Below, piece after piece: positions 1 through 64,000 of a DNA stretch of 64,000 nt. The notes beneath the pieces are model-generated. The model saw nothing but the letters and a program-made list of their open reading frames with translations. It did no database searches and was not told the origin of the DNA. Source of the stretch: Patescibacteria group bacterium (lineage in GTDB: Bacteria; Patescibacteriota; Microgenomatia; UBA10105; UBA927); NCBI GenBank assembly GCA_035510735.1, contig DATKGN010000013.1, positions 192,596 to 256,595 of the forward strand, written 5' to 3'. Numbering within the stretch: position 1 is the first letter of the stretch; each line of letters opens with the position of its first letter. A program made the position numbers and the translations under genes.

Positions 1-475
1 GAGCAATCGCGACCCGTTGAATTTGTCCGCCTGAAAGCTGATTTGACAGATTGTGTGCTTTATCTTTTAGATGAACCATCTCAAGCATATCCAATGCCCG
101 TCCTTCCCGATCAGCTATGGGAACATTTCCGTACATCATCGGACGCTCGACATTTTTTAGTACGGTTGTTCGAGCTAAAAGATTAAACGATTGAAAAACA
201 AATCCAATACGTTTGTTGCGAATTTTAGCTAATTGATTTGCGGTATATTTGCTGATTTCGGTTCCATCCAGGTAGTATTGTCCGGACGTGGGGGAATCCA
301 GTGCTCCCATAATATGCATGGCAGTAGACTTGCCGGATCCGGAAGGTCCCATGATTGCCACAAACTCACCCTCAAAGATCTCAATGGTAATCCCTTTAAG
401 CGCTTGATAATCAGAATCACCTAAATGATATGATTTGATTATATTTTTCAAATGAATGACTGGTTCTCTCTTCAT
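1..475 (-). CDS. ABC transporter ATP-binding protein, MacB/LolD-like (3' end runs off window edge)
   Basis: Minus-strand translation from the ATG at 475 gives MKREPVIHLKNII... with Walker A GPSGSGKST and ABC signature LSGGQIQRVAIA near position 1. It is absent from the ORF track because there is no stop inside the window. Confidence 0.85.
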   Translation of the reverse strand, partial: MKREPVIHLKNIIKSYHLGDSDYQALKGITIEIFEGEFVAIMGPSGSGKSTAMHIMGALDSPTSGQYYLDGTEISKYTANQLAKIRNKRIGFVFQSFNLLARTTVLKNVERPMMYGNVPIADREGRALDMLEMVHLKDKAHNLSNQLSGGQIQRVAIA

Positions 476-493
476 ATTTCATATTCAAATCTA

Positions 494-1789
494 TTATCCC
501 GGCGGTCCACCCATCAACCCTCCTTTGCTTTGAGAGCTGGTAGACGTTGATGATGTTGATGTTCCGGTTACCACCTCCATGCCTTCAGCTACACCCTCCA
601 AGATTTCGGTTTCATTGGTACCCTTAATACCCGTTTTTACCTGGACATATTTGAGTTGATTCCCAGGCTTACTTGTATCTCGTACCTGCACAGCTTTACC
701 ACCTTTGTACGGCTTAACCGCACTATTGGGCACCACGAGTGCATTTTCGTGTTTCGTCGTTTCAATGGTGACAACGGCACTCATCTGAGGCTTAATTTGA
801 TTCTCAGAATCCGCAATTTTGACGTAAACATTGTATGTTATCACCCCAGAGGTATCCGTACCGTAATTATCAACCCGAGTTACCTCCCCGCTCAATGTCT
901 TGTCTTTTATTGCGTTAAGTGTAATTGTCGCTTTTTGTCCAACCTTTATTTTATTAATATCTACTTCGTTTATCTGAATTTTCACAATATTTTCCGAAGC
1001 TGTTCCTATAACGAGTACCGGAGAAGCGGATGTATTGGTATTTGAGCCACTGGTATTCATTGCAGCTGTCACTTGATCACCGACACTGTATGATACATTC
1101 GAAATTGTCCCGCCCACCTGTGCAGTAATCACTATATCTTGTGTTGCTTGATAACTTAGCCAAGAACTATTAAGAGCAGCTTGCGCTTGATTAACCGCCG
1201 TTTGTTGATCTTTATATTTGGATTCATCTGCCAACCAATTTTCCTGTGATGTAATAAATGCCGCACTTTCTCTGTTCGTTGAATTAGGTGAACCATCTCC
1301 ATTGGTATACGTAGAATTCGTTGATAAATTATAAAATGTGTCCCAGGCCGTATACATCTGAGATCGCAGTGAGTGAGCGGTAGACTGAGCGGAATTTAAA
1401 TTTTCCTGAGCAGAAAGATAATTTGCATACGCACTGGCTTTATCTTGATCCGATGCCGTTGATTTAACTTTAAAAAGATTATCACCTTTATTAACTAATT
1501 GACCGTTTTCTACATAAAGATCCTCAATAACCCCGCTGGAGACAGAGTACACTGTTAATTGATTGGATTGCACATTTCCGCTTTCGCTAACAGTATCGAC
1601 AACGGTTGCTCTTTTAACGGTGTCAGTGGTTACTTGCCCTTGTTGTTTGCCTGATAAAAGTGGTACAGAAACTAACAGTACGACGGCTCCTGCAGCGATA
1701 ACAGTAAGAATCTTTTTCTTTAAAGATGCATTTTGAAACCATTTTAGAAAACCCGTAAGTTTACTAAAAACAGACCTAAATATCTTCAT
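494..1789 (-). CDS. HlyD/MacA-family periplasmic adaptor (membrane fusion protein) of efflux pump
   Basis: 431 aa with an N-terminal TM segment, long coiled-coil/beta-barrel regions and a biotin-lipoyl-like motif (VYSVSSGVIEDLYVENGQLVNKGDNLFKV). It lies immediately upstream of the ABC ATPase on the same strand. Confidence 0.8.
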   Translation of the reverse strand: MKIFRSVFSKLTGFLKWFQNASLKKKILTVIAAGAVVLLVSVPLLSGKQQGQVTTDTVKRATVVDTVSESGNVQSNQLTVYSVSSGVIEDLYVENGQLVNKGDNLFKVKSTASDQDKASAYANYLSAQENLNSAQSTAHSLRSQMYTAWDTFYNLSTNSTYTNGDGSPNSTNRESAAFITSQENWLADESKYKDQQTAVNQAQAALNSSWLSYQATQDIVITAQVGGTISNVSYSVGDQVTAAMNTSGSNTNTSASPVLVIGTASENIVKIQINEVDINKIKVGQKATITLNAIKDKTLSGEVTRVDNYGTDTSGVITYNVYVKIADSENQIKPQMSAVVTIETTKHENALVVPNSAVKPYKGGKAVQVRDTSKPGNQLKYVQVKTGIKGTNETEILEGVAEGMEVVTGTSTSSTSTSSQSKGGLMGGPPG

Positions 1790-1809
1790 ATAAGTTCAGT
1801 TTATACTGT

Positions 1810-1909
1810 GGCGCTTAAAAGTGACTTAAAATAGAAAATCACTCTTGCATATATATTTATAGTACATCTTTAGCGTATGAATTGGGCGCTTAAAGATCGC
1901 TGAAAATTA
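1810..1909 (-). promoter_or_regulatory. two copies of direct-repeat box CGCTTAAAAG-N3-CTTAAAAT upstream of the adaptor/ABC operon
   Basis: ggcgcttaaaagtgacttaaaata (1810-1833) and gggcgcttaaagatcgctgaaaatta (1884-1909). A third copy sits upstream of the regulator gene (3645-3670). Confidence 0.4.
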
Positions 1910-1928
1910 CTGTATATAGTAATTTATC

Positions 1929-2942
1929 TTAGGCGGCAGAAAGTGGAAGTTGGATTGTAAAGGTCGTGCCGCTGCCAATTTTGCTCTCAACGGAGATAGA
2001 GCCCTTGTGGGACTGGACAATTTCCTTAGCGATCGAAAGTCCTAGACCATACCCAACTGTTTTTGAACGAGATTTATCAGCTTGGTAGAAACGGTCAAAA
2101 ATACGTAAACGATCTTTTTCGGTTATTCCTACCCCTTGATCGGAAACAGTAATCAATACATGGTGATCGGTTTTCTTCGAAGCTAATTTTACTGCTGAAT
2201 GATCAGGGCTATATTTAACGGCATTATCCAATAAAATTACAAAGAGTTCTACAAGGCTTTGTTCCTCACCTCGTAATATATAATCATCAACTACGTTGTT
2301 AATAACAATGTGCTTTTGTTTTGCGAGTGGTACAATTTTTTTCAAAGCAGCTTCCGTAACCTCCAGAAGTGAAACATCTTTCAGTTTTAAGTTCCCGCGT
2401 TTTTTTTGCTGCTTTGTAAGCTCTAATAGATTTTCAGCAAGTCCCTGAAGATTAATTATCTCCTCATAGCTACTTTTTATGAGCTTTTCAGACTCTTCTG
2501 TAGAAATATTTTTTTCAAGCATGGCTACTTCAAATTCTGTGCGAATTGCCGTAATAGGAGTTTTCAACTCGTGCGAAGCGTCAGTAATGAATCTACTTTG
2601 TTCATCCATCATTTCTTTAATCGGACGAAGTGTCCTTCCAGCTAATATATATCCAGCTCCTCCTGATACGCAAAGCACAACACCATTTACTATTATCAAA
2701 ATAAAAAGGATCCTATTTTTTACTGACTCTGGATCAACAGGTGGCGGAAGTGGCATAGGTGTATTTACAGGTGGACTGATTCGAACACTATTTTGTATAT
2801 TAAATTGTTGAAATTCAGACATACGGTCAAGCTGTGTGGCTATGCCCAAATAAATTACTACGCTGAATATTAGAGTAATTATTATGCTAATAATTACATA
2901 CCATGCAGTTAATTTTAGTCTAGTAGAATGGAATGTATTCAT
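1929..2942 (-). CDS. two-component sensor histidine kinase
   Basis: N-terminal TM segment, H-box HELKTPITAI, and HATPase_c motifs (DRFYQAD...GYGLGLSIAKEIV...GSGTTFTIQLP). Confidence 0.85.
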   Translation of the reverse strand: MNTFHSTRLKLTAWYVIISIIITLIFSVVIYLGIATQLDRMSEFQQFNIQNSVRISPPVNTPMPLPPPVDPESVKNRILFILIIVNGVVLCVSGGAGYILAGRTLRPIKEMMDEQSRFITDASHELKTPITAIRTEFEVAMLEKNISTEESEKLIKSSYEEIINLQGLAENLLELTKQQKKRGNLKLKDVSLLEVTEAALKKIVPLAKQKHIVINNVVDDYILRGEEQSLVELFVILLDNAVKYSPDHSAVKLASKKTDHHVLITVSDQGVGITEKDRLRIFDRFYQADKSRSKTVGYGLGLSIAKEIVQSHKGSISVESKIGSGTTFTIQLPLSAA

Positions 2943-2944
2943 AC

Positions 2945-3625
2945 TTATTCTTCTTCCGATAGTCTATAACCACTAAATCCTTTGACGGTATGAATCAGAT
3001 GATTTTTTGGAAAAGGGTCGTCTATCTTCGCTCTCAGATGTCTAATGTAGACCTCTACCGAATTAGGGAGCACATCAGCGTCGTAATCCCACACATGGTG
3101 AATAATTTGTTCTTTCGTAAGAGTCTGATTTTTGTGGTGCATTAGATACTCAAGAAGAGAGTATTCTTTATTTGAAAGTCGAATTTTTTGACCTGCTCGT
3201 TTTACCTCATAATTCGTAGTATCGAGAGTTAGATCAGCAATTGTTAAGATTGTGCCAGCAGAGCTTTGAGGACGGCGGGTCAATGCTTTGATTCGTACCA
3301 ATAGTTCAGCAAAAGCGAATGGTTTTGTTAAATAGTCATCCGCTCCAGAATTGAATCCAAGTACTTTGTCTTCAATTTGACTTTTCGCAGTTAGCATCAA
3401 AATAGGGGTATGAATATTATTCTCTCGAAGCTTTTTGCAAATTTCAATACCATCCACTCCGGGCAACATGACGTCTAAAATGATGACATCATATTCCTCT
3501 GTAACTGCCATATCGTAGCCTTCGTTTCCGTTGTAAATTACATCGACAGCGTATGATTCGTGCTCCAAGCCTTGTTTAACCGCGTTGGCAATTTTATGTT
3601 CATCCTCTATAACCAGAATTCTCAT
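2945..3625 (-). CDS. OmpR/PhoB-family response regulator
   Basis: MRILVIEDE...DVMLPGVDG receiver domain followed by a winged-helix trans_reg_C domain. It is separated by 2 bp from the kinase gene. Confidence 0.9.
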   Translation of the reverse strand: MRILVIEDEHKIANAVKQGLEHESYAVDVIYNGNEGYDMAVTEEYDVIILDVMLPGVDGIEICKKLRENNIHTPILMLTAKSQIEDKVLGFNSGADDYLTKPFAFAELLVRIKALTRRPQSSAGTILTIADLTLDTTNYEVKRAGQKIRLSNKEYSLLEYLMHHKNQTLTKEQIIHHVWDYDADVLPNSVEVYIRHLRAKIDDPFPKNHLIHTVKGFSGYRLSEEE

Positions 3626-3644
3626 ATTATCTATTATATAAATT

Positions 3645-3670
3645 TCGCTTAAAAGTAGCTTAAATTAAGC
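3645..3670 (-). promoter_or_regulatory. third copy of the CGCTTAAAAG-N-CTTAAATT box, in the promoter of the response regulator gene
   Basis: ttcgcttaaaagtagcttaaattaagc, 20-45 nt upstream of the regulator start. Confidence 0.35.
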
Positions 3671-3804
3671 TAGGCAAACATACTACGCTCATGAGACACT
3701 TCCTTTTATACTGTCTCATTTGTCTCATTTAGCCTCGGGGTGATACACTATAGGAGTTAAGTTATAACGATCGTAAGGACCGTGACCGGTACGCTCAAGC
3801 CAAT

Positions 3805-4260
3805 ATGGATACTCAAATTAAAAAAACGACTGACACTGTAGCTGCATTAAATATTGCCAAGAAAAACCCCCACTACTTTAATCCCTATGGTCTAAAAGCA
3901 ATGGAGAAAGATTTCAAAACAGGATTTCTAATAGGCGCCTACCATGAAAATATAATGGTAGGATTTGTCGCATTCAAGGAATTAAATGATCAAACTGTCG
4001 AACTTAAGTGGCTGGCAATAGAACCAAAATATCAAAATCAGGGCACAGGAACGCTTCTTGTAAACGAGGGCGTTACATTACTTCCAAAGAAATATGCTAT
4101 ATGCGAGATGAAAACATTGTCAGAAATTGATCCTGACCTGCAATATGCTAGAACGAGAAAATTTTATAAAAAGCTAGAATTTATACCACTCGAAACAATA
4201 AGCCCATATCCTGATTGGGGAAAAGATAATCCTTGTCAAATATTTGTGAAGGTTTTATAG
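3805..4260 (+). CDS. GNAT family N-acetyltransferase
   Basis: 151 aa with the acetyl-CoA binding motif WLAIEPKYQNQGTGTLLV. Confidence 0.7.
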   Translation: MDTQIKKTTDTVAALNIAKKNPHYFNPYGLKAMEKDFKTGFLIGAYHENIMVGFVAFKELNDQTVELKWLAIEPKYQNQGTGTLLVNEGVTLLPKKYAICEMKTLSEIDPDLQYARTRKFYKKLEFIPLETISPYPDWGKDNPCQIFVKVL

Positions 4261-4333
4261 GATTAAACGCTTCTGGACCGGCGCGCTCAGCAAAATATGT
4301 CAAAAATTACCAGTCTGGGTCATTCGGATACTA

Positions 4334-5005
4334 TTATTCCTCATTGTGTTCAAACAGAGTATCGGTTCCTAACTTTCTTGCCGTAACGAGTATATAATCT
4401 ATGCTAGGTGTATCTATCCATTCTTCCGCTTGTAATCTCCTTTGACTAAATGCCTGCGCAAGACTTTCTTTTGATGGGACTAAATCTTCCTTAAATTCTT
4501 CGCGCTCCCTGTGTTTTTTGTTTAATGCCTCGCGGGATAAATCATGTGCGATGATTAACCTGCCATTAGGTTTTAAAACGCGGGATATCTCACCTATTAA
4601 TCCGGGTATATCACTTTTAAAGTGCGGTAAAGCATTAAATATGATAACGGTATCATATGCATTGCCAGGAAGACCGGTTTCCTGAGCATCCGCCACTACA
4701 AATTTTACTTGATCAGCCATTCCTAACTCATCGGCTTTTGCTTTGGCTCCCGCAAGCATAACCGGAGACACGTCCAGTTCTGTCACAAAACCGATTCTCC
4801 CATTCTGCGCGAACGTCAGGAGGGTTCCTTTACCGCACGCAAGATCTAAAATTATCGCTCCGGGAGTAAAAACATTATGTTGTTCAAATATAGCAGTGAG
4901 ACGCTGTCTTTCAGCATCCCCCGTGAGAGGATTATCCCACGCATTTGTGTATCGTTGACCTACTCTATTCCACGTTTTTTCTGCTTCTACAGCTTCTGGT
5001 CTCAT
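4334..5005 (-). CDS. class I SAM-dependent methyltransferase
   Basis: Motif I ILDLACGKGTLL, motif II VIIFNALPHF, and motif post-II LKPNGRLII. Confidence 0.75.
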   Translation of the reverse strand: MRPEAVEAEKTWNRVGQRYTNAWDNPLTGDAERQRLTAIFEQHNVFTPGAIILDLACGKGTLLTFAQNGRIGFVTELDVSPVMLAGAKAKADELGMADQVKFVVADAQETGLPGNAYDTVIIFNALPHFKSDIPGLIGEISRVLKPNGRLIIAHDLSREALNKKHREREEFKEDLVPSKESLAQAFSQRRLQAEEWIDTPSIDYILVTARKLGTDTLFEHNEE

Positions 5006-5163
5006 ACCTCAATTATAGCATTCTAATGCTCCAAGCATACAATAACAGATATATAGGCAATAATATTTCTCAAGAGATTTTCACCTGTCTCACTTCACTT
5101 CGCTCAGTGTAAATATTTAGATTAGGTGGTGCTACTGAAGAATGAGTCAAAACGCTTCCTTCT

Positions 5164-5829
5164 TTAGTGCCAGTCGATGGGGGTCATACCATTCTTTACA
5201 AGGTATGCGTTACACCGTGAAAAGTGATGGTTTCCGTAAAAATATGTCACGGAATACGGAGACGGGTGAGCAGAAGTTAACACTAAGTTTTTTTCCCTAT
5301 CAATGACTACTCCTTTATTCTGTGCATACCGTCCCCACAACATGTAAACCACGTGTTCACGGTTAGCGTTCAGTGTTTGGATAGTGGCATCGGTAAATGC
5401 TTCCCATCCAATGCCTGCGTGTGACGCCGGGCTTCCCGCCAAAACAGTAAGTACGCTGTTGAGCATGAGAACTCCCTGACCGGCCCAACGGGAAAGATCG
5501 CCGGAGGGAAGGGGCGTAATCTTCAAATCATTTTGAATTTCTTTATAGATATTTTGAAGTGACGGAGGAAGATCGATTCCCTTATTCACAGAAAAAGATA
5601 ACCCGTTTGCCTGATTTTTTCCATGATAGGGGTCCTGCCCGATGATGACCACTTTCACTTTATCAAGGGGCGTGAGATCAAATGCGCGGAAAATATTTCC
5701 GGGAGCTGGATAAACGGTTGTTTTTGTATATTGTTTCTTGACGGCCGTTGTTAATGATTTCCAATACGGTTTATCAAATTCAATCGCGAGTGCCTTTTTC
5801 CATGTGGGATGAATCTTTACGTCGGTCAT
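5164..5829 (-). CDS. ung: uracil-DNA glycosylase (family 1)
   Basis: Water-activating loop VVIIGQDPYHG, GLSFSV, and C-terminal HPSPYSV (HPSPLS-like) motifs. Confidence 0.85.
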   Translation of the reverse strand: MTDVKIHPTWKKALAIEFDKPYWKSLTTAVKKQYTKTTVYPAPGNIFRAFDLTPLDKVKVVIIGQDPYHGKNQANGLSFSVNKGIDLPPSLQNIYKEIQNDLKITPLPSGDLSRWAGQGVLMLNSVLTVLAGSPASHAGIGWEAFTDATIQTLNANREHVVYMLWGRYAQNKGVVIDREKNLVLTSAHPSPYSVTYFYGNHHFSRCNAYLVKNGMTPIDWH

Positions 5830-5908
5830 AAGAGAGTATTATACGCAAAATACCCCTTACACAACACTGAGGAAAAACATCATACCCCAGTCTTGAAGCA
5901 TTTTACAC

Positions 5909-6109
5909 TTACATGTGGAGCATTCCTAAAACCCGGTATATAAGAAGGGCAGGCCAGACGATGGCACGCAAAACCGCCATGACTCCTCCACCGAATGTCG
6001 TGACATGCTGGAAATAATATACAGCCGATCCTATGAGTCCCAATCCGTACACCGCGCCGCCGCCAGCGTTGGCGCCATGATGATGACATTCGCATTTTTC
6101 ATTTTTCAT
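5909..6109 (-). CDS. small hydrophobic protein with Cys/His-rich N-terminus (MKNEKCECHHHG...)
   Basis: RBS AAGGGAGA lies 7 nt upstream of the ATG at 6109. About 66 aa, Gly-rich hydrophobic core. The longer track ORF starting at 6127 lacks an RBS. Confidence 0.4.
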   Translation of the reverse strand: MKNEKCECHHHGANAGGGAVYGLGLIGSAVYYFQHVTTFGGGVMAVLRAIVWPALLIYRVLGMLHM

Positions 6110-6197
6110 AAAATTATCTCCCTTCATAATTTTTCCACATCTGAAGGTTTAATGCTGTAATTTGTCATACGTGCTAATTTGATATAATTCCATCATA

Positions 6198-7277
6198 TTG
6201 AAAAAATACTCAGTGCTGGTAATCCTCGTTTTAGTCATTATCTTTTTGTGGCTGATAGTTGGCTTGCGGAAAAACCAAAGCTTTACTAACGGCATTTTGC
6301 CTATACAATTTCAAGCAAAAACCGATTCCACTAAACCGACTCCCACACCAATACCTGCGTACGACCTGACCATCCCGTATTTGCGGTCACGGACATATAC
6401 AAGCAGCTTGGGAAGCCTCCAAAAGGTAAATGAATACGGGTCGTATACTTCATACGTGACGAGCTATACGTCTGACGGACTTAAGATCAATGGTTTACTT
6501 ACCAAGCCAAGCGGCATCGAACCCCCCGGCGGATGGCCGGGGATTGTTTTTGTCCACGGATACATCCCTCCGAAAACATATGAGACACTGGGACAACCAT
6601 ATTCCGCTTACGTCGATTATCTCGCCAAAAGCGGATTTGTCGTTTTTAAAATTGACCTCCGGGGCCATGGGGATTCACAGGGAGAAGCCCGGGGCGGATA
6701 TTACTCTTCGGATTATGTGATTGACACATTAAACGCGTATGCAGCACTTGCAACTGCAGATTTCGTAAACTCCAAGAAGATCGGAATGTGGGGACACAGC
6801 ATGGCCGGCAATACATTACTTCGGGCTTTTGTCGTCCGCCCCACCATCCCGGCTGTCGTGATTTGGGCAGGGGCAGGATACACCTATGTCGATCTTTCGC
6901 AGTATGGCCTCCATGACGCCAGCTATCAGCCGCTGCCGCGCCCCACCGGCGCATCAGGATCTGCGCAACAAAGGAATACTAATCAGGCAAGACAGATTTA
7001 CGGTGATCCGAGAAACGGTAACCCGTTTTGGAAATTGGTGGCAGCGACGAATTATCTCAATGATTTGAAAGGGGCAATCCAGCTTGATCAGGCAACGGAT
7101 GACCAAACAGTCAGTATCGAATATAGCCGGAATTTAAACATGCTATTAAACGCTACTTCAGTTGTGCATGAGTTTAATGAATTCCCAAGCGGCGGCCACA
7201 ACATATCCGGCGTCAATTTCACGGAAGCAATGAATAAAACCGTCGGGTTCTTTGACACATATCTAAAAGGAAAATAA
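6198..7277 (+). CDS. membrane-anchored alpha/beta hydrolase (S9 peptidase / dienelactone hydrolase-like)
   Basis: N-terminal TM segment, nucleophile elbow GHSMAG, and DLRGHGDS motif. Confidence 0.7.
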   Translation: MKKYSVLVILVLVIIFLWLIVGLRKNQSFTNGILPIQFQAKTDSTKPTPTPIPAYDLTIPYLRSRTYTSSLGSLQKVNEYGSYTSYVTSYTSDGLKINGLLTKPSGIEPPGGWPGIVFVHGYIPPKTYETLGQPYSAYVDYLAKSGFVVFKIDLRGHGDSQGEARGGYYSSDYVIDTLNAYAALATADFVNSKKIGMWGHSMAGNTLLRAFVVRPTIPAVVIWAGAGYTYVDLSQYGLHDASYQPLPRPTGASGSAQQRNTNQARQIYGDPRNGNPFWKLVAATNYLNDLKGAIQLDQATDDQTVSIEYSRNLNMLLNATSVVHEFNEFPSGGHNISGVNFTEAMNKTVGFFDTYLKGK

Positions 7278-7351
7278 GATTTCCGATCGATCATCCCAAG
7301 TCGTCATCCGGAGGTTAGACTTTATCTTTCAAGCAAGAAAGTGATGGTTCC

Positions 7352-7412
7352 CTCGACTCACGCTTGGGATTTCGCTTCCAAAATGAGTAGACGCTCAAAT
7401 TGCCAATCATGC
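7352..7412 (-). repeat. decayed duplicate of the 3' terminus of CDS 7805..8311
   Basis: cgcttgggatttcgcttccaaaatgagtagacgctcaaattgccaatca matches cgctcgggatttcgcttcaaagccagtagtcgctcaaattgtctatcg (7846-7896) at about 44/50 positions with one indel. In the gene's frame it reads QFERLLILEAKSQA*, versus QFERLLALKRNPERSEW in the real gene. Confidence 0.6.
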
Positions 7413-7508
7413 TGACAGGCATGGTGCAAACCAACAGGATAAATCTTATATAAATAACTCTAGGCTTGTTAAATATTGCAATATAGCGTACACTTGTATT
7501 TGCTAGGT

Positions 7509-7799
7509 ATGGAGAATAAAAAAGTCCTAATGGTTATCGGCGGTTTACTTCTTCTTGGAGTTGTTGCCTACGTAGCTTTCTTCTCAGGCAAGCAACAAGC
7601 AATACAAACCCAGGTTCAACCAGCTATGCAAGCCTCACCATCGACAACGTTGACAGAAACGCTAACACCTACGTTAACTTCAACACCAACCCCTACCTTG
7701 ACGTTAACGCCAACACCTACCACAACAAATAGTCCAACCCCCACACCAACAACCATGTCTTCTCCCACTCCCTCCTCGACACCTACCCCGACTCCTTAA
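7509..7799 (+). CDS. small membrane-anchored protein with Thr-Pro repeat tail
   Basis: MENKKVLMVIGGLLLLGVVAYVAFF followed by TPTLTSTPTPTLTLTPTPTT repeats. It sits between gene 7805..8311 and the decayed copy of that gene's 3' end. Confidence 0.4.
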   Translation: MENKKVLMVIGGLLLLGVVAYVAFFSGKQQAIQTQVQPAMQASPSTTLTETLTPTLTSTPTPTLTLTPTPTTTNSPTPTPTTMSSPTPSSTPTPTP

Positions 7800-7804
7800 A
7801 TAAT

Positions 7805-8311
7805 TTAAGTTATTTTTCCTAATTTGAACAAACGGTTATTCCACTCGCTTCGCTCGGGATTTCGCTTCAAAGCCAGTAGTCGCTCAAATTGTCTATCGCG
7901 CTCTTTGGCAGCCGCCGCTTCGGCATTCGTTGGGTTAGCGCGGAAAACTGCCTGCTGTGCGTAAATCGCAGAACCATACGCATGTCTCGGCACGTGGACA
8001 GTCGCAACAGCCTGACCGCATGCGCGGGCAGCGGATCTGGCCGGGCTATCCTCTCCCACATCACGGGCCGCGGCGTGCGAATCAAGCGACACCTTCCGAA
8101 TAACAGCCATCTTAAAGATTCCGTCACCTATCCATTTTTGAAGCGTTTCAATTGCCTTTCGGGGCCGATCATCATCGGGATATTTGTCTTCGAAGAATGG
8201 GAGAACGTGCTGGGCGCACTCAATTGCCCACTTGGCTAATACCTTGTGGTCTGTCTTTCCCACAAGCTCTAGCATTTCAGGATCTTTGTGTGTGATTACA
8301 AATTTTTTCAC
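7805..8311 (-). CDS. hypothetical all-alpha protein (possibly Imm5-like immunity-protein family; from memory only)
   Basis: 168-aa ORF. Its DNA is visibly more GC-rich than its flanks. A decayed duplicate of its 3' end lies at 7352-7412. Confidence 0.5.
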   Translation of the reverse strand: MKKFVITHKDPEMLELVGKTDHKVLAKWAIECAQHVLPFFEDKYPDDDRPRKAIETLQKWIGDGIFKMAVIRKVSLDSHAAARDVGEDSPARSAARACGQAVATVHVPRHAYGSAIYAQQAVFRANPTNAEAAAAKERDRQFERLLALKRNPERSEWNNRLFKLGKIT

Positions 8312-8616
8312 AGAAACTTATCTGCAAAAAGGCGGATTTCCTTGAGGATTGGGAGTATACCTGTGCCTTTCGGCGTCAATGAATACACGACTGATAATTT
8401 ATCCACCGTTTCTTCTTCCCGTTTGATAATCCCCTGCTTTTCAAGTCTTTTCAATCTACTGGTTAGCGTGGTCGGATTAACCCTGGAAATATCACGCTGG
8501 AGTTGGGCGAACCGTTTGTCTCCATCATGCAGCGCCTGAATGATCGCAAGCGTCCAGAAATCTCCAAGCATCTTGAGCTCCTTGTTAGAACATTTGTTGT
8601 GAACTTTGTTTGGCAT
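8308..8616 (-). CDS. HxlR-family winged-helix transcriptional regulator
   Basis: CSNKELKMLGDFWTLAIIQALHDGDKRFAQLQRDI...NPTTLTSRLKRLEKQGII. Confidence 0.8.
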   Translation of the reverse strand: MPNKVHNKCSNKELKMLGDFWTLAIIQALHDGDKRFAQLQRDISRVNPTTLTSRLKRLEKQGIIKREEETVDKLSVVYSLTPKGTGILPILKEIRLFADKFL

Positions 8617-8700
8617 ATTGACAGTACTATAAATATTGTAGTACTATAATTTATGTAGCAGTATATTACTACAGAAACGATTATAAAGTAAAGGCGTTTC
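8617..8700. promoter_or_regulatory. divergent promoter/operator region with palindromes GTACTATAAATATTGTAGTAC and TGTAGcagtatattaCTACA
   Basis: TTGACA-N17-TAGTACTATAAT promoter-like element at 8618-8650, and inverted repeats between the HxlR gene and the quinone reductase gene. Confidence 0.35.
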
Positions 8701-8770
8701 TGAGTATAGACCCATCTAATCACATTTTTCGTCGAGGCGACTCCAAATCTGAGTAAGATGGGATCTATAT
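8700..8770. repeat. inverted-repeat element (TGAGTATAGACCCAtCTA ... TGAGTAAGaTGGGATCTA), copy 1
   Basis: Arms tagacccatcta / agatgggatcta pair. A second copy at 25195-25300 has arms tagacccacct / aggtgggatcta, a compensatory C-to-T and G-to-A change, with an internal hairpin gtcgaggcgac. It lies in the 5' UTR of the reductase gene. Confidence 0.5.
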
Positions 8771-8781
8771 ACCAAAACATT

Positions 8782-9714
8782 ATGAAAACAATACAATTTA
8801 ACGCATATGGTGGCCCCGAAGTGTTAGAATTTCGCGAAGACGCTCAACCCACACTCAAACCCGGACAGGTCCTCATAAAAAATAAAGCCGCAAGCATTAA
8901 TGCAATTGACTGGAAAGTCAGAGCGGGGTTCCTTCAGAAATTTATGCCGGTCACATTTCCCGCCACCATCGGTGGAGATTTCGCCGGCGTTGTCGTCGAA
9001 GTGAATGGAAACGATACCGGATTTAAAGTCGGCGACGAAGTATACGGACAGGCAATCATCTTAAACGGCGGATCAGGCACGATGGCAGAGTTTGTTGCCG
9101 CAAATGGCGCAAATACTGCAAAGAAACCCAAATCAATTAGCTTTAACGAAGCTGGTGCCCTACCGCTAGCCGGCGTCAGCGCAATCCAGGGACTTGAAGA
9201 ACACATTAAACTCAAAAAGGGCCAGAAAATACTTATCCACGGCGGAGCCGGAGGGATCGGGCATATGGCGATCCAGTACGCAAAGTCATTGGGTGCGTAT
9301 GTGGCAACAACAGCAAGCACCAAAGACGTAAAATTTGTGAAAAACTTGGGGGCAGATGAAGTCATAGATTATAAAACCCAAAAATTCGAACTAATCCTGA
9401 AAGATTACGACGCTGTGTTTGATACGGTTGGCGGGGAGACGTTGGATAAATCCTACGATGTCCTCAAAAAAGGCGGAATACTGGTATCTATGGGGCAGGT
9501 CGGAGATGAAACACTTGCCAAGGAACACGAAGTATCTGCCTTTGGACAAATGACCGTCACAGATACGGCACATTTAAATCATCTGACTCAATTAGTGGAG
9601 TCCGGAATCATTAAGGTGCATGTAGACAAAATGTTTCCGCTAATTAAGGCAAAAGAAGCATTTACGTATCAGGAAACAGGCCACCCGCAGGGAAAGGTCG
9701 TCGTCACCATATGA
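8782..9714 (+). CDS. NADPH:quinone oxidoreductase / zinc-type alcohol dehydrogenase-like (MDR family)
   Basis: MKTIQFNAYGGPEVLEF... with an NAD(P) binding site GGAGGIGHMAIQYAK. The ATG at 8782 is preferred over the track start at 8758. Confidence 0.8.
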   Translation: MKTIQFNAYGGPEVLEFREDAQPTLKPGQVLIKNKAASINAIDWKVRAGFLQKFMPVTFPATIGGDFAGVVVEVNGNDTGFKVGDEVYGQAIILNGGSGTMAEFVAANGANTAKKPKSISFNEAGALPLAGVSAIQGLEEHIKLKKGQKILIHGGAGGIGHMAIQYAKSLGAYVATTASTKDVKFVKNLGADEVIDYKTQKFELILKDYDAVFDTVGGETLDKSYDVLKKGGILVSMGQVGDETLAKEHEVSAFGQMTVTDTAHLNHLTQLVESGIIKVHVDKMFPLIKAKEAFTYQETGHPQGKVVVTI

Positions 9715-10307
9715 AAATCCAGATTATCGTAGGGACAACACGACAAGGTCGATTTTCTGAAAAGGCAGCTTCCTATATATTGCAGGAAGCAAAAAAACGA
9801 AAAGAATTTGACGTAGAACTTGTTGATTTACGGGATTACCCGATGCCGTTTTTCGAAGAGCCGATTTCTCCTAAAATGTTTGAAATGACCCACCACGCAT
9901 ACACCAATGAGGTGGTGAAAAAATGGCTAGCCAAAATTTCAGAAGCAGACGGCTACATTATCGTTACGGCTGAATATAACCACGGATATCCGGCGGTCCT
10001 CAAAAACGCCATTGATTTCGGATATAAGGAATGGATCCGCAAATCCGTAGGATTCGTAAGCTACGGTAATTCAGGCGGTGCACGCTCTGTCGAACAGCTG
10101 CGGCAGGTGGTAATCGAATTGGACATGATCCCGATCCGTACGGCAATCCAAATCCCCTTCGACGTCTATATGGCGGTCCGAAATGAAACAGTCCCGGTAA
10201 ACCCTGAACTCTTTGCTCCGTTACGGAAAGGACCTGTCGACCGCGTCGAAGCCTTTTTCACCGATCTTATCTGGACCACAAAAGCCTTAGTCGCGGCACG
10301 AAAGTAA
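9711..10307 (+). CDS. NAD(P)H-dependent FMN reductase
   Basis: MKIQIIVGTTRQGRFSEK... It overlaps the previous CDS by 4 bp (ATGA), indicating an operon. Confidence 0.8.
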   Translation: MKIQIIVGTTRQGRFSEKAASYILQEAKKRKEFDVELVDLRDYPMPFFEEPISPKMFEMTHHAYTNEVVKKWLAKISEADGYIIVTAEYNHGYPAVLKNAIDFGYKEWIRKSVGFVSYGNSGGARSVEQLRQVVIELDMIPIRTAIQIPFDVYMAVRNETVPVNPELFAPLRKGPVDRVEAFFTDLIWTTKALVAARK

Positions 10308-10312
10308 TTACC

Positions 10313-10693
10313 ATGGCAGAGTATATACCCGGAGTTTGTAATATTGGGCCCGCCGAGATTGTCCGAAGAAAGAGTGCGGGATGGGTCGGGGTAACGATGA
10401 GCGCCATCCTAGTGCTGCTTTTTCTTCTATTTCATATACCGTCGGTTTATCGCCTGATCATTTTTCTGCCTGCGGCGCTTGCCGCTTCCGGATTTTTGCA
10501 GGCCTATCTCCATTTCTGTGCAGGATTCGGATTTAAAGGAGTCTATAACCTCATGAAACCGGCGGGCCAAACTGAAACGGTTGAAAAAGCGGAATTCAGG
10601 CAAAAAGATAAGGAAAAAGCCCAAAAAATTATGTTTTTTTCACTCCTTATCGGTCTTGTTGTCGCCGGACTTCTGTACTTCCTCCCTTTATAA
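10313..10693 (+). CDS. hypothetical membrane protein (2-3 TM)
   Basis: 126-aa ORF with two clear hydrophobic helices; no recognisable motif. Confidence 0.4.
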   Translation: MAEYIPGVCNIGPAEIVRRKSAGWVGVTMSAILVLLFLLFHIPSVYRLIIFLPAALAASGFLQAYLHFCAGFGFKGVYNLMKPAGQTETVEKAEFRQKDKEKAQKIMFFSLLIGLVVAGLLYFLPL

Positions 10694-10781
10694 TCCTTCA
10701 GAGAGGTAAAACTATTACATCCAGTCGTGTATAAACTTGTGATTGCGACTACTCACTAGTTACGGGTTCGAGTCTCATCCG

Positions 10782-11570
10782 TCACTGTGTTATTTTATGG
10801 TCGACATTCTTAGGCAAATGAACAATATAGTCACTGCGCAAATCATATAGTTCATCAAATGGTTGTATCTGATACGCTCTCATGTCCACCATAAACTCAT
10901 GGTCACGTAGACCCAATTTTTCTACAGCCCGTATAAACCTCGGCGGAAGATCAGATCTTCCTCCAACAAGTTGAGCACTTGAAACACTCACTCCTGATTT
11001 TATGAGTTGTGGAGCAACATCCAAAGAAAGTTCTGGACCCGGAAATGGATTTTTGACTACATGGCCACCCCCAATTAACGTAACTACTTTATTAACCGCA
11101 CGATCTTTAAGCAATGCAGTAAAATTTGAAACCATTATTTTTTCGTAATCCTGCCTACCATTATGTTTTTCCATAGCTATTGGAACCACCTCGACACCCG
11201 CGTGAACCATAGCTCTGACGATTTGTTGATAATAATAGTCGCTATCCGGTCCGAGGCGGGTTGTCGATAGGTCCAGCTCCGGGTCGGTTTTTAATGTATC
11301 GATTACCGCTTTCGAGCTTACCGGGGCTTCTATGACATAGTGAGTAAAACCAAGCTTCTGCAATTCGGAAATATGTGCAATAAGGTGGTCGCCAATACGC
11401 TCATTTCCATGTGTTTCACCGAGCATAAGGACTTTAGACCCATTAACCATTTGAGGGTAGTCTACGGGATGGGCAGCTTTTGATAATTCTTCAGAAGCTT
11501 TAGAGACATTATCCCAAATACTATCGGGCCTTACGGGAAAATCAGATTCCATGATCGAATTATAGCGCAT
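10782..11570 (-). CDS. ChaN/DUF399-like (TIKI/TraB superfamily) protein
   Basis: VLMLGETHGNERIGDH matches the GExH(D/G)...H motif of ChaN/DUF399 from memory; 262 aa. Confidence 0.4.
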   Translation of the reverse strand: MRYNSIMESDFPVRPDSIWDNVSKASEELSKAAHPVDYPQMVNGSKVLMLGETHGNERIGDHLIAHISELQKLGFTHYVIEAPVSSKAVIDTLKTDPELDLSTTRLGPDSDYYYQQIVRAMVHAGVEVVPIAMEKHNGRQDYEKIMVSNFTALLKDRAVNKVVTLIGGGHVVKNPFPGPELSLDVAPQLIKSGVSVSSAQLVGGRSDLPPRFIRAVEKLGLRDHEFMVDMRAYQIQPFDELYDLRSDYIVHLPKNVDHKITQ

Positions 11571-11695
11571 GAAAGCCTATAAATTGCAACACGACTGTAC
11601 TCATAACGCATTGATACGTCTTCTTGGAAATATACGGAATCTTCCGAAGGACCTATCACATCTTTTGCTCGGTAAAATGTATAATAATCTTCTCT

Positions 11696-12865
11696 ATGCA
11701 ACACCTCTCGCCGGATCAGGAATTGTGTCTCCGACATATTCTGGAATGGTATAAGAAAGATAAACTCGCCATGCAGTATGTCACCCTCGGTGGATACGCA
11801 GGCACCGGGAAAACGACGCTCATTGCGTTCTTACGGAAAGAGCTCAACAGGATTGATAAAAAACTGAAGGTGGGGTTTGCAAGCTACACCGGGAAAGCCG
11901 CGCGGGTGTTGCAAAGCAAATTAAAAGAGGAGAAGGCGGTCTTAAAACATGACACGGTCGGCACCATCCATTCGCTCATCTATACGCCGATCGTCAATGC
12001 ACGCGAGGAGATTGTCGGATGGAAGCAGAAGGAAAAAATTGAGTGTGATCTCATCATCATCGACGAGGCATCGATGGTTGATAGCATCATCTGGGAGCAT
12101 CTCCTCTCCTACCTAAAACCCATTGTGGTTGTCGGCGATCACGGACAACTGCCGCCGGTCAAAGGCAACTTCAACCTCATGGAGAAACCCGACGTGACAC
12201 TTGTTGAGATCCACCGGCAGGCGAAGCACAATCCCATTATTGAGGTATCCATCCAGGCACGCGTGGCGGGAGAAATACGTGTCGGCCGCTATTCGGACAC
12301 GGTAATTAAATTTGACAGAAATGAAAGTGAAACGGGAGAACGGATGACGGAACTGCTCAACAGCTATACGAGCGATACGCTTATTTTGTGCGGGTACAAT
12401 ACGACGCGGAAACGGCTCAATGCATACATCAGAAGCTCTCTTGGTTTTGAGTCCCCTACTCCCGTAAGCGGCGACCGCGTCATCTGTTTGCGGAACAATC
12501 ATAAAGCGAAAATTTATAACGGGATGCTGGGAACCATCCTCCGGATCGAACGGAAAAATGACCAGTGGTACACGGCAGATATCGCCATGGACGGCTCAGA
12601 ATTGAACTATTCCGGCCAGATTTCCGTCGCGCAATTTAATGCAGATACAGCACTTAACTTCACCGAGAACCGGCGCCTCATCATGGGCGGCGATTTATTT
12701 GATTTCGGCTATGCACTCACGGTGCATAAAGCGCAGGGCAGCCAAGCCAAGCGAGTGGTCCTATTTGAAGAGCGGTTCAAGAAAATGGACGATGACCAGT
12801 GGCGGAGGTGGCTCTATACGGCGGTGACGCGGGCCGAAGAAGAGCTCTACATTTTCCCGTCATAG
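11696..12865 (+). CDS. SF1 DNA helicase, RecD/Dda-like (AAA_30 + UvrD_C_2)
   Basis: Walker A GGYAGTGKTT, DEASMV (motif II), VGDHGQLPPV (motif III), and C-terminal LTVHKAQGSQA...YTAVTRAEEEL. The start was moved to the ATG at 11696 (MQHLSPDQEL). Confidence 0.8.
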   Translation: MQHLSPDQELCLRHILEWYKKDKLAMQYVTLGGYAGTGKTTLIAFLRKELNRIDKKLKVGFASYTGKAARVLQSKLKEEKAVLKHDTVGTIHSLIYTPIVNAREEIVGWKQKEKIECDLIIIDEASMVDSIIWEHLLSYLKPIVVVGDHGQLPPVKGNFNLMEKPDVTLVEIHRQAKHNPIIEVSIQARVAGEIRVGRYSDTVIKFDRNESETGERMTELLNSYTSDTLILCGYNTTRKRLNAYIRSSLGFESPTPVSGDRVICLRNNHKAKIYNGMLGTILRIERKNDQWYTADIAMDGSELNYSGQISVAQFNADTALNFTENRRLIMGGDLFDFGYALTVHKAQGSQAKRVVLFEERFKKMDDDQWRRWLYTAVTRAEEELYIFPS

Positions 12866-12893
12866 GAATTTAGCGAAAATCTAGTCTCATTGA

Positions 12894-13637
12894 TCACTCA
12901 AGGATGCCTCTGCGGCGTTGGCGAATTTTGAGTGTCTCATTCAGTTCAGAGAGCACCAGACCGGCAAAAAGAGGCTCCTGTTGAAGTATTTCAATTAATG
13001 CTTTTTGAATGGAAAGATGAGTGGATGCATCCTCTGTGAAAAGAGGCCTTCCATTAAACGCGATGCTCATACTTGCTGCGTCATATTTGATTTCGGATGC
13101 ATACTCATGAATTTCATCGAGATGTCCGTCGCCACGAAAAAGATCAGCGTCGTGTTGAGACTGATCTACCGTGTGATATGTCACATGACCTTCATTCCTA
13201 TTTTGCCAGCGATCAATGAGCTCGTAGTTCCAGTCATAGAGAGCAAACTCTTGGATATAATCAACATGTTGTTCCCCAAAAAGATATAGATCAAAATCCG
13301 CGTTCACAACGTCATCGTAGATCATCGATCCGTAGACAAGAGGGACAACTCCATGTCTTTGTAGCATGCGGTGTTTCGGCTCAAAGAAATCCGTGAGTAT
13401 CTTCCATCCGATCGGCACTTCTGAGTGTTTAGCCTGTTCAGGCGGGATTGAATATTTTTGAAGTTGATCTGCTACAGAGTGAATGTTCTCAAGAGTATCA
13501 GGTTTTTGCATGAGACGGGCATACTCTTCCAACCGATCTACGTCAACACTCCCCCCATCAAGGACGCCCCGAAAGAACGCCCGATATGGAGGGGCGAACG
13601 TATTTAAATACTCTGAACCGGCTTCAGGGTGTGGCAT
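12894..13637 (-). CDS. nucleotidyltransferase-fold protein (Pol-beta-like NTase)
   Basis: LVYGSMIYDDVVNADFDLYLF fits the hG[GS]x9-13 D-x-D pattern. 247 aa; the C-terminal half is unassigned. Confidence 0.4.
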   Translation of the reverse strand: MPHPEAGSEYLNTFAPPYRAFFRGVLDGGSVDVDRLEEYARLMQKPDTLENIHSVADQLQKYSIPPEQAKHSEVPIGWKILTDFFEPKHRMLQRHGVVPLVYGSMIYDDVVNADFDLYLFGEQHVDYIQEFALYDWNYELIDRWQNRNEGHVTYHTVDQSQHDADLFRGDGHLDEIHEYASEIKYDAASMSIAFNGRPLFTEDASTHLSIQKALIEILQQEPLFAGLVLSELNETLKIRQRRRGILE

Positions 13638-13697
13638 CGGGCTATTATACCAAGCTAAATACGTATGGTCAAATTACTACAGGATATCATCAATATA

Positions 13698-13733
13698 TTC
13701 CACCTCGGAGGGTGGGAGTAAAATTCGAGGCTA
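13698..13733 (-). repeat. direct repeat TTCCACCYCGGAGnnGGGAGTAAAAwwCGAGGCTA, copy 2
   Basis: ttccacctcggagggtgggagtaaaattcgaggcta matches ttccaccccggagacgggagtaaaaaacgaggcta (14249-14283). The two copies flank CDS 13746..14189 exactly. Confidence 0.55.
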
Positions 13734-13745
13734 AAAACGCGTAAC

Positions 13746-14189
13746 TTATAGAGGAAATTTTTCCGCTTCAGTGGCTGGATGTGCAATCGGTGATTCTCTC
13801 AGGACTTTAACGACTGCCTCTAATACTTCCACACGTAAATCGAGATTTTCGGGATCTGTGTATATCCACGTCGTAAACTTTTCCAAAGCAGACTCTGGTT
13901 CTGCTGCAGAAGATTTATTAACCCGTGACAATATCATTGAGCGTTCGGGGGACAATGGTTTTGGCGCATATTCATCCAAGCTCATATCTATATACCGGAC
14001 AAATTCGGCCAGCGCGTGGCCCATCTCGTTCGAATGTATATCCGTTGACCCAACGCGAATGGATCCTTTTGCATCGACAACAACCCCGTTAAAAAGTTCG
14101 CCGAGAAGTTGCGGCGGTTTGTCGATAGCGATAATACGAAGGTCTTTATCGAGCGGTTCGCCAACTAATACTCCTTCAGGGTAAGTCAT
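13746..14189 (-). CDS. hypothetical protein (147 aa) flanked by 35-bp direct repeats
   Basis: MTYPEGVLVGEPLDKDLRIIAIDKP...; no motif recognised. Confidence 0.4.
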   Translation of the reverse strand: MTYPEGVLVGEPLDKDLRIIAIDKPPQLLGELFNGVVVDAKGSIRVGSTDIHSNEMGHALAEFVRYIDMSLDEYAPKPLSPERSMILSRVNKSSAAEPESALEKFTTWIYTDPENLDLRVEVLEAVVKVLRESPIAHPATEAEKFPL

Positions 14190-14248
14190 AATTGCACATT
14201 ATAGTAATTTACGATTAATTTGTAAACTATGAGTTATTCCGACATAAA

Positions 14249-14283
14249 TAAAGAATCTTCCACCCCGGAGACGGGAGTAAAAA
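14249..14283 (-). repeat. direct repeat, copy 1 (see 13698-13733)
   Basis: About 30/35 identity to copy 2. Confidence 0.55.
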
Positions 14284-14384
14284 ACGAGGCTATTTCACCA
14301 CCGTTCTTTTGAAGACGCGCCCCTTCTTATCGTACGTGATCCTCCGCAACGAAAGAAGCATCGATTCGCGGCGTTTGATCATTG

Positions 14385-15305
14385 TTATTGGAGGAACAGC
14401 GTGACCATGAGGGGAATATAAAATAGGGCAAACAACGTGCTTAAGAGAACGGTTACAGCAACTTTCTCAGGATGAGATTTGAGAAGTGTTGCGAATGCTA
14501 CTCCGTTTGCGGCAAGGGGTACCACGGATAATAAAATGAGTATGTGATAGATATCCGCGTTGTAGATTTTAAGAAACGTACTATCCAACAACACGAGACC
14601 ACATATGAGAAGCGGCCACACGAAGAATCGGGCGAGAAATGATAAACTGATAAATTTGAAATCAAATTTCCATTCGGTGATCCCCGTCAACCCCAATCCA
14701 ATGAGCATCATGCCTAAAATCGTGTAGGCGCCTTTGAAATTAGAAACAACGTCAGCGTAGATGGAACCGAAACGGACACCGATAAGATTACACACGAAAC
14801 CTACCATGACGGCATAAATAATCGGCAGGGAAAATAATTTTTTGAGACTATCTTTGACGGTGTAGTTGCCCCGTGCCGCAATAAAAACCCCCAACGTGTT
14901 TTCATACACCAGAATTCCGAGTGCGGTAAAGATATAGAGTCCGATGATGTGGTTCGGAAGGAGGAGCATCGCGACCGGCAACCCGAAGTAGCCGCTGTTG
15001 CCATCACCGGAGATAAATGCCAGCATGTTTCGCGTTGAATCTTTCCAAAACAGACTGCCGATGCCGTAAAACAGAAGACATATGATGCAGCTGATTGCGA
15101 ATATCACAATCGGCAACGATATGCTGCTTGCCGTTATGGTTGTTGTGTATATTCCGTTGAAGAAAACTACTGGGGTAACCAAATAAATGACAATCGCGGC
15201 AACCGATTCTTTTTTGACCCCCAGATATTTCCCCGCGATAAACCCGAGGAGAATCGTTATGTACAAGGGGATAAGCTTATAGAGGAGCGATAAAAATATC
15301 GGCAT
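14385..15305 (-). CDS. AEC family transporter (auxin efflux carrier-like membrane transport protein)
   Basis: 306 aa, about 8-10 TM segments, N-terminal MPIFLSLLYKLIPLYITILLGFIAGK typical of Mem_trans. Confidence 0.7.
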   Translation of the reverse strand: MPIFLSLLYKLIPLYITILLGFIAGKYLGVKKESVAAIVIYLVTPVVFFNGIYTTTITASSISLPIVIFAISCIICLLFYGIGSLFWKDSTRNMLAFISGDGNSGYFGLPVAMLLLPNHIIGLYIFTALGILVYENTLGVFIAARGNYTVKDSLKKLFSLPIIYAVMVGFVCNLIGVRFGSIYADVVSNFKGAYTILGMMLIGLGLTGITEWKFDFKFISLSFLARFFVWPLLICGLVLLDSTFLKIYNADIYHILILLSVVPLAANGVAFATLLKSHPEKVAVTVLLSTLFALFYIPLMVTLFLQ

Positions 15306-15375
15306 AGAATGAGTTGAGTACTAGTATAGTTCATGCGATTTATAATGGGAAATCATTTCACGGACGGCACTCACC

Positions 15376-16404
15376 CTATTTCACCGCAGTTAATACGCCC
15401 ATATACGCATGTTCTTTCACTTGTTGTCCTAAAGCGGGATCAGGGTGACCGGTCAGTATGTCAAAGCCGTACAAATATTCTGTTCCCGGTTTTTGTTGTC
15501 CTTGCGCTTGGCCGGTATATGTGTCATCTAATAATCTCACCGTCACGTTCGTAAATCCAAGACCTGTCATCGCTTCATACGCGATCCGGTGAGAGTCTGC
15601 GATAGAATCGATAACGTCAGGTTCAAACCCTAATTCTTTTTGTGCGCGTAAAAATACAAAATTGTGTTGCAAAGATTGGATCTCTTTATCTGCTGTTATT
15701 CGTGTTGTGAACGCCCGTTTCCAGGGTTCCTGAAGATCCATATAGGCAAACCAGAATTCTTTGAGCAATGGCGGCTGTTTATTGCCAAAGACGACCGCCT
15801 GCTCGCGGGTCATCGAAATATAGTAACTGTGAGTAAGATCTTCGTAAGGAAAAAACGGTAATAATATTTTATCTGCATACCGTTTATACAAAATATATTC
15901 ATCCGGTAACAGGTCGGTGAGTATCACGAGCGGACCTCCCGGCTGTAACACCCGGTGAATCTCTGACAGGGGCGGGGCAATGGGTTCAAACTGGTCAAGT
16001 AAATTAAGACTTACGATGGCCTCCTGTGAATTATCGGGTATGTTTAAGCTATTGAGATCTAAATGCAGAACCGGAGCGCGGTCCCCAAGGTGTTTCCGGA
16101 CACGCTCCGTGTCAATATCAGAGTAGGTTATGGTAAGAGACTTACCTGCTGCTTCCACTAATCGATGAAAAGCTCCGGTCCCGGTTCCCAGCTCCAACAC
16201 GCGTTTTTCTTCTAATCTCATTTCCTCTATCACCTGCCCGACGATTTTACCCCTGGCTCTCAATGCATATGATCGGTCCAAATCACCCCGAATCAATGCT
16301 TCCTCTGGTGTTATTCTTCCTATATCTCCGACGGAGCCGAATCGTTTCAGGCCATACTCAATTGCCTCTTCGATTTGTTTCCTATATCCGAATTGTTCCT
16401 GCAT
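15376..16404 (-). CDS. SAM-dependent methyltransferase domain protein with C-terminal extension
   Basis: Motif I VLELGTGTGAF, plus LQPGGPLVI. Confidence 0.65.
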   Translation of the reverse strand: MQEQFGYRKQIEEAIEYGLKRFGSVGDIGRITPEEALIRGDLDRSYALRARGKIVGQVIEEMRLEEKRVLELGTGTGAFHRLVEAAGKSLTITYSDIDTERVRKHLGDRAPVLHLDLNSLNIPDNSQEAIVSLNLLDQFEPIAPPLSEIHRVLQPGGPLVILTDLLPDEYILYKRYADKILLPFFPYEDLTHSYYISMTREQAVVFGNKQPPLLKEFWFAYMDLQEPWKRAFTTRITADKEIQSLQHNFVFLRAQKELGFEPDVIDSIADSHRIAYEAMTGLGFTNVTVRLLDDTYTGQAQGQQKPGTEYLYGFDILTGHPDPALGQQVKEHAYMGVLTAVK

Positions 16405-16576
16405 ATGTGCAGACTAATTATAGCACAAGAATAGAGATTTAGACCGTTATAATGCTCTAAATTACGGTATGAATTACTTTTGTAAATTCATTCCGGGCAT
16501 ATTCCTTGCCGCCGGGAAATAAGCGGTGGGGCATGGGTGTATAATTAGCCTCAAAACTCACCAAGGGGTAGCATAT

Positions 16577-17011
16577 ATGGCTAGTAATGCAGAAAGAAGA
16601 TCCGGGGCGGCTTTGCATATTGTGACAGATATTAGTGCTGCAGTGAACGGGGCATGTATCGGAGCCGGAATAGCCTTGAACGAGCCTTTATTGATAATCT
16701 TAGGATCAGGGTTGGCTATCCAAGGAGGACACGTGGTATTTATCTATCATCATTTCAACGAAAAAATAGATAAAATGAGTCATGACTTTGATAGAAGAAT
16801 GGATGAAATGAATCAAAGAGTTGATGAGCTGGCACATAAATTAGATGAACATGAACATAATTCTACGATTGTGTTTCAAGACGGCGAGCCCGTTGAACCG
16901 AATCCCGACACCGCCACTCAGGATGAGATTAATACTTATAAAACAGCTGTTCTCAATGCCGGCTTCACCCCGCCGAATGAGTCAAATAATAATGAAACAC
17001 CTCACCAATAG
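16577..17011 (+). CDS. hypothetical membrane protein with acidic/disordered C-terminus
   Basis: RBS AAGGGG lies before the ATG at 16577 (MASNAERRSG...), followed by one or two TM segments and then HDFDRRMDEMNQRVDELAHKLDEHEH. Confidence 0.4.
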   Translation: MASNAERRSGAALHIVTDISAAVNGACIGAGIALNEPLLIILGSGLAIQGGHVVFIYHHFNEKIDKMSHDFDRRMDEMNQRVDELAHKLDEHEHNSTIVFQDGEPVEPNPDTATQDEINTYKTAVLNAGFTPPNESNNNETPHQ

Positions 17012-17064
17012 CGAAAGAAGCGGTGGGCGTGAGGTGTATAATGGCGCTATTCACTACCTGACGT

Positions 17065-17937
17065 ATGCCGATTGAAAATCCAGCGCAGTACCACGAATCC
17101 GGTCCGATGCGGATAGAAGGCTTGTTTGAACCCTCCGCGTTTGAGGCGTTTGATTTGGTTGATTTTGGCGACTCCCCTTTTCCTCTCGTAATCGGACTGG
17201 TAAGGTGGCCTTCGGGCACCAGGATAAAAGCATCCTGCATAGAGGGAGGTTATCCTCTAGCAGAAATCTCGAAAGTCCACGATCTCGACCGAACTCACCG
17301 ATTTACGGGTCCTGTCATCTCTTCACAGGAGCCCGCGGAGCCGGGCGTTGTCATGGCCCATGTGAAGTACGCGCCGGGAACAGACGTCTATATCATCAAG
17401 GAGGGTTACGACGGCAAATGCGGCATCTATGATGTACACGTCAATCCGTTTGGCTATATAGATGAGGAAGACGCAGCATTACGCGCGGAAGCTCTCAATC
17501 ACATGCAGGAACGGGACACCCTTCAGGCGCGGCTTGCAAAATCTAAGAACGATTTAGAGATTGCAAGAATTCTGCTTTCCGGTCAGGAGTTTGATATAGA
17601 ACATAATCAGAAAGAGATCGAAGATTTAACAAGAAGAATCGCTGAGTTGGAATTAAACGGCGGTATAAAGGATCAAACACAGGTTGACCTCTCGGTCCTC
17701 GGACTACGCGGTGTCGGCTTCAATGAACTGGCTGGCGCGGATCAAGCGGAACTATTGTCGGCAATTGAGAAAGAATTGTACCGGTCTCTTCACCCCGACC
17801 GTTTCGGCGGTTTAGGGCGCGATGTCAGTCACCTTCAGGATGCGGCGACAAAGATCATTCAGCTGAAAATCGCCGCCATCGGGAGGTTACGAAACAGATA
17901 CGCGATACGAAAATACGATCCGCCCCATTCGTATTAA
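17065..17937 (+). CDS. hypothetical protein with central coiled coil
   Basis: 290-aa ORF; LQARLAKSKNDLEIARILLSGQEFDIEHNQKEIEDLTRRIAELE. Confidence 0.4.
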   Translation: MPIENPAQYHESGPMRIEGLFEPSAFEAFDLVDFGDSPFPLVIGLVRWPSGTRIKASCIEGGYPLAEISKVHDLDRTHRFTGPVISSQEPAEPGVVMAHVKYAPGTDVYIIKEGYDGKCGIYDVHVNPFGYIDEEDAALRAEALNHMQERDTLQARLAKSKNDLEIARILLSGQEFDIEHNQKEIEDLTRRIAELELNGGIKDQTQVDLSVLGLRGVGFNELAGADQAELLSAIEKELYRSLHPDRFGGLGRDVSHLQDAATKIIQLKIAAIGRLRNRYAIRKYDPPHSY

Positions 17938-18027
17938 ATCCATTTCGAAAAGTAGAAAACGGTAAGTTTGGGTGTATAATGGCTCTGAAAAGGGCATAAA
18001 GAAAAAATAACAATACATAAAAATATT

Positions 18028-18546
18028 ATGCAAAGCATTAATCAGACGCAAGCTGCTATTGCTAAATATCAAGTTGCAATAAATAAAAATATCTCTGAAA
18101 GTGAAATTCTTTGGAACCGATACAACGCTCTATTAGTTTTTAATTCAATACTCATAACGGCGATAGGATTTTCATATCAGGGGAACTTAAACCTACCATT
18201 ACTTGTGGTTGCCAGCTTGCCAATCGCGGGGCTTCTGTCGTGCTATTTGTGGTTTATCGTCACACTTCGCGGTTTTCAGTGGATAAAATTCTGGACAGTT
18301 ACAGCTAGAAAGATCGAAGAAAAATATCTACCTGATGATAATCCTATTTTAAATCCGATAAATAATGGCAAAAATCATAGGGAGGATGTTGTTGGGTGGC
18401 CTAAAACTCAAATAGCATCTTATATATTAATTTTGGTAACAGCTATTTTGTATCTTATTTTTTTAGCCAATCTACTGAATACAAAATCGTTTCACAAAAA
18501 TATTTTTCATTCACAACAACGAACAATGCACCGGTATATTAAATAG
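18028..18546 (+). CDS. hypothetical membrane protein (3 TM)
   Basis: 172-aa AT-rich ORF with hydrophobic helices. Confidence 0.4.
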   Translation: MQSINQTQAAIAKYQVAINKNISESEILWNRYNALLVFNSILITAIGFSYQGNLNLPLLVVASLPIAGLLSCYLWFIVTLRGFQWIKFWTVTARKIEEKYLPDDNPILNPINNGKNHREDVVGWPKTQIASYILILVTAILYLIFLANLLNTKSFHKNIFHSQQRTMHRYIK

Positions 18547-18584
18547 TGTTACTTTTTGTTAGACCCTCTAGGTAGGTTTCTACT

Positions 18585-18625
18585 TCACACCCTTCGTAAT
18601 CGCTCCTCCGTGGGATCAAAGTACA
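18585..18625 (-). repeat. decayed copy A of ABC-exporter 3' terminus (most degenerate)
   Basis: Minus-sense ...cccacggaggagcgattacgaagggtgtgaagtag aligns, with indels, to the real terminus ...ccgcggacacgctatcgttgaggaagcagagtaa. Confidence 0.45.
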
Positions 18626-18722
18626 AGAGAAATTAAAGCTTTAGCTTGTCGCGAATGGTATAATTGCGCTGAAGTAATAATTGAACTGCGACTCTATATC
18701 GGTCTCTAATTTACTATATTAC

Positions 18723-19604
18723 ATGAAAAAGGCACAGGTTTTTATAAGCTGTGGACAAAAAGATGATAGCGAAAAAGTCTTTGGAGAATATTTAGAAAAA
18801 TACTTCGTGGCTCGTGGTTTTGACACATATTTCGCTGAAGAAGTTCATAGCTCCAAGCCCCTATTACTGAGCATATTCGACGCTCTTAAAGAAAGTGAAT
18901 ATTTTGTTAGCGTTAACCCTCATAGAAAAGAAACGGGCGATACAGGTTCAATATTCGTTCAGCAAGAAATTGCGGTCGCTTCTTCATTAAGAATGCCTAT
19001 TATTGCATTTCATCAAAAGGGAGTACGAAGAACAAATGGTATGTCTGGGGGCCTCCATCTTAATAGCATTGAGGTTAATGAACCGAGAGAAATGAAGCAT
19101 CTGTTGGGCAAGGTCACTGCTTTGTGGGATAACACATCTAGAAATCAGCTTTTCCTGAAGATAGCTAATCCAAGTCTAAATATTCTAAATCAAAACAGTC
19201 AACTTACAAATTGGTGGCATATCTCTTGTCGGAATGGATCAAGTCTTAAACACGCAAAAGGATGTATGGCTTATATAGATAAAATTTTTGGTGCAAATAG
19301 AAAAAATATAATAACTATACCTTATAAATGTGAAATAGTGTGGGCTGGAGTAGGAATACATAGCATAACAATTGCTAAAAAAACTGAGAGGGATTTTGAC
19401 GCCATATTTACATTCAACGGATCAGGCGTATGGCACCCACAAATATTACAAACATCAACTATATACAAATATCCTTCATTAACAGATGGCATATATAATA
19501 TTGAATATTTAGTTGTAAGTGATAATTTTCCCGACGCGAGATTATTAGTTAAATTGAAGCTTCAAAAAGATATTATGACAGTCATAAAACAAAGACAATT
19601 ATAG
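18723..19604 (+). CDS. TIR-like (TIR_2/DUF1863-type) domain protein with unknown C-terminal domain
   Basis: N-terminus VFISCGQKDDSEKVFGEYLEKYF...EYFVSVNPHRKETGDTGSIFVQQEIAVASSLRMPIIAF follows the TIR_2 pattern (vFISY..D ... S.W...E). The roughly 170-aa C-terminal half is beta-rich and unassigned. Confidence 0.5.
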   Translation: MKKAQVFISCGQKDDSEKVFGEYLEKYFVARGFDTYFAEEVHSSKPLLLSIFDALKESEYFVSVNPHRKETGDTGSIFVQQEIAVASSLRMPIIAFHQKGVRRTNGMSGGLHLNSIEVNEPREMKHLLGKVTALWDNTSRNQLFLKIANPSLNILNQNSQLTNWWHISCRNGSSLKHAKGCMAYIDKIFGANRKNIITIPYKCEIVWAGVGIHSITIAKKTERDFDAIFTFNGSGVWHPQILQTSTIYKYPSLTDGIYNIEYLVVSDNFPDARLLVKLKLQKDIMTVIKQRQL

Positions 19605-19619
19605 TCGAATGATATAACT

Positions 19620-20456
19620 ATGAAGAGAAAACTTATCGACGTTCCTATTCAGTATGAGAGCATTATAAAAACTGCCTTTATTACAAGAACAAAATCTATA
19701 AATGACTTTAAGGAACGTGATTTTAAACGTTTAATTAAAGCTGTGCGGGATAGTGGCATTAAGAATAGATATGTCCTATCAGATATTGATAAGGATAATT
19801 ATCTAGTTCCTGACACTGATTTAACCGTGACTGTCATTAAAGATAAAAACCCTACAAGCGCAATTTCGCTAAATAAGGCTCTTCAGAGGATAAGAGAAGA
19901 TGATGTTAATCCGAAAGCATTTTTGATTTCCTCGCAAGAGGTGATCTTAACGGATGATCATATTAATAGACTCATTAAAGTGTTAAACGACGACCCTACT
20001 CTTCTTGTAGCTGGGTATAAATTTACCATTAAGGATGAAGAATTAAATAGTGAGTTGCAGTGGTATTATGCAAGGAAAAAATTGATAGCGTTTAAGGTGC
20101 CCTGGAATACCTGCGCCCTCTGGAATTACAAGTTATTCGATAAGTACGTGGAAGAGTTTGATGAAATCACGACTAAAAACCCTTTTAACCCAGTGTGTGT
20201 TTGTATTGATAACGTCTGCAGTCAAACAGAACACGTGGGAATGGAGGATGGGCTTGCTATTGCAAAGGCATTGACTCAAAATGAACGTCTAAAATACAAG
20301 TTAATAAGTGCGGACCCACCACTCTGTTGGAAAGTCAATGTTGATAGAATAAATGAACATAGGAAAAAACTTGCCAGAAAAGATACAGTAATGCGAGATT
20401 TTATGGAGGTTAAAAAATATTCTATCGATAAGTCACGAAATGCTAGGATGGAGTAG
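19620..20456 (+). CDS. hypothetical protein, possibly GT-A-fold glycosyltransferase-like
   Basis: C-terminal VPWNTCALWNYKLFDKYVEEFDE...GMEDGLAIAKAL resembles the GT2 acceptor/ED motif region; weak. Confidence 0.35.
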   Translation: MKRKLIDVPIQYESIIKTAFITRTKSINDFKERDFKRLIKAVRDSGIKNRYVLSDIDKDNYLVPDTDLTVTVIKDKNPTSAISLNKALQRIREDDVNPKAFLISSQEVILTDDHINRLIKVLNDDPTLLVAGYKFTIKDEELNSELQWYYARKKLIAFKVPWNTCALWNYKLFDKYVEEFDEITTKNPFNPVCVCIDNVCSQTEHVGMEDGLAIAKALTQNERLKYKLISADPPLCWKVNVDRINEHRKKLARKDTVMRDFMEVKKYSIDKSRNARME

Positions 20457-20550
20457 ACCTGTCCTGGAGTACCGAATTGATAGGTTCCTACTCAATATCC
20501 TCCGTAATCGCCCTTCCGCGGAATTGGGAAATATACAAATCGGACGGAAA
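20457..20550 (-). repeat. decayed copy B of ABC-exporter 3' terminus plus conserved downstream segment
   Basis: Minus-sense gatttgtatatttcccaattccgcggaagggcgattacggaggatattgagtag reads DLYISQFRGRAITEDIE*, versus DLYNSQFRGHAIVEEAE* in the real gene. It starts 15 nt after the stop of CDS 20555..21265. Confidence 0.7.
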
Positions 20551-20554
20551 TTCT

Positions 20555-21265
20555 TTACGAACTCGTTCCACTAGGTTTATCTTTCAACCATCTTCTGGAA
20601 GTATATATTAACCTGCCGTTAAACGGTCCGCTGTGATTAGGATCGAGTTTTGATAAATTCTCAACTAAAACCCTGTCATCCGCAGACAATTCATGCAACC
20701 TTTCCAGTAGGTTTTCCAATAAATTATTGTCATGAAAGTATCCCCGCAGGTGATACTTTTCACTCGATTGTTTGATTTTGTTCATGCTATCCTCTAAGGC
20801 TTGATATGTATCATCAGCAAGGAGCGTAAGCTGTTGAATCCGATAATCATCCTCATGTGTAAATCGAAACAACGCAATACTTGCGCCCATATATGTTCCG
20901 AGCATAACGGAGGGGTTTCTGATTGTGCCGATTATATAATCCGTTGATTGATGTAAAAGATTATTTTCTTCTGGGGTTCTTGAGGTTTTTGCACAAAGAG
21001 CTTCGCCCATCCACGCCATTGTTGTCATATTGCATTCTACTAATGATGAAACTACAACCACTTCGTCATCACTCTCAGTAGGAAACCTATCGACCAGAAT
21101 CTGAAGAACTTCAGTCGGTTTCTGCAAAAAAAATGATTCAACTTTAGCCCTGTATTCAAATGGACTGCGGGTTTTTAATAGATTATCGACCGATTGAGCA
21201 AGAGTTATAATATTTTGATCGTTTTGCGGAGGTAATATTTGCTTCGGAGCACCTTCATCTATCAT
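20555..21265 (-). CDS. hypothetical protein (236 aa), cassette gene
   Basis: MIDEGAPKQILPP...; no motif recognised. It is flanked by copies C and B. Confidence 0.45.
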   Translation of the reverse strand: MIDEGAPKQILPPQNDQNIITLAQSVDNLLKTRSPFEYRAKVESFFLQKPTEVLQILVDRFPTESDDEVVVVSSLVECNMTTMAWMGEALCAKTSRTPEENNLLHQSTDYIIGTIRNPSVMLGTYMGASIALFRFTHEDDYRIQQLTLLADDTYQALEDSMNKIKQSSEKYHLRGYFHDNNLLENLLERLHELSADDRVLVENLSKLDPNHSGPFNGRLIYTSRRWLKDKPSGTSS

Positions 21266-21299
21266 ATGAAGAACGATACAATATTCTGTAATTCGTGTC

Positions 21300-21395
21300 C
21301 AATTTCATCCTGACAGATGTACGAATTATTGTTTACAATTCCATAACCGCCCGGCCGCGGAATTGGGAATTGGAGAGGTCGGCGTATTTCATAAA
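21300..21395 (-). repeat. decayed copy C of ABC-exporter 3' terminus plus conserved downstream segment
   Basis: Minus-sense reads FMKYADLSNSQFRGRAVMEL*, followed by ACAATAATTCGTACATCTGTCAGGATGAAATTGGA. Copy E has the related GGAATAATAATTGTACATCCGAGGGACGGAATTGGA. Confidence 0.7.
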
Positions 21396-21451
21396 GTCGG
21401 AGCGCAGCACGTATGAGATCTCCACAGACGTATTTATTCGGCAAAAATTAA

Positions 21452-22723
21452 TTAAGAATCGAAGGAAGACAAAAAAGCATTTAACTTTTCCGATAATGCT
21501 TTCCAAAGTGGTTTGATTACAAACTTTGCTTCCTCATCAATTTCCGAACTGAATTGCGATGTTGCAATGGCGTACCTTTTTTCAAGTTCAGTTTTCATAT
21601 AACGCAAACTATTTTGTGCCTGAGGAGATACAGATTCCGGAAGTAATCCCAATGCGGTAAGGGCGTAGAAAAAAGTCAAAGCATCTCTTCTTAACGAAGG
21701 TAATACTACTGTTTCAAGTGATTCGCCTGAATGCGTATCTTTACGATCAATTTCCACGGCAGGCATGACTACATCCTCAGATCCGTTTAAAATTTTTTCT
21801 GCAACAGACTCCGACAAATAGTTTAGAGCATCTCGATACGTTGGTATTTCCTGAACCCTGTCTGTTGGATCAAGTTTTTTTAACCCATAACCATATGGAT
21901 TATTTTTTGTAGCCATATCCATATATATTGAATATAGGCCATCCGGAGTTGTAAGAACACCGTCATAACAGGCAACAGTCATTGAATCTCTGCTTATTAC
22001 CTGTCTTTCTGGGTGTCGAATAAATTTACCCAATTTTTTTATTGTTTCTTCGTTCACTTCTTTGGCAACCCTAAATTGTCCCTCAATATACTTTGCATCT
22101 AAACCCAACGTGTAGAGTTGTCTTTTGATTGAATAAACTGTTTCTTTATTTGAATCGGTTATAGAAAATCTTACGGTATGAAGCGAGGTGTCGTTATATA
22201 AAGTTATATCACGCTTCGAAACGTCCTGAAGATGCTGAAGAAGTTTAACAACTATTGCTTCAGTTCCTTTCGGAACAGTAGTGGATGTATATATTTTTTG
22301 TTCACGCCGTAAATGCGGAATTAATGCGGAAACCACATCATCGTAATCATATGAAGTCCCGTCTTGTCTGTTGCCGCTTATATCAAACGGGTCAGACGCC
22401 CAATAGAGTGCGACCCGTTCAGGCAGATACTTCGCGTATTTTGTAGCAAATTGAGTGAATGACTCAAAATCAAAACCTGATGTAATTTTACGTTTAACAT
22501 CAAAACTACACCATGGGCAACCTCCAGTACAACCATCTGTAAATTGTAGATGCTGCATACCTTTTAATAGGGATTGTCTGACCGGTTCGGGGAAGGCCTC
22601 AAACATTTGGAGAATGTCAACAGGATCTCTGTTCCTCCTCATCTCTATGAGAGAATATATTCTGTCTGTTATTGGGAAATTGTTTGATTGGGGTGTTAGA
22701 TCTGATTGTCGTGATTCCGGCAT
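21452..22723 (-). CDS. putative radical SAM protein (atypical; CTGGCPWC = Cx3Cx2C)
   Basis: 423 aa with the single cluster QFTDGCTGGCPWCSFD at residues about 60-75. No SPASM or second cluster. C-terminal 150 aa is helical. Confidence 0.45.
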   Translation of the reverse strand: MPESRQSDLTPQSNNFPITDRIYSLIEMRRNRDPVDILQMFEAFPEPVRQSLLKGMQHLQFTDGCTGGCPWCSFDVKRKITSGFDFESFTQFATKYAKYLPERVALYWASDPFDISGNRQDGTSYDYDDVVSALIPHLRREQKIYTSTTVPKGTEAIVVKLLQHLQDVSKRDITLYNDTSLHTVRFSITDSNKETVYSIKRQLYTLGLDAKYIEGQFRVAKEVNEETIKKLGKFIRHPERQVISRDSMTVACYDGVLTTPDGLYSIYMDMATKNNPYGYGLKKLDPTDRVQEIPTYRDALNYLSESVAEKILNGSEDVVMPAVEIDRKDTHSGESLETVVLPSLRRDALTFFYALTALGLLPESVSPQAQNSLRYMKTELEKRYAIATSQFSSEIDEEAKFVIKPLWKALSEKLNAFLSSFDS

Positions 22724-22794
22724 GTCTAAATTCTATCATGTAAAGTAATTATTTCTTAATTCGTCATCGGGTAAGAGAAATTTATTACTGGATT

Positions 22795-22850
22795 TCTGTT
22801 CCGAACTCTCCGTAATCGCTCTCCCCCGAAACTGGCTGTTATAAGGGTGG
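22795..22850 (-). repeat. decayed copy D of ABC-exporter 3' terminus
   Basis: Minus-sense reads HPYNSQFRGRAITESSEQ; about 60 nt upstream of the radical SAM start. Confidence 0.65.
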
Positions 22851-22930
22851 GCGTGTTCAGATGAGCCTATAGTTGACTTTTGAAAACTACTTCCTATAAT
22901 TGAGAATAACTTGTTTCTATTTTAGATTGT

Positions 22931-23521
22931 ATGAATACGCACCACGAAATAGCTGAAATATCCCAAGAGTTTGTGGGAATAGACGACTCACTCAGAGCCG
23001 ATATATTAAACGGTTCTCACGAATGGTTACAATCATACATAACTGTTGTCTCTGAAATTGATAACCGGTTATCAGATAAAAATCCTGACCGGATTATCAG
23101 CGGACTCCTCATTGACGAGCTTAAATACAATAAAACTCAGGAACTACAAGCGGCGGCCCTTACTATTCACCGAGCTAAAGACGCGCATACGAGGCCGGAT
23201 GCACGGGACTGGAAAAGAATACAGGGAGCTATCGGGCATGACTGGTTTTATGCTGCGCTCATTGTACAAGTTTTTGGTGACCGAATGCCGGAAGCCTGCC
23301 ATACTTTTTTGGCAAAACAAGTAGACGACATAAAACCGTTTGTCAGGCAGGTCGTGACGACAAACACACCACTAGATCCACAAGAGATGTGGCATCCGGT
23401 AAAGAGCTTCCAACATGCTTTGGAGCGCATTCGGGAGAGACCTGAACTTGGGGTAACGCAGGAAGATGTTAATTACGCCCGGGAGCAACTGCTGTCAATC
23501 GGTAAACTCAATCGCCACTAG
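22931..23521 (+). CDS. hypothetical protein (196 aa), cassette gene
   Basis: ORF with a plausible start; no motif recognised. Confidence 0.4.
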   Translation: MNTHHEIAEISQEFVGIDDSLRADILNGSHEWLQSYITVVSEIDNRLSDKNPDRIISGLLIDELKYNKTQELQAAALTIHRAKDAHTRPDARDWKRIQGAIGHDWFYAALIVQVFGDRMPEACHTFLAKQVDDIKPFVRQVVTTNTPLDPQEMWHPVKSFQHALERIRERPELGVTQEDVNYAREQLLSIGKLNRH

Positions 23522-23528
23522 AGTAGAT

Positions 23529-24044
23529 TCAAAAATATTCCTCAGAATTTATTCCTTCTTTTTTCATTCTATCTGAAGCCTCCCTTAATAGCGGATTCAG
23601 TTGCCTGCACGCATATATACCTACTTCCTTTAAGCCTAACGCTTCAAAAGCTTCAGGTTCGCTATAATCATTTCTATCTCTTCCTTCTCCTGCTAAATTA
23701 ACCTTATGCATAAGAAGCTCGTTGTAAACTTGATATTGATTCAGTGCGGTATCGATTTGTCTAACAAGGTCTCTATTATGTTCTAAGAACTGGGCCCATG
23801 GTCCTGCACATTCTGCTTCCACGCGATTTAAAGGTACATACAAATTTTTCCTGTATTCCTGAGGGTCAGCTGCTTTTTCAGCTCCAAACAAAGATTGAAA
23901 AAGTCTCCAAAAATTGTTGCCAAACAACTCAGGGTCGTTGGTTCGCTCAGAGGGAGTAAATTCGTCTGGTGGTACTTTCGGTGCACGTATTACCAGATCA
24001 ACATAATAATCGTGGGGATGGCTTATTGGTGCACGGTCGTTCAT
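23529..24044 (-). CDS. hypothetical protein (171 aa), cassette gene
   Basis: Convergent with the previous ORF; no motif recognised. Confidence 0.4.
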   Translation of the reverse strand: MNDRAPISHPHDYYVDLVIRAPKVPPDEFTPSERTNDPELFGNNFWRLFQSLFGAEKAADPQEYRKNLYVPLNRVEAECAGPWAQFLEHNRDLVRQIDTALNQYQVYNELLMHKVNLAGEGRDRNDYSEPEAFEALGLKEVGIYACRQLNPLLREASDRMKKEGINSEEYF

Positions 24045-24089
24045 TTAGAGGATCATATCAAACTATAACATCTTGTCAAACTTTTGAGG

Positions 24090-24172
24090 AATGTTCCAAT
24101 TCCGTCCCTCGGATGTACAATTATTATTCCTTATCCTAAGTAACCGCCCCCGCGGAGAACTTCTGTTCTCAC
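24090..24172 (-). repeat. decayed copy E of ABC-exporter 3' terminus plus conserved downstream segment
   Basis: Minus-sense cagaagttctccgcgggggcggttacttag reads QKFSAGAVT*, followed by an AATAATTGTACATCCG...GGACGGAATTGGA block shared with copy C. Confidence 0.55.
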
Positions 24173-24457
24173 CGCCTTAAGGCCGCATCTCTTATAGGTC
24201 AAGATGCGGCACAAAGGGCCGTAATTCTCACTATGTATGAACGCATTAAGAAACGAGCCCTTAAGGCCGCATCTTTTAATAACTTGATCGATTTAGACCC
24301 GCGTGTTTGTCGTCATTCTGGCGAGCGAGTCAACGAGAGTGTCCAGAATCCCAACCGGATGCTGGACAAGCCAGCATGACGAGAAAACCTTTCCAAACGA
24401 GCCCTTAAGCTATTCATCAGTTTCGGGTTATACGATACGACTCTTAACTGAAAGGGG
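24172..24457 (+). other. hairpin- and repeat-rich non-coding region (candidate sRNA or regulatory leader) upstream of CDS 24458..25033
   Basis: Direct repeats aaacgagcccttaaggccgcatct at 24172-24191 (partial), 24252-24278 and 24396-24411 (partial). Hairpins ggccgcatct-N11-agatgcggc, attctgg-N21-ccagaat and atgctgg-acaag-ccagcat. Confidence 0.3.
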
Positions 24458-25033
24458 GTGATATATATCGTTACTAAAAAACAAATACTAACAGCCGCAG
24501 CTTCCATCGCCATAATCGGATCAGTCGTCGCAGTTCCTATGCCGGCATACGCCGCAGGGAATGGCTTTTTTGGAGGGAGTAATTTTCTCTCCAATTTTGT
24601 CAACTTTTTCTCACAAAAGTTTGGACTCGACAAAACGCAGGTTACCAATGCCATGAATGACTTTCACACGCAGCAAATGGCAAATACCACACCGCGTCCG
24701 ACGCCGACCCAACAGCAGATGGATGCACGGGAAAAGGCCAGGCTCGATCCGCTGGTGACTTCGGGCAAGATAACAGCAGCTCAGGAGACGGCGATCATCG
24801 CCGAGCTTGACGCATTGCATACGAAATATCCACCTTCGGCCGGACAAACATCGGATCAACGGAAAACCCAGATGCAGAACATGCAGAACGACTGGAAAAC
24901 GTGGGCTACAGCCAATAATATCGATCCGACCATCGTAGGCGCCGCAGGCGTGGGCATGATGGGAGGCAGAGGAAGAGGGTTTGGAAGAGGAAATTGGGGT
25001 AAAACTACTCCAACTCCAACACCGACCCCGTAA
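24458..25033 (+). CDS. secreted hypothetical protein with signal peptide and C-terminal TPTPTPTP tail
   Basis: GTG start at 24458 after RBS AAAGGGGG (start uncertain). KKQILTAAASIAIIGSVVAVPMPAYAAG signal peptide; Gln/Met-rich; ends GRGRGFGRGNWGKTTPTPTPTP. Confidence 0.45.
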   Translation: MIYIVTKKQILTAAASIAIIGSVVAVPMPAYAAGNGFFGGSNFLSNFVNFFSQKFGLDKTQVTNAMNDFHTQQMANTTPRPTPTQQQMDAREKARLDPLVTSGKITAAQETAIIAELDALHTKYPPSAGQTSDQRKTQMQNMQNDWKTWATANNIDPTIVGAAGVGMMGGRGRGFGRGNWGKTTPTPTPTP

Positions 25034-25123
25034 TTAAGCAATATCGCCAACCAAAGCACCCTGATAAGTCAGGGTGCTTTGAAACGTACTTATTAAACCT
25101 AGAAAATAGATTGTTCTCCACAT

Positions 25124-25185
25124 TCAAAGTCGCGGCCCTCCGCAGAACTGAGAATTAGAGGTCGGCGTATACCACAAAAACTCAT
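25124..25185 (-). repeat. decayed copy F of ABC-exporter 3' terminus
   Basis: Minus-sense reads FLWYTPTSNSQFCGGPRL*, versus real GFYADLYNSQFRGHAIVEEAE*. It lies 120 nt downstream of the real stop. Confidence 0.6.
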
Positions 25186-25194
25186 TTCGTAACT

Positions 25195-25300
25195 AAGTTT
25201 TTGAGTATAGACCCACCTAATCAAATTTTTCGTCCGAGGGACTTGTCCCGCACGAAGCCTGGGATCTAGCGACAAATTTGAGTAAGGTGGGATCTAAAAT
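25195..25300. repeat. inverted-repeat element, copy 2 (see 8700-8770), abutting the ABC-exporter stop codon
   Basis: ttgagtatagacccacctaatcaa ... ttgagtaaggtgggatctaaaatcc, with internal hairpins gtccgagggac and ttgtcccgcacgaagcctgggatctagcgacaa. Confidence 0.5.
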
Positions 25301-25303
25301 CCT

Positions 25304-27265
25304 TTACTCTGCTTCCTCAACGATAGCGTGTCCGCGGAATTGGGAGTTATACAAATCAGCATAGAAGCCTTTTTGGGCAAGGAGCCTTTTATGTGTCCCC
25401 TTCTCTATAATTGCCCCGTGATTCATGACGAGGATGAGATCGGCGTCGCGGATGGTTGAGAGCCGGTGGGCGATGACAAAACTCGTCCTACCCTTCATAA
25501 GCTTCCCCATGGCTTCCTGAATAAGAAGTTCAGTCCGGGTATCGACGCTGCTCGTTGCTTCATCAAGGATAAGGATCTCGGGATCAGCCAGGAACGCACG
25601 GGCGATAGTGAGAAGTTGTTTCTGGCCTTGGGAAATGTTCGTGGCGTCCTCGTTTAACACCATCTTGTAGCCCTCAGGAAGCGTCCGTATAAAGTGGTCG
25701 GCGTAGGCCTCTTTTGAAGCCAATACGATTTCTTCCTCCGTTGCATCTTCGCGGCCGTAAGCGATATTATCCCGGAGCGTCCCATGGAAAAGCCAGGTAT
25801 CCTGTAAGACCATACCGAACATTCGGCGAAGATCGGCGCGTTTGAGTTTTGTGATATCAACGCCGTCAACCAAAATTTTTCCGCCGTTCACTTCGTAGAA
25901 ACGCATGAGTAAATTAACGAGGGTCGTCTTGCCGGCTCCGGTCGGTCCCACAATGGCGATCATATGACCCGGTTTTACATCAATATTCATATCTTCAATG
26001 AGGATCTTATCTTTGCTGTATCCGAATTTGACGTGCTCGAATTTGACGGCACCCTTTGGTTCTTTGATAACCTCAGGTTTGGCTATTTCCTTGACCTGTT
26101 CTTCCTCATCCAAAAGCTCAAAAACCCGCTCGGCGGAGGCGATTGCGGACTGGATGACGTTTGCGATATTGGCAAGCATGGTGATGGGCTGGGAAAATGA
26201 AGAAGAATACTGGATAAATGCCTGCACGTCACCGATTGAAATGGCGCCCTGTGTGGCCATGATGCCACCGACGACTGCGACGAGGACGTAGCCAACGTTA
26301 CCGACAAACCGCATGAGCGGCATGATGATACCGGAAACAAATTGCGCCTGCCATCCGGCTTCATAAAGGCTGTTATTGAACACATCAAACTGGGCGATCG
26401 CTTTGTGTTCATGCCCGAACGCTTTGACGATCTTGTGCCCCGAATACATTTCTTCGACGTGACCGTTTAAGTCACCGAGTGACCGTTGCTGTTTCCGGAA
26501 GAAATCCTGTGAGCGTTTCGCAATACCGGTCACGACAAATATGCTAAGAGGAAGTGTTGCAAGCACGATGAGTGTTAGCTGCCAGCTAATTGAGAGCATC
26601 ATGATAAGAACACCGATGAGAGATACGACGGAGGTAATAAGCTGCGTCACGCTCTGCTGGAGCGTCGAGCCGATGTTATCCATATCGTTAACCGCGCGGC
26701 TTAAAATTTCTCCGTGCGTACGCCCGTCGAAGTATTTGAGCGGCAATCGCGAGAGTTTTTCATCCACCTCTCGGCGCAATTTGTAGATCGTACGCTGCGC
26801 AACACCTGCCATCAGGAATTGCTGGATGAAAATAAAAACAGAGCTTATGACATAGAGTCCGAGCAAAATAAGAAGAACCCTTCCGATATAGCCGAATTCG
26901 ATGCCGGGAACGGGCGCCAGATGGAGAGGAAGTGTGGGGTTCGCAAGCAATTGCTTTTGGACGACGGAATTTTTTACCTGCACGATGAAACTCGCAAGCA
27001 AATCATTGAAAAGCTTGGTGGTCGCGAGTCCCAATATTTTCGGGCCCACAATGTTAAATATCGTACCCATGATGGCTGAGATAACGACGATCGAAAGGAG
27101 AGTTTTTTCCGGTCGGAAATATCCTAACAGTCTCTTGAGTGTCCCCCCGAAATCTTTTGCCTTCTCGACCGGCCTGCCCATAGCACCCCAGCCGCCCCGA
27201 TTCATGGGGTTCGCATGCACTTCATCACGCGGTTTATTTTTTAGTTTGGTTGCGTCATCACTCAT
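25304..27265 (-). CDS. ABC exporter, fused permease/ATP-binding subunit (MdlB/MsbA-like)
   Basis: 653 aa: 6-TM domain then an NBD with Walker A GPTGAGKTT, LSGGQ-like ISQGQKQLLTIARA, and Walker B ILILDEATS. Confidence 0.9.
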   Translation of the reverse strand: MSDDATKLKNKPRDEVHANPMNRGGWGAMGRPVEKAKDFGGTLKRLLGYFRPEKTLLSIVVISAIMGTIFNIVGPKILGLATTKLFNDLLASFIVQVKNSVVQKQLLANPTLPLHLAPVPGIEFGYIGRVLLILLGLYVISSVFIFIQQFLMAGVAQRTIYKLRREVDEKLSRLPLKYFDGRTHGEILSRAVNDMDNIGSTLQQSVTQLITSVVSLIGVLIMMLSISWQLTLIVLATLPLSIFVVTGIAKRSQDFFRKQQRSLGDLNGHVEEMYSGHKIVKAFGHEHKAIAQFDVFNNSLYEAGWQAQFVSGIIMPLMRFVGNVGYVLVAVVGGIMATQGAISIGDVQAFIQYSSSFSQPITMLANIANVIQSAIASAERVFELLDEEEQVKEIAKPEVIKEPKGAVKFEHVKFGYSKDKILIEDMNIDVKPGHMIAIVGPTGAGKTTLVNLLMRFYEVNGGKILVDGVDITKLKRADLRRMFGMVLQDTWLFHGTLRDNIAYGREDATEEEIVLASKEAYADHFIRTLPEGYKMVLNEDATNISQGQKQLLTIARAFLADPEILILDEATSSVDTRTELLIQEAMGKLMKGRTSFVIAHRLSTIRDADLILVMNHGAIIEKGTHKRLLAQKGFYADLYNSQFRGHAIVEEAE

Positions 27266-29000
27266 GGGATTCCTCTTCTATCTCTGCCGCCGATAATTGC
27301 GACGTGACGATTCCGCGATAAACATCGCACGTCTTCATAAGATCGTTATGGCGCCCGTGTCCGACAATTTTTCCGTCGTCAAGGACGATGATCTGATCGG
27401 CATCTATAACCGTACTTACGCGCTGGGCCACAATAATGACGGTCGCCTCCCTGGTCTCTCCCTTAAGGGCTGTACGAAGTCGCGCGTCAGTTTTAAAGTC
27501 GAGTGCGGAGAATGTATCGTCAAATACGTAAATCTCAGGTTTCCGTACAAGCGCCCGGGCAATAGAAAGACGCTGCATCTGTCCGCCTGAAACGTTGGTT
27601 CCGCCCTGGGATATACGGGACTCAAACCCCTCCGGCATCTTCGAAATAAAGTCTGTGGCCTGCGCGACATCAGCCGCATGTTTGATTTCGGATTCCTTTG
27701 CGTCTTCTTTGCCATAGCGTATATTTTCATTAATCGTCCCTGAAAAAAGTACTGCTTTTTGCGGCACAAATCCGATCTTCGCTCGAAGCTCAGCCTGCGT
27801 CACCTCGCGGGTATCAACGCCGTCGACCAAAATTTTGCCCTTTTCCACATCGTAAAAACGCGGGATAAGATTCACCATGGTCGATTTACCCGACCCGGTG
27901 CCGCCGATAATGGCCGTCACTTCTCCAGGGGCGGCCGCGAAAGAAATATCAGTGAGGGCCGGTTTCTCCGCACCGTGATAGCTGAAAGTAACGTTGTCAA
28001 ACTCAACATATCCTTTTTGTTTTGAGGGAGATCTCTTTTTTTTCGGGTCGTTGATTTCCGGCTCCATAGCCATTACCTCGTTAATCCGGGTGGCCGATGC
28101 TTCAGCACGCGGGATCATAACAAATGTGACGGCGACCATGAGAAGCGAAAAAAGGATCTGGAATGCATACTGCAAAAACGCAAACATGGCCCCCAGTTCC
28201 AGCTTATCGGCAGCTACCCTGCGGCTTCCGAACCAGATGATGGCGACACTTGATACGTTTATCGTGAGCATCATGACCGGCATCATCGTCGCCATGAGCT
28301 GATTGACTTTTATTGCTATATTTGTCACGTCGTGATTGGCTACATCAAAGCGCTCCTCCTCGTGTTTAATCCGGTTAAATGCACGCACGACCCGCACTCC
28401 GGTAAGGTTTTCATCAAGAATCAAATTTAATTTGTCCAATTTGACCTGCATAACGCTAAATAGTGGAATGGCTTTAATTAAAAGCACAACGATAACAGCC
28501 ACAAGAAACGGCATGATCGCAACGAGTACCCATGCGAGTCCCACATCCTCATGGAGGGCTAAAATAATGCCGACAACAAGCGTAATCGGGGCGGTAATAA
28601 GGAGGTTGAAAATCATCACCATGACCTGCTGAATCTGGTTGGTGTCGTTGGTCGTCCTCGTGATAAGCGATGCAGTACTGATGGTGTCAAACTCATGAAG
28701 CGAAAAGTGCTGGACTTTTTTGAAAATATCGGCCCGCATGAGCGTGCACATGCCTGTAGCTATCTGGGAGGAATAATAGGTTCCGACGACCGCACAGATT
28801 GTGCCCGCAATAGCCACAAGAGCCATGAGGCCACCGGTCCGCCAGATAAATGCCGTATCAAACGCCGAAATGCCTTTATTGACGATGTCCGCCATGAGGG
28901 TTGGGAGGTAGAGGTTAGCAACCGACTGCCCGATTGCCAGGACAAAGACAAGGATCAGAAGATATTTATATGGCCGAAGATACTTTAATAGTTTAAGCAT
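27258..29000 (-). CDS. ABC exporter, fused permease/ATP-binding subunit (MdlA-like partner)
   Basis: 580 aa: TMD then NBD with GGTGSGKST, VSGGQMQRLSIARA and IYVFDDTFSALD. An 8-bp overlap with the partner gene indicates a heterodimeric exporter. Confidence 0.9.
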   Translation of the reverse strand: MLKLLKYLRPYKYLLILVFVLAIGQSVANLYLPTLMADIVNKGISAFDTAFIWRTGGLMALVAIAGTICAVVGTYYSSQIATGMCTLMRADIFKKVQHFSLHEFDTISTASLITRTTNDTNQIQQVMVMIFNLLITAPITLVVGIILALHEDVGLAWVLVAIMPFLVAVIVVLLIKAIPLFSVMQVKLDKLNLILDENLTGVRVVRAFNRIKHEEERFDVANHDVTNIAIKVNQLMATMMPVMMLTINVSSVAIIWFGSRRVAADKLELGAMFAFLQYAFQILFSLLMVAVTFVMIPRAEASATRINEVMAMEPEINDPKKKRSPSKQKGYVEFDNVTFSYHGAEKPALTDISFAAAPGEVTAIIGGTGSGKSTMVNLIPRFYDVEKGKILVDGVDTREVTQAELRAKIGFVPQKAVLFSGTINENIRYGKEDAKESEIKHAADVAQATDFISKMPEGFESRISQGGTNVSGGQMQRLSIARALVRKPEIYVFDDTFSALDFKTDARLRTALKGETREATVIIVAQRVSTVIDADQIIVLDDGKIVGHGRHNDLMKTCDVYRGIVTSQLSAAEIEEESHE

Positions 29001-29049
29001 GCGATTGGTAGATAGATTCTATTTTATAGTATGCGAGACGTGGGTATAA

Positions 29050-29120
29050 TACCCTGCATTGACATTCATCGATCAATATATTATACTCTATAATAGTTAG
29101 ATAATCAAACTATATTACCA
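29050..29120 (+). promoter_or_regulatory. sigma70-like promoter TTGACA-N17-TATACT with downstream palindrome TATAATAGTTagataatcAAACTATATTA (candidate MarR operator)
   Basis: -35 at 29059-29064, -10 at 29082-29087, inverted repeat at 29089-29117, MarR ATG at 29125. Confidence 0.4.
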
Positions 29121-29124
29121 TCTT

Positions 29125-29562
29125 ATGAAAACTGACACTACCAATGACTTGGTTGAGAGAATATTTAAAGTCGCCCGTCTTATGAAAGACGAGATGTCGT
29201 ATACGCACGACGTAACACACTTAAGTATATTACAAATTCAGACGCTGTTTTTCCTCAAGCATGACAAAGATAAAAATATTTCCATGAGTGACATCGCAGC
29301 GTATTTCCGGATTGAACTGCCATCCGCAACGAGCCTCGTCAATAAGCTCTGTGACCAGAAGCTGGTAGAGCGTCGCGCTGACCAAAACGACAGACGACTC
29401 GTGTTAATAACACTGACTGCTGATGGAAAAACGATGCTGGAGGATGCAATGTGCGCGCGCAGGAAAAAACTCGAAAAAATTCTGTCATACTTATCGGAAA
29501 AGGAAAAATCGGACTTATCAAGTATCTTCAAAACACTGTATAATAAATTACAAGTAAAATGA
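29125..29562 (+). CDS. MarR family transcriptional regulator
   Basis: LSILQIQTLFFLKHDKDKNISMSDIAAYFRIELPSATSLVNKLCDQKLVERRADQNDRRLVLITLTADGK. Confidence 0.8.
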   Translation: MKTDTTNDLVERIFKVARLMKDEMSYTHDVTHLSILQIQTLFFLKHDKDKNISMSDIAAYFRIELPSATSLVNKLCDQKLVERRADQNDRRLVLITLTADGKTMLEDAMCARRKKLEKILSYLSEKEKSDLSSIFKTLYNKLQVK

Positions 29563-30656
29563 ATAGGAAACGGATCGTCATAGTACTTGGCCTCGTCGCA
29601 CTGCTCATCATAGCAGGCGTTGTTGTGAGAAATCCCGTCGCCTATTCCAAGACAAACGCGGGACCAACGACGACCACATCGGTACAATTTGTACAATCTT
29701 CAATTACCGCAGACGGGGCCGTAACGGCTCAGGACGAGGCAGTACTGAATTTTCAGTTAGCAGGCAAACTCCAGTACCTTCCTGTGAAAGTCGGAGATAA
29801 GGTATATCAGGGGCAAACAATTGCATCGCTTGACTCTTATGCCCTCAGGCAGGAATTGCAACTTGCATCAAATGCCTACCAGTTGGTAAAAAATGGCACG
29901 GATCAAACACAGGAGTATAAGCAGGCAGGCATTTTGGAAGGTCAAACGCGGTACGCGCTTGACTTATCCAATAAGCAGGGTTACGCAGCAGTCACGGAAG
30001 CTACAGTTGTCTATGATACGGTGCAGCGCATCGTGGATGATGACCTCCTTGCCCAAAATTCAGCGCAAATAGGTGTTGATTTGGCAAAATATGCGGTAAC
30101 GCTTGCGAGTCTCACGTCGCCCATCAACGGTATCATCACCTATGAAGACGTCACCGTCCCCGGAGTAAACATTACACCGGTTACGACCTTCGTGGTCGCA
30201 GACCCGGCCTCCATGGTTTTCCGTGCCAACGTCCCCTTGGAGAATATCTACTATATCAGTGTTGGAAGCCCGGTTACGCTTGCTATTGACGGCATAGCAC
30301 ATAAGATAACCGGCACGGTAGTCAAAATATTTCCGACGAAGGTAACTCTCAAGAGCGGGCAGGCAGTGTATCAGGTTGATGTGGTCAGTGATGAACTAAA
30401 GAAACTTGCAAAATTAGACATGACAGGAAGTGCCATCATCAGTACGAATTCCGATAATGTCGCCCTCGTCCCCGCCTGGACAGTGCTGGGGGGCAAATAT
30501 GTCTGGGTGGACAATAACGGAACGCCGGAGCTAAGAACCGTGACCGCAGGAAAGATTCATGGAAAAGAAATAGAGATCACAAGCGGACTCTCCCCCAACG
30601 ACAACATCATCACTGATCCGAAATTCATATCAACACGCAAATATCTCATGTTATGA
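29559..30656 (+). CDS. HlyD family secretion/efflux adaptor protein
   Basis: N-terminal TM segment, biotin-lipoyl-like VKVGDKVYQGQTIASLD, long alpha-hairpin, beta-barrel. Overlaps the MarR gene stop. Confidence 0.75.
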   Translation: MNRKRIVIVLGLVALLIIAGVVVRNPVAYSKTNAGPTTTTSVQFVQSSITADGAVTAQDEAVLNFQLAGKLQYLPVKVGDKVYQGQTIASLDSYALRQELQLASNAYQLVKNGTDQTQEYKQAGILEGQTRYALDLSNKQGYAAVTEATVVYDTVQRIVDDDLLAQNSAQIGVDLAKYAVTLASLTSPINGIITYEDVTVPGVNITPVTTFVVADPASMVFRANVPLENIYYISVGSPVTLAIDGIAHKITGTVVKIFPTKVTLKSGQAVYQVDVVSDELKKLAKLDMTGSAIISTNSDNVALVPAWTVLGGKYVWVDNNGTPELRTVTAGKIHGKEIEITSGLSPNDNIITDPKFISTRKYLML

Positions 30657-31291
30657 AAAAAGAATTCCCATTATTCAAAAATAAAAAACTCTTGAGAATC
30701 GTCGGCGGCGTCTTTGTGGTGGTCCTGCTTTTGGTAGCATGTATCATCTTTCAGAAAATGACCGGGAGAGTATTTATTGACAACTCACTTATTCAATCTC
30801 CGGTCATCACGATTTCCCCATCCTCATCCGGTAAAGTGCAGGAAATTGACGTTAAGGAGGGGGCTACCGTACAAAACGGTGATACGCTGGCAGTCGTCGG
30901 CTCTGAAACCCTTCGCGCCGACACGGACGGGCTCGTTATATCGGCCCCGGATCTGACCGGATCAACAGTGAATCCCACAACACAGCTCATCCAAATGATA
31001 CGGCCGGTTAATCTACGCGTTACGGGTACAATCGATGAGAATAAAGGATTAAAAGACATCCATGTCGGGCAGGTCGTTTCATTTACGGTCGATGCGTTAC
31101 CGGGTAACACATATTGGGGGTATGTCGATGAAATCTCGCCGAGTGCTGTGGCTCCTGCATTTTCTTTTTCGACGTCAACCGAACGGGCGACACAACAATT
31201 TACCGTGTATGCAAAATTTGACTCAGCTTTATACCCCGCTATAAAAAACGGCATGTCCGCAAAAATGGTTGTGTACACGAAGACAAAATAA
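30653..31291 (+). CDS. short HlyD-like adaptor protein
   Basis: N-terminal TM segment, GKVQEIDVKEGATVQNGDTLAVV lipoyl-like motif. 212 aa with a 4-bp overlap upstream. Confidence 0.55.
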   Translation: MKKEFPLFKNKKLLRIVGGVFVVVLLLVACIIFQKMTGRVFIDNSLIQSPVITISPSSSGKVQEIDVKEGATVQNGDTLAVVGSETLRADTDGLVISAPDLTGSTVNPTTQLIQMIRPVNLRVTGTIDENKGLKDIHVGQVVSFTVDALPGNTYWGYVDEISPSAVAPAFSFSTSTERATQQFTVYAKFDSALYPAIKNGMSAKMVVYTKTK

Positions 31292-32238
31292 TGAGTGTCT
31301 CTCCCAAAAATCCTTCTGAAAACTCATTCAAAAAAATAGCCGGCTTCATTGTCCTTATTCTTGTTGGTATCTTTATCGGACGGATATTTTTGAGTCAGGC
31401 AAAACAAATACAGGCCTCCCTCGCGCTCGTGAGCTGGGTGAATATCCTGTTGAGCGTCATCATGTTTCTCTTCTATTTTTACGCGAGGGCGCTTTCATGG
31501 AACCTAATACTCAAATCCCTGGGAAGCCATTTTAAAATTAAAGATAGTTTATTTGCATGGTTTGCCGGAGAATCAACGAGATATGTACCCGGAAACGTCT
31601 GGTCCTTCGCGAGTAGATTTTTTTTATCCGTAACCCACGGGGTGCCCAAGACTAACGTCATTCTTTCGATACTGTTGGAAATCATTCTCATGCTGCCGGT
31701 AACGTTATTGTTATCAGTTCCGGCTCTTTGGATAAATTATGGAAAAGTGCATTTCAGCGTACTCACCGTTCTTGTCGTTATTGGTGTTCTCGCTCTGGCG
31801 ACCGGTATACTATTTTTCAGCAAGCGGGCGAAACAAGCGCTCAAAGAGCTACGGCACGTCCCACGAAAAATCTTTTTTACGAATACCTTCCTCGGCGCTT
31901 TACTTCTGCAGATCCTGGCGTGGAGCGCATTCGGATTGGGAAATTACTTTCTGATACAGCCGTTTGCACAGCACGTGTCCGCGGGCTTAGTTGTCTCGAT
32001 TTCCATACTCGCATGGTTTTTAGGGTATATAAGTATCGTGACTCCCATGGGTTTAGGAGTAAGAGAGGGTGCGCTTATTTTGCTTCTCGGGTCGGGCATC
32101 GGCCAGGGCCAGGCCGGGCTCGCTGCAGTTTTATCCCGGGTCGTACTTACATCGACTGAGGGCATAAACCTGCTTTATTGGTTGTATATATATCAAGGTA
32201 AAAAGAACAAAACGTTATTATCTCCGCACGTCAAGTAA
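31291..32238 (+). CDS. flippase-like / LPG-synthase-TM-like (UPF0104) integral membrane protein
   Basis: 315 aa, about 8 TM segments, ESTRYVPGNVWSFASRFF motif region typical of this family (from memory). Confidence 0.5.
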   Translation: MSVSPKNPSENSFKKIAGFIVLILVGIFIGRIFLSQAKQIQASLALVSWVNILLSVIMFLFYFYARALSWNLILKSLGSHFKIKDSLFAWFAGESTRYVPGNVWSFASRFFLSVTHGVPKTNVILSILLEIILMLPVTLLLSVPALWINYGKVHFSVLTVLVVIGVLALATGILFFSKRAKQALKELRHVPRKIFFTNTFLGALLLQILAWSAFGLGNYFLIQPFAQHVSAGLVVSISILAWFLGYISIVTPMGLGVREGALILLLGSGIGQGQAGLAAVLSRVVLTSTEGINLLYWLYIYQGKKNKTLLSPHVK

Positions 32239-33036
32239 TTCTTTAGAATAATCAACATACGTATTAAATAACATCGCTGACTCTGCTACTTTACCGCTGT
32301 TATACAGTAAATTTTTATCTACAGACAAGTCAAAGGGTTCAATAGATAGCTCTTCCATCTTTTTAGCCAACGACAACCACCCTTTCGCAAATGCTCTTTC
32401 GTCAGCATGAACAGCATCGACTACCGGATCTTTAATGCCTTCCATTGTTAGAAGATGAGTTATTCCGTATGTTGCCAACAAAGCACGGAAGTATCTGATC
32501 TGATGTTTAGATCCTCTTGTTTCGGGATCAAATGAAACGACTGTTTCTATCCTTTGAACAAAGGGTATCACATCGCTAAATGTATCCCGTAATCCTACAG
32601 AGATTGTTCCTCCGTTTTGAAAAACCAAGGGATTGATATTTCCATAACCGTAACAGTCTTCGGGTTCTCCGATTTTTGAATAATAGCGTGTCAGAAGTAT
32701 TCTCTTTTTTAGAACATCGCTAATCTGATCGGGGCTATTATAAATCGCGTTAAGATCGGTTAACATTGCCGGCGCCATATCGTCCCTGCTTAAACCGTTA
32801 TTCAAATACCACGATCCTAACGCAAATAAAATTGACCTCTCAGAAGTAAGATCACCATCTAATTGCTCAGTCGCACATCTGCGCCTGCGGGAAAGCGCCA
32901 TAGTCTCTCTTGTGAGCTGAAGGATCGAATCGGGATCCAACTCGGAAATACTACTATCGGGAACATGTCTGTATCCTCCATCATATTCCTTTCGGCTATT
33001 GGGATGGCCTGTTATTATGCTCCAGAATCCACTCAT
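32218..33036 (-). CDS. hypothetical protein
   Basis: Start chosen at MSGFWSIITGHP (33036), preceded by the GTACTATA promoter-like motif. The track ORF extends to 33105. Confidence 0.4.
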   Translation of the reverse strand: MSGFWSIITGHPNSRKEYDGGYRHVPDSSISELDPDSILQLTRETMALSRRRRCATEQLDGDLTSERSILFALGSWYLNNGLSRDDMAPAMLTDLNAIYNSPDQISDVLKKRILLTRYYSKIGEPEDCYGYGNINPLVFQNGGTISVGLRDTFSDVIPFVQRIETVVSFDPETRGSKHQIRYFRALLATYGITHLLTMEGIKDPVVDAVHADERAFAKGWLSLAKKMEELSIEPFDLSVDKNLLYNSGKVAESAMLFNTYVDYSKELLDVRR

Positions 33037-33151
33037 ATGAGAAGATATAGTACTATGTCTTTGAAAAACAATCAAGAAAAAATAAACAGGCTGTAAGGAG
33101 TACATTGCCCGAGTCCGTTCGAATCAACGTTGTTCAACGAATGCTCATTCT

Positions 33152-34135
33152 TTACCACCGATAATGGACGTGAGGTTTGATGAACGAACCGTAAATTTTC
33201 TCTACTTTTGCCAAAACCTCTGCTTTGAGAGGGGGAAGGTCGCTGGCTTTGCTATTTTCCAAAACCTGCTCAGGAGTTTTTCCGCCGGCAATCACTGTGG
33301 AAACGGCGTCATGCATAAGGATCCACTTTAGGGCAAACTGCGACATCGTGTATCCTGTTGGAATAACGCTTTTGAGTTTTTTTACCGCGGAAATGCCCGT
33401 CTCAAAGTCCACACCAGCGAACGTTTCTCCAACATCAAACATTTCGCCGTGCCGGTTATACGAACGATGGTCATTGTTTGTAAACTTCGAATTGCGGTCA
33501 AATTTGCCCGTCAAAAGTCCGCTTGCCAGCGGAACCCGAACGATAACCCCGATATTGCGTTTGACAGCTTCATGAAAAAATAATTCCATCGGCCGCTCCC
33601 GGAACATGTTAAAAATAATCTGCACCGTCGAGACGTTAGGGAATTCAATCGCTTTCAATGCTTCCTCCACTTTTTCAACGCTCACGCCATAATGACGAAT
33701 CTTCCCTGATTTCACCAAATCATCCAGTGCTTCAAAGACCTCCGGCATGTAATAGACCGGGGTCGGTGGACAATGAAGCTGAAGTAAATCAAGGCAATCA
33801 ACTCCAAGATTTTTGAGACTGCGGTCAATAAAAGCAACGAGATTTCTCTTCGTATACCCTTCGGTTACATGAGGATTAAGTCTTCTGCCTGCTTTTGTGG
33901 CTACATAAAAAGAAGTTTTTTCCGTTAGCCTGAATTTTGCAATAAACTTTTCACTCCTGCCATCTCCGTAGACATCAGCAGTATCGATGAAGTTGATTCC
34001 AATCTTCGGCAACGTTCGAAGCGTAGACAATGCCTGACCTTCTGATACATCACCCCAGTCCGCACCCAATGACCATGAACCGTATCCAATCTCAGACACT
34101 CTATATCCGGTTTTCCCAAGTATTCTATATTTCAT
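33152..34135 (-). CDS. aldo/keto reductase
   Basis: MKYRILGKTGYRVSEIGYGSWSLG...INFIDTADVYGDGRSE. Confidence 0.8.
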   Translation of the reverse strand: MKYRILGKTGYRVSEIGYGSWSLGADWGDVSEGQALSTLRTLPKIGINFIDTADVYGDGRSEKFIAKFRLTEKTSFYVATKAGRRLNPHVTEGYTKRNLVAFIDRSLKNLGVDCLDLLQLHCPPTPVYYMPEVFEALDDLVKSGKIRHYGVSVEKVEEALKAIEFPNVSTVQIIFNMFRERPMELFFHEAVKRNIGVIVRVPLASGLLTGKFDRNSKFTNNDHRSYNRHGEMFDVGETFAGVDFETGISAVKKLKSVIPTGYTMSQFALKWILMHDAVSTVIAGGKTPEQVLENSKASDLPPLKAEVLAKVEKIYGSFIKPHVHYRW

Positions 34136-34294
34136 ATGCACTATAGTACGCGGAATCAAAGCAGGTCTCAAGAAGAAGATATGTAAACTCGCCTATTATA
34201 TGAAGTTAACTTCGAGCTTAGGTGCCGGTTTAAATGATATATAGATCTGTGACGAGAGTACTCGATTCAAACAATTCAGCCTTTCTCCGGGAAA

Positions 34295-34690
34295 TTACAT
34301 CATGCGGTGAGACATATTCAACGCGGCTGCAAAGAAATGTCCGGCCTGGAGAAACTTTTGATTATTTATTTCTTCTTTTCGATAGAGTATCACCTGCGTT
34401 GACGAATGAAGTTCGGTAAGCGTATGCCAGATTTCATCAGGCGATGTCGGATAATCCCAGAAGCTCATATCCATCTCAATTCCTCCGAGATTCAACCCGT
34501 CTAAGGGAGTCTTAAAATCTGCAAACTTAACAAGTCTTCGACCTGATAAATCGAGGAGAGCTGATTCGGCCAGAAAATATGAAGAGACACTCTCAAACGG
34601 AATAAATCGGTGATCCCTCTCACATATTCGTGATTAAACCGGTCTCCCTCCATACTGACGTTCATGATAGGTGATTGTATGTGCGGGCCT
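34295..34690 (-). pseudogene. possible frameshifted remnant of a small gene
   Basis: Two minus-strand reading frames (MNVSMEGDRFNHEYVRGITDLFRL...LRLP* and ...NLGGIEMDMSFWDYPTSPDEIWHTL...) abut across about 15 nt in a 580-nt stretch with no intact gene. Confidence 0.25.
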
Positions 34691-34752
34691 TACAAAGTCA
34701 ATATTAACGGTCTAAACCTCTCTCAGGCTCCGATTAATGGTACAATGACCTC

Positions 34753-35730
34753 ATGTTAGTCGATAATATCAACCTCACGATCAAAGCCGGAAACGGCGGC
34801 AGCGGCTCAGGACACCTCAGGCGGGATGGCCAGACGGCCAAGGGCGGCCCGGACGGCGGAAACGGTGGTAATGGCGGTAATATCTATTTTCAAGGCTCAC
34901 ACAACGTTACAGACCTCCGTGAATTCCGCTACAAAAAGAAGATTGAGGCGGAAAACGGCACGGATGGTAAAAAGCAGAAAATGTTCGGCAAGAACGCCCC
35001 CAACGTCACGACGGTTGTCCCTCTGGGGACCCGGATCACTGATCTCAAAACGAAGGCTATCGTTGAAATTACGGATACGACTTCGATACTGTTCGCGCGC
35101 GGCGGGAAGGGTGGACGGGGCAACGTTGAATTTAAATCATCTACCAACCAGACGCCGACAAATTTCGACGTCGGAGAAAAGGGAGAGGAAAAATATCTGT
35201 TCCTAGAACTCCGGCTCATTGCGGAAATCGGTCTCATCGGACTTCCGAACGCCGGGAAAAGTAGCCTTCTCACTGTATTAACGAACGCCACACCAGCAAT
35301 CGGCGCCTATCCGTTTACGACGCTCGAACCCACGATCGGCATGCTGGGAACTCATCCCATCGCCGACATCCCCGGACTCATTGAGGGAGCATCAAAAGGC
35401 AAAGGCCTGGGAATAGATTTCCTACGGCATATCGAGAAAACAAAAATCCTCCTACATTGCCTCGACGTTACAAGTGCCGACCCGCAACAGGCGTATAACA
35501 CAATACGGGAAGAATTTAGGGCGTTTGATCCCCTCTTGTTGGATAAACCTGAATACATAGTCCTCACGAAAACTGATCTAACTGACGTTGATACGATTAA
35601 AAAAGTCACGAAACTCTTCACCAAAGCAAAAAAACACGTGCTGGCCTCTTCGGTGTATGATGAAAAAACGGTGGAAGCGCTCAAAAAAACGCTCGCTAAA
35701 CTTCTGACAGCAACAACTGCGGCGGTATGA
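34753..35730 (+). CDS. obg: GTPase Obg (N-terminal Obg fold + G domain, no C-terminal OCT domain)
   Basis: Gly-rich GGSGSGHLRRDGQTAKGGPDGGNGGNGG, G1 GLIGLPNAGKSSLL, G4 TKTD. Confidence 0.9.
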   Translation: MLVDNINLTIKAGNGGSGSGHLRRDGQTAKGGPDGGNGGNGGNIYFQGSHNVTDLREFRYKKKIEAENGTDGKKQKMFGKNAPNVTTVVPLGTRITDLKTKAIVEITDTTSILFARGGKGGRGNVEFKSSTNQTPTNFDVGEKGEEKYLFLELRLIAEIGLIGLPNAGKSSLLTVLTNATPAIGAYPFTTLEPTIGMLGTHPIADIPGLIEGASKGKGLGIDFLRHIEKTKILLHCLDVTSADPQQAYNTIREEFRAFDPLLLDKPEYIVLTKTDLTDVDTIKKVTKLFTKAKKHVLASSVYDEKTVEALKKTLAKLLTATTAAV

Positions 35731-36203
35731 AACAACTATTTTTGAAAAAAGAACCAAGAATTCCGTTTACCAAAGAGGGCTATCAAAAACTGATTGAAGA
35801 AAAAGCAAGCCTGACTGCACAAAGACCTGATGCTGTTGAGCATCTGCGGCTTGCACGGAATATGGGTGATCTTTCCGAAAACGGCTACTACAAAGCATCG
35901 CGCCAAAAATTGTCCTTCATAGATTCCAGAATCCGCCGGGTTGAACGCTTAATCCGACTTGCGGTGATTGTTGAATCGACACATGGCGGTATGGTTGATA
36001 TAGGAAGCGTCGTAACGGTATCAGATGGAACAAACACGTCGCAATATTCAATTGTCGGAGGCTATGAATCAGATCCTTCAAAAAAAACAATTTCACATAT
36101 TTCCCCCTTAGGAAAAGCACTTATGAGTAAAAAACAAAACGATGTTGTTGAGGTCAGAGCCCCTTCGGGGATTAAAAAATACAGAATTCTCATAATTAGC
36201 TAA
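35727..36203 (+). CDS. greA: transcription elongation factor GreA
   Basis: ARNMGDLSENGYYKASRQKLSFIDSRIRRVERLI coiled-coil plus C-terminal FKBP-like domain; 4-bp overlap with obg. Confidence 0.85.
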   Translation: MKQLFLKKEPRIPFTKEGYQKLIEEKASLTAQRPDAVEHLRLARNMGDLSENGYYKASRQKLSFIDSRIRRVERLIRLAVIVESTHGGMVDIGSVVTVSDGTNTSQYSIVGGYESDPSKKTISHISPLGKALMSKKQNDVVEVRAPSGIKKYRILIIS

Positions 36204-36205
36204 TG

Positions 36206-37090
36206 CTATTCGGGCAAATACAGACTTTTACCTTTCTTCACAACTAACCCGTCTTTTATAAGGCTCCCGATAATTGATTGGAGAAACTGCCGGGGTTTAC
36301 CGTATTTTTTTATCAAGTTTGTAATGAGCTGATCCTCACCGATTTTATCTTGACGGAGAATATCAATAATGCGACCGCGGTAAAAACGGTTGGATTCCTT
36401 GAAGGGAATTGATTTCTTCTTTTCTGCTGTTCTGCCTATTCGCCTCATCGGCGGATGGATCTTCTTTAACTTAGAAGATCCAAAGTCCATAAGCGCCTGG
36501 TGCCACTCCCAGGATTTCCCTACGGGCACCAATTGGTCGGCCGCAGCCTGAATAACCGCCGGTTTCTGTGGTTTATCTCTAAAAAAGAAATGCGTAATGA
36601 TTTGACGTATGTTTGTGTCGACCATAGCGACATTTTGTCGATAAGCGAACACCATAATTGCTCGAGCAGTATATATACCCAATCCGGGGAGTTTAGTAAG
36701 TGACTCCTCATCTTTTGGAAAAATTCCATGGTAAATCCTGACAACTTCCTGCGCAGTCTTATAGAGATACAGCGCCCGGCGGTTATATCCCATCCCCTTC
36801 CAGATCCGCAAAACATCACCAGGAGAGGCTTTTGCAAGGTCATATACTGTCGGGTACCGTTCGATAAACTCACGGTACTTCGGGAGGACCCGAAGTACCT
36901 GCGTCTGCTGGAGCATCACTTCAGAAACGAGAATTTTATACGGATCGTTCGTACGCCGCCACGGGAGGTCGCGGCGATTGGTTTTCCACCAGGAAAAAAT
37001 GAATCGTTGAAATTCATCCATCCGCTTTGTTGGTATATTCATTGCCGATAATACTAACAGAGACTCTCCGATAATGGAAAGTCTCTGCAT
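36206..37090 (-). CDS. HhH-GPD DNA glycosylase, MutY/Nth-like (no Fe-S cysteines)
   Basis: LPWRRTNDPYKILVSEVMLQQTQV...LPGLGIYTARAIM; the C-terminal part lacks the Cx6Cx2Cx5C cluster. Confidence 0.7.
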   Translation of the reverse strand: MQRLSIIGESLLVLSAMNIPTKRMDEFQRFIFSWWKTNRRDLPWRRTNDPYKILVSEVMLQQTQVLRVLPKYREFIERYPTVYDLAKASPGDVLRIWKGMGYNRRALYLYKTAQEVVRIYHGIFPKDEESLTKLPGLGIYTARAIMVFAYRQNVAMVDTNIRQIITHFFFRDKPQKPAVIQAAADQLVPVGKSWEWHQALMDFGSSKLKKIHPPMRRIGRTAEKKKSIPFKESNRFYRGRIIDILRQDKIGEDQLITNLIKKYGKPRQFLQSIIGSLIKDGLVVKKGKSLYLPE

Positions 37091-37122
37091 TTTAACTAAG
37101 TAACCAACTAACTAAATAACTA

Positions 37123-37821
37123 TTACGGCGTCGGTGTGACCGTTGGTGTAACAGTTGCTTTCACCGGCAGACTGAAGTCTCTGACTTCCGTTACTTCTGT
37201 TATAGTGCTTGAAGTCCTATCCCACAAACCCCGAACGCGGATCTTATGGCCGACTGCAATGTCGGACTGTGCAAGTGTTCCGCCCTTACGATCCTTAAAC
37301 TTTGTTGTCGATGACACAGTCACCGTCTGATTACCGCGCTCGACGGTTGTCATCGTCCAGCCTGAACTTGTGAGTGATTGAACGGTTCCGAAAAATACCC
37401 CGTTATACTTCTGTATCGATACATCGCGGACCAGTTTCGCCTGGATTGTCGTGTTTGTACTGTCCGTCCAGGTTCCGTACACATTCACCGTATCGCCAAC
37501 CTGCATTTCAGTTATGGATCCTTTTCCCCAATATCTGCGACGATCCTGTGTGTTTCCATCGGTAAGAACCGTATACGTTTTGCCGTTTTGACTAACGGTG
37601 AGCGTTGTACCATTAATTCCCGTGATACTTGCTCCAATTAAGGAAGCGTGGGTTTGCAAAAATGTTCTGATTTTCCCGCCTGCTGTCGCAAAATTTTTTC
37701 CGATGCCTTCACCAACAGCCCGTAAAAACGGGTGCCCCATAGCTGCAAAAGCTGGGGTAGCCGTCGTAAGACCAAACCCGAGTAGAATCATTATCCAAAA
37801 TATCTGCATTTTTTGTTTCAT
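37123..37821 (-). CDS. secreted hypothetical protein with TVTPTVTPTP C-terminal tail
   Basis: RBS AAGGAG then a signal peptide MKQKMQIFWIMILLGFGLTTATPAFA. Confidence 0.5.
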   Translation of the reverse strand: MKQKMQIFWIMILLGFGLTTATPAFAAMGHPFLRAVGEGIGKNFATAGGKIRTFLQTHASLIGASITGINGTTLTVSQNGKTYTVLTDGNTQDRRRYWGKGSITEMQVGDTVNVYGTWTDSTNTTIQAKLVRDVSIQKYNGVFFGTVQSLTSSGWTMTTVERGNQTVTVSSTTKFKDRKGGTLAQSDIAVGHKIRVRGLWDRTSSTITEVTEVRDFSLPVKATVTPTVTPTP

Positions 37822-37859
37822 AGTTGTTCTCCTTTAGTACTATATATAGTACGCATAAA

Positions 37860-37892
37860 CCGCCAATAAAGTTTCATCAGGTTTATTGGGCG
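37860..37892 (-). terminator. hairpin CGCCAATAAA-N11-TTTATTGGGCG overlapping the stop of CDS 37883..38368
   Basis: 10-bp stem with one bulge, followed on the minus strand by TTTATG. Confidence 0.3.
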
Positions 37893-38368
37893 GGACTATA
37901 CGTAACGGTAAAATCTTTTTCTGCGTAAGAGCCGTTTGAATCGTTTGCCGTGACGGTAACAATGTTATCTCCCTCATCCAGCGACACCTGGGCCGTAAAG
38001 TTACCTCCGGCATCTGCGGTCACTTCCGTATCATTAACAAAGATATCAGCCGCCGGAACCGTATGACCTTTGACAACAACACTTGCGACTGTCACGGTGC
38101 TTTTATCCGAAGGACTTGTTAGAGCAAGAGTGATCTGTGAAACAGCCGGAATCGGCGACGGCAATGGTTTCGCTGTCGGTATCGTCGTGACCGGTGCACC
38201 CTGATTATTTTGCGTAGTACCCTGTTGCGTCATGCTCGTTGGCGTTTCTCCCTGAGTCATACCCGTTGAAGATGCCATTTGTTGCAATTTGTTCCGGCTG
38301 TAGAGATAATATCCAGCACCTCCGGCAACAAGAACAACGAGTAATGCAATAATAATCGTCTGTTTCAT
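37883..38368 (-). CDS. membrane-anchored hypothetical protein with beta-rich (Ig-like) ectodomain
   Basis: N-terminal TM segment, Thr/Gln-rich linker, VTVASVVVKGHTVPAADIFVNDTEVTADAGGNFTAQVSL. Confidence 0.45.
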   Translation of the reverse strand: MKQTIIIALLVVLVAGGAGYYLYSRNKLQQMASSTGMTQGETPTSMTQQGTTQNNQGAPVTTIPTAKPLPSPIPAVSQITLALTSPSDKSTVTVASVVVKGHTVPAADIFVNDTEVTADAGGNFTAQVSLDEGDNIVTVTANDSNGSYAEKDFTVTYSPAQ

Positions 38369-38398
38369 ACGTACCTCTATGTACTAGTGTAATCAATA

Positions 38399-38776
38399 TT
38401 ACACATATTTATCAAGTTGTCGGCGTTTTTCGCGAATTAGTTTCCTTTTATTACCCGTAAATACCCATAGAATAATAAGCAGGAAAATCGCTATGGCTCC
38501 CAATAACAAATAGTTTTGCGGTACTCCCTGCCAAAAAATCCACAGCGTGTCCCGCCAATAGGATGCAATGATCTCAGGATCCTGAGTAAAGATGCTAAGA
38601 AGTGACCAGCTTTGTTCTGTGGATAGCACGCTTATGATTGCCCACAAAATGGAAAGCGTTATGATAACGAGGATGGCCATAGAGACAATAAAACGCCGCT
38701 GCCATGAGTCGGTATTTTTCCGCTCGAACCGGACCACCCGGTCCATGACCGGTTTTGTAATATCAGGTGTTTTCTT
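38399..38776 (-). CDS. putative anti-sigma factor-like membrane protein
   Basis: MKKTPDITKPVMDRVVRFERK... followed by two TM segments. It overlaps the ECF sigma gene stop, giving an operon. Confidence 0.4.
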   Translation of the reverse strand, partial: KKTPDITKPVMDRVVRFERKNTDSWQRRFIVSMAILVIITLSILWAIISVLSTEQSWSLLSIFTQDPEIIASYWRDTLWIFWQGVPQNYLLLGAIAIFLLIILWVFTGNKRKLIREKRRQLDKYV

Positions 38777-39317
38777 CATAATGTAATTTTTTCCGTAACG
38801 CAACCTTTGCGCGTTTAAGATGGGTCCGAACCGTATTGACGGGAATATGTAATTCCCTACTGACTTCTTCATACGACAATTCATGAAAATAGTAAAGAGT
38901 GATGACCCGTTTATATTTTTGAGGCAAATGTGAAACGGCAAGCTTCACGGACGCAATCCTGTCCGAACGGAATATCTGCTCGATAAATGGTTCATCATCC
39001 TCTATATCCACAATCTCCTCCAAGGATACGGTTGCCTTTTTTGATCGAATTGCCGAGAAAGCTGTGTTTTTCGCAATTTCAAACATATATGTCGAAAATT
39101 TTCTCTCAGGGTCAACACGGCTAATATGACGATATACGTTAAACAATGCGTCCTGGACGACTTCAGAGGCCACAGCCTCATCGTGAACGATCCGCATGAC
39201 GAAGACAAAAAGCCCACGCTGATAGCGTACGACCAGTTTCTCATAGGCAATGATATTGCCCTTTTGTATGGCTACTACGAGCTCGCGATCGTTTGTCTCA
39301 TACATACGTGAAGCCAA
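38763..39317 (-). CDS. RNA polymerase sigma-70 factor, ECF subfamily
   Basis: Region 2 VVRYQRGLFVFVMRIVHDEAVASEVVQDALFNVY and region 4 LSYEEVSRELHIPVNTVRTHLKRAK. Confidence 0.85.
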   Translation of the reverse strand: MASRMYETNDRELVVAIQKGNIIAYEKLVVRYQRGLFVFVMRIVHDEAVASEVVQDALFNVYRHISRVDPERKFSTYMFEIAKNTAFSAIRSKKATVSLEEIVDIEDDEPFIEQIFRSDRIASVKLAVSHLPQKYKRVITLYYFHELSYEEVSRELHIPVNTVRTHLKRAKVALRKKLHYEENT

Positions 39318-39335
39318 TTATAGTACAATAAGGCC

Positions 39336-40196
39336 ATGAAAACTGGTGTTGTCGCAATCATCGGTCGGCCGAACGTCGGCAAATCAACGCTTCTCAATCA
39401 TATATTGGGACACAAAGTGTCTATCACGTCGCCGAAGCCGCAGACGACGCGGTTTAACATCCAGGCGGTCTATGAGGATGAACGCGGTCAGATACTGTTT
39501 GTCGACACGCCGGGCGTATTCGGAAAAATTGATGACCCATTGGGCAAGCGCATCAATCTGCAGGCTGAAGAATCACTCGCAGGAGGCGTTGATCTGGTCA
39601 TCTACATGATTGATCACACACGGGAGCGGGATTTTGAAGAGAATAAAACGCTTGGTATCGTGAGAAAAGCGAAAGTACCGAAAATTTTAGTAATCAATAA
39701 GATTGATGTCAAAGAACCAACGCACATCATCCAATACAAATTCATGGAAGAAGAGTTTGATGCCGTCGTTGAAGTCTCGGCTCTCGAACATAAAAACATT
39801 CCAACACTCCTTGACACGATATTTTCATTTTTGAAAGAGGGCGAACCGATTGTTGATACAAAAACACTCACACAACCGGCACTCAACCTCGATAGCAAGA
39901 TGTTCGTCGCAGAAATTATACGGGAAAAGGCATATTTATTTCTCCGCCGCGAAGTGCCCTATACGTTAACCACGGTTGTCGACGAAACAACCGAACGTAC
40001 AAACGGTAATTTGTATATCCGCGCAAGAATTTTAACTTCGGCGGACCGATATAAAGCGATGATCGTGGGCAAAGGCGGCGTGATGATCAAAGAAATCAGT
40101 ATGGCCGCACGGAAAGAACTGGAAACCGCGACAAACAAAAAAGTATATCTGGAGCTCACCGTGGAAACCGATCCACACTGGATAGACCTAATGTAA
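39336..40196 (+). CDS. era: GTPase Era
   Basis: G1 GRPNVGKSTLLN, G3 DTPG, G4 NKID, C-terminal KH domain. Confidence 0.9.
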   Translation: MKTGVVAIIGRPNVGKSTLLNHILGHKVSITSPKPQTTRFNIQAVYEDERGQILFVDTPGVFGKIDDPLGKRINLQAEESLAGGVDLVIYMIDHTRERDFEENKTLGIVRKAKVPKILVINKIDVKEPTHIIQYKFMEEEFDAVVEVSALEHKNIPTLLDTIFSFLKEGEPIVDTKTLTQPALNLDSKMFVAEIIREKAYLFLRREVPYTLTTVVDETTERTNGNLYIRARILTSADRYKAMIVGKGGVMIKEISMAARKELETATNKKVYLELTVETDPHWIDLM

Positions 40197-40241
40197 TAGA
40201 TAAGACTGCAACGCAGGTTACTTGGTTAATTGGTTACTTTG

Positions 40242-41675
40242 TTATTTGGTTGTTAGTCGTTTTAGCGTTTCGTCTTTTCCCAGTATTTCCAATGATTCAA
40301 GAAGCGGCGGACCGACAGTTTTACCCGTAACCGCAACCCGAAGCTCCATAAATACATCCTTTGCCTTAACATTCCCCTTCTCTGCGGCCTCCCTAATGGA
40401 TTTCTCCATCGCATCATGATTCCAATCACAGTTATTTAAAGCATCTCTTCCAATTTTTAATGCGCTTTCCTGTAATGGCCGCTCTAATTCGCGGGGCCGC
40501 TCAAAGAAAAAGCCTGCAAGAGATTTAAACTCCGATAACAGTTTCATGCGGTCTTTAATTAGCGGTAATATATTTATAAGAAGTGCATCATCTAACTTCT
40601 CATCCGTATAGAAATTTTTAATCAGATCTTTTATCTCTGCGTCTGACTTCATCCGTAAATACTCCCCGTTCATCCAACGTAGTTTCTCCGTATCAAATAT
40701 TGGCGCTGTTGTCTGGACTGCTTCGAGCGTGAACTTTTGTGTCATCTCCAAAACCGTGAATATATCTTTCCCTCCGGGATAGGCCCATGCCATGGTGGCC
40801 AAATAATTTTTTATTGCCTCCGGTAAATATCCTTTTGTTTTGTAGTCGGAAACCCACACAGGATTTTTCCGTTTACTAAGCTTACTTTTATCGGGATTTC
40901 GAAGCAATGATGCATGGGCAAACTGCGGAAGTTCCCATCCGAAAAATTGATAGAGGAGTATGTGCTTCGGTGTCGACGAAATCCACTCTTCACCCCGTAT
41001 GATATGAGTAATTTTCATGATATGGTCGTCAACAACGACCCCAAGGTGATAGGTGGGAAATCCATCCGATTTCAGAAGTACCTGATCGTCAATCAGTTTA
41101 TTTTCAAATGAAATATCGCCCCGGATTATATCGTGAAAGGTCGATACTCCGTCATCGGGAACATTAAGACGGATGACATGCTTTTCCCCGCCTGCGGCCC
41201 GCTTTTTCGCTTCTTTTGGATCCAATTTTTTGCACAAACCGTCATACATGGGGGGCAAGTGCTTCGCCTCCTGATCTTGCCGCATCTCTGCCAACCGTTC
41301 GGGAGTGCAAAAACAGTAATATGCATGACCTTTTGCTATCAGCTCTTCTGCATATTTTTTATAAATATCCAATCGTTCTGACTGACGATATGGAGCATAC
41401 GGACCGCCATTATCCGGCCCTTCGTCATGAGGAATCCCCAACCAGCGGAGTGATTCGAGAATCCGCGCTTCAGACCCTTCAACAAACCTTGTTCGATCAG
41501 TATCCTCTATTCGGATGATGAATTGGCCGTTATTTTTCTTCGCAAAAACATAATTGATAAGCGCAGTATAGGCATTTCCGATATGAAGATCCTGACCTGT
41601 CGGCGAAGGAGCGATGCGTGTGCGGACAATTGACATAACAAGATTGATTCTACCATCTGAGCCACGTATACTCAA
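40242..41675 (-). CDS. gltX: glutamate--tRNA ligase
   Basis: HIGH motif TRIAPSPTGQDLHIGNAYTAL and KMSKS-like LSKRKNP. The true start may be MSIVRT at about 41636. Confidence 0.9.
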   Translation of the reverse strand: MSIRGSDGRINLVMSIVRTRIAPSPTGQDLHIGNAYTALINYVFAKKNNGQFIIRIEDTDRTRFVEGSEARILESLRWLGIPHDEGPDNGGPYAPYRQSERLDIYKKYAEELIAKGHAYYCFCTPERLAEMRQDQEAKHLPPMYDGLCKKLDPKEAKKRAAGGEKHVIRLNVPDDGVSTFHDIIRGDISFENKLIDDQVLLKSDGFPTYHLGVVVDDHIMKITHIIRGEEWISSTPKHILLYQFFGWELPQFAHASLLRNPDKSKLSKRKNPVWVSDYKTKGYLPEAIKNYLATMAWAYPGGKDIFTVLEMTQKFTLEAVQTTAPIFDTEKLRWMNGEYLRMKSDAEIKDLIKNFYTDEKLDDALLINILPLIKDRMKLLSEFKSLAGFFFERPRELERPLQESALKIGRDALNNCDWNHDAMEKSIREAAEKGNVKAKDVFMELRVAVTGKTVGPPLLESLEILGKDETLKRLTTK

Positions 41676-41695
41676 AGTATAAGTTGTTATCCGCT

Positions 41696-41745
41696 AAACG
41701 TTAACCGTTAACCGCGATTAACCGTTTAACGATTAGCGCTTAACG
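41696..41745. repeat. cluster of TTAACCG/TTAACG repeats in the gltX divergent promoter region
   Basis: aaacgTTAACCGTTAACCGcgaTTAACCGttTAACGattagcgcTTAACGatg. Confidence 0.3.
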
Positions 41746-42810
41746 ATGCAAAATATGTCTTCCCTGACCGAGACAGCGTATTACACACGACGTGCAGTTA
41801 ATTGGACCATTTTGGGTGTTATCGCCTACTTTGTCCTTCGCATTCTCTGGAGCATAATCGTTATTATTTGGCTCATGATTTTCCCGCCCCAACAGGCTTT
41901 GCCTAATCATGCCTTCGGAAGACTTCCTGCTCTTCAATTTCCGACCCAGGCAACTCCATCCGCACAGATCAGCTATACACTACAAACGATTGAAGGATCG
42001 GTGCCAACTGCATCGTCATCTGCCACCGTCTATTTCATGCCTAAAAGTGCAGCTAACCTTCTTGCCCTGACCAACACTGAGGATTTTGCCACAAAAATGC
42101 AGTTTGACCCGACTCCGATCCAGGAAAGCAAAAACATCTACCGTTTTAACGACGCAGATTACCCGCTTCGAAGCCTACGATATGATATCGTTTCTTCTAA
42201 TTTCATCGTCCGGTATACATTTGAGCGCGATTTGTCCATCTTTACCGAAAAAAATCTACCAGACGACAACGGGGCAAAAACGGAAGCCACTACACTCCTT
42301 GAATCAAATGGTTTATATCCAAGCGACTTCAACGGCGGACCGATCACCGTATCTTATCTCAAACTAAGCGGCATTCAGTTAGCTCCGGGGCGAAGTCTAT
42401 CTGATAGCGATGCGTTACGGGTTGATTTTTTTAGAAACTTAATCGGCGACACCCCTGTAGTTGCACCAATTCCGGATGAAGGACCAATATCTATTATAAT
42501 ATCGGGATCATCAAACCCACGAAAACGCATTATACAGTTTGCCTATACCTATTGGCCGATTGATTATCAGACAACGGCGACATATCCTCTCATTACGAGC
42601 TCACAGGCTTGGAGTGAACTACAACAAGGTCAAGGATATATCGCACACTATCCGGATAATACTACCACAGCTGTAGTACGAAACGTCTATTTAGCTTACT
42701 ATGACACGTACGATCCACAAACATATCTGCAGCCGGTTTTCGTATTCTCGGGGGATAATAATTTTATTGCATACGTCCCGGCGGTGATGTCCGATTGGAT
42801 AGAACAATAA
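41746..42810 (+). CDS. membrane-anchored hypothetical protein (extracytoplasmic domain)
   Basis: 354 aa with one N-terminal TM segment (WTILGVIAYFVLRILWSIIVIIWLMIF). Confidence 0.45.
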   Translation: MQNMSSLTETAYYTRRAVNWTILGVIAYFVLRILWSIIVIIWLMIFPPQQALPNHAFGRLPALQFPTQATPSAQISYTLQTIEGSVPTASSSATVYFMPKSAANLLALTNTEDFATKMQFDPTPIQESKNIYRFNDADYPLRSLRYDIVSSNFIVRYTFERDLSIFTEKNLPDDNGAKTEATTLLESNGLYPSDFNGGPITVSYLKLSGIQLAPGRSLSDSDALRVDFFRNLIGDTPVVAPIPDEGPISIIISGSSNPRKRIIQFAYTYWPIDYQTTATYPLITSSQAWSELQQGQGYIAHYPDNTTTAVVRNVYLAYYDTYDPQTYLQPVFVFSGDNNFIAYVPAVMSDWIEQ

Positions 42811-43785
42811 TTACTGACTTTGACCGTAGGGCACCCACTGGTAATTTGCGAATATCCAGTTAATAAGCTTCTCTGTGTCACCGAACCGGTCCTGACTGTG
42901 TAAAACCACCGTAATCACTTTATGACCATTACGGTCAACGAGTGTCATCAAATTTTCTCCGGCTTCCTCGGTCCAACCGGTTTTTATACCCCCAACACCA
43001 GGGATTTTCCCCAACAGTTCGTTCACATTTTTCAGTGGATAAAAATACGTATGGGTAACGTCTGAGATGGTAATTTCAGGGATTGCAACCATTTTTGCGA
43101 TGGTTTTATTTTGGAGCGCTACACTTCCTAAATGTGCTAAATCGATGGGCGTCATTTTATGGTTAGGATCATCAAAACCTACAGGATTTGTGAATGTGCT
43201 GTGATCGAGATGTAACGCTTGCGCCTTCTTATTCATAGCGTCAACAAATGCCGGCTCTCCACCGGGATAATGGTCGGCAATCGCCCATGCAGCATCGTTA
43301 CCGGAATAAATAAGAGCGCCGTAGAGTAAATTTTCGACCGTCATTTGCTCCCCGGGAACAAGCCCCATCACCTGTCCGTCAACCGTCGCCGTTTTTATAG
43401 TTACAACATCATCGAGATTATATGAGTCCAGTGCAACAAGTGCGGTCAAAATTTTCGTTGTCGATGCGGGAGATAGCGAAACATCGGCATTTCGTTTATA
43501 CATAAACACTCCAGAATTTATATCCAAAACGACAACACCGGTAGCTGTCACTTCACTCCCTGGATATACACCCGTACTATTTGTCGGGTACGGTGCGGGG
43601 GTGGGCACATTAAGCGATACGGTAGGATTTGAGATCGGTTCTGCAAGTTTTCCGATGGTATAAATATTTTGCCCCGGGCTCAACAGAATAAATATTCCTA
43701 CAAAGATAAGGAAGAGTATTTTATCCCAGTTGGTTATAAACCAAGGGATTTTCTGTACAGATGCTCTTTTTTTCTTCTTAGCCAT
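42811..43785 (-). CDS. D-alanyl-D-alanine carboxypeptidase (serine-type, PBP5/6-like)
   Basis: SxxK SPASTTKI, SxN YSGNDAA, KTG KTGWT. N-terminal membrane anchor. Confidence 0.8.
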   Translation of the reverse strand: MAKKKKRASVQKIPWFITNWDKILFLIFVGIFILLSPGQNIYTIGKLAEPISNPTVSLNVPTPAPYPTNSTGVYPGSEVTATGVVVLDINSGVFMYKRNADVSLSPASTTKILTALVALDSYNLDDVVTIKTATVDGQVMGLVPGEQMTVENLLYGALIYSGNDAAWAIADHYPGGEPAFVDAMNKKAQALHLDHSTFTNPVGFDDPNHKMTPIDLAHLGSVALQNKTIAKMVAIPEITISDVTHTYFYPLKNVNELLGKIPGVGGIKTGWTEEAGENLMTLVDRNGHKVITVVLHSQDRFGDTEKLINWIFANYQWVPYGQSQ

Positions 43786-45693
43786 TTACGATGTCTTCGC
43801 GTACGCGCCTGTGATGGGTCTTGCTACCTTTTCGTAATCCTTTTCCGATAACGCGATTGATTTATTATGCAGTCCTGCATTGAATGCAACCCGCGTATTT
43901 GTGGCTAAACCGTTTTCCATATAAATCGGTATACCGAAAATATGCCCGAACGGCGGTACAGCCCCGATTGGAACCGATGTTACGGTAAGTACTTCATCCG
44001 GCGTCGCCATACGGAGGTCCCGTACGTCAAATAATTTTTTAAATACCTTCATGTCAACTTTTTGATCTCCCGCGATAACCACCATGACCGGTTTCCCATC
44101 GGCAAACATAACAAGCGCTTTGGCTCCCATGTGAGGATCAGTATTTCTGATTTTCGCCGCTTCCTCACTTGTGGTCACCGGCTCGTGTTCATAGGCTTCA
44201 TATTGAATCTTATTCGCTTCAAGCAAATCGACTATCTCTTTATAGACGGCGTCACCCCCCCTGGGACCCGTCTTCTTCAAAACCGTAATGCCGACTTCAT
44301 TTAATTGCTCTTCAGTTGCTTCACTCGGGGCATCCATAACGCTCGTTTGCCCGGAAGCGCTTGCCGGAAATGCCATAACTTCCCGAATACTGAGCTCTCC
44401 TAACACGGTAAATAAAAACCGGTCAACTCCGGGAGCAATCCCTCCATGCGGCGGTACTCCATAGGTGAAAGCAGTGAGCATATGCTCAAATTGGCTCTTT
44501 TGAGCCGCACTAAATCCGATGAGATCAAACACTTTCTCCTGTATTTCCCGCTTATGAATTCTTATGCTGCCCCCTCCGACCTCATAACCGTTCAGAATCA
44601 TATCATGTTGCAATCCACGGACTTTGGTCGGATCCGTATCAAGGAGCGCGATATCATCAGGATGTGGCGCGGTAAACATATGATGAGAAGGTGCAAATTT
44701 GGCGCTTCCCGACCCATGATAGAAATCCGCCTCCGACTGCTCGGTAAAAAGCGGAAAATCTACCGTCCAGGAAAAAGCTAGTTCGTTAGGATCATTTTTA
44801 TTTTTCCGTAAGTCCGGTTTGTCCGTCCCGTATTTCGCAATTGCCTCTTTGTGCGGAATTCTCGGCCAGGGAGTCTGTGATATATGTTTTTCGGGAAATA
44901 ATTTCGTCACTAATTTTGTAAACAGGTCTTCCGCAAGCCGGATAATATCTTCCTGCGTCACAAATGACATTTCAATATCAAGCTGGGTAAACTCACCGTA
45001 CGCACGGTCTTTTCTTGGGTCCTCATCGCGGAAACATCGGGCAATCTGAAAATACCGTTCCAAACCCGCTACCATCAATAACTGCTTATACTGTTGGGGC
45101 GATTGCGGGAGCGCATAAAATTTACCTTTTTGAAGCCTCGAGGGGACGATAAAATCCCGTGCTCCTTCCGGTGTCGTTTTCGTTAACATCGGTGTTTCCA
45201 CCTCTATAAAATCAAGAGCGGTTAGGTAATTTCTGATAAACGTGGTCGCCTGAGAGCGGACACGAAGATTCCGCGTCATTCTGGGACGTCTGATATCCAG
45301 GTAGCGGTATTTCAGCCTGGTTTCTTCGTTAATATCGAGTCCGTCCGTATCAATAGGGAACGGCAGTTCTCTTGCTTTATTGATAATGAGCATTTTTTTC
45401 ACTTCAATCTCAATTGCTCCTGTAGTCAGTTTCGCGTTCACCATGTTATCCGGCCGTTTTTTGACGACACCAACGACCTCTACCACATCCTCAGGCCGCG
45501 CATCGGCAAGTTCCTTAGAGGATACCATCTGGACGATCCCTGTGCGGTCACGAAGATCCAAAAACATGATTTTCCCGTGATCACGGCGGTTATTTATCCA
45601 ACCCTGAAGGAGGACTTCTTTTCTGATAAGATCAGTTGTTTTTATTATAAGAGTTCTCTCCATACCTGACTCCATCATAACAAATAACCTCAA
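43786..45693 (-). CDS. aspS: aspartate--tRNA ligase fused to C-terminal YbaK/ProX-type deacylase-like domain
   Basis: AspRS motifs FLDLRDRTG, QSPQQYKQLLMVAG, FRDED, GGGSIRIH, GIAPGVDRFL...REVMAFP, with no GAD insertion. After about residue 480 comes a roughly 150-aa domain matching the YbaK/tRNA_edit pattern (KALVMF...VMVVIAGDQKVDMKVFKKL...GAVPPFG). It is one uninterrupted ORF. Confidence 0.85.
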   Translation of the reverse strand: MRLFVMMESGMERTLIIKTTDLIRKEVLLQGWINNRRDHGKIMFLDLRDRTGIVQMVSSKELADARPEDVVEVVGVVKKRPDNMVNAKLTTGAIEIEVKKMLIINKARELPFPIDTDGLDINEETRLKYRYLDIRRPRMTRNLRVRSQATTFIRNYLTALDFIEVETPMLTKTTPEGARDFIVPSRLQKGKFYALPQSPQQYKQLLMVAGLERYFQIARCFRDEDPRKDRAYGEFTQLDIEMSFVTQEDIIRLAEDLFTKLVTKLFPEKHISQTPWPRIPHKEAIAKYGTDKPDLRKNKNDPNELAFSWTVDFPLFTEQSEADFYHGSGSAKFAPSHHMFTAPHPDDIALLDTDPTKVRGLQHDMILNGYEVGGGSIRIHKREIQEKVFDLIGFSAAQKSQFEHMLTAFTYGVPPHGGIAPGVDRFLFTVLGELSIREVMAFPASASGQTSVMDAPSEATEEQLNEVGITVLKKTGPRGGDAVYKEIVDLLEANKIQYEAYEHEPVTTSEEAAKIRNTDPHMGAKALVMFADGKPVMVVIAGDQKVDMKVFKKLFDVRDLRMATPDEVLTVTSVPIGAVPPFGHIFGIPIYMENGLATNTRVAFNAGLHNKSIALSEKDYEKVARPITGAYAKTS

Positions 45694-45828
45694 TGAACTA
45701 TATTATCACACGGATTACCCTGTTTGTTGAAGTAATTACTATTGACAACGTATTGTAATATATATTACAATTAAGCCTATAATTCATATATGAACCCAAC
45801 CAACCGTATTATTGTCCAACTTATTACA

Positions 45829-45909
45829 CTCCTTACGAAAGGAGAGGTCGCGTGGTGAAATAACGTTACATTTTTTCTCACGAGACCTCCTTCAATAGGA
45901 GGTTTTTTT
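45829..45909 (+). promoter_or_regulatory. leader with alternative hairpins and an intrinsic terminator that sequesters the RBS of CDS 45910..46176
   Basis: CTCCTTacgaAAGGAG (45829-45844); GGAGAGGTCGCGTG (45839-45854) can pair with CACGAGACCTCC (45878-45889); terminator ACCTCCTtcaatAGGAGGT plus TTTTTTT (45884-45909) ends at the ATG. Confidence 0.45.
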
Positions 45910-46176
45910 ATGCCCTGCACAGAAATAGTTATCGCTACTGAAAAATTATCTGATAAATTTGACCCGAACGATCCATGCACTCTCAAAATGGAGGAAAAAC
46001 TGTTATCGTTGAATATTTTCGGTGGTCGAATTCAGGGTGTCAAACCAATAGAAAACAGGGCCGGTGGAACCTTGCCCCCAAATAGCGGACACAAAACAAT
46101 TGAAGGCCATGATCTCATTATTGCCCCGGAAGGATCACACACCATTGTTGTCCTGGGAGAGGTCGGTAAAAAATAA
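45910..46176 (+). CDS. small hypothetical protein (88 aa)
   Basis: Strong RBS AGGAGG 8 nt upstream of the ATG; MPCTEIVIATEKLSDKFDPNDPCTLKMEE... Confidence 0.45.
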   Translation: MPCTEIVIATEKLSDKFDPNDPCTLKMEEKLLSLNIFGGRIQGVKPIENRAGGTLPPNSGHKTIEGHDLIIAPEGSHTIVVLGEVGKK

Positions 46177-46179
46177 GTG

Positions 46180-47832
46180 CTACACCACTTTTATATCTTT
46201 AATCTTTAACTGTAATCTCGTGCTTCCATTCCAGGTGTTCATATCGATGGAATAGGCAATATCGATGGGTTTATCAGGCCGGAGTGACGGATAGACCTTG
46301 CCTAAACCGAATGCTATCGCATCGACAATGACTCCCGCCTGTCTGAGTTTTAATTTCATATGTTTCCCTTCGGCGCCAACCAGCCGGCTATCGACGACCT
46401 CAACTCCTGTTGATGAGAATAACGGCTCGGGATTGCCGAAACCGAACGGCTCAAATTCCTGTATCGCCCGCCATAGATCCTCCGTGGCGTTTGATAAAGG
46501 CAAAGCGACATCAATGGGAAGAACACGTAGTAATTGTTCTTCGCCTAACTCTTTCTCTGCAAGTTCACTAAGACGCCGCTCCAATGCATCAAGATTTTTT
46601 GTTTCGACAGTAAATCCCGCAGCCATTGGATGGCCTCCTACGTCAACAAGAATGTCGCTGCAACTCCTGATCGCGTCAACAATATTGAATCCGGTAATCG
46701 ACCGCGCAGACGCTTTTGAATAGATTTCGCCGACTGACAAGACGATAGACGGGCGGTAATATTCCTCAACAAGTCTCCCTGCAACCAATCCGATAATCCC
46801 GGGATTGTAACTTTCGTGTGCGATAAACAATAACTTCTTTACATTCCCTGATGCATCTTTTTGCACCAATCCCTTTGCATGAGCCGACGTATCAACGGTC
46901 AGTTGCTGGCGTTCTTTATTTGTAAGACTCAGTTTTCGCGCTAATAGCATCGCCTTATCTTCCCGGTTTGTGCACATAAGTCGAAGTGCATCCATCGCGT
47001 GAACCAATCTCCCCATAGCATTAATCCTCGGGGCTATGACATGGGAAATATCAAATGTTGAAAGCTCGCCCTTCGTCAATCCTGCGTCGGATATGAGCGC
47101 AGTGAGCCCGATACGTTTTGTTTTATTGAGCACTGCCAATCCGAATTTTGTTATAGACCGATTCGCACCGATTAAAGGAACGAGATCTGCAATCGTCCCG
47201 ATGGTCGCAAGGGCTAATAATTCATCGTGATGCGCGGGATCCAGTTCTTTTGCCACGAACCATGAGACCCCTGCTCCGCAGAGACTCGTCGTGTGAACGG
47301 TTACGCAGTCGGGAAGTTTTTTGGGTTTCATGTGATGATCGGTGACGACAACATCAATTCCCAGAGACTTTGCGTACTCTACCTTGTCGTAAGCAGAAAT
47401 TCCGTGATCGACGGTGACGATGAGCGACGGCGTATATTGTTTAAAAACGCTGTCTATCCCCTTTTTCGACAAACCATATCCTTCCTCAGCCCTATCGGGA
47501 ATATACGGCATAACGTTTCCGCCGAGTTTATGAATCGTTTCCCACATGATGGCACCCGCTGTAATCCCGTCTGCATCATAGTCCGCATACACAATAATCG
47601 ACTCATGCAAGCGTATCGCCTTATTAATCCGTTTCACCGCTTTTGCAAGTGATGAGAAACTGATGTCAACGTCTTTTGCAGTTAAATCATACGGATTTTT
47701 CGGATGAAGATACTCTTCAATTTCTTTTTTTGTCTTTAATCCGCGGTTTAAGAGTAAAACCGAGATAATATCGCGGACGCTTAACGGTGACAACGTTGAT
47801 TTCGGTGTATAGCGTATCTGCCACTTCTTCAT
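46180..47832 (-). CDS. recJ: single-stranded-DNA-specific exonuclease RecJ
   Basis: DHH motifs YADYDADGITAGAI, VDHGISA, DVVVTDHH, followed by a DHHA1 domain. Confidence 0.9.
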   Translation of the reverse strand: MKKWQIRYTPKSTLSPLSVRDIISVLLLNRGLKTKKEIEEYLHPKNPYDLTAKDVDISFSSLAKAVKRINKAIRLHESIIVYADYDADGITAGAIMWETIHKLGGNVMPYIPDRAEEGYGLSKKGIDSVFKQYTPSLIVTVDHGISAYDKVEYAKSLGIDVVVTDHHMKPKKLPDCVTVHTTSLCGAGVSWFVAKELDPAHHDELLALATIGTIADLVPLIGANRSITKFGLAVLNKTKRIGLTALISDAGLTKGELSTFDISHVIAPRINAMGRLVHAMDALRLMCTNREDKAMLLARKLSLTNKERQQLTVDTSAHAKGLVQKDASGNVKKLLFIAHESYNPGIIGLVAGRLVEEYYRPSIVLSVGEIYSKASARSITGFNIVDAIRSCSDILVDVGGHPMAAGFTVETKNLDALERRLSELAEKELGEEQLLRVLPIDVALPLSNATEDLWRAIQEFEPFGFGNPEPLFSSTGVEVVDSRLVGAEGKHMKLKLRQAGVIVDAIAFGLGKVYPSLRPDKPIDIAYSIDMNTWNGSTRLQLKIKDIKVV

Positions 47833-47859
47833 GAGTCATATGATATCATAGGGGCAGCT

Positions 47860-49209
47860 ATGATAAAGCTCCCAAAACAAGCACAATCCATCATTGATGA
47901 GGTGAAAAAAAACGGTTTTGATGCTTATGCAATCGGCGGGTCCGTCCGCGATTTACTCATGGACCGGCCGACGAAAGGTTGGGATTTTACGACAAATGCA
48001 ACTCCCGAAGATCTCTTGCGCATTTTCCCGGACAGTTTTTATGATAATCAGTTCGGTACGGTAGGGATTAAGATGCGGGATACCGATGAAACAGTAACGG
48101 ACGTTTACGAAATCACGACATATCGTAGCGAAGAAGGATATAAAGACCACCGCCATCCTGACAAGATTAGCTGGGGCAAAACATTGGCAGGTGACTTGGG
48201 CCGGCGCGATTTTACGATCAATGCAATTGCCTGTGACGGACAAAAAATAGTGGACCCGTATGACGGTCAAAAAGATTTAAAGGATAAAATAATCCGTACG
48301 GTCGGGAACCCGGACGATCGCTTCAAAGAGGACGCTCTCCGTATGATGCGCGCTATCCGTCAGGCGAGCGAGCTCGGATTCATGATTGACCCGATGACCC
48401 TTGCAGCGATCAAAAAAAACGCAGTTCTCCTCAAGGAAATATCAATTGAACGCATCCGCGATGAGTTATTGAAACTGCTTGCATCTTCGTATGCAGCAGA
48501 CGGAATTCTGCTCCTTAAAAGTAGCGGACTTCTCACATTCATCATCCCCGAACTTATCCCTGCATTTGACGTGCAGCAAAAAAGCCCGAAGCGCCATCAC
48601 ATTTACGACGTGGGCACTCATTGTGTCATGGCCATGAAATACTGCCCGTCAAAAGACCCGATCATTCGACTGGCGACACTCCTTCATGACATCGGCAAGG
48701 TACATACATTTAAGAAAGATGATACCGGATTAATCACCTTTTATAACCATGAGGTTGTGGGTGCAAGAATCGCGAGAAGTATTTGTTACCGCCTAAAACT
48801 CTCTAAAAAACAAATAGATAAAGTCGTAACACTTATTCGATGGCATCAGTTCAGCGTAGACGAACGACAGACAGACAGCGCCATACGAAGAATCATTCGC
48901 CATGTCGAAAAAGAAAATCTCGATGACATGCTCGCCCTCCGGATCGGAGACCGGCTCGGCGGCGGAGCGCAAGAAACTTCATGGCGCCTGGAACTTTTTA
49001 AAAAACGCCTTATCGACGTCCAAAAACAGCCCTTCAGCGTCACTGATCTTAAAATTAATGGTTTTGATGTCATGAAAACACTCGGCGTTAAACCCGGTCC
49101 TGTTATCGGGAAACTCTTAAACCAGCTGTTTGCCGAAGTGGAAGCCGGGACGCTCCAAAATGAACGGGAAGCATTACTGTCTCGTCTTAAACAACTCATT
49201 TTCAATTAA
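47860..49209 (+). CDS. cca: CCA tRNA nucleotidyltransferase (PolyA_pol head + HD domain)
   Basis: AYAIGGSVRDLLMDRPTKGWDFTT, RRDFTINAIA, HD motif LLHDIGK. Confidence 0.85.
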   Translation: MIKLPKQAQSIIDEVKKNGFDAYAIGGSVRDLLMDRPTKGWDFTTNATPEDLLRIFPDSFYDNQFGTVGIKMRDTDETVTDVYEITTYRSEEGYKDHRHPDKISWGKTLAGDLGRRDFTINAIACDGQKIVDPYDGQKDLKDKIIRTVGNPDDRFKEDALRMMRAIRQASELGFMIDPMTLAAIKKNAVLLKEISIERIRDELLKLLASSYAADGILLLKSSGLLTFIIPELIPAFDVQQKSPKRHHIYDVGTHCVMAMKYCPSKDPIIRLATLLHDIGKVHTFKKDDTGLITFYNHEVVGARIARSICYRLKLSKKQIDKVVTLIRWHQFSVDERQTDSAIRRIIRHVEKENLDDMLALRIGDRLGGGAQETSWRLELFKKRLIDVQKQPFSVTDLKINGFDVMKTLGVKPGPVIGKLLNQLFAEVEAGTLQNEREALLSRLKQLIFN

Positions 49210-49214
49210 GTATT

Positions 49215-49754
49215 ATGAGTGTTGATGTATTAGCAAATCAATTTCCTGGGGCAATATTAATTGATAAAAGAGAATCAATTGTTCTGCGTTCTAAAGATTT
49301 AGCAATACATATTTATCCACTAGATGCTCAACATGATATAAACGTGGTTAAACGTTTGCAAATTATACAAAATACTATGGAATCGTGTTTATCAGAGCAA
49401 CAAACAAGCATTCAATTTCCTGATGGTAGAATAGTAGCGCTTCGTGGTAACCCAATATTAAAAGCAGATCTTCTCAAGGATGGAAGGGTGTATACAGAAA
49501 GTCCGTTTATTTCTGGTCAAACTATATCCCAAATAATAAGAGCTATCCCTTCAAACCATTGGTTATCTGATGAACTTGTTTCAGTTGGAGAAATCGGCGT
49601 ACTCGAACGTATAGAAAAAGCTTTGGCAGGAGCCTGTGACAAAACAATATTAGGAAGAGTAAATACTATCAGTTATAACACAAAGGCACCTAAAGAGAAT
49701 TTAATAGTTATCACCGATCCCGTAGAATTTGCTGACTCGTTATGGAATATTTAA
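49215..49754 (+). CDS. hypothetical protein (179 aa, AT-rich)
   Basis: ORF immediately after cca; no motif recognised. Confidence 0.4.
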   Translation: MSVDVLANQFPGAILIDKRESIVLRSKDLAIHIYPLDAQHDINVVKRLQIIQNTMESCLSEQQTSIQFPDGRIVALRGNPILKADLLKDGRVYTESPFISGQTISQIIRAIPSNHWLSDELVSVGEIGVLERIEKALAGACDKTILGRVNTISYNTKAPKENLIVITDPVEFADSLWNI

Positions 49755-49799
49755 AGTATTTTGAAGTTAAATACCCTAATGGTTTCTATCGACAAATAA

Positions 49800-50672
49800 T
49801 TACTTTTTTCTCTTTTCCCACCGATCCCAAAGAATAAGAATCGGAGTCGCAATAAAATCCGAGGAGTATGTCCCTGATATGGTGCCGATGAGAAGTGCGA
49901 AGATAAACCACCGGACGGTCTCCCCCCCCATAAGAACCAGCGCCAACAGCATGAAAATAATGGTGAGTGAATTGGCAAGCGACCTTCCAACGGTTTGCGT
50001 AAGCGCCTTATCACACAACTGGTCAAACGGCAGCCGGTCACCGCGCTTCAGCATTTCGCGGATGCGGTCAAACACGACAATGGTATCGTGCACCGAAAAG
50101 CTCATGGTCGTCAAAAATGCCGTTACAAATAATGTATCGACTTCTATGTGCAAAAAGTGTCCGAGTAATGAAAAAGTCCCCAAAACAACGAGAAGATCAT
50201 GGATAAGGGCAAGAATTGCAGCTACGCCGAATTTAATATTCTTAAATGCATACGCAACATACGACAGCATTGCGATAATTGCGACAATCGCCGCCATCAC
50301 GGTTTTTTGCAACAGCTCTTTCCCTAAAACCGGACCGACGGTATCGTTCCTTACAATTTCCGGCTTTTCAGGACTGGAGGTAATCGCATTTTCCAGTTTC
50401 GCAAGTTCGGCGTTTGAAACAGGCTTCAAACGCACTAAATAATTATTGCCGGTTGAAAATTGGATGTTCGCCGCAATAATTTTTTGCCCTGATAATATAT
50501 TTTCAACAACAGATTGCGGCACATTCGATTTATAATGCAGTTCGATTAACGTGCCGCCCGTAAAATCCACTGCAGGCAATAATCCAAACCGGAGTAGTGC
50601 AAAAGTACCCGGAACGAGTACAAGGGCGGATATTAAAAAATAGAGCCAGATGAATCTTGAAAAACGAATCAT
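49800..50672 (-). CDS. secF: protein translocase subunit SecF
   Basis: 290 aa, 6 TM segments, SecD/SecF conserved GPVLGKELL and FDRIRE motifs; adjacent to secD. Confidence 0.9.
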   Translation of the reverse strand: MIRFSRFIWLYFLISALVLVPGTFALLRFGLLPAVDFTGGTLIELHYKSNVPQSVVENILSGQKIIAANIQFSTGNNYLVRLKPVSNAELAKLENAITSSPEKPEIVRNDTVGPVLGKELLQKTVMAAIVAIIAMLSYVAYAFKNIKFGVAAILALIHDLLVVLGTFSLLGHFLHIEVDTLFVTAFLTTMSFSVHDTIVVFDRIREMLKRGDRLPFDQLCDKALTQTVGRSLANSLTIIFMLLALVLMGGETVRWFIFALLIGTISGTYSSDFIATPILILWDRWEKRKK

Positions 50673-50688
50673 ATGTTTTGAAAATTAT

Positions 50689-52110
50689 TTATGCGTCTTC
50701 GGATTTTTTCTTATCCTTTTCTTTATAGAGAACCCGTAAAAACGTCCTCGTTACGATTATACCGGTAAACAAGCTCGTCACGACACCGATAAATAATGTG
50801 ACGGCAAATCCGCGCACCATTCCGGAACTCGGAAGAAACTGCCAGTTACCGGGGTTAAATAACACCGCGCAGGTGATCATGGTAGTGATGTTCGCATCCC
50901 GGATACTGTCCCACGCCCTTCCGAATCCTAACTCCAATGCGACTCTCCAGGGTTTACCCAATCGTTTTTCTTCTTTAAAACGTTCAAAAATCAGAATATT
51001 GCTGTCCACAGCCATACCGATCGACAAAAGAAATCCTGCAACCCCAGGGAGCGTCAACGTTATCGGAATCCACCGGTAAATCGCAAAATTGAGTAAACCG
51101 TACAAAATAAGCGCCATGTCGGCAAACAGTCCGAGCCACTCGTATTTCGCTATCATAAACGCGGCAACGATAAGTAAGCCAATTCCCCCAGCGCGAATAC
51201 TTTGGATAACCGATTCCTGCCCTAAGGTAGCGCCAACAGTCTGCTTTTCTACAACAGTGACCGGTACGGGCAATGCGCCGGCATTAAGTTGCAATGCAAG
51301 CGTTTTCGCCGCATCCTGCGTAAAACTGCCCGTAATGACGGCCTTTCCATCACTAATCTCGGTATTTACCCTCGGCCAGGTAACCGGAAAATCATCTAAG
51401 AATATCGCAAGAGGTTTCCCGATGAGCCGTTTGGTGATAGCATCAAATTTAGCCCCGCCGGCACTATTAAATTCCAGGGAGACTTCAGGTTCACCGGTTT
51501 GGGAACTAAAATCCATGAGCGCCCGGGTAAGATCTTTACCGGTTAAACCGGTCGATTTCGTATTGTCCAAGGTCGGAATGAGAAACGCCGACGTCGATGA
51601 TTCCTGATAATTCGTGAATTCGCGGAATTCCAATTGAGCTGTTTGTCCGATAAGCGCTATCGCACGGTTCACATCGGTCACTCCGGGTAGTTCAACAAGT
51701 ATGCGGTATGAATCCTTATTTTGTGCCGACTGAACGATTGGCTCGGAAACACCAAAAAGATTGACCCGCCGCTCAATCACCTGTTTTGCAGAATCAAGTG
51801 CTGACGTGCGATCCGCGGGCTTTATGTCCTTCATATTTGCTTCCAGCGTTACATTCGCGCCCCCGGATAAATCCAAACCCAATTGGGTTTTGAAGTCTTT
51901 ATTGACAGCCATCCCGAATAAGGAAAAATGAATAGATAATGGGTTAACGATACGGTCAACGGAAACCGGTCCAACGCGAAACTTCAGATGATAATTTTCC
52001 GGTAAATCAATCGCTATAAGGAGAAGCGCTAATAGGATGAGAATAATAAATACTCTACGCGGCGTTTTAAACATATCACTGATAGTATAAATACATGACG
52101 TTTGAAACAA
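50689..52110 (-). CDS. secD: protein translocase subunit SecD
   Basis: 473 aa, large periplasmic loop then 6 TM segments; LGLDLSGG, IVVEKQTVGATLG, FERFKEE. Confidence 0.9.
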   Translation of the reverse strand: MFQTSCIYTISDMFKTPRRVFIILILLALLLIAIDLPENYHLKFRVGPVSVDRIVNPLSIHFSLFGMAVNKDFKTQLGLDLSGGANVTLEANMKDIKPADRTSALDSAKQVIERRVNLFGVSEPIVQSAQNKDSYRILVELPGVTDVNRAIALIGQTAQLEFREFTNYQESSTSAFLIPTLDNTKSTGLTGKDLTRALMDFSSQTGEPEVSLEFNSAGGAKFDAITKRLIGKPLAIFLDDFPVTWPRVNTEISDGKAVITGSFTQDAAKTLALQLNAGALPVPVTVVEKQTVGATLGQESVIQSIRAGGIGLLIVAAFMIAKYEWLGLFADMALILYGLLNFAIYRWIPITLTLPGVAGFLLSIGMAVDSNILIFERFKEEKRLGKPWRVALELGFGRAWDSIRDANITTMITCAVLFNPGNWQFLPSSGMVRGFAVTLFIGVVTSLFTGIIVTRTFLRVLYKEKDKKKSEDA

Positions 52111-52129
52111 TTACCGATTATGAAGATTG

Positions 52130-52711
52130 TCAGCTTACCAGATCCTCTTCATCTCCAACAATCATAATCCGTGAACCCCCGACAACCGATAATACAAACG
52201 GATCCCTTCGAGATTTTCTGAAACTGAATTCTTCTTCCGTCATCACCGTATAATTGATTTCCCGCTCACGACGAGCTTCTTCCGCTTTAATGATATGGGA
52301 AAGCTCCGGTAACACAACATTCCCAACAACTAATAAGTCAACGTCTGTTTGTGATTTTTTCTCCAACCCTCTCAGATATCGCCCTGAGACCATGACGAAT
52401 TTGAGTTTTCCTAATTTTGCCCGCTGCTTGATAATATCTGCTCCCAAACCTGACGCCTTACCAATAAGCTCCATAAGCTCATAATACAAAGGGTAGTCTT
52501 TTCGGAATGAATAAAACAGCCTATTAGCCCGCTGCTCTTTTGAAACCATCCCCGCAGCTTCCATGTGGGCAAGCTCTCGCCTGACCGCATTTATCTCTTC
52601 GTCAACTTTGCGGACGATATCGCGTACATGGAAAATTGTACCCGGGTGGCTGAGGAATAAGGTGAGAATTTTTACACGAACCCTGGAAATGATAATATCT
52701 TCAAGCATCAT
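52130..52711 (-). CDS. winged-HTH domain protein with C-terminal NTase-like region (putative regulator)
   Basis: ArsR-like wHTH SRVRVKILTLFLSHPGTIFHVRDIVRKV...RRELAHMEAAGMV, then DVDLLVVGNV. The start was chosen at MMLEDI. Confidence 0.4.
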   Translation of the reverse strand: MMLEDIIISRVRVKILTLFLSHPGTIFHVRDIVRKVDEEINAVRRELAHMEAAGMVSKEQRANRLFYSFRKDYPLYYELMELIGKASGLGADIIKQRAKLGKLKFVMVSGRYLRGLEKKSQTDVDLLVVGNVVLPELSHIIKAEEARREREINYTVMTEEEFSFRKSRRDPFVLSVVGGSRIMIVGDEEDLVS

Positions 52712-52743
52712 ACAAGCCTCCCAGGGCAGGCAACCATTATACG

Positions 52744-53934
52744 TTAATAGGTTACGGGTGTCCCCGTCGGCAGCATTTCTATCCAAATTTGACCGCGATT
52801 GAAACTCACTTCTTTACCGGTCAGATCATAAAATACAGTTCGGGCGTCCCGTGTCGTTTTTCGCCACGTAACTTTTATCACCTTACCGTCCTGAAACAAT
52901 AACCCGTTTCCAACGCCGATATTATTGTATAAAAGGTGACCATGTTCATCGACCGGTCCTGTCTCAGCCGCAAACAATATAACAACATCGTGTGCAGTCA
53001 GTTGCTTCTTTGTCTCTAAATCAATGTGTGGTGCACCGCCATTAAACCGTTTGTACGTATCGGATGCACGGTCAAAATCCCACCTCACACCATACTCGCT
53101 CTCGTAGCCCTTCCACGCGACGAAACTTGCTGAAAAAGATGCCGCCCGATCTGATAACGCTGCATCATCTTTAAACTTCCACGAGCGGAAATCTTTATCC
53201 CACGCCACGTTATCATTGTTGGCGTCAACATTTGTCCAACCGCGGGTAGCTGCAAGGCTAATGAGTTTATCCGTCGAACACGTCATCGTATGCTCTGTTG
53301 CAACGGGATGATCAAGACGGTCATAGTTTCGATAACACGTAGGGAATGATATTCCGAATTGGTCCATATCTTTAATGCCGTATTGGCCAATCTGGCAAAG
53401 CGCTTTCGCCCGCGGATCAACAGTCGGATCACTACAAACGCCTGCCCCACCGACATGATTATATAACGCGTCATATTCAAGAACCCAAGGGAGGAAAAAT
53501 GTCCGAGCGCTTCGGACCGGTGCAGCATTGACATTTCGGACCGCAATACCACAATAAAACACTGCCATAAACCGGGTTATACCGCCCTCTGCAACTGACT
53601 CATAGATGACGTCGGCATACGAGAGACCCGATTGCGGTCTCGCATCTGTATGATTTTCTATCATGATGGCGAGAGGCCTGCGTTTCAACCAAATATCCTT
53701 TTCCTGCGTTGTATAGAACTGACCGTTAAGAGGACACGCTTCTGTTTTCGGAACTGACGGGTCAATAACAAAATGCGCCTGACTATCATTTGCGACCGTT
53801 GATGAAATAGTCATCGAAGGAAGCGGTTGTTTTTTCGGAGCAAATAGGCTGAATCCGGCAAACGATAAACCGGTCGAGATAAGGTATAAGGCAATTCCCA
53901 CAAATGTTGTTGCTATATATTGTTGTTTGTTCAT
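52744..53934 (-). CDS. DUF3048 domain protein (YerB-like lipoprotein)
   Basis: RPLAIMIENHTDARPQSGLSYADVIYESVAEGGITRFMAVF is the hallmark DUF3048 block; N-terminal TM segment. Confidence 0.7.
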   Translation of the reverse strand: MNKQQYIATTFVGIALYLISTGLSFAGFSLFAPKKQPLPSMTISSTVANDSQAHFVIDPSVPKTEACPLNGQFYTTQEKDIWLKRRPLAIMIENHTDARPQSGLSYADVIYESVAEGGITRFMAVFYCGIAVRNVNAAPVRSARTFFLPWVLEYDALYNHVGGAGVCSDPTVDPRAKALCQIGQYGIKDMDQFGISFPTCYRNYDRLDHPVATEHTMTCSTDKLISLAATRGWTNVDANNDNVAWDKDFRSWKFKDDAALSDRAASFSASFVAWKGYESEYGVRWDFDRASDTYKRFNGGAPHIDLETKKQLTAHDVVILFAAETGPVDEHGHLLYNNIGVGNGLLFQDGKVIKVTWRKTTRDARTVFYDLTGKEVSFNRGQIWIEMLPTGTPVTY

Positions 53935-54416
53935 ACGTCCTTTCCGTTTAATGATTCCGCTTCCTGTATCGCGCGACTTTCTTCTTTTGAAAGCTCGTAT
54001 TCCTCCCCTTTACCTGCACGAATTGCCTTCACATACCATCTATTCCCGGTTCTCGCATAGAGCGACGTCATAACAATACCATTATCACCGCCATCGAGTA
54101 ATGCTAATGTAAAACTTTGACTTCCGCCGGTATCAGAAAATGGGTTAAACCGAACCAACCCGATCTTCTGAATATGCAATTTCCCATCCGATACAAGACT
54201 CTTTATCGAGCGCTCAATGTCTGCGGTTTGTTTCTGCAGCCCCTTCTGATTTTTAACAATTACTTCAAGTACTTCTTTTAATCCGTGGCTTGTAATACCA
54301 TTCGTAAGGCGGTTATAGTGGCTGATCATGCGAAACAAAACAACACTTAATACACTCAGCCAAACGATAATAAACACCCACACAAATGAAAAAAAGCCTC
54401 CGCCATTGAACACCAT
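53931..54416 (-). CDS. membrane-anchored hypothetical protein (DUF4446-like)
   Basis: N-terminal TM segment, then IGLVRFNPFSDTGGSQSFTLALLDGGDNGIVMTSLY. Confidence 0.45.
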   Translation of the reverse strand: MVFNGGGFFSFVWVFIIVWLSVLSVVLFRMISHYNRLTNGITSHGLKEVLEVIVKNQKGLQKQTADIERSIKSLVSDGKLHIQKIGLVRFNPFSDTGGSQSFTLALLDGGDNGIVMTSLYARTGNRWYVKAIRAGKGEEYELSKEESRAIQEAESLNGKDV

Positions 54417-54533
54417 TGGTATTCATCATATTACGACCATCATTGTATGATGTCAATAATATATTGCGTTTAAAGTATACCGATTTGACAAGGCTAAGTT
54501 TTCTATGCTACGCTCAGGCTCACGAGGCTAGTT

Positions 54534-54812
54534 ATGCCTAAGAAAACAAGAAGAGAAAAAATACTGGCAGAACAAAGACGAAAAGCTCCAGCGCCAGGGC
54601 GATCTTTCGCTCCTGCGACGACCCAAAGCACCACACTAGCACCCGGAACGTTTTCATTCCAAGCATCACCTCATATATCCAGTGAACGCGTCGAAAAACC
54701 CGATACTCAGGAATTATCGGTAATTCAACATGATCTTACAAAAACAATCATTCTCGCAGCAATCGCAATAGGTTTAGAACTTGGAGCATACTGGATGCTT
54801 CACGGAAAATAA
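54534..54812 (+). CDS. small hypothetical protein with C-terminal TM segment
   Basis: 92-aa ORF; basic N-terminus, hydrophobic C-terminus. Confidence 0.35.
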   Translation: MPKKTRREKILAEQRRKAPAPGRSFAPATTQSTTLAPGTFSFQASPHISSERVEKPDTQELSVIQHDLTKTIILAAIAIGLELGAYWMLHGK

Positions 54813-54844
54813 ATTAAATTTACGAGAGGAGGTGAATAACAAAT

Positions 54845-54985
54845 ATGGCAAGTATGTATTGTGTAAAATGTCGCGCGAAGAGAGAAGATCCCAACGCGGT
54901 AAAAGTTACCATGAAAAATGGTAAACCAGCAATGAAAGGTAAATGCCCGGTCTGTGGAACGGGTATGTACAAAATTGGTGGCTAA
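54845..54985 (+). CDS. 46-aa zinc-ribbon protein (two CxxC pairs; DUF5679-like)
   Basis: RBS GAGGAGG lies 8 nt before the ATG. MASMYCVKCRAKREDPNAVKVTMKNGKPAMKGKCPVCGTGMYKIGG. Absent from the ORF track because it is under 60 aa. Confidence 0.5.
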   Translation: MASMYCVKCRAKREDPNAVKVTMKNGKPAMKGKCPVCGTGMYKIGG

Positions 54986-55053
54986 GATTTTTTTGCAAAG
55001 AAATCCTGCCTCCATTGACATTTATGTCTTTGGATTTGGATAGGTATAACATT

Positions 55054-55078
55054 AAAACCCCGCTTCTGGCGGGGTTTT
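55054..55078. terminator. bidirectional intrinsic terminator AAAACCCCGCttctgGCGGGGTTTT
   Basis: Perfect 9-bp GC-rich stem flanked by an A-run and a T-run, between convergent genes. Confidence 0.7.
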
Positions 55079-55120
55079 AATGTATTTGTCATACTGTTCA
55101 ATCAGAATTGATATATAGGT

Positions 55121-56680
55121 TTAAGAATTATCTTTTGGTCTGTACTGCAACGCTTCGGCGATATGAATGACAGCAATCTCCTTTTCTCCGGCTAAATCTG
55201 CGATTGTTCTCCCCATCCTTACCATCCGGTAATAGCTTCTCGCCGATAAGTTCATTCGAGTTACCGCCTGACGTAAAAACGCTATAACTTCATCTGATAA
55301 TGGACAATTGTCATTGATCATCTTTGTGGTCATTTCGCCATTTGAATGAATACCGATACGTACAAACCGTTTCAACTGAATATTCCGTGCTTTCTGTACG
55401 CGCTGCCGTATGATGGACGACGATTCGGCCCGATCATGAGCTGTGCAGACTAGCTTATCAACATCTACTTCTGAAACATACATATGAAGATCTATTCGGT
55501 CTAACATTGGACCGGAAATTCTTTTTTGATACCGTGAAATATTCCCGGGTAAGCAATGACATATTTTTGTTTTAGAACCAAAATTACCGCAGGGACAGGG
55601 GTTTGCGGCACCGACGAGCATAAATTTTGCCGGATAGGTCACGCTGCCTACCGCGCGGGATATATGAACAATGCCATCTTCAACCGGCTGCCGTAATGCT
55701 TCTATCACATGCCGCGGATATTCAGGAAGTTCATCCAAAAACAGTACGCCGCGGTGCGCAAGGGATATTTCTCCCGGTTGCGGGCGAATGCCGCCGCCAA
55801 TGAGACCGATCCTGCTCGTTGTATGATGCGGTGCCCGAAACGGTCTATGTCGAATTATCGACTGTCCGGGAGGCAGATTTCCGGTCACAGAATAAATCTT
55901 TGTAACTTCTATGGCCTCTTGTTCAGTGAGCTCTGGTAGTATGGAGGGAAGTGCTCTCGCAAGCATCGTTTTACCCGCCCCTGGCGGGCCCTGCATGTAG
56001 AGATTGTGACCTCCAGCTGCTGCAATCTCAAGCGCGCGTTTAACGTATTCCTGACCCTGAATATCCGCCATATCAAAATCAAACTCTCTTGAATCCTCAA
56101 AACTTGAAAAAGACGTATGCTTTTGAGGAGTAATAACTGAACTTTTAGTTAAGTGGTGGAAAAGCGCTAGTAACGTCGGTACCGGATAAATATTTACCCC
56201 TTTTATAATAGATGCTTCCTTGGCATCAATCGACGGAAGATAGAGACCGTCCAATTTTTTTTCTTTCGCAAGAAGCGCAATAGATAACACACCGTTCGTA
56301 TGCCGGACACTCCCGTCAAGAGAAAGTTCGCCGAAAAAAATGTTTTGTTCGTCCGGAAGAACGAGTTGACCCGATGCAACGAGAATACCAAACGCAATTG
56401 GAAGATCATATGCGGGACCCACCTTTGGCAAATCTGCGGGAGCCAAATTTACCGTGATTCGTTTCGCCGGAAATTCAGCTCCACTGTTTTTTATGGCAGA
56501 CCTAACCCGTTCACGACTCTCCTCTACCGCCTTATCGGGTAATCCAACGATGGTAAAAGAAGGCAAACCCTGCGACGCAATATCGACCTCAACGGTTATG
56601 AGAACGGCCTCAAGACCGACGACCGCTCCTGATGTTATTTTGGCAAGCATTGTCCTTGAACATACAATACTTTTTGACAA
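55121..56680 (-). CDS. comM: YifB/ComM family Mg-chelatase-like AAA+ ATPase
   Basis: Lon-like N-domain, Walker A GPPGAGKTM, Walker B VLFLDELPE, ChlI-like C-terminus. Confidence 0.9.
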   Translation of the reverse strand: MSKSIVCSRTMLAKITSGAVVGLEAVLITVEVDIASQGLPSFTIVGLPDKAVEESRERVRSAIKNSGAEFPAKRITVNLAPADLPKVGPAYDLPIAFGILVASGQLVLPDEQNIFFGELSLDGSVRHTNGVLSIALLAKEKKLDGLYLPSIDAKEASIIKGVNIYPVPTLLALFHHLTKSSVITPQKHTSFSSFEDSREFDFDMADIQGQEYVKRALEIAAAGGHNLYMQGPPGAGKTMLARALPSILPELTEQEAIEVTKIYSVTGNLPPGQSIIRHRPFRAPHHTTSRIGLIGGGIRPQPGEISLAHRGVLFLDELPEYPRHVIEALRQPVEDGIVHISRAVGSVTYPAKFMLVGAANPCPCGNFGSKTKICHCLPGNISRYQKRISGPMLDRIDLHMYVSEVDVDKLVCTAHDRAESSSIIRQRVQKARNIQLKRFVRIGIHSNGEMTTKMINDNCPLSDEVIAFLRQAVTRMNLSARSYYRMVRMGRTIADLAGEKEIAVIHIAEALQYRPKDNS

Positions 56681-56786
56681 AAATCAGTGTTCAACCATAC
56701 ATTCATGGGTCCCGGGACGAAGCATGCATTCTACCAACAATGTACGAGATAAATCGCGGCCTTTGCAAATAAATGGTATAATTATA

Positions 56787-57331
56787 GGGCACATTGGAAT
56801 CCGAATTCTCGCTCTCCTTCGCTCTTTGCTCCGCAAAGAGCTTCGGACGAGCAAGCCCCACATATTACAAATGGCGGGCCTGCCCTCCGTAGCTCCGAAC
56901 GAAGTGAGGAGCGGAGGAGGGAGGAAAGTCCAGACAGCGGAATGCAAGGGACGGAACGTAAGTTCCGCGTCGAATCCTTCGGTGAAACTCAGGATGGCTG
57001 AGCGAAGTCGAAGGCAAGACCGGGTGTTCCGGTAACGAAAGAAACCGGAAACGACTCCCGAAATTACGGGATGAGAGAGCCACAGAGACGATCTTAGATC
57101 TGACTCATGCTTGTCATATCAATTGAATGACCAGTATGAATGGTTTAAGGGTGAAACGTTGGCAATCCCACCTGCTGCAACCGGCGAATGTCCCGCCATC
57201 ATTATGCATTCAAAATTCCGCATTTTGCGGAAGCGGGGCGAAGTTTACGGGCATCAGAGAAATGAGAATTTACCCTCCAGAGCAATCGAAGGGGAAACAG
57301 AATCTGGCTTATGAGATTCCAATGTGCACAA
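56787..57331 (+). ncRNA. rnpB: RNase P RNA (bacterial type A-like, long P3 region)
   Basis: TATAAT at 56778-56783. P1 GCACAUUGGAAUC (56789-56801) pairs perfectly with GAUUCCAAUGUGC (57315-57327). P4 strands GGAAAGUCCAGAC and ACAGAAUCUGGCUUAUGAG. GGUAACG...GAAACC, GCCACAGAGACGA and AAGGGUGAAACGUUGGCAA blocks appear in the expected order. Confidence 0.65.
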
Positions 57332-57339
57332 ATAATTCT

Positions 57340-58371
57340 TCACGTTTTTGAGGAATTTTTTGTTCGTTGCCGCAACCCGGACATGGCTGATTTTGTTACA
57401 TAATGTGTAAGCAATTCCTGGATAACTAAAGCAACAGGCACGGCGAGGATCGCGCCGACAACACCTGCAAGTCTACCACCGATTAATAATACTAATATGG
57501 TGATAATCGGGGCTAATCCAACGCTTTTGCGCATAATAACCGGAACGAGGACATTGTTTTCTAATTGTTGAACGATAATATATAACGCAATCACACTCAA
57601 TGCGAGAAACGGTGATGTTGCAAGTCCGACAATCACTGCAGGTATGGCGCCAAGAACAGGACCAATCATAGGGACTAACTCAAGTGACCCCGCGAGTATC
57701 GCAAGCGGCAACGCAAAATCAACTCTCAGAATAGATAATCCGATGAACGACATAAGTCCGACAGCCGTCATCAATAATAATTCCCCTCGTACCCATAATC
57801 CTAAGCGCCGTTCGATCGAACGAAGTAATACCATAATATCTTTTGACAGAGATTCTCCTAGCACGCTCGTAATAATCTCCTCTGCTTGGTGACGTTCTAA
57901 AAGAAAATAAAATGTGAACGCAAATACGGTTAAAAACGTTACGATATTAGAAAATATGCCGAACGTCACATTCACAAGGCTTGCTCCAATAGGTGCTATC
58001 TGCTGGCTGATTGATGAAATATTCAGATTCCCATACGGTATGATTCGACCCGCTGCTGTCGGTAGCGCCTGAATAAGTCGACCGAATTGAATAATAAGGG
58101 TGGGCAAAGCACTAATAACCGTCACGCCGAAAAACCCGAAAAGCACAATATAGACGAGAAGAATTCCCACAATTTTGGGTATATGCAATCGTTCTAAATA
58201 GGAAACAACCGGATGGATGGCGGTCATAAGGAGGAATGCGATAAAGAGCAAAAACAAAATATCCCGGATAAGCACCAGAAGCCATGCAATGACAATGAAG
58301 GATAGTGTTATTAAAATTGTTTTAATGGATATCTCTACTCGGCTGTTTATCATTCGCTTTGAGTATACCAT
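57340..58371 (-). CDS. AI-2E family transporter (PerM/YhhT-like)
   Basis: 343 aa, 7-8 TM segments, conserved C-terminal GAILAVPVALVIQEL block. Confidence 0.8.
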   Translation of the reverse strand: MVYSKRMINSRVEISIKTILITLSFIVIAWLLVLIRDILFLLFIAFLLMTAIHPVVSYLERLHIPKIVGILLVYIVLFGFFGVTVISALPTLIIQFGRLIQALPTAAGRIIPYGNLNISSISQQIAPIGASLVNVTFGIFSNIVTFLTVFAFTFYFLLERHQAEEIITSVLGESLSKDIMVLLRSIERRLGLWVRGELLLMTAVGLMSFIGLSILRVDFALPLAILAGSLELVPMIGPVLGAIPAVIVGLATSPFLALSVIALYIIVQQLENNVLVPVIMRKSVGLAPIITILVLLIGGRLAGVVGAILAVPVALVIQELLTHYVTKSAMSGLRQRTKNSSKT

Positions 58372-59345
58372 GCGTTAACTCTCTCTGCTATATCGCGCTC
58401 ATATCCCACAATTGAACTGTCATACCATATGATGGTTTTTCTTTTTTTAAACCACGTCAACTGTCTTTTCGCATAGTGCTGTTCCGCCGTCTTCCATTCA
58501 TGGATAATAGCTCCAATAAGTTTTTTTCTGTCACCAACCCTGGCTTCAAAATACGTTTTCCACTGAGAATAGCCAAGACCACTCATTGAAGGTATGTTCC
58601 AAGAATAGCCCGCTCCAAGAAGATCCTGAATCTCTCGAATAATCCCATCTTCAACCCTTGCATCCACCCGCGCATCTATCTTCTTATCTAATTTCTGCTT
58701 CGGCATTGTTAAACCGATCATAAGCACATCAGAAACTGGTATTTTGCTCACCATATAGTCCGTATTTATATTTACCTCTAGCTCGATTCTTCTCACAAGT
58801 CTCCGCGGGTTGTTCCTGTCGGAATTATTCATTGATGCCAATATCTGCGGATTTATAGTATTCAATTTCAATTGAAGTGCATCGCTCGAAAGCGTTAGCA
58901 ATTCCTCCCGTAGTTTGTCATTACGTGGAACGGATATCGTATCAGGCGGATTAAGTAAGGCATCAATATAAAATCCAGTCCCGCCAACGAGTATCGGTAG
59001 CTTACTCCGGGACCAAATGTTTTTAATAACGCTCGTCGCCAACGATTGAAAATGCGAAACGCTGAAATCTTCATTAGGGAGAACGACATCATACATCCAA
59101 ATAGGCACACCAAACATGTCATATGCAAACAATTCATAATTCTTATTTCTAAAATCAATGTTGAATTCTAAATTTTTAATTTTAGACTTTCGTGGGAGAT
59201 CTTTACCCGTTCCTATATCCATCTCTTTATACACCTGACGCGAATCAGCAGAAACAAGTTCTCCGTTTAATAACGTTGCAAGGTGAATAGCTGCTGCCGT
59301 TTTGCCGGCACCTGTGGGGCCGCAGATGACCAAAATTTTTTGCAT
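58350..59345 (-). CDS. miaA: tRNA dimethylallyltransferase
   Basis: P-loop ICGPTGAGKTAAAIHLA, DSRQVYKEMDIGT. Confidence 0.9.
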   Translation of the reverse strand: MQKILVICGPTGAGKTAAAIHLATLLNGELVSADSRQVYKEMDIGTGKDLPRKSKIKNLEFNIDFRNKNYELFAYDMFGVPIWMYDVVLPNEDFSVSHFQSLATSVIKNIWSRSKLPILVGGTGFYIDALLNPPDTISVPRNDKLREELLTLSSDALQLKLNTINPQILASMNNSDRNNPRRLVRRIELEVNINTDYMVSKIPVSDVLMIGLTMPKQKLDKKIDARVDARVEDGIIREIQDLLGAGYSWNIPSMSGLGYSQWKTYFEARVGDRKKLIGAIIHEWKTAEQHYAKRQLTWFKKRKTIIWYDSSIVGYERDIAERVNAWYTQSE

Positions 59346-59347
59346 GA

Positions 59348-60568
59348 TTAGCAGTATGTTCCGTTTCTCAAATTGGTTTTATTGATGAGTTCATCCAAAT
59401 AATCCCACCGACGTTTCTTTTCTTTATAGGAAATGTCGTCATGGTACACCTTATGCGCGGCTGTCATTTGCCGATCCGAATACATGGCAATATACGCCTT
59501 TGAAAAACCGACCTCCTTTGCAAGGGATACGGTATTTTTAAACTGCTCTTCAGTCTCCCCGCAAAAACCGACAATAATATCGGTGGAAAGAGAAACGCCG
59601 GGAATCTTTTTTTTCATTTTACCAACCAAATCCAGATATTCTTCACGCGTATACCACCGGTTCATTTTTTTTAACATATTGCTGTCTCCGGATTGCACAG
59701 GAAGATGAATTTGGCGGGATATTTTCGGATTCTGTGCAATTGTTTCGATAAGCTCATCCGAGAAATCCCAGGGATTGCTTGAGATAAAATCAATCGATTC
59801 AATGCCGTCAATTTTCGCAATTTCGGATAATAGCGTGGGAAACAATGTCGGAATCCGGAGTCGTCCTAAGTGTTTTACAAAGGTTGGTTTAATCTGTTTT
59901 CCTTTTACTTCGTACGTTGCATCACTTTTTTGTTTATTATCAAAATATAATGGTCCATCGACATCCCGCATCACCTGCACGTTTTTCTCTCCGAGAATTA
60001 AATCAGCCCCGTATGAATTTACGTTTTGCCCCACCAGTGTTATATTTTTGTATCCTTTTTCTGCAAGTTCATAACATTCCAAAAGAATATCATCGAACGG
60101 CCTGCTGATCTCCCGTCCTCGTGTGAACGGAACAACGCAAAACGTACAGAAGTTGTTGCACCCATTACTTATGGGGACCCACGCATGGACAGAATCTCCG
60201 CGAAGCGGTGCGTGATCGAAACCGACTTCTTCTATCGGTAAGAACTCATCAACCACAGGCATCTTTTTCTTGAGCAGCGCAAGCATCCTTCCTGTTTTTT
60301 CGCGCGCCGCCATGCCAACCATACAACCGGTCACGACAATCTTCATCTTCCTTCCGGCCTTTTTTTCTTTTGATAAATTGTAGACCAACCCGTATACCCG
60401 GTCCTCCGCTTTTTGCCGGATCATACAGGTATTGATGATAATATCATCGGCTTTTTGCATAGAAGGAGCTTCGGAATATCCCCGTGATTGATAATAAGAA
60501 GCAACGCGTTCGCTATCTGCTTCATTGGCCGCGCAGCCGAAGGTTTGAATAAAAAACTTCATACCCAT
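59348..60568 (-). CDS. miaB: tRNA-i6A37 methylthiotransferase (radical SAM, MiaB-like)
   Basis: N-terminal MTTase cysteines FGCAANEAD...CMIR, radical SAM CNNFCTFC, C-terminal TRAM domain; adjacent to miaA. Confidence 0.85.
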   Translation of the reverse strand: MGMKFFIQTFGCAANEADSERVASYYQSRGYSEAPSMQKADDIIINTCMIRQKAEDRVYGLVYNLSKEKKAGRKMKIVVTGCMVGMAAREKTGRMLALLKKKMPVVDEFLPIEEVGFDHAPLRGDSVHAWVPISNGCNNFCTFCVVPFTRGREISRPFDDILLECYELAEKGYKNITLVGQNVNSYGADLILGEKNVQVMRDVDGPLYFDNKQKSDATYEVKGKQIKPTFVKHLGRLRIPTLFPTLLSEIAKIDGIESIDFISSNPWDFSDELIETIAQNPKISRQIHLPVQSGDSNMLKKMNRWYTREEYLDLVGKMKKKIPGVSLSTDIIVGFCGETEEQFKNTVSLAKEVGFSKAYIAMYSDRQMTAAHKVYHDDISYKEKKRRWDYLDELINKTNLRNGTYC

Positions 60569-60746
60569 AGTTTTTTGTAAAAACCGCCGTCCCGTGTAAT
60601 CAGCGGGGCGAATGTAACAATGTGATATTTCATACCGTCAGATTGTATCATGTTGACCACCAAGAAAGGAATTAGATTGACTCGTGGGTGTCTGCCAATG
60701 TCACCTCTCCGGCAACCCACCGATGAGGCGGGAGGCGGAAGGAATT

Positions 60747-61496
60747 TTAGTCCGTCAGAACAAACTTTTCTAAAACTATCGCGACACCGTCTTCGTATAC
60801 TGTCGGCGCAATAAAATCGGCGATCGCTTTAAGTTCGGGCACAGCATTTCCCATCGCGATTTTTAACCCACACGCCATGAGGAGCGGAAAATCATTGTAC
60901 CCGTCTCCCACACCGATAATATCCTTTGTTTCAATTCCTAATATACGGGCAATTTCGACAATTCCATGGAGTTTTGATGCCTCCCTATCCGTCACATCGA
61001 TGCTCATATACCGTTTATTCCAGGCATTTAATTTCTGAACAGTAATGTTTGGAATTTTCTTAAACTCCGTCACAATGCTGTCAATCATCAGTCGATCAAC
61101 CTCTGGAAAGTAGACACTGAGAATTTTTTCCTGAATATTGTCTCCCGTATATTCGACGTCTTCGACCCCATTATATTGAATGGCTCTTAATTTATTTTTT
61201 TTTGCCGCTTCAAAAATATCTGACAAAGATTCCCGGGGTAACAATTTTTCGTATACAATCTCTTTCGTCACCGGATCATAGATCTGCGTTCCGTTCGTGA
61301 GAATACACGGACCTGATAAATCTAGGTGCGATAAAATCGGCATGGTATCAACTAACGTTCTGGCTGTTGCAACGCAAATGTGAATTCGGTTTTTTGCGCG
61401 ACCTATGGCTTGCGTAACGCGTTCACTTGGTACGCTGGATTTACCATGCGGCACAGTCGTATCATCCAAATCTAACATGATGGCTTTATACTTCAT
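60747..61496 (-). CDS. Cof-type HAD-IIB family hydrolase
   Basis: MKYKAIMLDLDDTTV (motif I) and GDGYNDFPLL (motif IV). Confidence 0.8.
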   Translation of the reverse strand: MKYKAIMLDLDDTTVPHGKSSVPSERVTQAIGRAKNRIHICVATARTLVDTMPILSHLDLSGPCILTNGTQIYDPVTKEIVYEKLLPRESLSDIFEAAKKNKLRAIQYNGVEDVEYTGDNIQEKILSVYFPEVDRLMIDSIVTEFKKIPNITVQKLNAWNKRYMSIDVTDREASKLHGIVEIARILGIETKDIIGVGDGYNDFPLLMACGLKIAMGNAVPELKAIADFIAPTVYEDGVAIVLEKFVLTD

Positions 61497-61510
61497 ATGA
61501 GGAGAAGCTA

Positions 61511-62368
61511 TTATTCTTTACCGACGATGACTTCCGTGTCGTACGATGCACTGTCTTTCAGATTGGCCGCTGAAGTACTCAGGGAGTAAGAGTCACCTAA
61601 ATCTTTTTCAAGTAAAGATATATAATCTTTTCTTGCAGCTTTAACAACGATCTGCGTTTTATCGTAATTATAATTATCTGCGTTACCTGTTCCGACCACT
61701 GTATATCCTTTACTTTCGAGAAGTGACTTCATCTTCAATGCAACTCCCGCTTTACCGCTGCCGTTTAATACCTGCACTGAGAGTGCACTTCGCAAGAGTG
61801 TTTGCGGTGTCGGCGTTGGCGTTATTTTCATGGGGGTAGGTGTCGGTGTCGGCATGGAAATAATTTTTGGGAATGAGTGGACTTTGCCTGTTATGAGAAC
61901 TAACCCGCCGCCAACAACAATACAGGCAACGATGACACCAATTGCCCACAGTATTATTGAGTTAGTAGATCGTTTTGTATGGACGGATATCTCAGGCATT
62001 ACCTGCGGCTCTCCTTCCCGTTTTTTTTCAAAAAGTTCATCAACCAATTCTTTTCTCTTTACGTCTTCGCTGTCACTCGTTGTAGAAAATGAAGCATTCG
62101 CCGAAACGGGAGTCTGTTCTGCATTTTCATGAACCGGTGTTGTATGTTCTTCCGTAAGGTTTTGCGTTTCGGTGGCTGGCGTTGGCACCGTTTCAGAAAC
62201 GCCTGCTTCGTCTGACGGAATTTCCTCAACCACTTCAACCACCTGTGTGACAACCGGTTTCTTTTCTTCTTTTGCCAAACTTTCCTCAAGTGACGGCGCA
62301 GATGCCTCAACGTGGGTCGTATGGAGCCTTGTTGTTCTTCGTTTCACTACCATAGCTATAGTGTACAC
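61511..62368 (-). CDS. LytR_C domain-containing membrane protein
   Basis: Disordered acidic N-terminus, one TM segment, PTPTPTP linker, C-terminal VQVLNGSGKAGVALKMKSLLESKGYTVVGTGNADNY matching LytR_C. Confidence 0.6.
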   Translation of the reverse strand: MYTIAMVVKRRTTRLHTTHVEASAPSLEESLAKEEKKPVVTQVVEVVEEIPSDEAGVSETVPTPATETQNLTEEHTTPVHENAEQTPVSANASFSTTSDSEDVKRKELVDELFEKKREGEPQVMPEISVHTKRSTNSIILWAIGVIVACIVVGGGLVLITGKVHSFPKIISMPTPTPTPMKITPTPTPQTLLRSALSVQVLNGSGKAGVALKMKSLLESKGYTVVGTGNADNYNYDKTQIVVKAARKDYISLLEKDLGDSYSLSTSAANLKDSASYDTEVIVGKE

Positions 62369-62394
62369 AATATTACAGCTTTTGTCATTTAGGC

Positions 62395-62430
62395 ACCAAA
62401 AAAGGAACCCCGCGAGTTGCGGGATTCCTA
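62395..62430 (-). terminator. intrinsic terminator GGAATCCCGCAACTCGCGGGGTTCC + UUUUUUU downstream of hup
   Basis: 11-bp stem immediately 3' of the HU gene on the minus strand, followed by a T7 run. Confidence 0.7.
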
Positions 62431-62451
62431 TCTTTTGGTTGTCCGATTCAT

Positions 62452-62724
62452 TTACCGGACCACTTTTTTCAAGGCTTTGCCAGCTGTAAACCCTGGGGTT
62501 TTGCGCGCTGGGATTTGGATCGGAGCACCCGTTTGCGGGTTTCGACCTGTTCGTGCTTTACGGGATCGGACCATAAATGTTCCGAATCCGGTCACGACAA
62601 CTTTATCACCTTTTTTCAGTGCATCGGTTATTGAACCGAAAACTGCTGCGACTGATTCGCGAGATGCTTTGGCGGTAAGATTCGCTTTTTTTGCAACAAC
62701 TTCAACGAGATCTGCTTTGGTCAT
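62452..62724 (-). CDS. hup: DNA-binding protein HU
   Basis: MTKADLVEVVAKKANLTAKASRESV...GFGTFMVRSRKARTGRNPQTGAPIQIPARKTPGFTAGKALK. Confidence 0.9.
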   Translation of the reverse strand: MTKADLVEVVAKKANLTAKASRESVAAVFGSITDALKKGDKVVVTGFGTFMVRSRKARTGRNPQTGAPIQIPARKTPGFTAGKALKKVVR

Positions 62725-62926
62725 GTGTGTTTCACCTCCTTTTGAGCAGAAGGATAGAATAAGCTGAAAAATTTTTCGTCCCGACCTGACGGGATCTACG
62801 AGGCAATGTAATGAATTTAGATTATTCTGTCAATATATCAAAAATCGTAAGACGTCAGTATGCTCTATTTACAGAGCAGCTCGTTACAGAGGTTACTAGA
62901 ACAATCTACTTAGACCGACAAATTTA

Positions 62927-64000
62927 TTATTTTGCTATTTCCGTAGCCCGTAGCTCGCGGATGACGGAAATTTTTATCTGTCCCGGATACGTCAACTTTT
63001 CCTCAACCTCTTTTTTGATTTCTGACGCCATAACGGTGGCCGACGCATCATCGACAGACCCAGGATCTACCATAACGCGCAGCTCCCGTCCCGCCTGAAA
63101 CGCGAATGACTCAACGACACCTTTATGCGCTTTTGCGATTCCCTCCAGGTCAGTAAGCCGTTTAATATAATCCTCATGATTTTCATACCGGGCACCTGGC
63201 CTACTTCCTGAGATTGCATCCGCTATATAAACAAGCGTCGATTCAACGGACGTAAACGGCGTATCCTCATGATGCTGAGCGACACAATCAATTACTCTCT
63301 GCGGCATACCGTATTTTTTAAGAAGCTCAACTCCAAGCTCGACGTGACTGCCTTCTTTGTCCATGATGACTTTACCAATATCATGCATAAGACACCCGAG
63401 ACGCACCGTATTTACGTCTGCCTTAATTTCCTGAGCAAGAGCGATACCGATCTTCGTCTCTTCAAGCGTATGGGCGATCATATTCTGACCGTAGGAAAAC
63501 CGATATTTAAACTTCCCGAGGTGTGCGACGAGCGGAGCCGGCAAATTGTACACTCCGACCGCATGACATAATTTTTGTCCCTCTTCAAACATGATCCGGT
63601 CAAGTTCTTTCCTGACCTGTTCCACAATTTCTTCGATTCTTCCGGGTTGTACTCTGCCATCACGAAGAAGCCTCTCAAGTGTTATACGTGCAACCTCTCG
63701 CCGCACAGGATCAAAACATGACAAACGGATAACGCCCTCTTCATCCAAATCGACGTCAACCCCGGTGGCCTGTTCAAACGTTCTTATGTTCCGGCCTTCC
63801 TTACCGATAATCCTGCCCTTCATATCTTCATCGGCAATCTTAATAACCGAAACCGTATATTCGGGGACATAGTCGGTCGCTCCATGCCGCATAGCGTCGA
63901 CAAGAATCTCTTTGGATTTAACGTCCGCCTCTTCCTCTGCTTTGATGTGTGCCTCTTTTATCTCCTTGGCGACATCTTCTTTAAGCTGTCCGCGGAGGGC
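62927..64000 (-). CDS. rny: ribonuclease Y (KH + HD domains; N-terminal part beyond window edge)
   Basis: KH motif MKGRIIGKEGRNIR, HD motif GCLMHDIGK, C-terminal GQIKISVIRELRATEIAK. The reading frame continues upstream of the track ORF through 64000 (...KSKEILVDAMRHGATDYV). Confidence 0.85.
   Translation of the reverse strand, partial: ALRGQLKEDVAKEIKEAHIKAEEEADVKSKEILVDAMRHGATDYVPEYTVSVIKIADEDMKGRIIGKEGRNIRTFEQATGVDVDLDEEGVIRLSCFDPVRREVARITLERLLRDGRVQPGRIEEIVEQVRKELDRIMFEEGQKLCHAVGVYNLPAPLVAHLGKFKYRFSYGQNMIAHTLEETKIGIALAQEIKADVNTVRLGCLMHDIGKVIMDKEGSHVELGVELLKKYGMPQRVIDCVAQHHEDTPFTSVESTLVYIADAISGSRPGARYENHEDYIKRLTDLEGIAKAHKGVVESFAFQAGRELRVMVDPGSVDDASATVMASEIKKEVEEKLTYPGQIKISVIRELRATEIAK

Follow-up and report, generated by a model that had tools for sequence, protein, structure and literature searches.

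The gene at positions 21452 to 22723 of the window (the whole stretch of 64,000 nucleotides of Patescibacteria DNA analyzed here) raises the question of whether a solitary open reading frame with one cysteine motif encodes a radical SAM enzyme and, if so, what that enzyme acts on. The gene lies on the (−) strand, as do all features described below for it and for the remnants around it, starts with ATG in the list of open reading frames, and encodes 423 amino acids, exactly as the initial annotation had it. Its product is identical to the NCBI entry 'hypothetical protein VMR81_07900 [Patescibacteria group bacterium]'.

The 423-aa protein contains a total of four cysteine residues (65, 69, 72 and 252). 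Three of them form the motif C65-x3-C69-x-W71-C72 (22508..22531), which we read from translation, conservation and the PoyD alignment as the predicted ligands of a SAM-binding [4Fe-4S] cluster. The initial annotation had recognized the Cx3Cx2C spacing correctly and had placed it at residues ~62-69; the sequence GCTGGCPWCSF in fact occupies residues 64-74. In the canonical radical SAM motif, CX3CX(aromatic)C, an aromatic residue precedes the third cysteine. The motif CTGGCPWC follows this pattern, with Cys-65, Cys-69 and Cys-72 conserved in 100% of 115 homologues and position 71 aromatic in 107 of them (F 76, W 27, Y 4), and the Pro-Trp that had been described as unusual is canonical. Since the cluster cysteines are invariant in 115 homologues, they are not coincidental, an alternative that the earlier reading had itself raised. 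With only four cysteines, the protein leaves no room for an auxiliary cluster of the SPASM, twitch or any other kind, and no SPASM/twitch domain was found, in line with what had been noted from the sequence.

The Pfam model Radical_SAM (PF04055) matched the 423-aa protein with 13.5 bits against a cutoff of 29.5, and over residues 60-79 only (the cluster loop), so that the gathering threshold was not reached. Among the relatives, 37 of 88 matched PF04055 at E<=0.01 (best 1.6e-8), some of them covering profile positions 1-137 of 166. The profile search that the initial annotation had named as its check thus came close to negative for the protein alone, while a part of its family matched. When the family profile was compared by hhalign with 24 E. 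coli proteins (6 radical SAM proteins and 18 controls), the six radical SAM proteins took ranks 1-6 (probabilities of 70.5 to 2.3%), while the 18 controls had 0.8% or less. MiaB was the top match with 70.5% over 170 columns, aligning residues 55-236 of the query with residues 147-326 of MiaB, and the homology to canonical radical SAM enzymes therefore covers the core and holds against controls. This family-level and profile-profile evidence overrides the sub-threshold PF04055 score, and the protein can be counted among the radical SAM proteins as first suggested. In the PDB, neither the 423-aa sequence nor the short-clade profile found anything, and the whole-family profile found only cluster-loop matches and helical noise.

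The AF2 model of the 423-aa protein has a pLDDT of 95.3 and a pTM of 0.91. In this model and in the hhalign comparison with E. coli MiaB, the radical SAM core spans residues 56-236 (22016..22558) with alternating beta/alpha units (E56-59, H86-99, E103-105, H127-137, E143-148, H155-176, E183-188 and H193-205). The alternation runs through residues 56-205, with beta-hairpins after it, and shows about four clear beta/alpha units where a (beta/alpha)6 partial TIM barrel has six, so that a barrel fold is a putative assignment. A beta-hairpin-rich domain occupies residues 253-341 (21701..21967), with AF2 strands at 253-259, 262-268, 279-283, 290-294, 323-329 and 335-341; Gly-278 in this domain is invariant in the 115 homologues, and the N-terminal part of the domain aligns with the PoyD family up to PYGYG/PLGY. 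The long helical C-terminal extension described in the initial annotation is borne out by AF2 as three helices (344-358, 367-389 and 397-422, pLDDT >90) at residues 344-422 (21458..21694). Arg-346 is conserved in 94% of the 115 homologues and the remainder of the extension is variable. In Foldseek searches, radical SAM enzymes were the top matches in both libraries, but with E>=1.9e-3 and TM ~0.2; no match reached E<=1e-3, either with this model or with an earlier shallow model (pLDDT 75). The best solved-structure match was 7mjz (MiaB/RimO type, E 1.9e-3).

Three further motifs of the core are candidates for SAM binding on the evidence of alignment and conservation. The sequence A109-S-D111-P112 (22388..22399) after beta2 is placed by hhalign opposite the GGEP of MoaA, matches YWATDPLD of the PoyD family, and is a putative equivalent of GGE(P), with Asp-111 conserved in 97% and Pro-112 in 90% of the 115 homologues. 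The beta3 motif T146-S-T148-x-x-P151-x-G153 (22265..22288; Thr-148 99%, Pro-151 98%, Gly-153 94%) has its TSTxxP opposite TTSHP of MiaB and PQTTTA of the PoyD family and may likewise contact SAM. In beta4, R185-F-S187 (22163..22171; Arg-185 90%, Ser-187 98%) lies opposite the invariant R248-F249-S250 of the PoyD family and may make the ribose/SAM contact. The sole non-cluster cysteine is found in T-V-A-C252-Y-D254-G (21959..21979), where Cys-252, a candidate hydrogen-atom donor, is conserved in 83% of the 115 homologues, and thus not invariant across the family, and Asp-254 in 95%.

[quoted passage not shown] Their family, TIGR04517, is the leading NCBIfam family among the relatives of the 423-aa protein, matched by 48 of 88. 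The initial annotation had not considered PoyD-type RiPP epimerases as the nearest known kin. As reference we used a 40-sequence alignment seeded by a bona fide PoyD protein, encoded in a polytheonamide-like cluster (locus L010:7590-9083) and scoring 480 bits on TIGR04517 against the cutoff of 325. In hhalign, the short-clade profile matched the PoyD profile with 97.7% probability (E 2.5e-12, 213 columns) and the whole-family profile did so with 98.6% (E 6.3e-16), the two comparisons covering 213-223 columns and the E-values being pairwise ones, not corrected for a database search. In the control comparison, the PoyD or short-clade profile against canonical radical SAM enzymes gave 21% or less. 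The remote homology to PoyD is therefore specific, and it extends over the catalytic core. Both profile alignments place Cys-252 on C336 of the PoyD family (GTIACVSGF), which is the sole invariant non-cluster cysteine of the 40-sequence alignment, and set C65/C69/C72 opposite the invariant C144/C148/C151. According to a review (PMC8326336), PoyD has one strictly conserved cysteine, which is proposed to donate the hydrogen atom, and epimerisation is lost in the C372A mutant. Because C372 is stated to be the sole strictly conserved cysteine, C336 of our alignment probably corresponds to it.

The 423-aa protein is nevertheless not a member of TIGR04517, since the model had no match to it at E<=1 (the relatives scored 12-25 bits against the cutoff of 325), the N-terminal 80-120 residues of PoyD are missing, and the nine contexts lack precursor and tailoring genes. 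In PoyD, ~125-140 residues with the invariant K22, R23, E26, W112 and R113 precede the cluster, while in the 423-aa protein the cluster starts at residue 65 and the confident alignment at residue 45, opposite PoyD residue 125. Taken together, the profile comparisons indicate that the 423-aa protein is very probably a radical SAM enzyme with a specific relationship to PoyD, and that its family is, as judged from sequence, sister to the PoyD-type RiPP epimerases. The suggestion that the protein may represent a distinct family also holds. An exhaustive HMM search found 392 representatives (~390 clusters at 50% identity) of a family that is known from metagenomes only and has no model in Pfam or NCBIfam, and that went undescribed in the literature searched, on radical SAM enzymes in Patescibacteria and on the mining of genomes for radical SAM epimerases.

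Based on these comparisons, we propose that the product of the gene is a functional radical SAM enzyme with a single cluster, from a sister family of PoyD, and that the gene was acquired horizontally, a reading to which we give a probability of roughly 45%. In the proposed mechanism, Cys-65, Cys-69 and Cys-72 would hold the [4Fe-4S] cluster, and SAM would sit on its unique iron, positioned by the A-S-D111-P loop (as the GGE equivalent), T146-S-T148 and R185-x-S187. Reductive cleavage of SAM would yield the 5'-deoxyadenosyl radical, which would take a hydrogen atom, most likely the C-alpha hydrogen of a peptide or protein residue. The thiol of Cys-252 (TVACYDG) would then deliver a hydrogen atom from the other side to form a D-residue, as proposed for PoyD, with the beta-hairpins and the three-helix C-terminal region presumably forming the substrate-binding part. 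Epimerase-type chemistry at C-alpha of a peptide or protein is itself a tentative assignment, which we favor at slightly less than even odds. No precursor or tailoring genes lie alongside the gene, so the substrate would be encoded elsewhere. The gene would have arrived by horizontal transfer, alone on its segment, in an island that grew as DNA inserted time and again at the 3' end of an ABC exporter gene.

The genomic contexts of the relatives differ between two clades. In nine contexts of the short clade, no adjoining precursor peptide, NHLP/Nif11 leader or tailoring gene was found, so that co-encoding with a proteusin precursor and tailoring enzymes, as in PoyD-type systems, is seen neither at the window locus nor in the short-clade contexts. 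Gene tables and all-against-all BLASTP of the flanks showed no conserved neighbor in L001, L002, L006, L007, L009, L019 and L020, and one homologue is located in a housekeeping region close to dnaA, yidC and rnpA. A methyltransferase partner shared between the window (gene 15376-16404) and a neighbor in L002 was considered and set aside, the resemblance being generic similarity at the level of the fold. The long-clade relatives, on the other hand, have a conserved adjoining small open reading frame of 44-58 aa upstream in all four contexts (4/4), and some of them are fused to a methyltransferase or lie beside a B12 radical SAM gene. BLASTP among the small upstream open reading frames was not significant. 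The idea that the N-terminal helix of the short clade is a fused form of this small open reading frame was rejected, because by alignment the helix corresponds to one in the interior of the long proteins.

The alternative that survives best is that the protein is a genuine radical SAM enzyme whose chemistry or substrate is unlike that of PoyD, which we consider a substantial possibility though a somewhat doubtful one. The enzyme might modify a small molecule, a lipid, a cofactor or a nucleic acid, or might carry out a cross-link, a methylthiolation or a lyase-type reaction, and Cys-252 would then relay a radical, act as a nucleophile or have a structural part. At ~20% identity, the level between the 423-aa protein and the PoyD family, radical SAM enzymes frequently differ in their chemistry, and the protein has no match to the curated PoyD model. 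The lack of a precursor or RiPP gene nearby in nine contexts, together with the homologue amid housekeeping genes, fits this alternative as well, as do MiaB, RimO and LipA, which apart from PoyD gave the best matches in fold and in hhalign, and a C-terminal domain unrelated to anything identified. However, the kinship with PoyD is specific by the measure given above, and its alignment includes the very cysteine that defines the epimerase mechanism. Furthermore, methylthiotransferases, LipA and SPASM enzymes require a second cluster for which the 423-aa protein has no spare cysteine, and the small open reading frame, the methyltransferase fusions and the B12 radical SAM neighbor of the long clade suggest peptide modification.

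An extension of the epimerase reading, which we regard as speculative and rather unlikely, takes the 423-aa protein as a stand-alone, leaderless epimerase within a wider sister family of PoyD, its gene being moved as a one-gene cassette by recombination at the 3'-end copies. Under this extension, the short clade would introduce D-residues into a cellular protein of Patescibacteria or a peptide encoded elsewhere, and the long clade with its 44-58-aa open reading frame would represent a new RiPP class.

In the window, the gene is the sole open reading frame between two decayed copies of the ABC gene 3' end, as initially reported. The upstream boundary is remnant copy 'C' of the last codons (22793..22851), ending ..HPYNSQFRGRAITESSEQ, and the downstream boundary is remnant copy 'D' (21340..21395), which reads KYADLSNSQFRGRAVMEL and a stop. 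Their template is the true 3' end of the ABC exporter gene (25304..25359, (−) strand), ending ..YADLYNSQFRGHAIVEEAE and a stop. The GC3 of the 423-aa gene is 0.30 versus 0.56-0.58 in the ABC genes, a foreign composition, and the locus of the closest relative has unrelated DNA at the corresponding position. A scan found a promoter-like TTAAGA-18-TAGAAT with TG (22730..22759), a weak site of a kind no more frequent than in shuffled sequence, whose -10 element stops 6 nt upstream of the ATG. No remnants of the ABC 3' end were found at 72 related loci, and the idea that this 3' end is a general insertion hot spot was dropped on that account. We also rejected the remnants as coding substrate peptides, because they are decayed, frameshifted and missing from the homologue loci.

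These surroundings bear on whether the gene is active at all. An inactive or decaying passenger in an insertion hot spot that accumulates junk would fit an island containing many decayed gene-end remnants, the absence of a partner gene, and the lack of a visible Shine-Dalgarno sequence upstream of the gene. Yet the frame of 423 codons is intact, the protein keeps every residue that is near-invariant across the family, and its seven close homologues (35-61% identity) retain the same length and motifs, with C65/C69/W71/C72/C252 invariant. The identical protein is present on 7 contigs from different samples, and the AF2 model is very confident. We therefore regard a passenger gene as very unlikely.

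Still less probable, and to our minds hardly credible, is an antiviral role for the radical SAM enzyme, viperin-like or of another kind, within a defence island, which is how the initial annotation had framed the gene. A lone radical SAM gene carried by a variable island of horizontal origin would suit such a role, and viperins are among the weak fold matches. However, PADLOC gave no significant match for the 423-aa protein or 9 neighbors, the viperin matches in Foldseek (probability <=0.15, TM 0.20-0.26) rank below MiaB, LipA and SkfB, and a scan of viral contigs found no relative. The contexts of the homologues are unrelated to one another and partly housekeeping, it is PoyD to which the protein is specifically akin, and the island has no feature that would identify it as one for defence. 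Finally, that the protein is not a radical SAM enzyme, its three cysteines being coincidental or part of another metal site, has next to no chance, for although the Pfam match is sub-threshold and 20 residues long and no Foldseek match is significant, it would have to coexist with cysteines invariant in 115 sequences together with the canonical aromatic residue, PF04055 matches in the relatives that in some cases span at least 130 profile positions, the top six ranks in the controlled hhalign comparison, and strong homology to a curated radical SAM family.

To our knowledge, PoyD-type epimerases are the only known route to many D-residues directly in ribosomal peptides, and we know of them so far only within proteusin gene clusters. 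Natural-product pathways are rarely recognized in the reduced genomes of Patescibacteria, which are ultra-small bacteria. A sister family of ~390 clusters that keeps the catalytic cysteine would extend PoyD chemistry to new substrates and to Patescibacteria. The family also exposes an annotation blind spot: Pfam and NCBIfam miss it, most bona fide PoyD proteins likewise have no recorded PF04055 match, and no structure of the clan has been solved, a PDB search with the PoyD profile having found no solved relative. The small open reading frame adjoining the long-clade genes is a concrete candidate precursor, and from the array of ABC-terminus remnants one can draw a simple model, open to test, of how cassettes accumulate without an integrase.

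Compared with known systems, the 423-aa protein shares with viperin and the pVips that it has a single radical SAM cluster and can be encoded alone, but its motif context and C-terminal domain differ from theirs, PADLOC found no viperin/pVip model in it, and its Foldseek match to the viperin fold was weak. The peptide epimerases YydG/EpeE (SPASM/twitch type) carry out the same chemistry as that proposed here, abstraction of the C-alpha hydrogen followed by hydrogen-atom donation from a cysteine (PMC8326336). Unlike the 423-aa protein, they have an auxiliary Fe-S domain and a precursor peptide encoded alongside, and the YydG/EpeE-type structure 8ai1 matched the whole-family profile weakly (E 0.2) and in the cluster loop only. 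The MiaB/RimO methylthiotransferases (TIGR00089) provide the best match among solved structures and, over the whole core, the best canonical hhalign match, and TIGR00089 gave weak matches, far under the cutoffs, in 16 of 88 relatives; their UPF0004 N-terminal second-cluster domain and TRAM domain are not found in the 423-aa protein by Pfam or NCBIfam. The PoyD family differs in its N-terminal region with the invariant K22/R23/E26, in a second near-invariant cysteine (C355) that the 423-aa protein does not have, and in the C-terminal 140 residues of the latter, which hhalign did not align confidently with PoyD. In contrast to the true PoyD cluster of L010, the surroundings of the 423-aa gene contain no NHLP/Nif11 precursor, B12 C-methyltransferase, N-methyltransferase or dehydratase, and the hosts of PoyD are typical natural-product producers versus Patescibacteria here. 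Nevertheless, both have one [4Fe-4S] site each and no auxiliary cluster, PF04055 is largely blind to both families, and both share LTDGCTxGCx(F/W)C, LYWA(S/T)DP(F/L)D, a T-rich beta3, RFS, (I/V)AC and P(Y/L)GY.

The open reading frame under study was found at 21452..22723 (-), the same coordinates as in the initial annotation, with an ATG start and a length of 423 aa, and the identical NCBI entry is named 'hypothetical protein VMR81_07900 [Patescibacteria group bacterium]'. Residues 64-74 form the motif GCTGGCPWCSF, whose C65, C69 and C72 are encoded at DNA 22508-22531. The canonical radical SAM motif is CX3CX(aromatic)C, and the Pro-Trp before the third cysteine, which had been called unusual, conforms to it, because position 71 is aromatic in 107 of the 115 sequences of the family alignment (F in 76, W in 27 and Y in 4). 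C252 is the only cysteine outside the cluster motif, and the sequence thereby rules out an auxiliary Fe-S site of the SPASM, twitch or any other type, in agreement with the initial annotation. The stretch 22723-22759 (-) contains a -10-like TAGAAT with a TG upstream and a -35 TTAAGA, and the element ends 6 nt before the ATG. No Shine-Dalgarno sequence is visible there before the ATG, and a leaderless mRNA is possible. Promoter-like sites are not enriched relative to shuffled sequence. A 97-aa ORF at 22455-22748 (+), antisense to the 5' part of the gene, was rejected as a gene; it is a shadow ORF, because at two homologue loci (L006 and L007) its 'homologues' are read from the antisense strands of the local radical SAM genes.

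When the protein was scanned alone, Pfam returned PF04055 only (residues 60-79, E 0.082), with 13.5 bits against a cutoff of 29.5 bits; NCBIfam gave no relevant match, and PADLOC and a PDB sequence search gave nothing. Absence of a radical SAM profile match had been named beforehand as an outcome that would refute the assignment. The single sub-threshold hit comes close to such an absence, and the question was therefore decided at the family level, where 37 of 88 relatives matched PF04055 at E ≤ 0.01 (best 1.6e-8), in several cases over profile positions 1-137 of 166, beyond the loop. When 5.8 billion proteins were searched by a word index, only seven relatives came up (35-61% identity), in which C65, C69, W71, C72 and C252 are invariant, as are LYWASDP, YTSTxxPxGT, VRFS and ACYDG. 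When 1.84 billion cluster representatives were searched exhaustively with the profile, 392 proteins matched at E ≤ 1e-3 and 203 of these at E ≤ 1e-10; most of the 392 are 480-650 aa long. In the 115-sequence alignment the three cluster cysteines and G278 are 100% conserved, together with D111 (97%), T148 (99%), P151 (98%), R185 (90%), S187 (98%), G232 (97%), C252 (83%), D254 (95%) and R346 (94%).

Membership in the superfamily was also seen in a controlled hhalign test of the family profile against 24 annotated E. coli K-12 proteins from NC_000913. The six E. coli radical SAM enzymes took ranks 1-6, with MiaB at 70.5% over 170 columns (query 55-236), RimO at 64.6%, LipA at 37.7%, MoaA at 31.7%, PflA at 16.1% and BioB at 2.3%, and the other 18 proteins had no more than 0.8% each. 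In these alignments the MoaA motif GGEP lined up with A109-S-D111-P112, and the MiaB motif TTSHP with T146-S-T148..P151. The AlphaFold2 model built from the 88-sequence alignment was of very high confidence, with a pLDDT of 95.3 and a pTM of 0.91 (a shallow alignment of seven sequences gave a pLDDT of only 75). In the predicted fold, strands and helices alternate between residue 56 and about 205, with about four clear beta/alpha units, not six, followed by beta-hairpins at 253-341 and three long helices at 344-422, the last being the helical C-terminal extension proposed earlier. Foldseek with this model found no match in PDB and BFVD at E ≤ 1e-3; its leading matches were radical SAM enzymes (MiaB at 1.9e-3, LipA, SkfB, viperin and phage Radical_SAM proteins), with TM about 0.2.

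Among the NCBIfam models, TIGR04517, the 'radical SAM family RiPP maturation amino acid epimerase' (PoyD), was matched by 48 of the 88 relatives (best 1e-11), followed by MiaB/RimO with 16 of 88. Six of ten relatives scanned singly matched TIGR04517 with 12-25 bits against a cutoff of 325. A scan of GTDB genomes yielded two loci: a Curtissbacteria homologue, and a locus with a short match in a MAG of Pseudomonadota (L010). The L010 protein is a full-length PoyD-family match with 480 bits, a bona fide member of that family. With this protein as seed, named PoyD-family proteins were collected, and 40 of them made up a reference alignment. The seven-sequence profile of the protein and its closest homologues (the short clade) matched it with 97.7% probability (E 2.5e-12, 213 columns), pairing residues 45-280 with PoyD 125-366, and the 88-sequence family profile matched it with 98.6% (E 6.3e-16). 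Since both profiles stayed at 21% or below when compared with the six canonical radical SAM enzymes of E. coli, the kinship with PoyD is specific and goes beyond the superfamily level. LTDGCTGGCPWC was paired with LTDGCTVGCWFC, LYWASDPFD with YWATDPLD, YTSTTVP with PQTTTA, VRFS with NRFS, and PYGYG with PLGY.

Outside the cluster triad, the only invariant cysteine of the PoyD alignment is C336 (GTIACVSGF), and TVAC(252)YDG of our protein aligned to its TIAC(336)VSG. Across about 70 PoyD homologues one cysteine alone, Cys372, is strictly conserved; it is the proposed donor of the H atom that completes epimerisation, and C372A abolished epimerisation in vivo (PMC8326336). Because C336 is the only invariant non-cluster cysteine, we infer that it corresponds to Cys372. 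Most genuine PoyD proteins (P0158-P0277) have no recorded PF04055 match, and a PDB search found no solved structure for any member of the clan; Pfam and Foldseek are therefore nearly blind here, and the whole PoyD clan is an annotation blind spot. The Pseudomonadota contig (JBCBXB010000018.1, 2596-11727) holds a polytheonamide-like (proteusin) gene cluster with two TIGR03975 B12 radical SAM RiPP C-methyltransferases, the TIGR04517 PoyD epimerase, a HemK/PrmC-like methyltransferase and a LanM-N-type (DUF4135) dehydratase; a precursor gene was not located in 2596-11727.

The contexts of the homologues, whose inspection had been suggested at the outset, showed the short-clade gene to be solitary, with no conserved neighbour in seven contexts. 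The neighbours are unrelated (Nudix, GNAT, DUF4256 and DUF1801; a methyltransferase; a PEGA protein; an MFS transporter), the Curtissbacteria homologue lies near dnaA, rnpA, yidC and jag, and all-against-all BLASTP of the flanks recovered only the radical SAM gene itself. All seven contigs with the identical protein represent the same locus, and no relatives were found in viral contigs. In the distant relatives of 570-650 aa (the long clade), a 44-58-aa ORF ends at or overlaps the start codon in four of four contexts (L012 5853-6014, L008 9883-10026, L025 6847-7023 and the P0047 contig 3093-3227), and with this small ORF as reference the radical SAM gene lies in the +1 frame in every case. BLASTP among these small ORFs was not significant; the three available share a basic helical motif, [KR][LI][FY]x[LI]E[REDK]xx[FLYI][RKQ]x[LI], and the small ORF is a candidate precursor peptide or partner. 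Two metagenomic family members of about 920 aa (P0116 and P0148) are fusions in which a class I SAM methyltransferase domain at the N-terminus precedes the PoyD-like radical SAM domain, with a daptide-type RiPP methyltransferase as best NCBIfam match (E 6e-19), and a B12-binding radical SAM gene lies near one family member. These are hints of peptide modification, and they concern distant relatives.

As noted initially, two decayed copies of the end of the neighbouring ABC exporter gene (25304..27265(-)) flank the gene, with no other ORF between them. Six such ends lie within 18577-25359, all in the same orientation: the true end (25304-25359 (-), YADLYNSQFRGHAIVEEAE and stop) and five decayed, intergenic remnants of the last 15-18 codons, at about 25118-25178 (frameshifted), 22793-22851 (HPYNSQFRGRAITESSEQ), 21340-21395 (KYADLSNSQFRGRAVMEL and stop), 20485-20543 (SDLYISQFRGRAITEDIE and stop) and 18577-18605 (..GGAITKGVK and stop). 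With these copies as boundaries, a low-GC island of foreign composition falls into segments of 1-3 genes. GC is 0.38 and GC3 0.30 in the radical SAM segment, against a GC3 of 0.56-0.58 in the ABC genes. In the closest relative, whose ABC gene is 84% identical, the locus shows synteny upstream and shares nothing downstream, and the remnants are absent in 72 related loci. Serial single-crossover insertions through the shared ABC gene end would produce this pattern; no integrase was seen near the copies in the annotated part of the window. The outermost segment encodes a 172-aa membrane protein of the 8xMP family (18028-18546 (+); PF24838, E 8.9e-14). A neighbouring segment encodes a 307-aa protein (18681-19604 (+), beginning KKAQVFISCGQKDDSEKVFGEYLEKYFVARGFDTYFAEEV) that is TIR-like by eye, with no match in Pfam and PADLOC. 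In the adjacent segment, a 196-aa protein (22931-23521 (+)) weakly matches a YunG-family (PF24585) protein near the P0005 homologue at L001 (E 3e-4, 54 aa). A 20-nt direct repeat, CCTTAAGGCCGCATCT(C/T)TTA, 95% identical, lies at 24175-24194 and 24259-24278, between 23529-24044 and 24458-25033.

The best-supported reading is that the protein is a functional single-cluster radical SAM enzyme, probably of a family that has no model of its own and is sister to the PoyD epimerases, and we put the probability of a radical SAM enzyme with specific kinship to PoyD at about 0.9. By homology, C65, C69 and C72 would bind the cluster, and the ASDP, TST and RxS motifs would position SAM. The 5'-deoxyadenosyl radical would then take a hydrogen, in the most plausible case from the C-alpha of a peptide, and C252 would return an H atom to leave a D-residue. 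From the homology and motifs found we infer, tentatively, epimerase-type chemistry on a peptide or protein. Slightly less probable is a radical SAM enzyme with other chemistry or another substrate, to which the identity with PoyD of only about 20%, the missing N-terminal region and the absent precursor gene point. A methylthiotransferase or SPASM enzyme was rejected because the cysteines are too few and such domains are absent. The suggested viperin-like antiviral in a defence island did not hold: PADLOC found nothing in the protein and nothing marking a defence island, the Foldseek viperin match was weak (TM about 0.2), the C-terminal domain and the motif context are not those of viperin, and the specific kinship is with PoyD.

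The protein does not match TIGR04517 and was rejected as a member of that family. Compared with PoyD, it lacks the N-terminal 80-120 residues and the invariant residues therein, and its C-terminal 140 residues are not confidently alignable. It belongs, so far unannotated, among the relatives of a rare class of peptide-epimerising enzymes, and neither its lineage nor its solitary context was expected.

What the first reader, a model, noticed from the sequence alone, without database searches (positions are those of the whole stretch)
43786..45693. Aspartyl-tRNA synthetase fused to a YbaK/ProX-type trans-editing domain
A single 635-aa ORF contains a complete class-II AspRS without the bacterial GAD insertion; motifs 1-3, QSPQQYKQLLM and GGGSIRIH are all present. 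A linker then leads into a roughly 150-aa C-terminal domain with the YbaK/ProX deacylase signature (KALVMFADGKPVMVVIAGDQKVDMKVFKKL...VPPFG).

YbaK-like editing domains are normally free-standing or inserted in ProRS. An AspRS fusion suggests a dedicated proofreading or deacylation activity coupled to Asp-tRNA (Asp/Asn) synthesis in this lineage.
Basis: partly seen in the sequence, partly recalled or inferred. Interest (0 to 1): 0.55.

Follow-up and report, generated by a model that had tools for sequence, protein, structure and literature searches.

The report
AspRS fused to YeaK-like deacylase
In this candidate-phyla (Microgenomates) bacterium the enzyme that loads aspartate onto tRNA is made as one protein with a tRNA-proofreading (deacylase) domain on its tail; the fusion is real and lineage-wide and I found no published description of it, but what the proofreader removes is still unknown.

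Summary
Window 43786-45693 (-) is one uninterrupted ORF encoding a bacterial-type, GAD-less AspRS plus a full-length PF04073 editing domain.

It is not a frameshift artefact:
- 78 of 80 species-representative Patescibacteria genomes carry the same fusion.
- Their linkers vary in length (8-18 aa) and sequence.
- The G7 run at the junction is absent from a 92%-identical relative that still reads through.
- Synonymous changes far outnumber non-synonymous ones in both halves.

The interpretation needs correcting in two ways. First, the domain is not YbaK or ProX proper. Its closest relatives are E. coli YeaK (ProXp-ST1, a Ser/Thr-tRNA deacylase) and the uncharacterised Legionella protein 3OP6. Second, the fusion joined neighbouring genes of a conserved aspS-edit-DD-carboxypeptidase cluster. 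In relatives the same domain is free-standing (before or after aspS), fused to the carboxypeptidase instead, or lost.

It therefore behaves as an autonomous deacylase module on a flexible tether. A built-in AspRS proofreader is not demonstrated. The catalytic Lys and GXXXP loop are invariant, so activity is likely, but the substrate is unknown.

I found no report of the fusion; databases call these proteins plain "aspartate--tRNA ligase". I rate it a new variant of a known kind, of moderate interest.

The parts
43786..45693 (-). Maximal ORF (635 aa from TTG) encoding the AspRS::editing-domain fusion. The probable real start is ATG 45663 (625 aa) or ATG 45675/45678. The stop TAA is at 43786-43788.
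   Evidence: P0272 (629 aa) is identical to the window protein.
45388..45615 (-). OB-fold anticodon-binding domain of AspRS (ORF residues 27-102).
   Evidence: Pfam PF01336, 2.5e-13.
44362..45330 (-). Class II catalytic core (ORF residues 122-444) with motifs 1-3, QSPQQYKQ and GGGSIRIH.
   Evidence: Pfam PF00152, 1.1e-109. NCBIfam bacterial aspS 597 bits against cutoff 443. Best structural matches are bacterial-type AspRS such as 4O2D, 6HHV, 5W25 and 4WJ4.
44782..44805 (-). Scar of the missing GAD insertion: 'KNKNDPNE' replaces the ~130-aa GAD domain of E. coli AspRS.
   Evidence: Alignment with E. coli AspS and with GAD-containing relatives. No PF02938 hit.
44269..44361 (-). Bacterial-type C-terminal extension of AspRS (...SEATEEQLNEVGITVLKK), which corresponds to the natural end of unfused AspRS.
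   Evidence: It aligns to the E. coli AspS C-terminus. Unfused relatives P0116 and P0120 end here.
44255..44261 (-). G7 homopolymer inside the variable linker (TGPRGG). This was the potential frameshift site and it is not conserved.
   Evidence: Linker length is 8-18 residues across 67 fusions.
43789..44256 (-). YeaK/3OP6-like INS-superfamily aminoacyl-tRNA editing (deacylase) domain, ~155 aa.
   Evidence: Pfam PF04073, 2.6e-30, full length. AF2 domain model: pLDDT 93.3, pTM 0.87. The top 37 PDB fold matches all have the INS fold.
44119..44121 (-). Codon of the strictly conserved lysine (GAK motif; K525 in ORF numbering, K515 in the 625-aa numbering, K50 of the domain). This is the presumed catalytic residue.
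   Evidence: Invariant in 67 fusions and in 32 diverse domains plus E. coli YeaK. PMC11286415 describes it as an INS-superfamily hallmark.
43951..43965 (-). GXXXP loop (G-A-V-P-P of IGAVPPFG).
   Evidence: G and the second P are invariant across the fusions. G102, P105 and P106 are invariant across fusions, free-standing relatives and YeaK. The hallmark is described in PMC11286415.
42811..43785 (-). Downstream membrane-anchored Peptidase_S11 (D-Ala-D-Ala carboxypeptidase). Its ATG abuts the TAA of the fusion gene. It is the third member of the conserved aspS-edit-dac cluster.
   Evidence: Pfam PF00768, 2e-51. It lies directly downstream in ~77 of 80 genomes. In some relatives it is fused to the editing domain.

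Best explanation
The gene encodes a bifunctional protein. It is a bacterial-type AspRS that has lost its GAD insertion, and it carries at its natural C-terminus a catalytically competent aminoacyl-tRNA deacylase of the YeaK (ProXp-ST1)/3OP6 branch of the INS superfamily, joined by a short, variable and flexible linker.

The fusion arose by joining two adjacent genes of a conserved aspS-edit-dac cluster of Microgenomates.

The deacylase most likely works as a self-contained post-transfer editing module. Its conserved Lys/GXXXP pocket would hydrolyse the ester bond of some wrongly acylated tRNA. By analogy with YeaK, the wrong residue would be a small polar one such as Ser or Thr.

Fusion to the dimeric synthetase would give 1:1 expression and place the module next to a tRNA-binding platform. 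It would not make the module an obligate, channelled proofreader of AspRS.

Shown: the architecture, its conservation, purifying selection, the fold, intact catalytic motifs, and the origin from neighbouring genes. Inferred: hydrolytic activity, the substrate class, and action from the tether.
For: The fusion is real and conserved:
- More than 115 homolog clusters share the architecture.
- 78 of 80 species-representative genomes have the two parts in one ORF.
- The G7 run is not conserved.
- Codon differences against L011 are 169 synonymous / 10 non-synonymous in AspRS and 63 / 12 in the editing domain, while the linker is free to vary at 4 / 7.

The family placement is supported:
- E. coli YeaK: 73 bits, end to end.
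- hhalign gives 134 for YeaK against 55 for YbaK.
- 3OP6 is the top match by both sequence and fold.

The catalytic Lys and the GXXXP loop are invariant.

The module behaves autonomously:
- Of the 150 best family representatives, 127 are free-standing proteins of ~155 aa.
- It is unfused after aspS in L007 and before aspS in L093.
- It is fused to Peptidase_S11, with a membrane-spanning segment in between, in L003/L004 and L096.
- It is lost in L001.

The tether looks flexible. The linker is 8-18 aa and unconserved. In the AF2 full-length model, pLDDT is 87-93 for the domain but ~57 or lower across residues 436-467, and pTM is 0.66.

YeaK family activity (Ser/Thr-tRNA deacylation with broad tRNA range) is taken from PMC11295145.
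Against: - No biochemical data exist for this clade. At 28% identity to YeaK, substrate specificity cannot be transferred.
- The edit-aspS adjacency survives a change of gene order (L007 against L093) and a divergent arrangement (L003). That is classic evidence for a specific functional link with AspRS, beyond co-expression.
- The fused state is retained in 78 of 80 species-level lineages, which suggests the fusion itself is selected.
- I could not check whether these genomes hold other editing factors, so a 'general scavenger' role is untested.
- The monomer AF2 model cannot exclude docking in the dimer or in the tRNA complex.
Confidence: 0.55

Rival explanations
1. Dedicated AspRS proofreading. 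The appended domain would be a true cis-editing site. The 3' end of tRNA-Asp or tRNA-Asn mischarged by the attached core with a non-cognate amino acid would swing into the Lys/GXXXP pocket and be hydrolysed, as happens in ProRS, ThrRS and AlaRS.
For: - The fusion is retained in 78 of 80 species-level genomes across Microgenomates, including a GAD-containing AspRS (L088, P0152).
- The editing gene stays next to aspS even when the order is permuted (L007, L093) or the genes are divergent (L003).
- The catalytic residues are invariant.
- LysRS, from the same class IIb, is among the synthetases whose Ser/Thr errors the YeaK family clears (PMC11295145).
Against: - No amino-acid mis-selection problem is known for AspRS. 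[quoted passage not shown]
- The same domain functions free-standing, or membrane-tethered to a carboxypeptidase with no aspS found in the locus (L096).
- It is dispensable in an 85%-identical AspRS (L001).
- The linker is unconserved and the docking is not confidently predicted.
Confidence: 0.2
2. Policing of an AspRS-specific product that is not an amino-acid error. The domain would hydrolyse Asp-tRNA-Asn that escapes amidation by GatCAB, making a non-discriminating AspRS safe. Alternatively it would hydrolyse D-Asp-tRNA-Asp.
For: - UniProt's automatic name for two fusion homologs is 'Aspartate--tRNA(Asp/Asn) ligase'.
- Asp-tRNA-Asn is the only misacylated species that bacterial AspRSs are documented to make (PMC6523644).
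- There is a precedent for a synthetase hydrolysing excess pathway intermediate: H. pylori GluRS2 and Glu-tRNA-Gln (PMC3241645 abstract).
- An AspRS::GatC fusion family exists in NCBIfam (NF009460), so the AspRS C-terminus is a known attachment point for Asn-pathway partners.
- The tight link to a D-Ala-D-Ala carboxypeptidase hints loosely at D-amino acids.
- From my own knowledge, untested here: AspRS is one of the synthetases reported to charge a D-amino acid.
Against: - Nothing here shows that the AspRS is non-discriminating. No asnS, gatCAB or dtd genes were seen in the 30 window ORFs I scanned, and no tRNA-Asn gene occurred in any locus.
- Nothing distinguishes tRNA-Asp from tRNA-Asn for such a small domain.
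- The characterised relatives act on small neutral residues, not on Asp.
- The carboxypeptidase domain is extracytoplasmic.
Confidence: 0.12
3. A non-catalytic role. The YbaK-fold domain would serve as an extra tRNA-binding or protein-adaptor module, for example compensating for the lost GAD domain, and would not be a hydrolase.
For: - The YbaK-like fold has been co-opted for a non-editing adaptor role in P. aeruginosa SadB (9QZK; PMC12075610 abstract).
- Nearly all fusions are GAD-less.
Against: - The catalytic Lys and the GXXXP loop are invariant across fusions, free-standing relatives and YeaK.
- Fusions also occur in AspRSs that still have GAD (P0152, L088).
- An AspRS without GAD and without the domain exists (L001).
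Confidence: 0.08
4. Assembly or annotation artefact. There would really be two genes (aspS and a separate YbaK-like gene), merged by a length error in the G7 homopolymer.
For: - A G7 run sits exactly at the junction.
- One NCBI record (HUD20364.1) annotates only the last 130 residues, identical to the window, as a separate 'YbaK/EbsC family protein'.
- The genes are genuinely separate in a few relatives (L007, L071, L093).
Against: - An identical 629-aa protein was recovered on 4 contigs from independent sources.
- 78 of 80 genomes have the fusion with different junction sequences and lengths.
- L011 lacks the homopolymer and still reads through.
- There is no usable start codon for a full-length separate domain.
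- A 130-aa product starting at the internal GTG would lack the first helix and first strand of the fold.
Confidence: 0.02

Closest known systems
ProXp-ST1 / E. coli YeaK (Ser- and Thr-tRNA trans-editing deacylase, INS superfamily)
   Same: It is the best characterised relative of the C-terminal domain. The alignment is end to end (28% identity, 73 bits; hhalign probability 99.5, E = 3e-22). H, GAK, GxxPP and NAG motifs are shared, and so are the size and fold.
   Different: YeaK is a free-standing single-domain protein of Proteobacteria. Here the domain is covalently joined to AspRS. At 28% identity, orthology and Ser/Thr specificity are unproven. By sequence the window domain is as close to the uncharacterised 3OP6 as it is to YeaK.
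Legionella pneumophila lpg1207 (PDB 3OP6), uncharacterised YbaK-fold protein
   Same: It is the top hit by sequence (E = 5.8e-21) and by fold E-value (3e-13; 28-31% identity), with the same VGAMPPFG and FNAG motifs.
   Different: It is free-standing and no function has been reported. I could not establish which named INS family (ProXp-ST2, -7, -8 or -9) it belongs to.
ProRS INS cis-editing domain, and ProXp-ala::ProRS N-terminal fusions of lower eukaryotes
   Same: An INS-superfamily deacylase lies in the same polypeptide as a class II synthetase. It has the same fold (TM ~0.72 to 2J3L) and the same Lys/GXXXP chemistry.
   Different: The synthetase partner differs (AspRS, class IIb, with no known editing need). 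The domain is appended to the C-terminus, not inserted between motifs 2 and 3 or placed at the N-terminus. It belongs to a different INS subfamily.
AspRS::GatC bifunctional protein (NCBIfam NF009460/PRK12820) and fungal ErdS (AspRS::DUF2156, PMC13219428)
   Same: These are precedents for AspRS carrying an extra domain that acts on its aminoacyl-tRNA product.
   Different: Their partner domains consume or convert Asp-tRNA (amidation, transfer to a sterol). The partner here has a hydrolase fold. The window protein scores 394 bits against the 1379-bit cutoff of NF009460, so it is not a member of that family.
YbaK (Cys-tRNA-Pro deacylase)
   Same: Same superfamily and fold (TM ~0.80 to 1DBU), with the conserved Lys.
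   Different: It fails both curated YbaK models (57.7 against 153 bits; 20.9 against 243 bits). hhalign gives 55 for YbaK against 134 for YeaK. The motif is GAVPPFG where YbaK has GGISPLG.

Membership tests
Bacterial-type aspartyl-tRNA synthetase (class IIb) | N-terminal OB-fold anticodon-binding domain plus a class II catalytic core with motifs 1-3; passes the curated equivalog model | tested here: met
   PF01336 and PF00152. NF001750 scores 597 bits against cutoff 443, and TIGR00459 scores 533 against 374. The best fold matches are bacterial AspRS at 33-42% identity.
Bacterial-type aspartyl-tRNA synthetase (class IIb) | GAD insertion domain between motifs 2 and 3 (used in PMC4206432 to tell bacterial-type from archaeal-type AspRS) | tested here: not met
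   There is no PF02938 hit. The ~130-aa insertion is replaced by KNKNDPNE. The rest of the sequence, including the C-terminal extension, is still bacterial-type. The archaeal/ND model PRK05159 scores only 228 bits against a cutoff of 353.
INS superfamily / Pfam tRNA_edit (PF04073) | Passes the Pfam gathering threshold over the full profile | tested here: met
   105.5 bits against 25.5, covering profile positions 1-122 of 123.
INS superfamily / Pfam tRNA_edit (PF04073) | Strictly conserved lysine and GXXXP loop (PMC11286415) | tested here: met
   K50 and G102-A-V-P-P106 (domain numbering) are invariant in 32 diverse domains plus YeaK and in 67 fusions.
INS superfamily / Pfam tRNA_edit (PF04073) | YbaK/ProX alpha-beta fold | tested here: met
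   AF2 domain model: pLDDT 93.3, pTM 0.87. The top 37 PDB matches are all INS-fold proteins with TM 0.64-0.90.
INS superfamily / Pfam tRNA_edit (PF04073) | Hydrolysis of an aminoacyl-tRNA ester bond | not testable with these tools
   This needs a deacylation assay. Only motif conservation and purifying selection (63 synonymous against 12 non-synonymous codon differences) speak for activity.
YbaK (Cys-tRNA-Pro deacylase) | Passes the curated equivalog models TIGR00011 / NF007951 | tested here: not met
   57.7 bits against 153.25, and 20.9 bits against 243.
[quoted passage not shown] | Close sequence relationship to characterised members (C. crescentus 5VXB, A. tumefaciens 1VKI) | tested here: not met
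   Only E = 0.025 and E = 0.012 in the PDB sequence search, against 5.8e-21 for 3OP6.
ProXp-ST1 (YeaK family) | Orthology or close homology to E. coli YeaK | tested here: inconclusive
   It is the closest characterised relative, but identity is only 28%. No curated model is available. The NJ tree of the clade is star-like.
ProXp-ST1 (YeaK family) | Ser-/Thr-tRNA deacylase activity with broad tRNA range | not testable with these tools
   This is a biochemical property (PMC11295145).
Cis-editing aminoacyl-tRNA synthetase | The editing site is positioned so that the CCA end of the tRNA bound to the same enzyme can shuttle from the synthetic site to the editing site | tested here: inconclusive
   The monomer AF2 model has pTM 0.66 and a low-confidence tether at residues 436-467. 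Coordinates and dimer/tRNA complexes were not available.

The most novel reading that the evidence does not exclude
This could be the first editing activity belonging to an aspartyl-tRNA synthetase. It would proofread the tRNA or the stereochemistry instead of the amino-acid side chain. The tethered YeaK-like domain would hydrolyse Asp-tRNA-Asn that is not handed to GatCAB, or D-Asp-tRNA-Asp. A GAD-less, probably non-discriminating AspRS in a reduced genome could then operate safely. The recurrent link to a D-Ala-D-Ala carboxypeptidase would reflect a shared D-amino-acid or cell-wall context.
Probability: 0.12. Interest if true: 0.8.

Novelty: new variant of a known kind. Interest (0 to 1): 0.55.

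Why it matters
AspRS is one of the synthetases for which no editing function is known. The INS/YbaK superfamily is described as free-standing except when attached to ProRS.

A fusion conserved across a whole class of candidate-phyla bacteria gives a natural 'Rosetta stone' for an uncharacterised branch of that superfamily, the 3OP6/YeaK-like clade. The exhaustive search returned thousands of hits to this domain, and most of the best 150 are free-standing. The fusion points to concrete substrates to test: tRNA-Asp and tRNA-Asn species.

It also bears on how organisms with minimal genomes keep translation accurate.

If the domain turns out to be a general scavenger that happens to be fused, the finding is a tidy example of neighbour-gene fusion in streamlined genomes. 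If it acts on AspRS products, it is a new quality-control step.

A practical point: public annotation currently hides the domain under the name 'aspartate--tRNA ligase'.

Tried and rejected
1. Frameshift artefact at the G7 run. Rejected.

2. YbaK or ProXp-ala identity. Rejected on curated cutoffs and on relative scores.

3. Resolving fusion and fission history with an NJ tree of 165 domains. The tree is star-like. The fused domains appear in at least 5 places, but the branching is not trustworthy.

4. Genome scan with a diverse 33-sequence alignment. It was redone with 11 closer sequences, so the survey is biased towards the fused clade.

5. Testing for the indirect Asn pathway.
   - No tRNA genes occur in the window.
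   - No tRNA-Asn gene occurs in the 92 loci scanned.
   - No AsnRS, GatCAB, DTD or ProRS appeared among the 30 window ORFs scanned, out of roughly 60.
   - The literature query found nothing on Patescibacteria.
   - Discriminating versus non-discriminating status therefore stays open. My recollection that H. pylori ND-AspRS specificity depends on two Leu residues in the anticodon-binding domain could not be checked, because PMC2654173 is not held. I did not use it.

6. Primary papers defining ProXp-ST1/ST2/x/7-9 (PMC4434731, PMC3656294, PMC6103672) are not held. The named family of 3OP6 could not be established.

7. The contig behind HUD20364.1 could not be retrieved.

8. The idea that AspRS mischarges Glu. 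The paper found shows the opposite: only correct Glu-tRNA-Glu was made.
Full report
**Observation.** The window carries a single open reading frame on the minus strand from 45693 to 43786 (635 aa from a TTG).

The TTG is only the mechanical start. Three ATGs follow within 30 bases. The third (45663, MERTL...) has a GGAG six bases upstream and matches where homologs begin. Public gene calls for the identical protein start at the second ATG (P0272, 629 aa).

Pfam finds three domains:
- an OB-fold anticodon-binding domain (residues 27-102);
- a class II D/K/N catalytic core (122-444, E = 1e-109);
- a full-length tRNA_edit domain (503-622, profile positions 1-122 of 123, E = 2.6e-30, 105 bits against a cutoff of 25.5).

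There is no GAD hit. NCBIfam's bacterial aspS equivalog is passed (597 bits against 443) in two stretches that skip the GAD insertion.

**Is the fusion real?** A run of seven G (44255-44261) lies exactly in the junction, so a frameshift artefact had to be excluded. Five lines of evidence exclude it.

1. The top 120 hits of a homolog search include more than 115 distinct clusters (at 90% identity) that are 62-95% identical and carry all three Pfam domains at ~620-630 aa.
2. In an alignment of these, the linker between the AspRS tail (...ELGI...) and the first helix of the editing domain differs in sequence and ranges from 8 to 18 residues. All remain in frame.
3. A scan of one genome per species found 80 genomes with the domain. 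In 78 of them AspRS and the domain share one stop-free frame.
4. The nearest relative (L011, 92% identical in the domain) has AATCCTAAAGGTGGCGAT in place of the G-run and still reads through.
5. Against L011, codon differences are 169 synonymous to 10 non-synonymous in AspRS and 63 to 12 in the editing domain, but 4 to 7 in the 12-codon linker. Both halves are therefore translated in this frame and are under purifying selection.

An identical protein is recorded on four contigs from two independent sources.

**What the two halves are.** The synthetase half is bacterial-type.
- Its best structural matches are M. smegmatis, T. thermophilus (AspRS1), M. tuberculosis and P. aeruginosa AspRS at 33-42% identity, well ahead of the archaeal and eukaryotic types.
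- It keeps the bacterial C-terminal extension.
- The ~130-residue GAD insertion is cleanly replaced by 'KNKNDPNE'.
- The editing domain begins where E. coli AspRS ends.

The editing half folds with high confidence on its own (pLDDT 93, pTM 0.87). Its top 37 PDB matches are all INS/YbaK-fold proteins (TM 0.64-0.90).

It is not YbaK. The curated YbaK models are failed by a wide margin (57.7 against 153 bits; 20.9 against 243). It is not ProXp-ala either (E = 0.025 to 5VXB).

Its closest relatives are two:
- the uncharacterised Legionella protein lpg1207 (3OP6; E = 5.8e-21 by sequence, best fold E-value);
- E. coli YeaK, the ProXp-ST1 Ser/Thr-tRNA deacylase, with an end-to-end alignment at 28% identity and 73 bits, and hhalign 134 (E = 3e-22) against 55 (E = 1e-8) for E. 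coli YbaK.

The INS hallmarks are a strictly conserved lysine and a GXXXP loop (PMC11286415). Both are invariant across 67 fusions, and across 32 diverse domains plus YeaK.

**Where the fusion came from.** An exhaustive search with the domain alone found 3,574 representatives (867 at E <= 1e-10). Of the best 150:
- 127 are free-standing proteins of ~155 aa;
- 13 are AspRS fusions or fragments of them, three of which still contain a GAD domain (full-length P0152 and fragments P0132 and P0215);
- two are fusions of the same domain to the N-terminus of a Peptidase_S11 D-Ala-D-Ala carboxypeptidase;
- three are tandem arrays.

Peptidase_S11 is exactly the gene that abuts the fusion's stop codon in the window (42811-43785). 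It lies directly downstream in about 77 of the 80 genomes.

Gene neighbourhoods in relatives show every intermediate state:
- aspS (with GAD), a separate editing gene, then dac (L007);
- a separate editing gene, aspS, then dac (L093);
- aspS divergently transcribed next to an edit::dac fusion, seen in two samples (L003/L004);
- an edit::dac fusion with no aspS found in the locus (L096);
- aspS followed directly by dac with no editing domain, in an AspRS 85% identical to the window's (L001/L002).

The edit::dac proteins have a basic stretch and a hydrophobic membrane-spanning segment between the two domains. That places the deacylase in the cytoplasm and the carboxypeptidase outside. The window protein is therefore the product of fusing two neighbouring genes of a conserved aspS-edit-dac cluster.

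The named carriers are essentially all Microgenomates: Gottesman-, Woese-, Roizman-, Shapiro-, Ames- and Chisholmbacteria. A few records are labelled Saccharimonadales, Paceibacterota or Gemmatimonadota.

**How it most likely works.**

Shown:
- a complete AspRS and a complete deacylase-fold domain with intact motifs, in one polypeptide;
- both conserved under purifying selection;
- an unconserved linker of 8-18 residues joining them.

The full-length AF2 model gives confident modules but low confidence across residues 436-467, and an overall pTM of 0.66. There is no confidently fixed docking.

Inferred: the domain hydrolyses some mis-acylated tRNA using the Lys/GXXXP pocket. The best guess at substrate class comes from YeaK, which acts on Ser/Thr on several tRNAs (PMC11295145).

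The same module is found free, membrane-tethered, or absent. I therefore favour an autonomous editing module carried on the synthetase, gaining stoichiometric expression and proximity to a tRNA-binding dimer. I do not favour an obligate cis-editing site.

Two facts argue against a purely accidental partnership. The edit-aspS adjacency survives a permutation of gene order, and the fused state is retained in 78 of 80 species-level lineages.

Its main weakness is that AspRS has no known amino-acid error to correct. [quoted passage not shown]

The only mis-acylated species AspRS is documented to make is the pathway intermediate Asp-tRNA-Asn. This motivates the more novel reading that the domain removes Asp-tRNA-Asn that escapes GatCAB, or D-Asp-tRNA. 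H. pylori GluRS2 hydrolysing excess Glu-tRNA-Gln is a precedent for that kind of control (PMC3241645 abstract). UniProt's rule-based name for two homologs is 'Aspartate--tRNA(Asp/Asn) ligase'. Nothing I could run tests this reading.

**Comparison with what is known.** Appended or inserted editing domains are well known in ProRS, ThrRS, AlaRS, PheRS and the class I Leu/Ile/Val enzymes. INS-superfamily domains are known inside ProRS, at the N-terminus of some eukaryotic ProRSs, and free-standing.

AspRS fusions are also known, but to partners that consume Asp-tRNA: GatC (NCBIfam NF009460) and DUF2156 in fungal ErdS (PMC13219428).

An AspRS carrying an INS-family deacylase is a new combination of known parts. 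Five literature searches aimed at prior reports found no description. The sequences themselves have been public for some time and are annotated as 'aspartate--tRNA ligase' or 'hypothetical protein'. I rate it a new variant of a known kind.

**Limits.**
- The genome scan used patterns from the fused clade, so the 78 of 80 figure describes that clade. It is not an unbiased census of Patescibacteria.
- The NJ tree cannot count fusion events.
- The named INS family of 3OP6 could not be established, because the defining papers are not held.
- Whether the AspRS is discriminating, and whether these genomes have AsnRS, GatCAB, DTD or other editing factors, could not be determined.

**Verdict.** This is a real, conserved and apparently undescribed AspRS::YeaK-like deacylase fusion that arose from neighbouring genes. 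The substrate is unknown. Interest is 0.55.

Noticed in passing
L003:5001-6461, L004:1986-3446, L096:1286-2803 (proteins P0146, P0210): The same YeaK-like editing domain is fused to the N-terminus of a Peptidase_S11 D-Ala-D-Ala carboxypeptidase, with a basic stretch and a membrane-spanning helix between them. This makes a cytoplasmic tRNA deacylase tethered to an extracytoplasmic cell-wall enzyme. It occurs in independent samples. Why a translation-fidelity module should tolerate or prefer this partner is unexplained.
   Followed up: partly
window 44782-44805 (-): The AspRS is bacterial-type but lacks the GAD insertion, which is considered diagnostic of bacterial AspRS (PMC4206432). Only 1 of the 80 related genomes (L088) keeps GAD. 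Two other relatives (L005, L007) keep it as well. GAD loss and the fusion are therefore independent events.
   Followed up: partly
proteins P0123 (448 aa), P0139 (491 aa), P0192 (303 aa): These proteins consist of three (P0123, P0139) or two (P0192) tandem copies of the tRNA_edit domain and nothing else. The copies are diverged from one another.
   Followed up: no
window 43789-44181 (-); NCBI protein HUD20364.1 (P0271): One public record annotates only the last 130 residues, identical to the window, as a separate 'YbaK/EbsC family protein' starting at an internal GTG. That product would lack the first helix and first strand of the fold. The likely cause is a frameshift or an annotation choice in that assembly. 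The contig could not be retrieved.
   Followed up: partly
window 41746-42810 (+): A 354-aa ORF with no Pfam match lies convergent with the carboxypeptidase gene. Its N-terminal region includes a long hydrophobic stretch. A gene of ~350 aa occupies the same position and orientation in L001 and L007, so it is a fourth conserved member of the neighbourhood, of unknown function.
   Followed up: no
L094:434-2069: A more distant free-standing homolog of the editing domain (P0145) sits directly upstream of a class Ib synthetase gene (PF00579, Trp/TyrRS-like, 334 aa). This suggests that the clade associates with synthetase genes other than aspS in other lineages.
   Followed up: no
loci L011, L013-L017 and many others (record titles): Dozens of MAGs that clearly belong to Patescibacteria, by gene content and by their nearest named relatives, carry the record title 'uncultured Gammaproteobacteria bacterium' or 'uncultured Pseudomonadales bacterium'. 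These look like placeholder taxonomy on third-party assemblies and could mislead taxonomic surveys.
   Followed up: no
window 18001-20000 and 2001-4000: GC content drops to 0.345 and 0.372, against ~0.45 elsewhere. The ORF at 18681-19604 has no Pfam match. This may be foreign or fast-evolving DNA.
   Followed up: no
window 31291-32238 (+): This ORF matches only the transmembrane region of lysyl-phosphatidylglycerol synthase (PF03706, MprF-like). No aminoacyl-tRNA transferase domain is detected in it.
   Followed up: no
window 46180-49209: RecJ (-) and a CCA-adding enzyme (+) lie just upstream of aspS. The same RecJ/CCA-enzyme/aspS neighbourhood recurs in distant relatives (L001, L003, L093). 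Together with GluRS at 40242-41675, this indicates strongly conserved synteny of tRNA-related genes in this lineage.
   Followed up: partly
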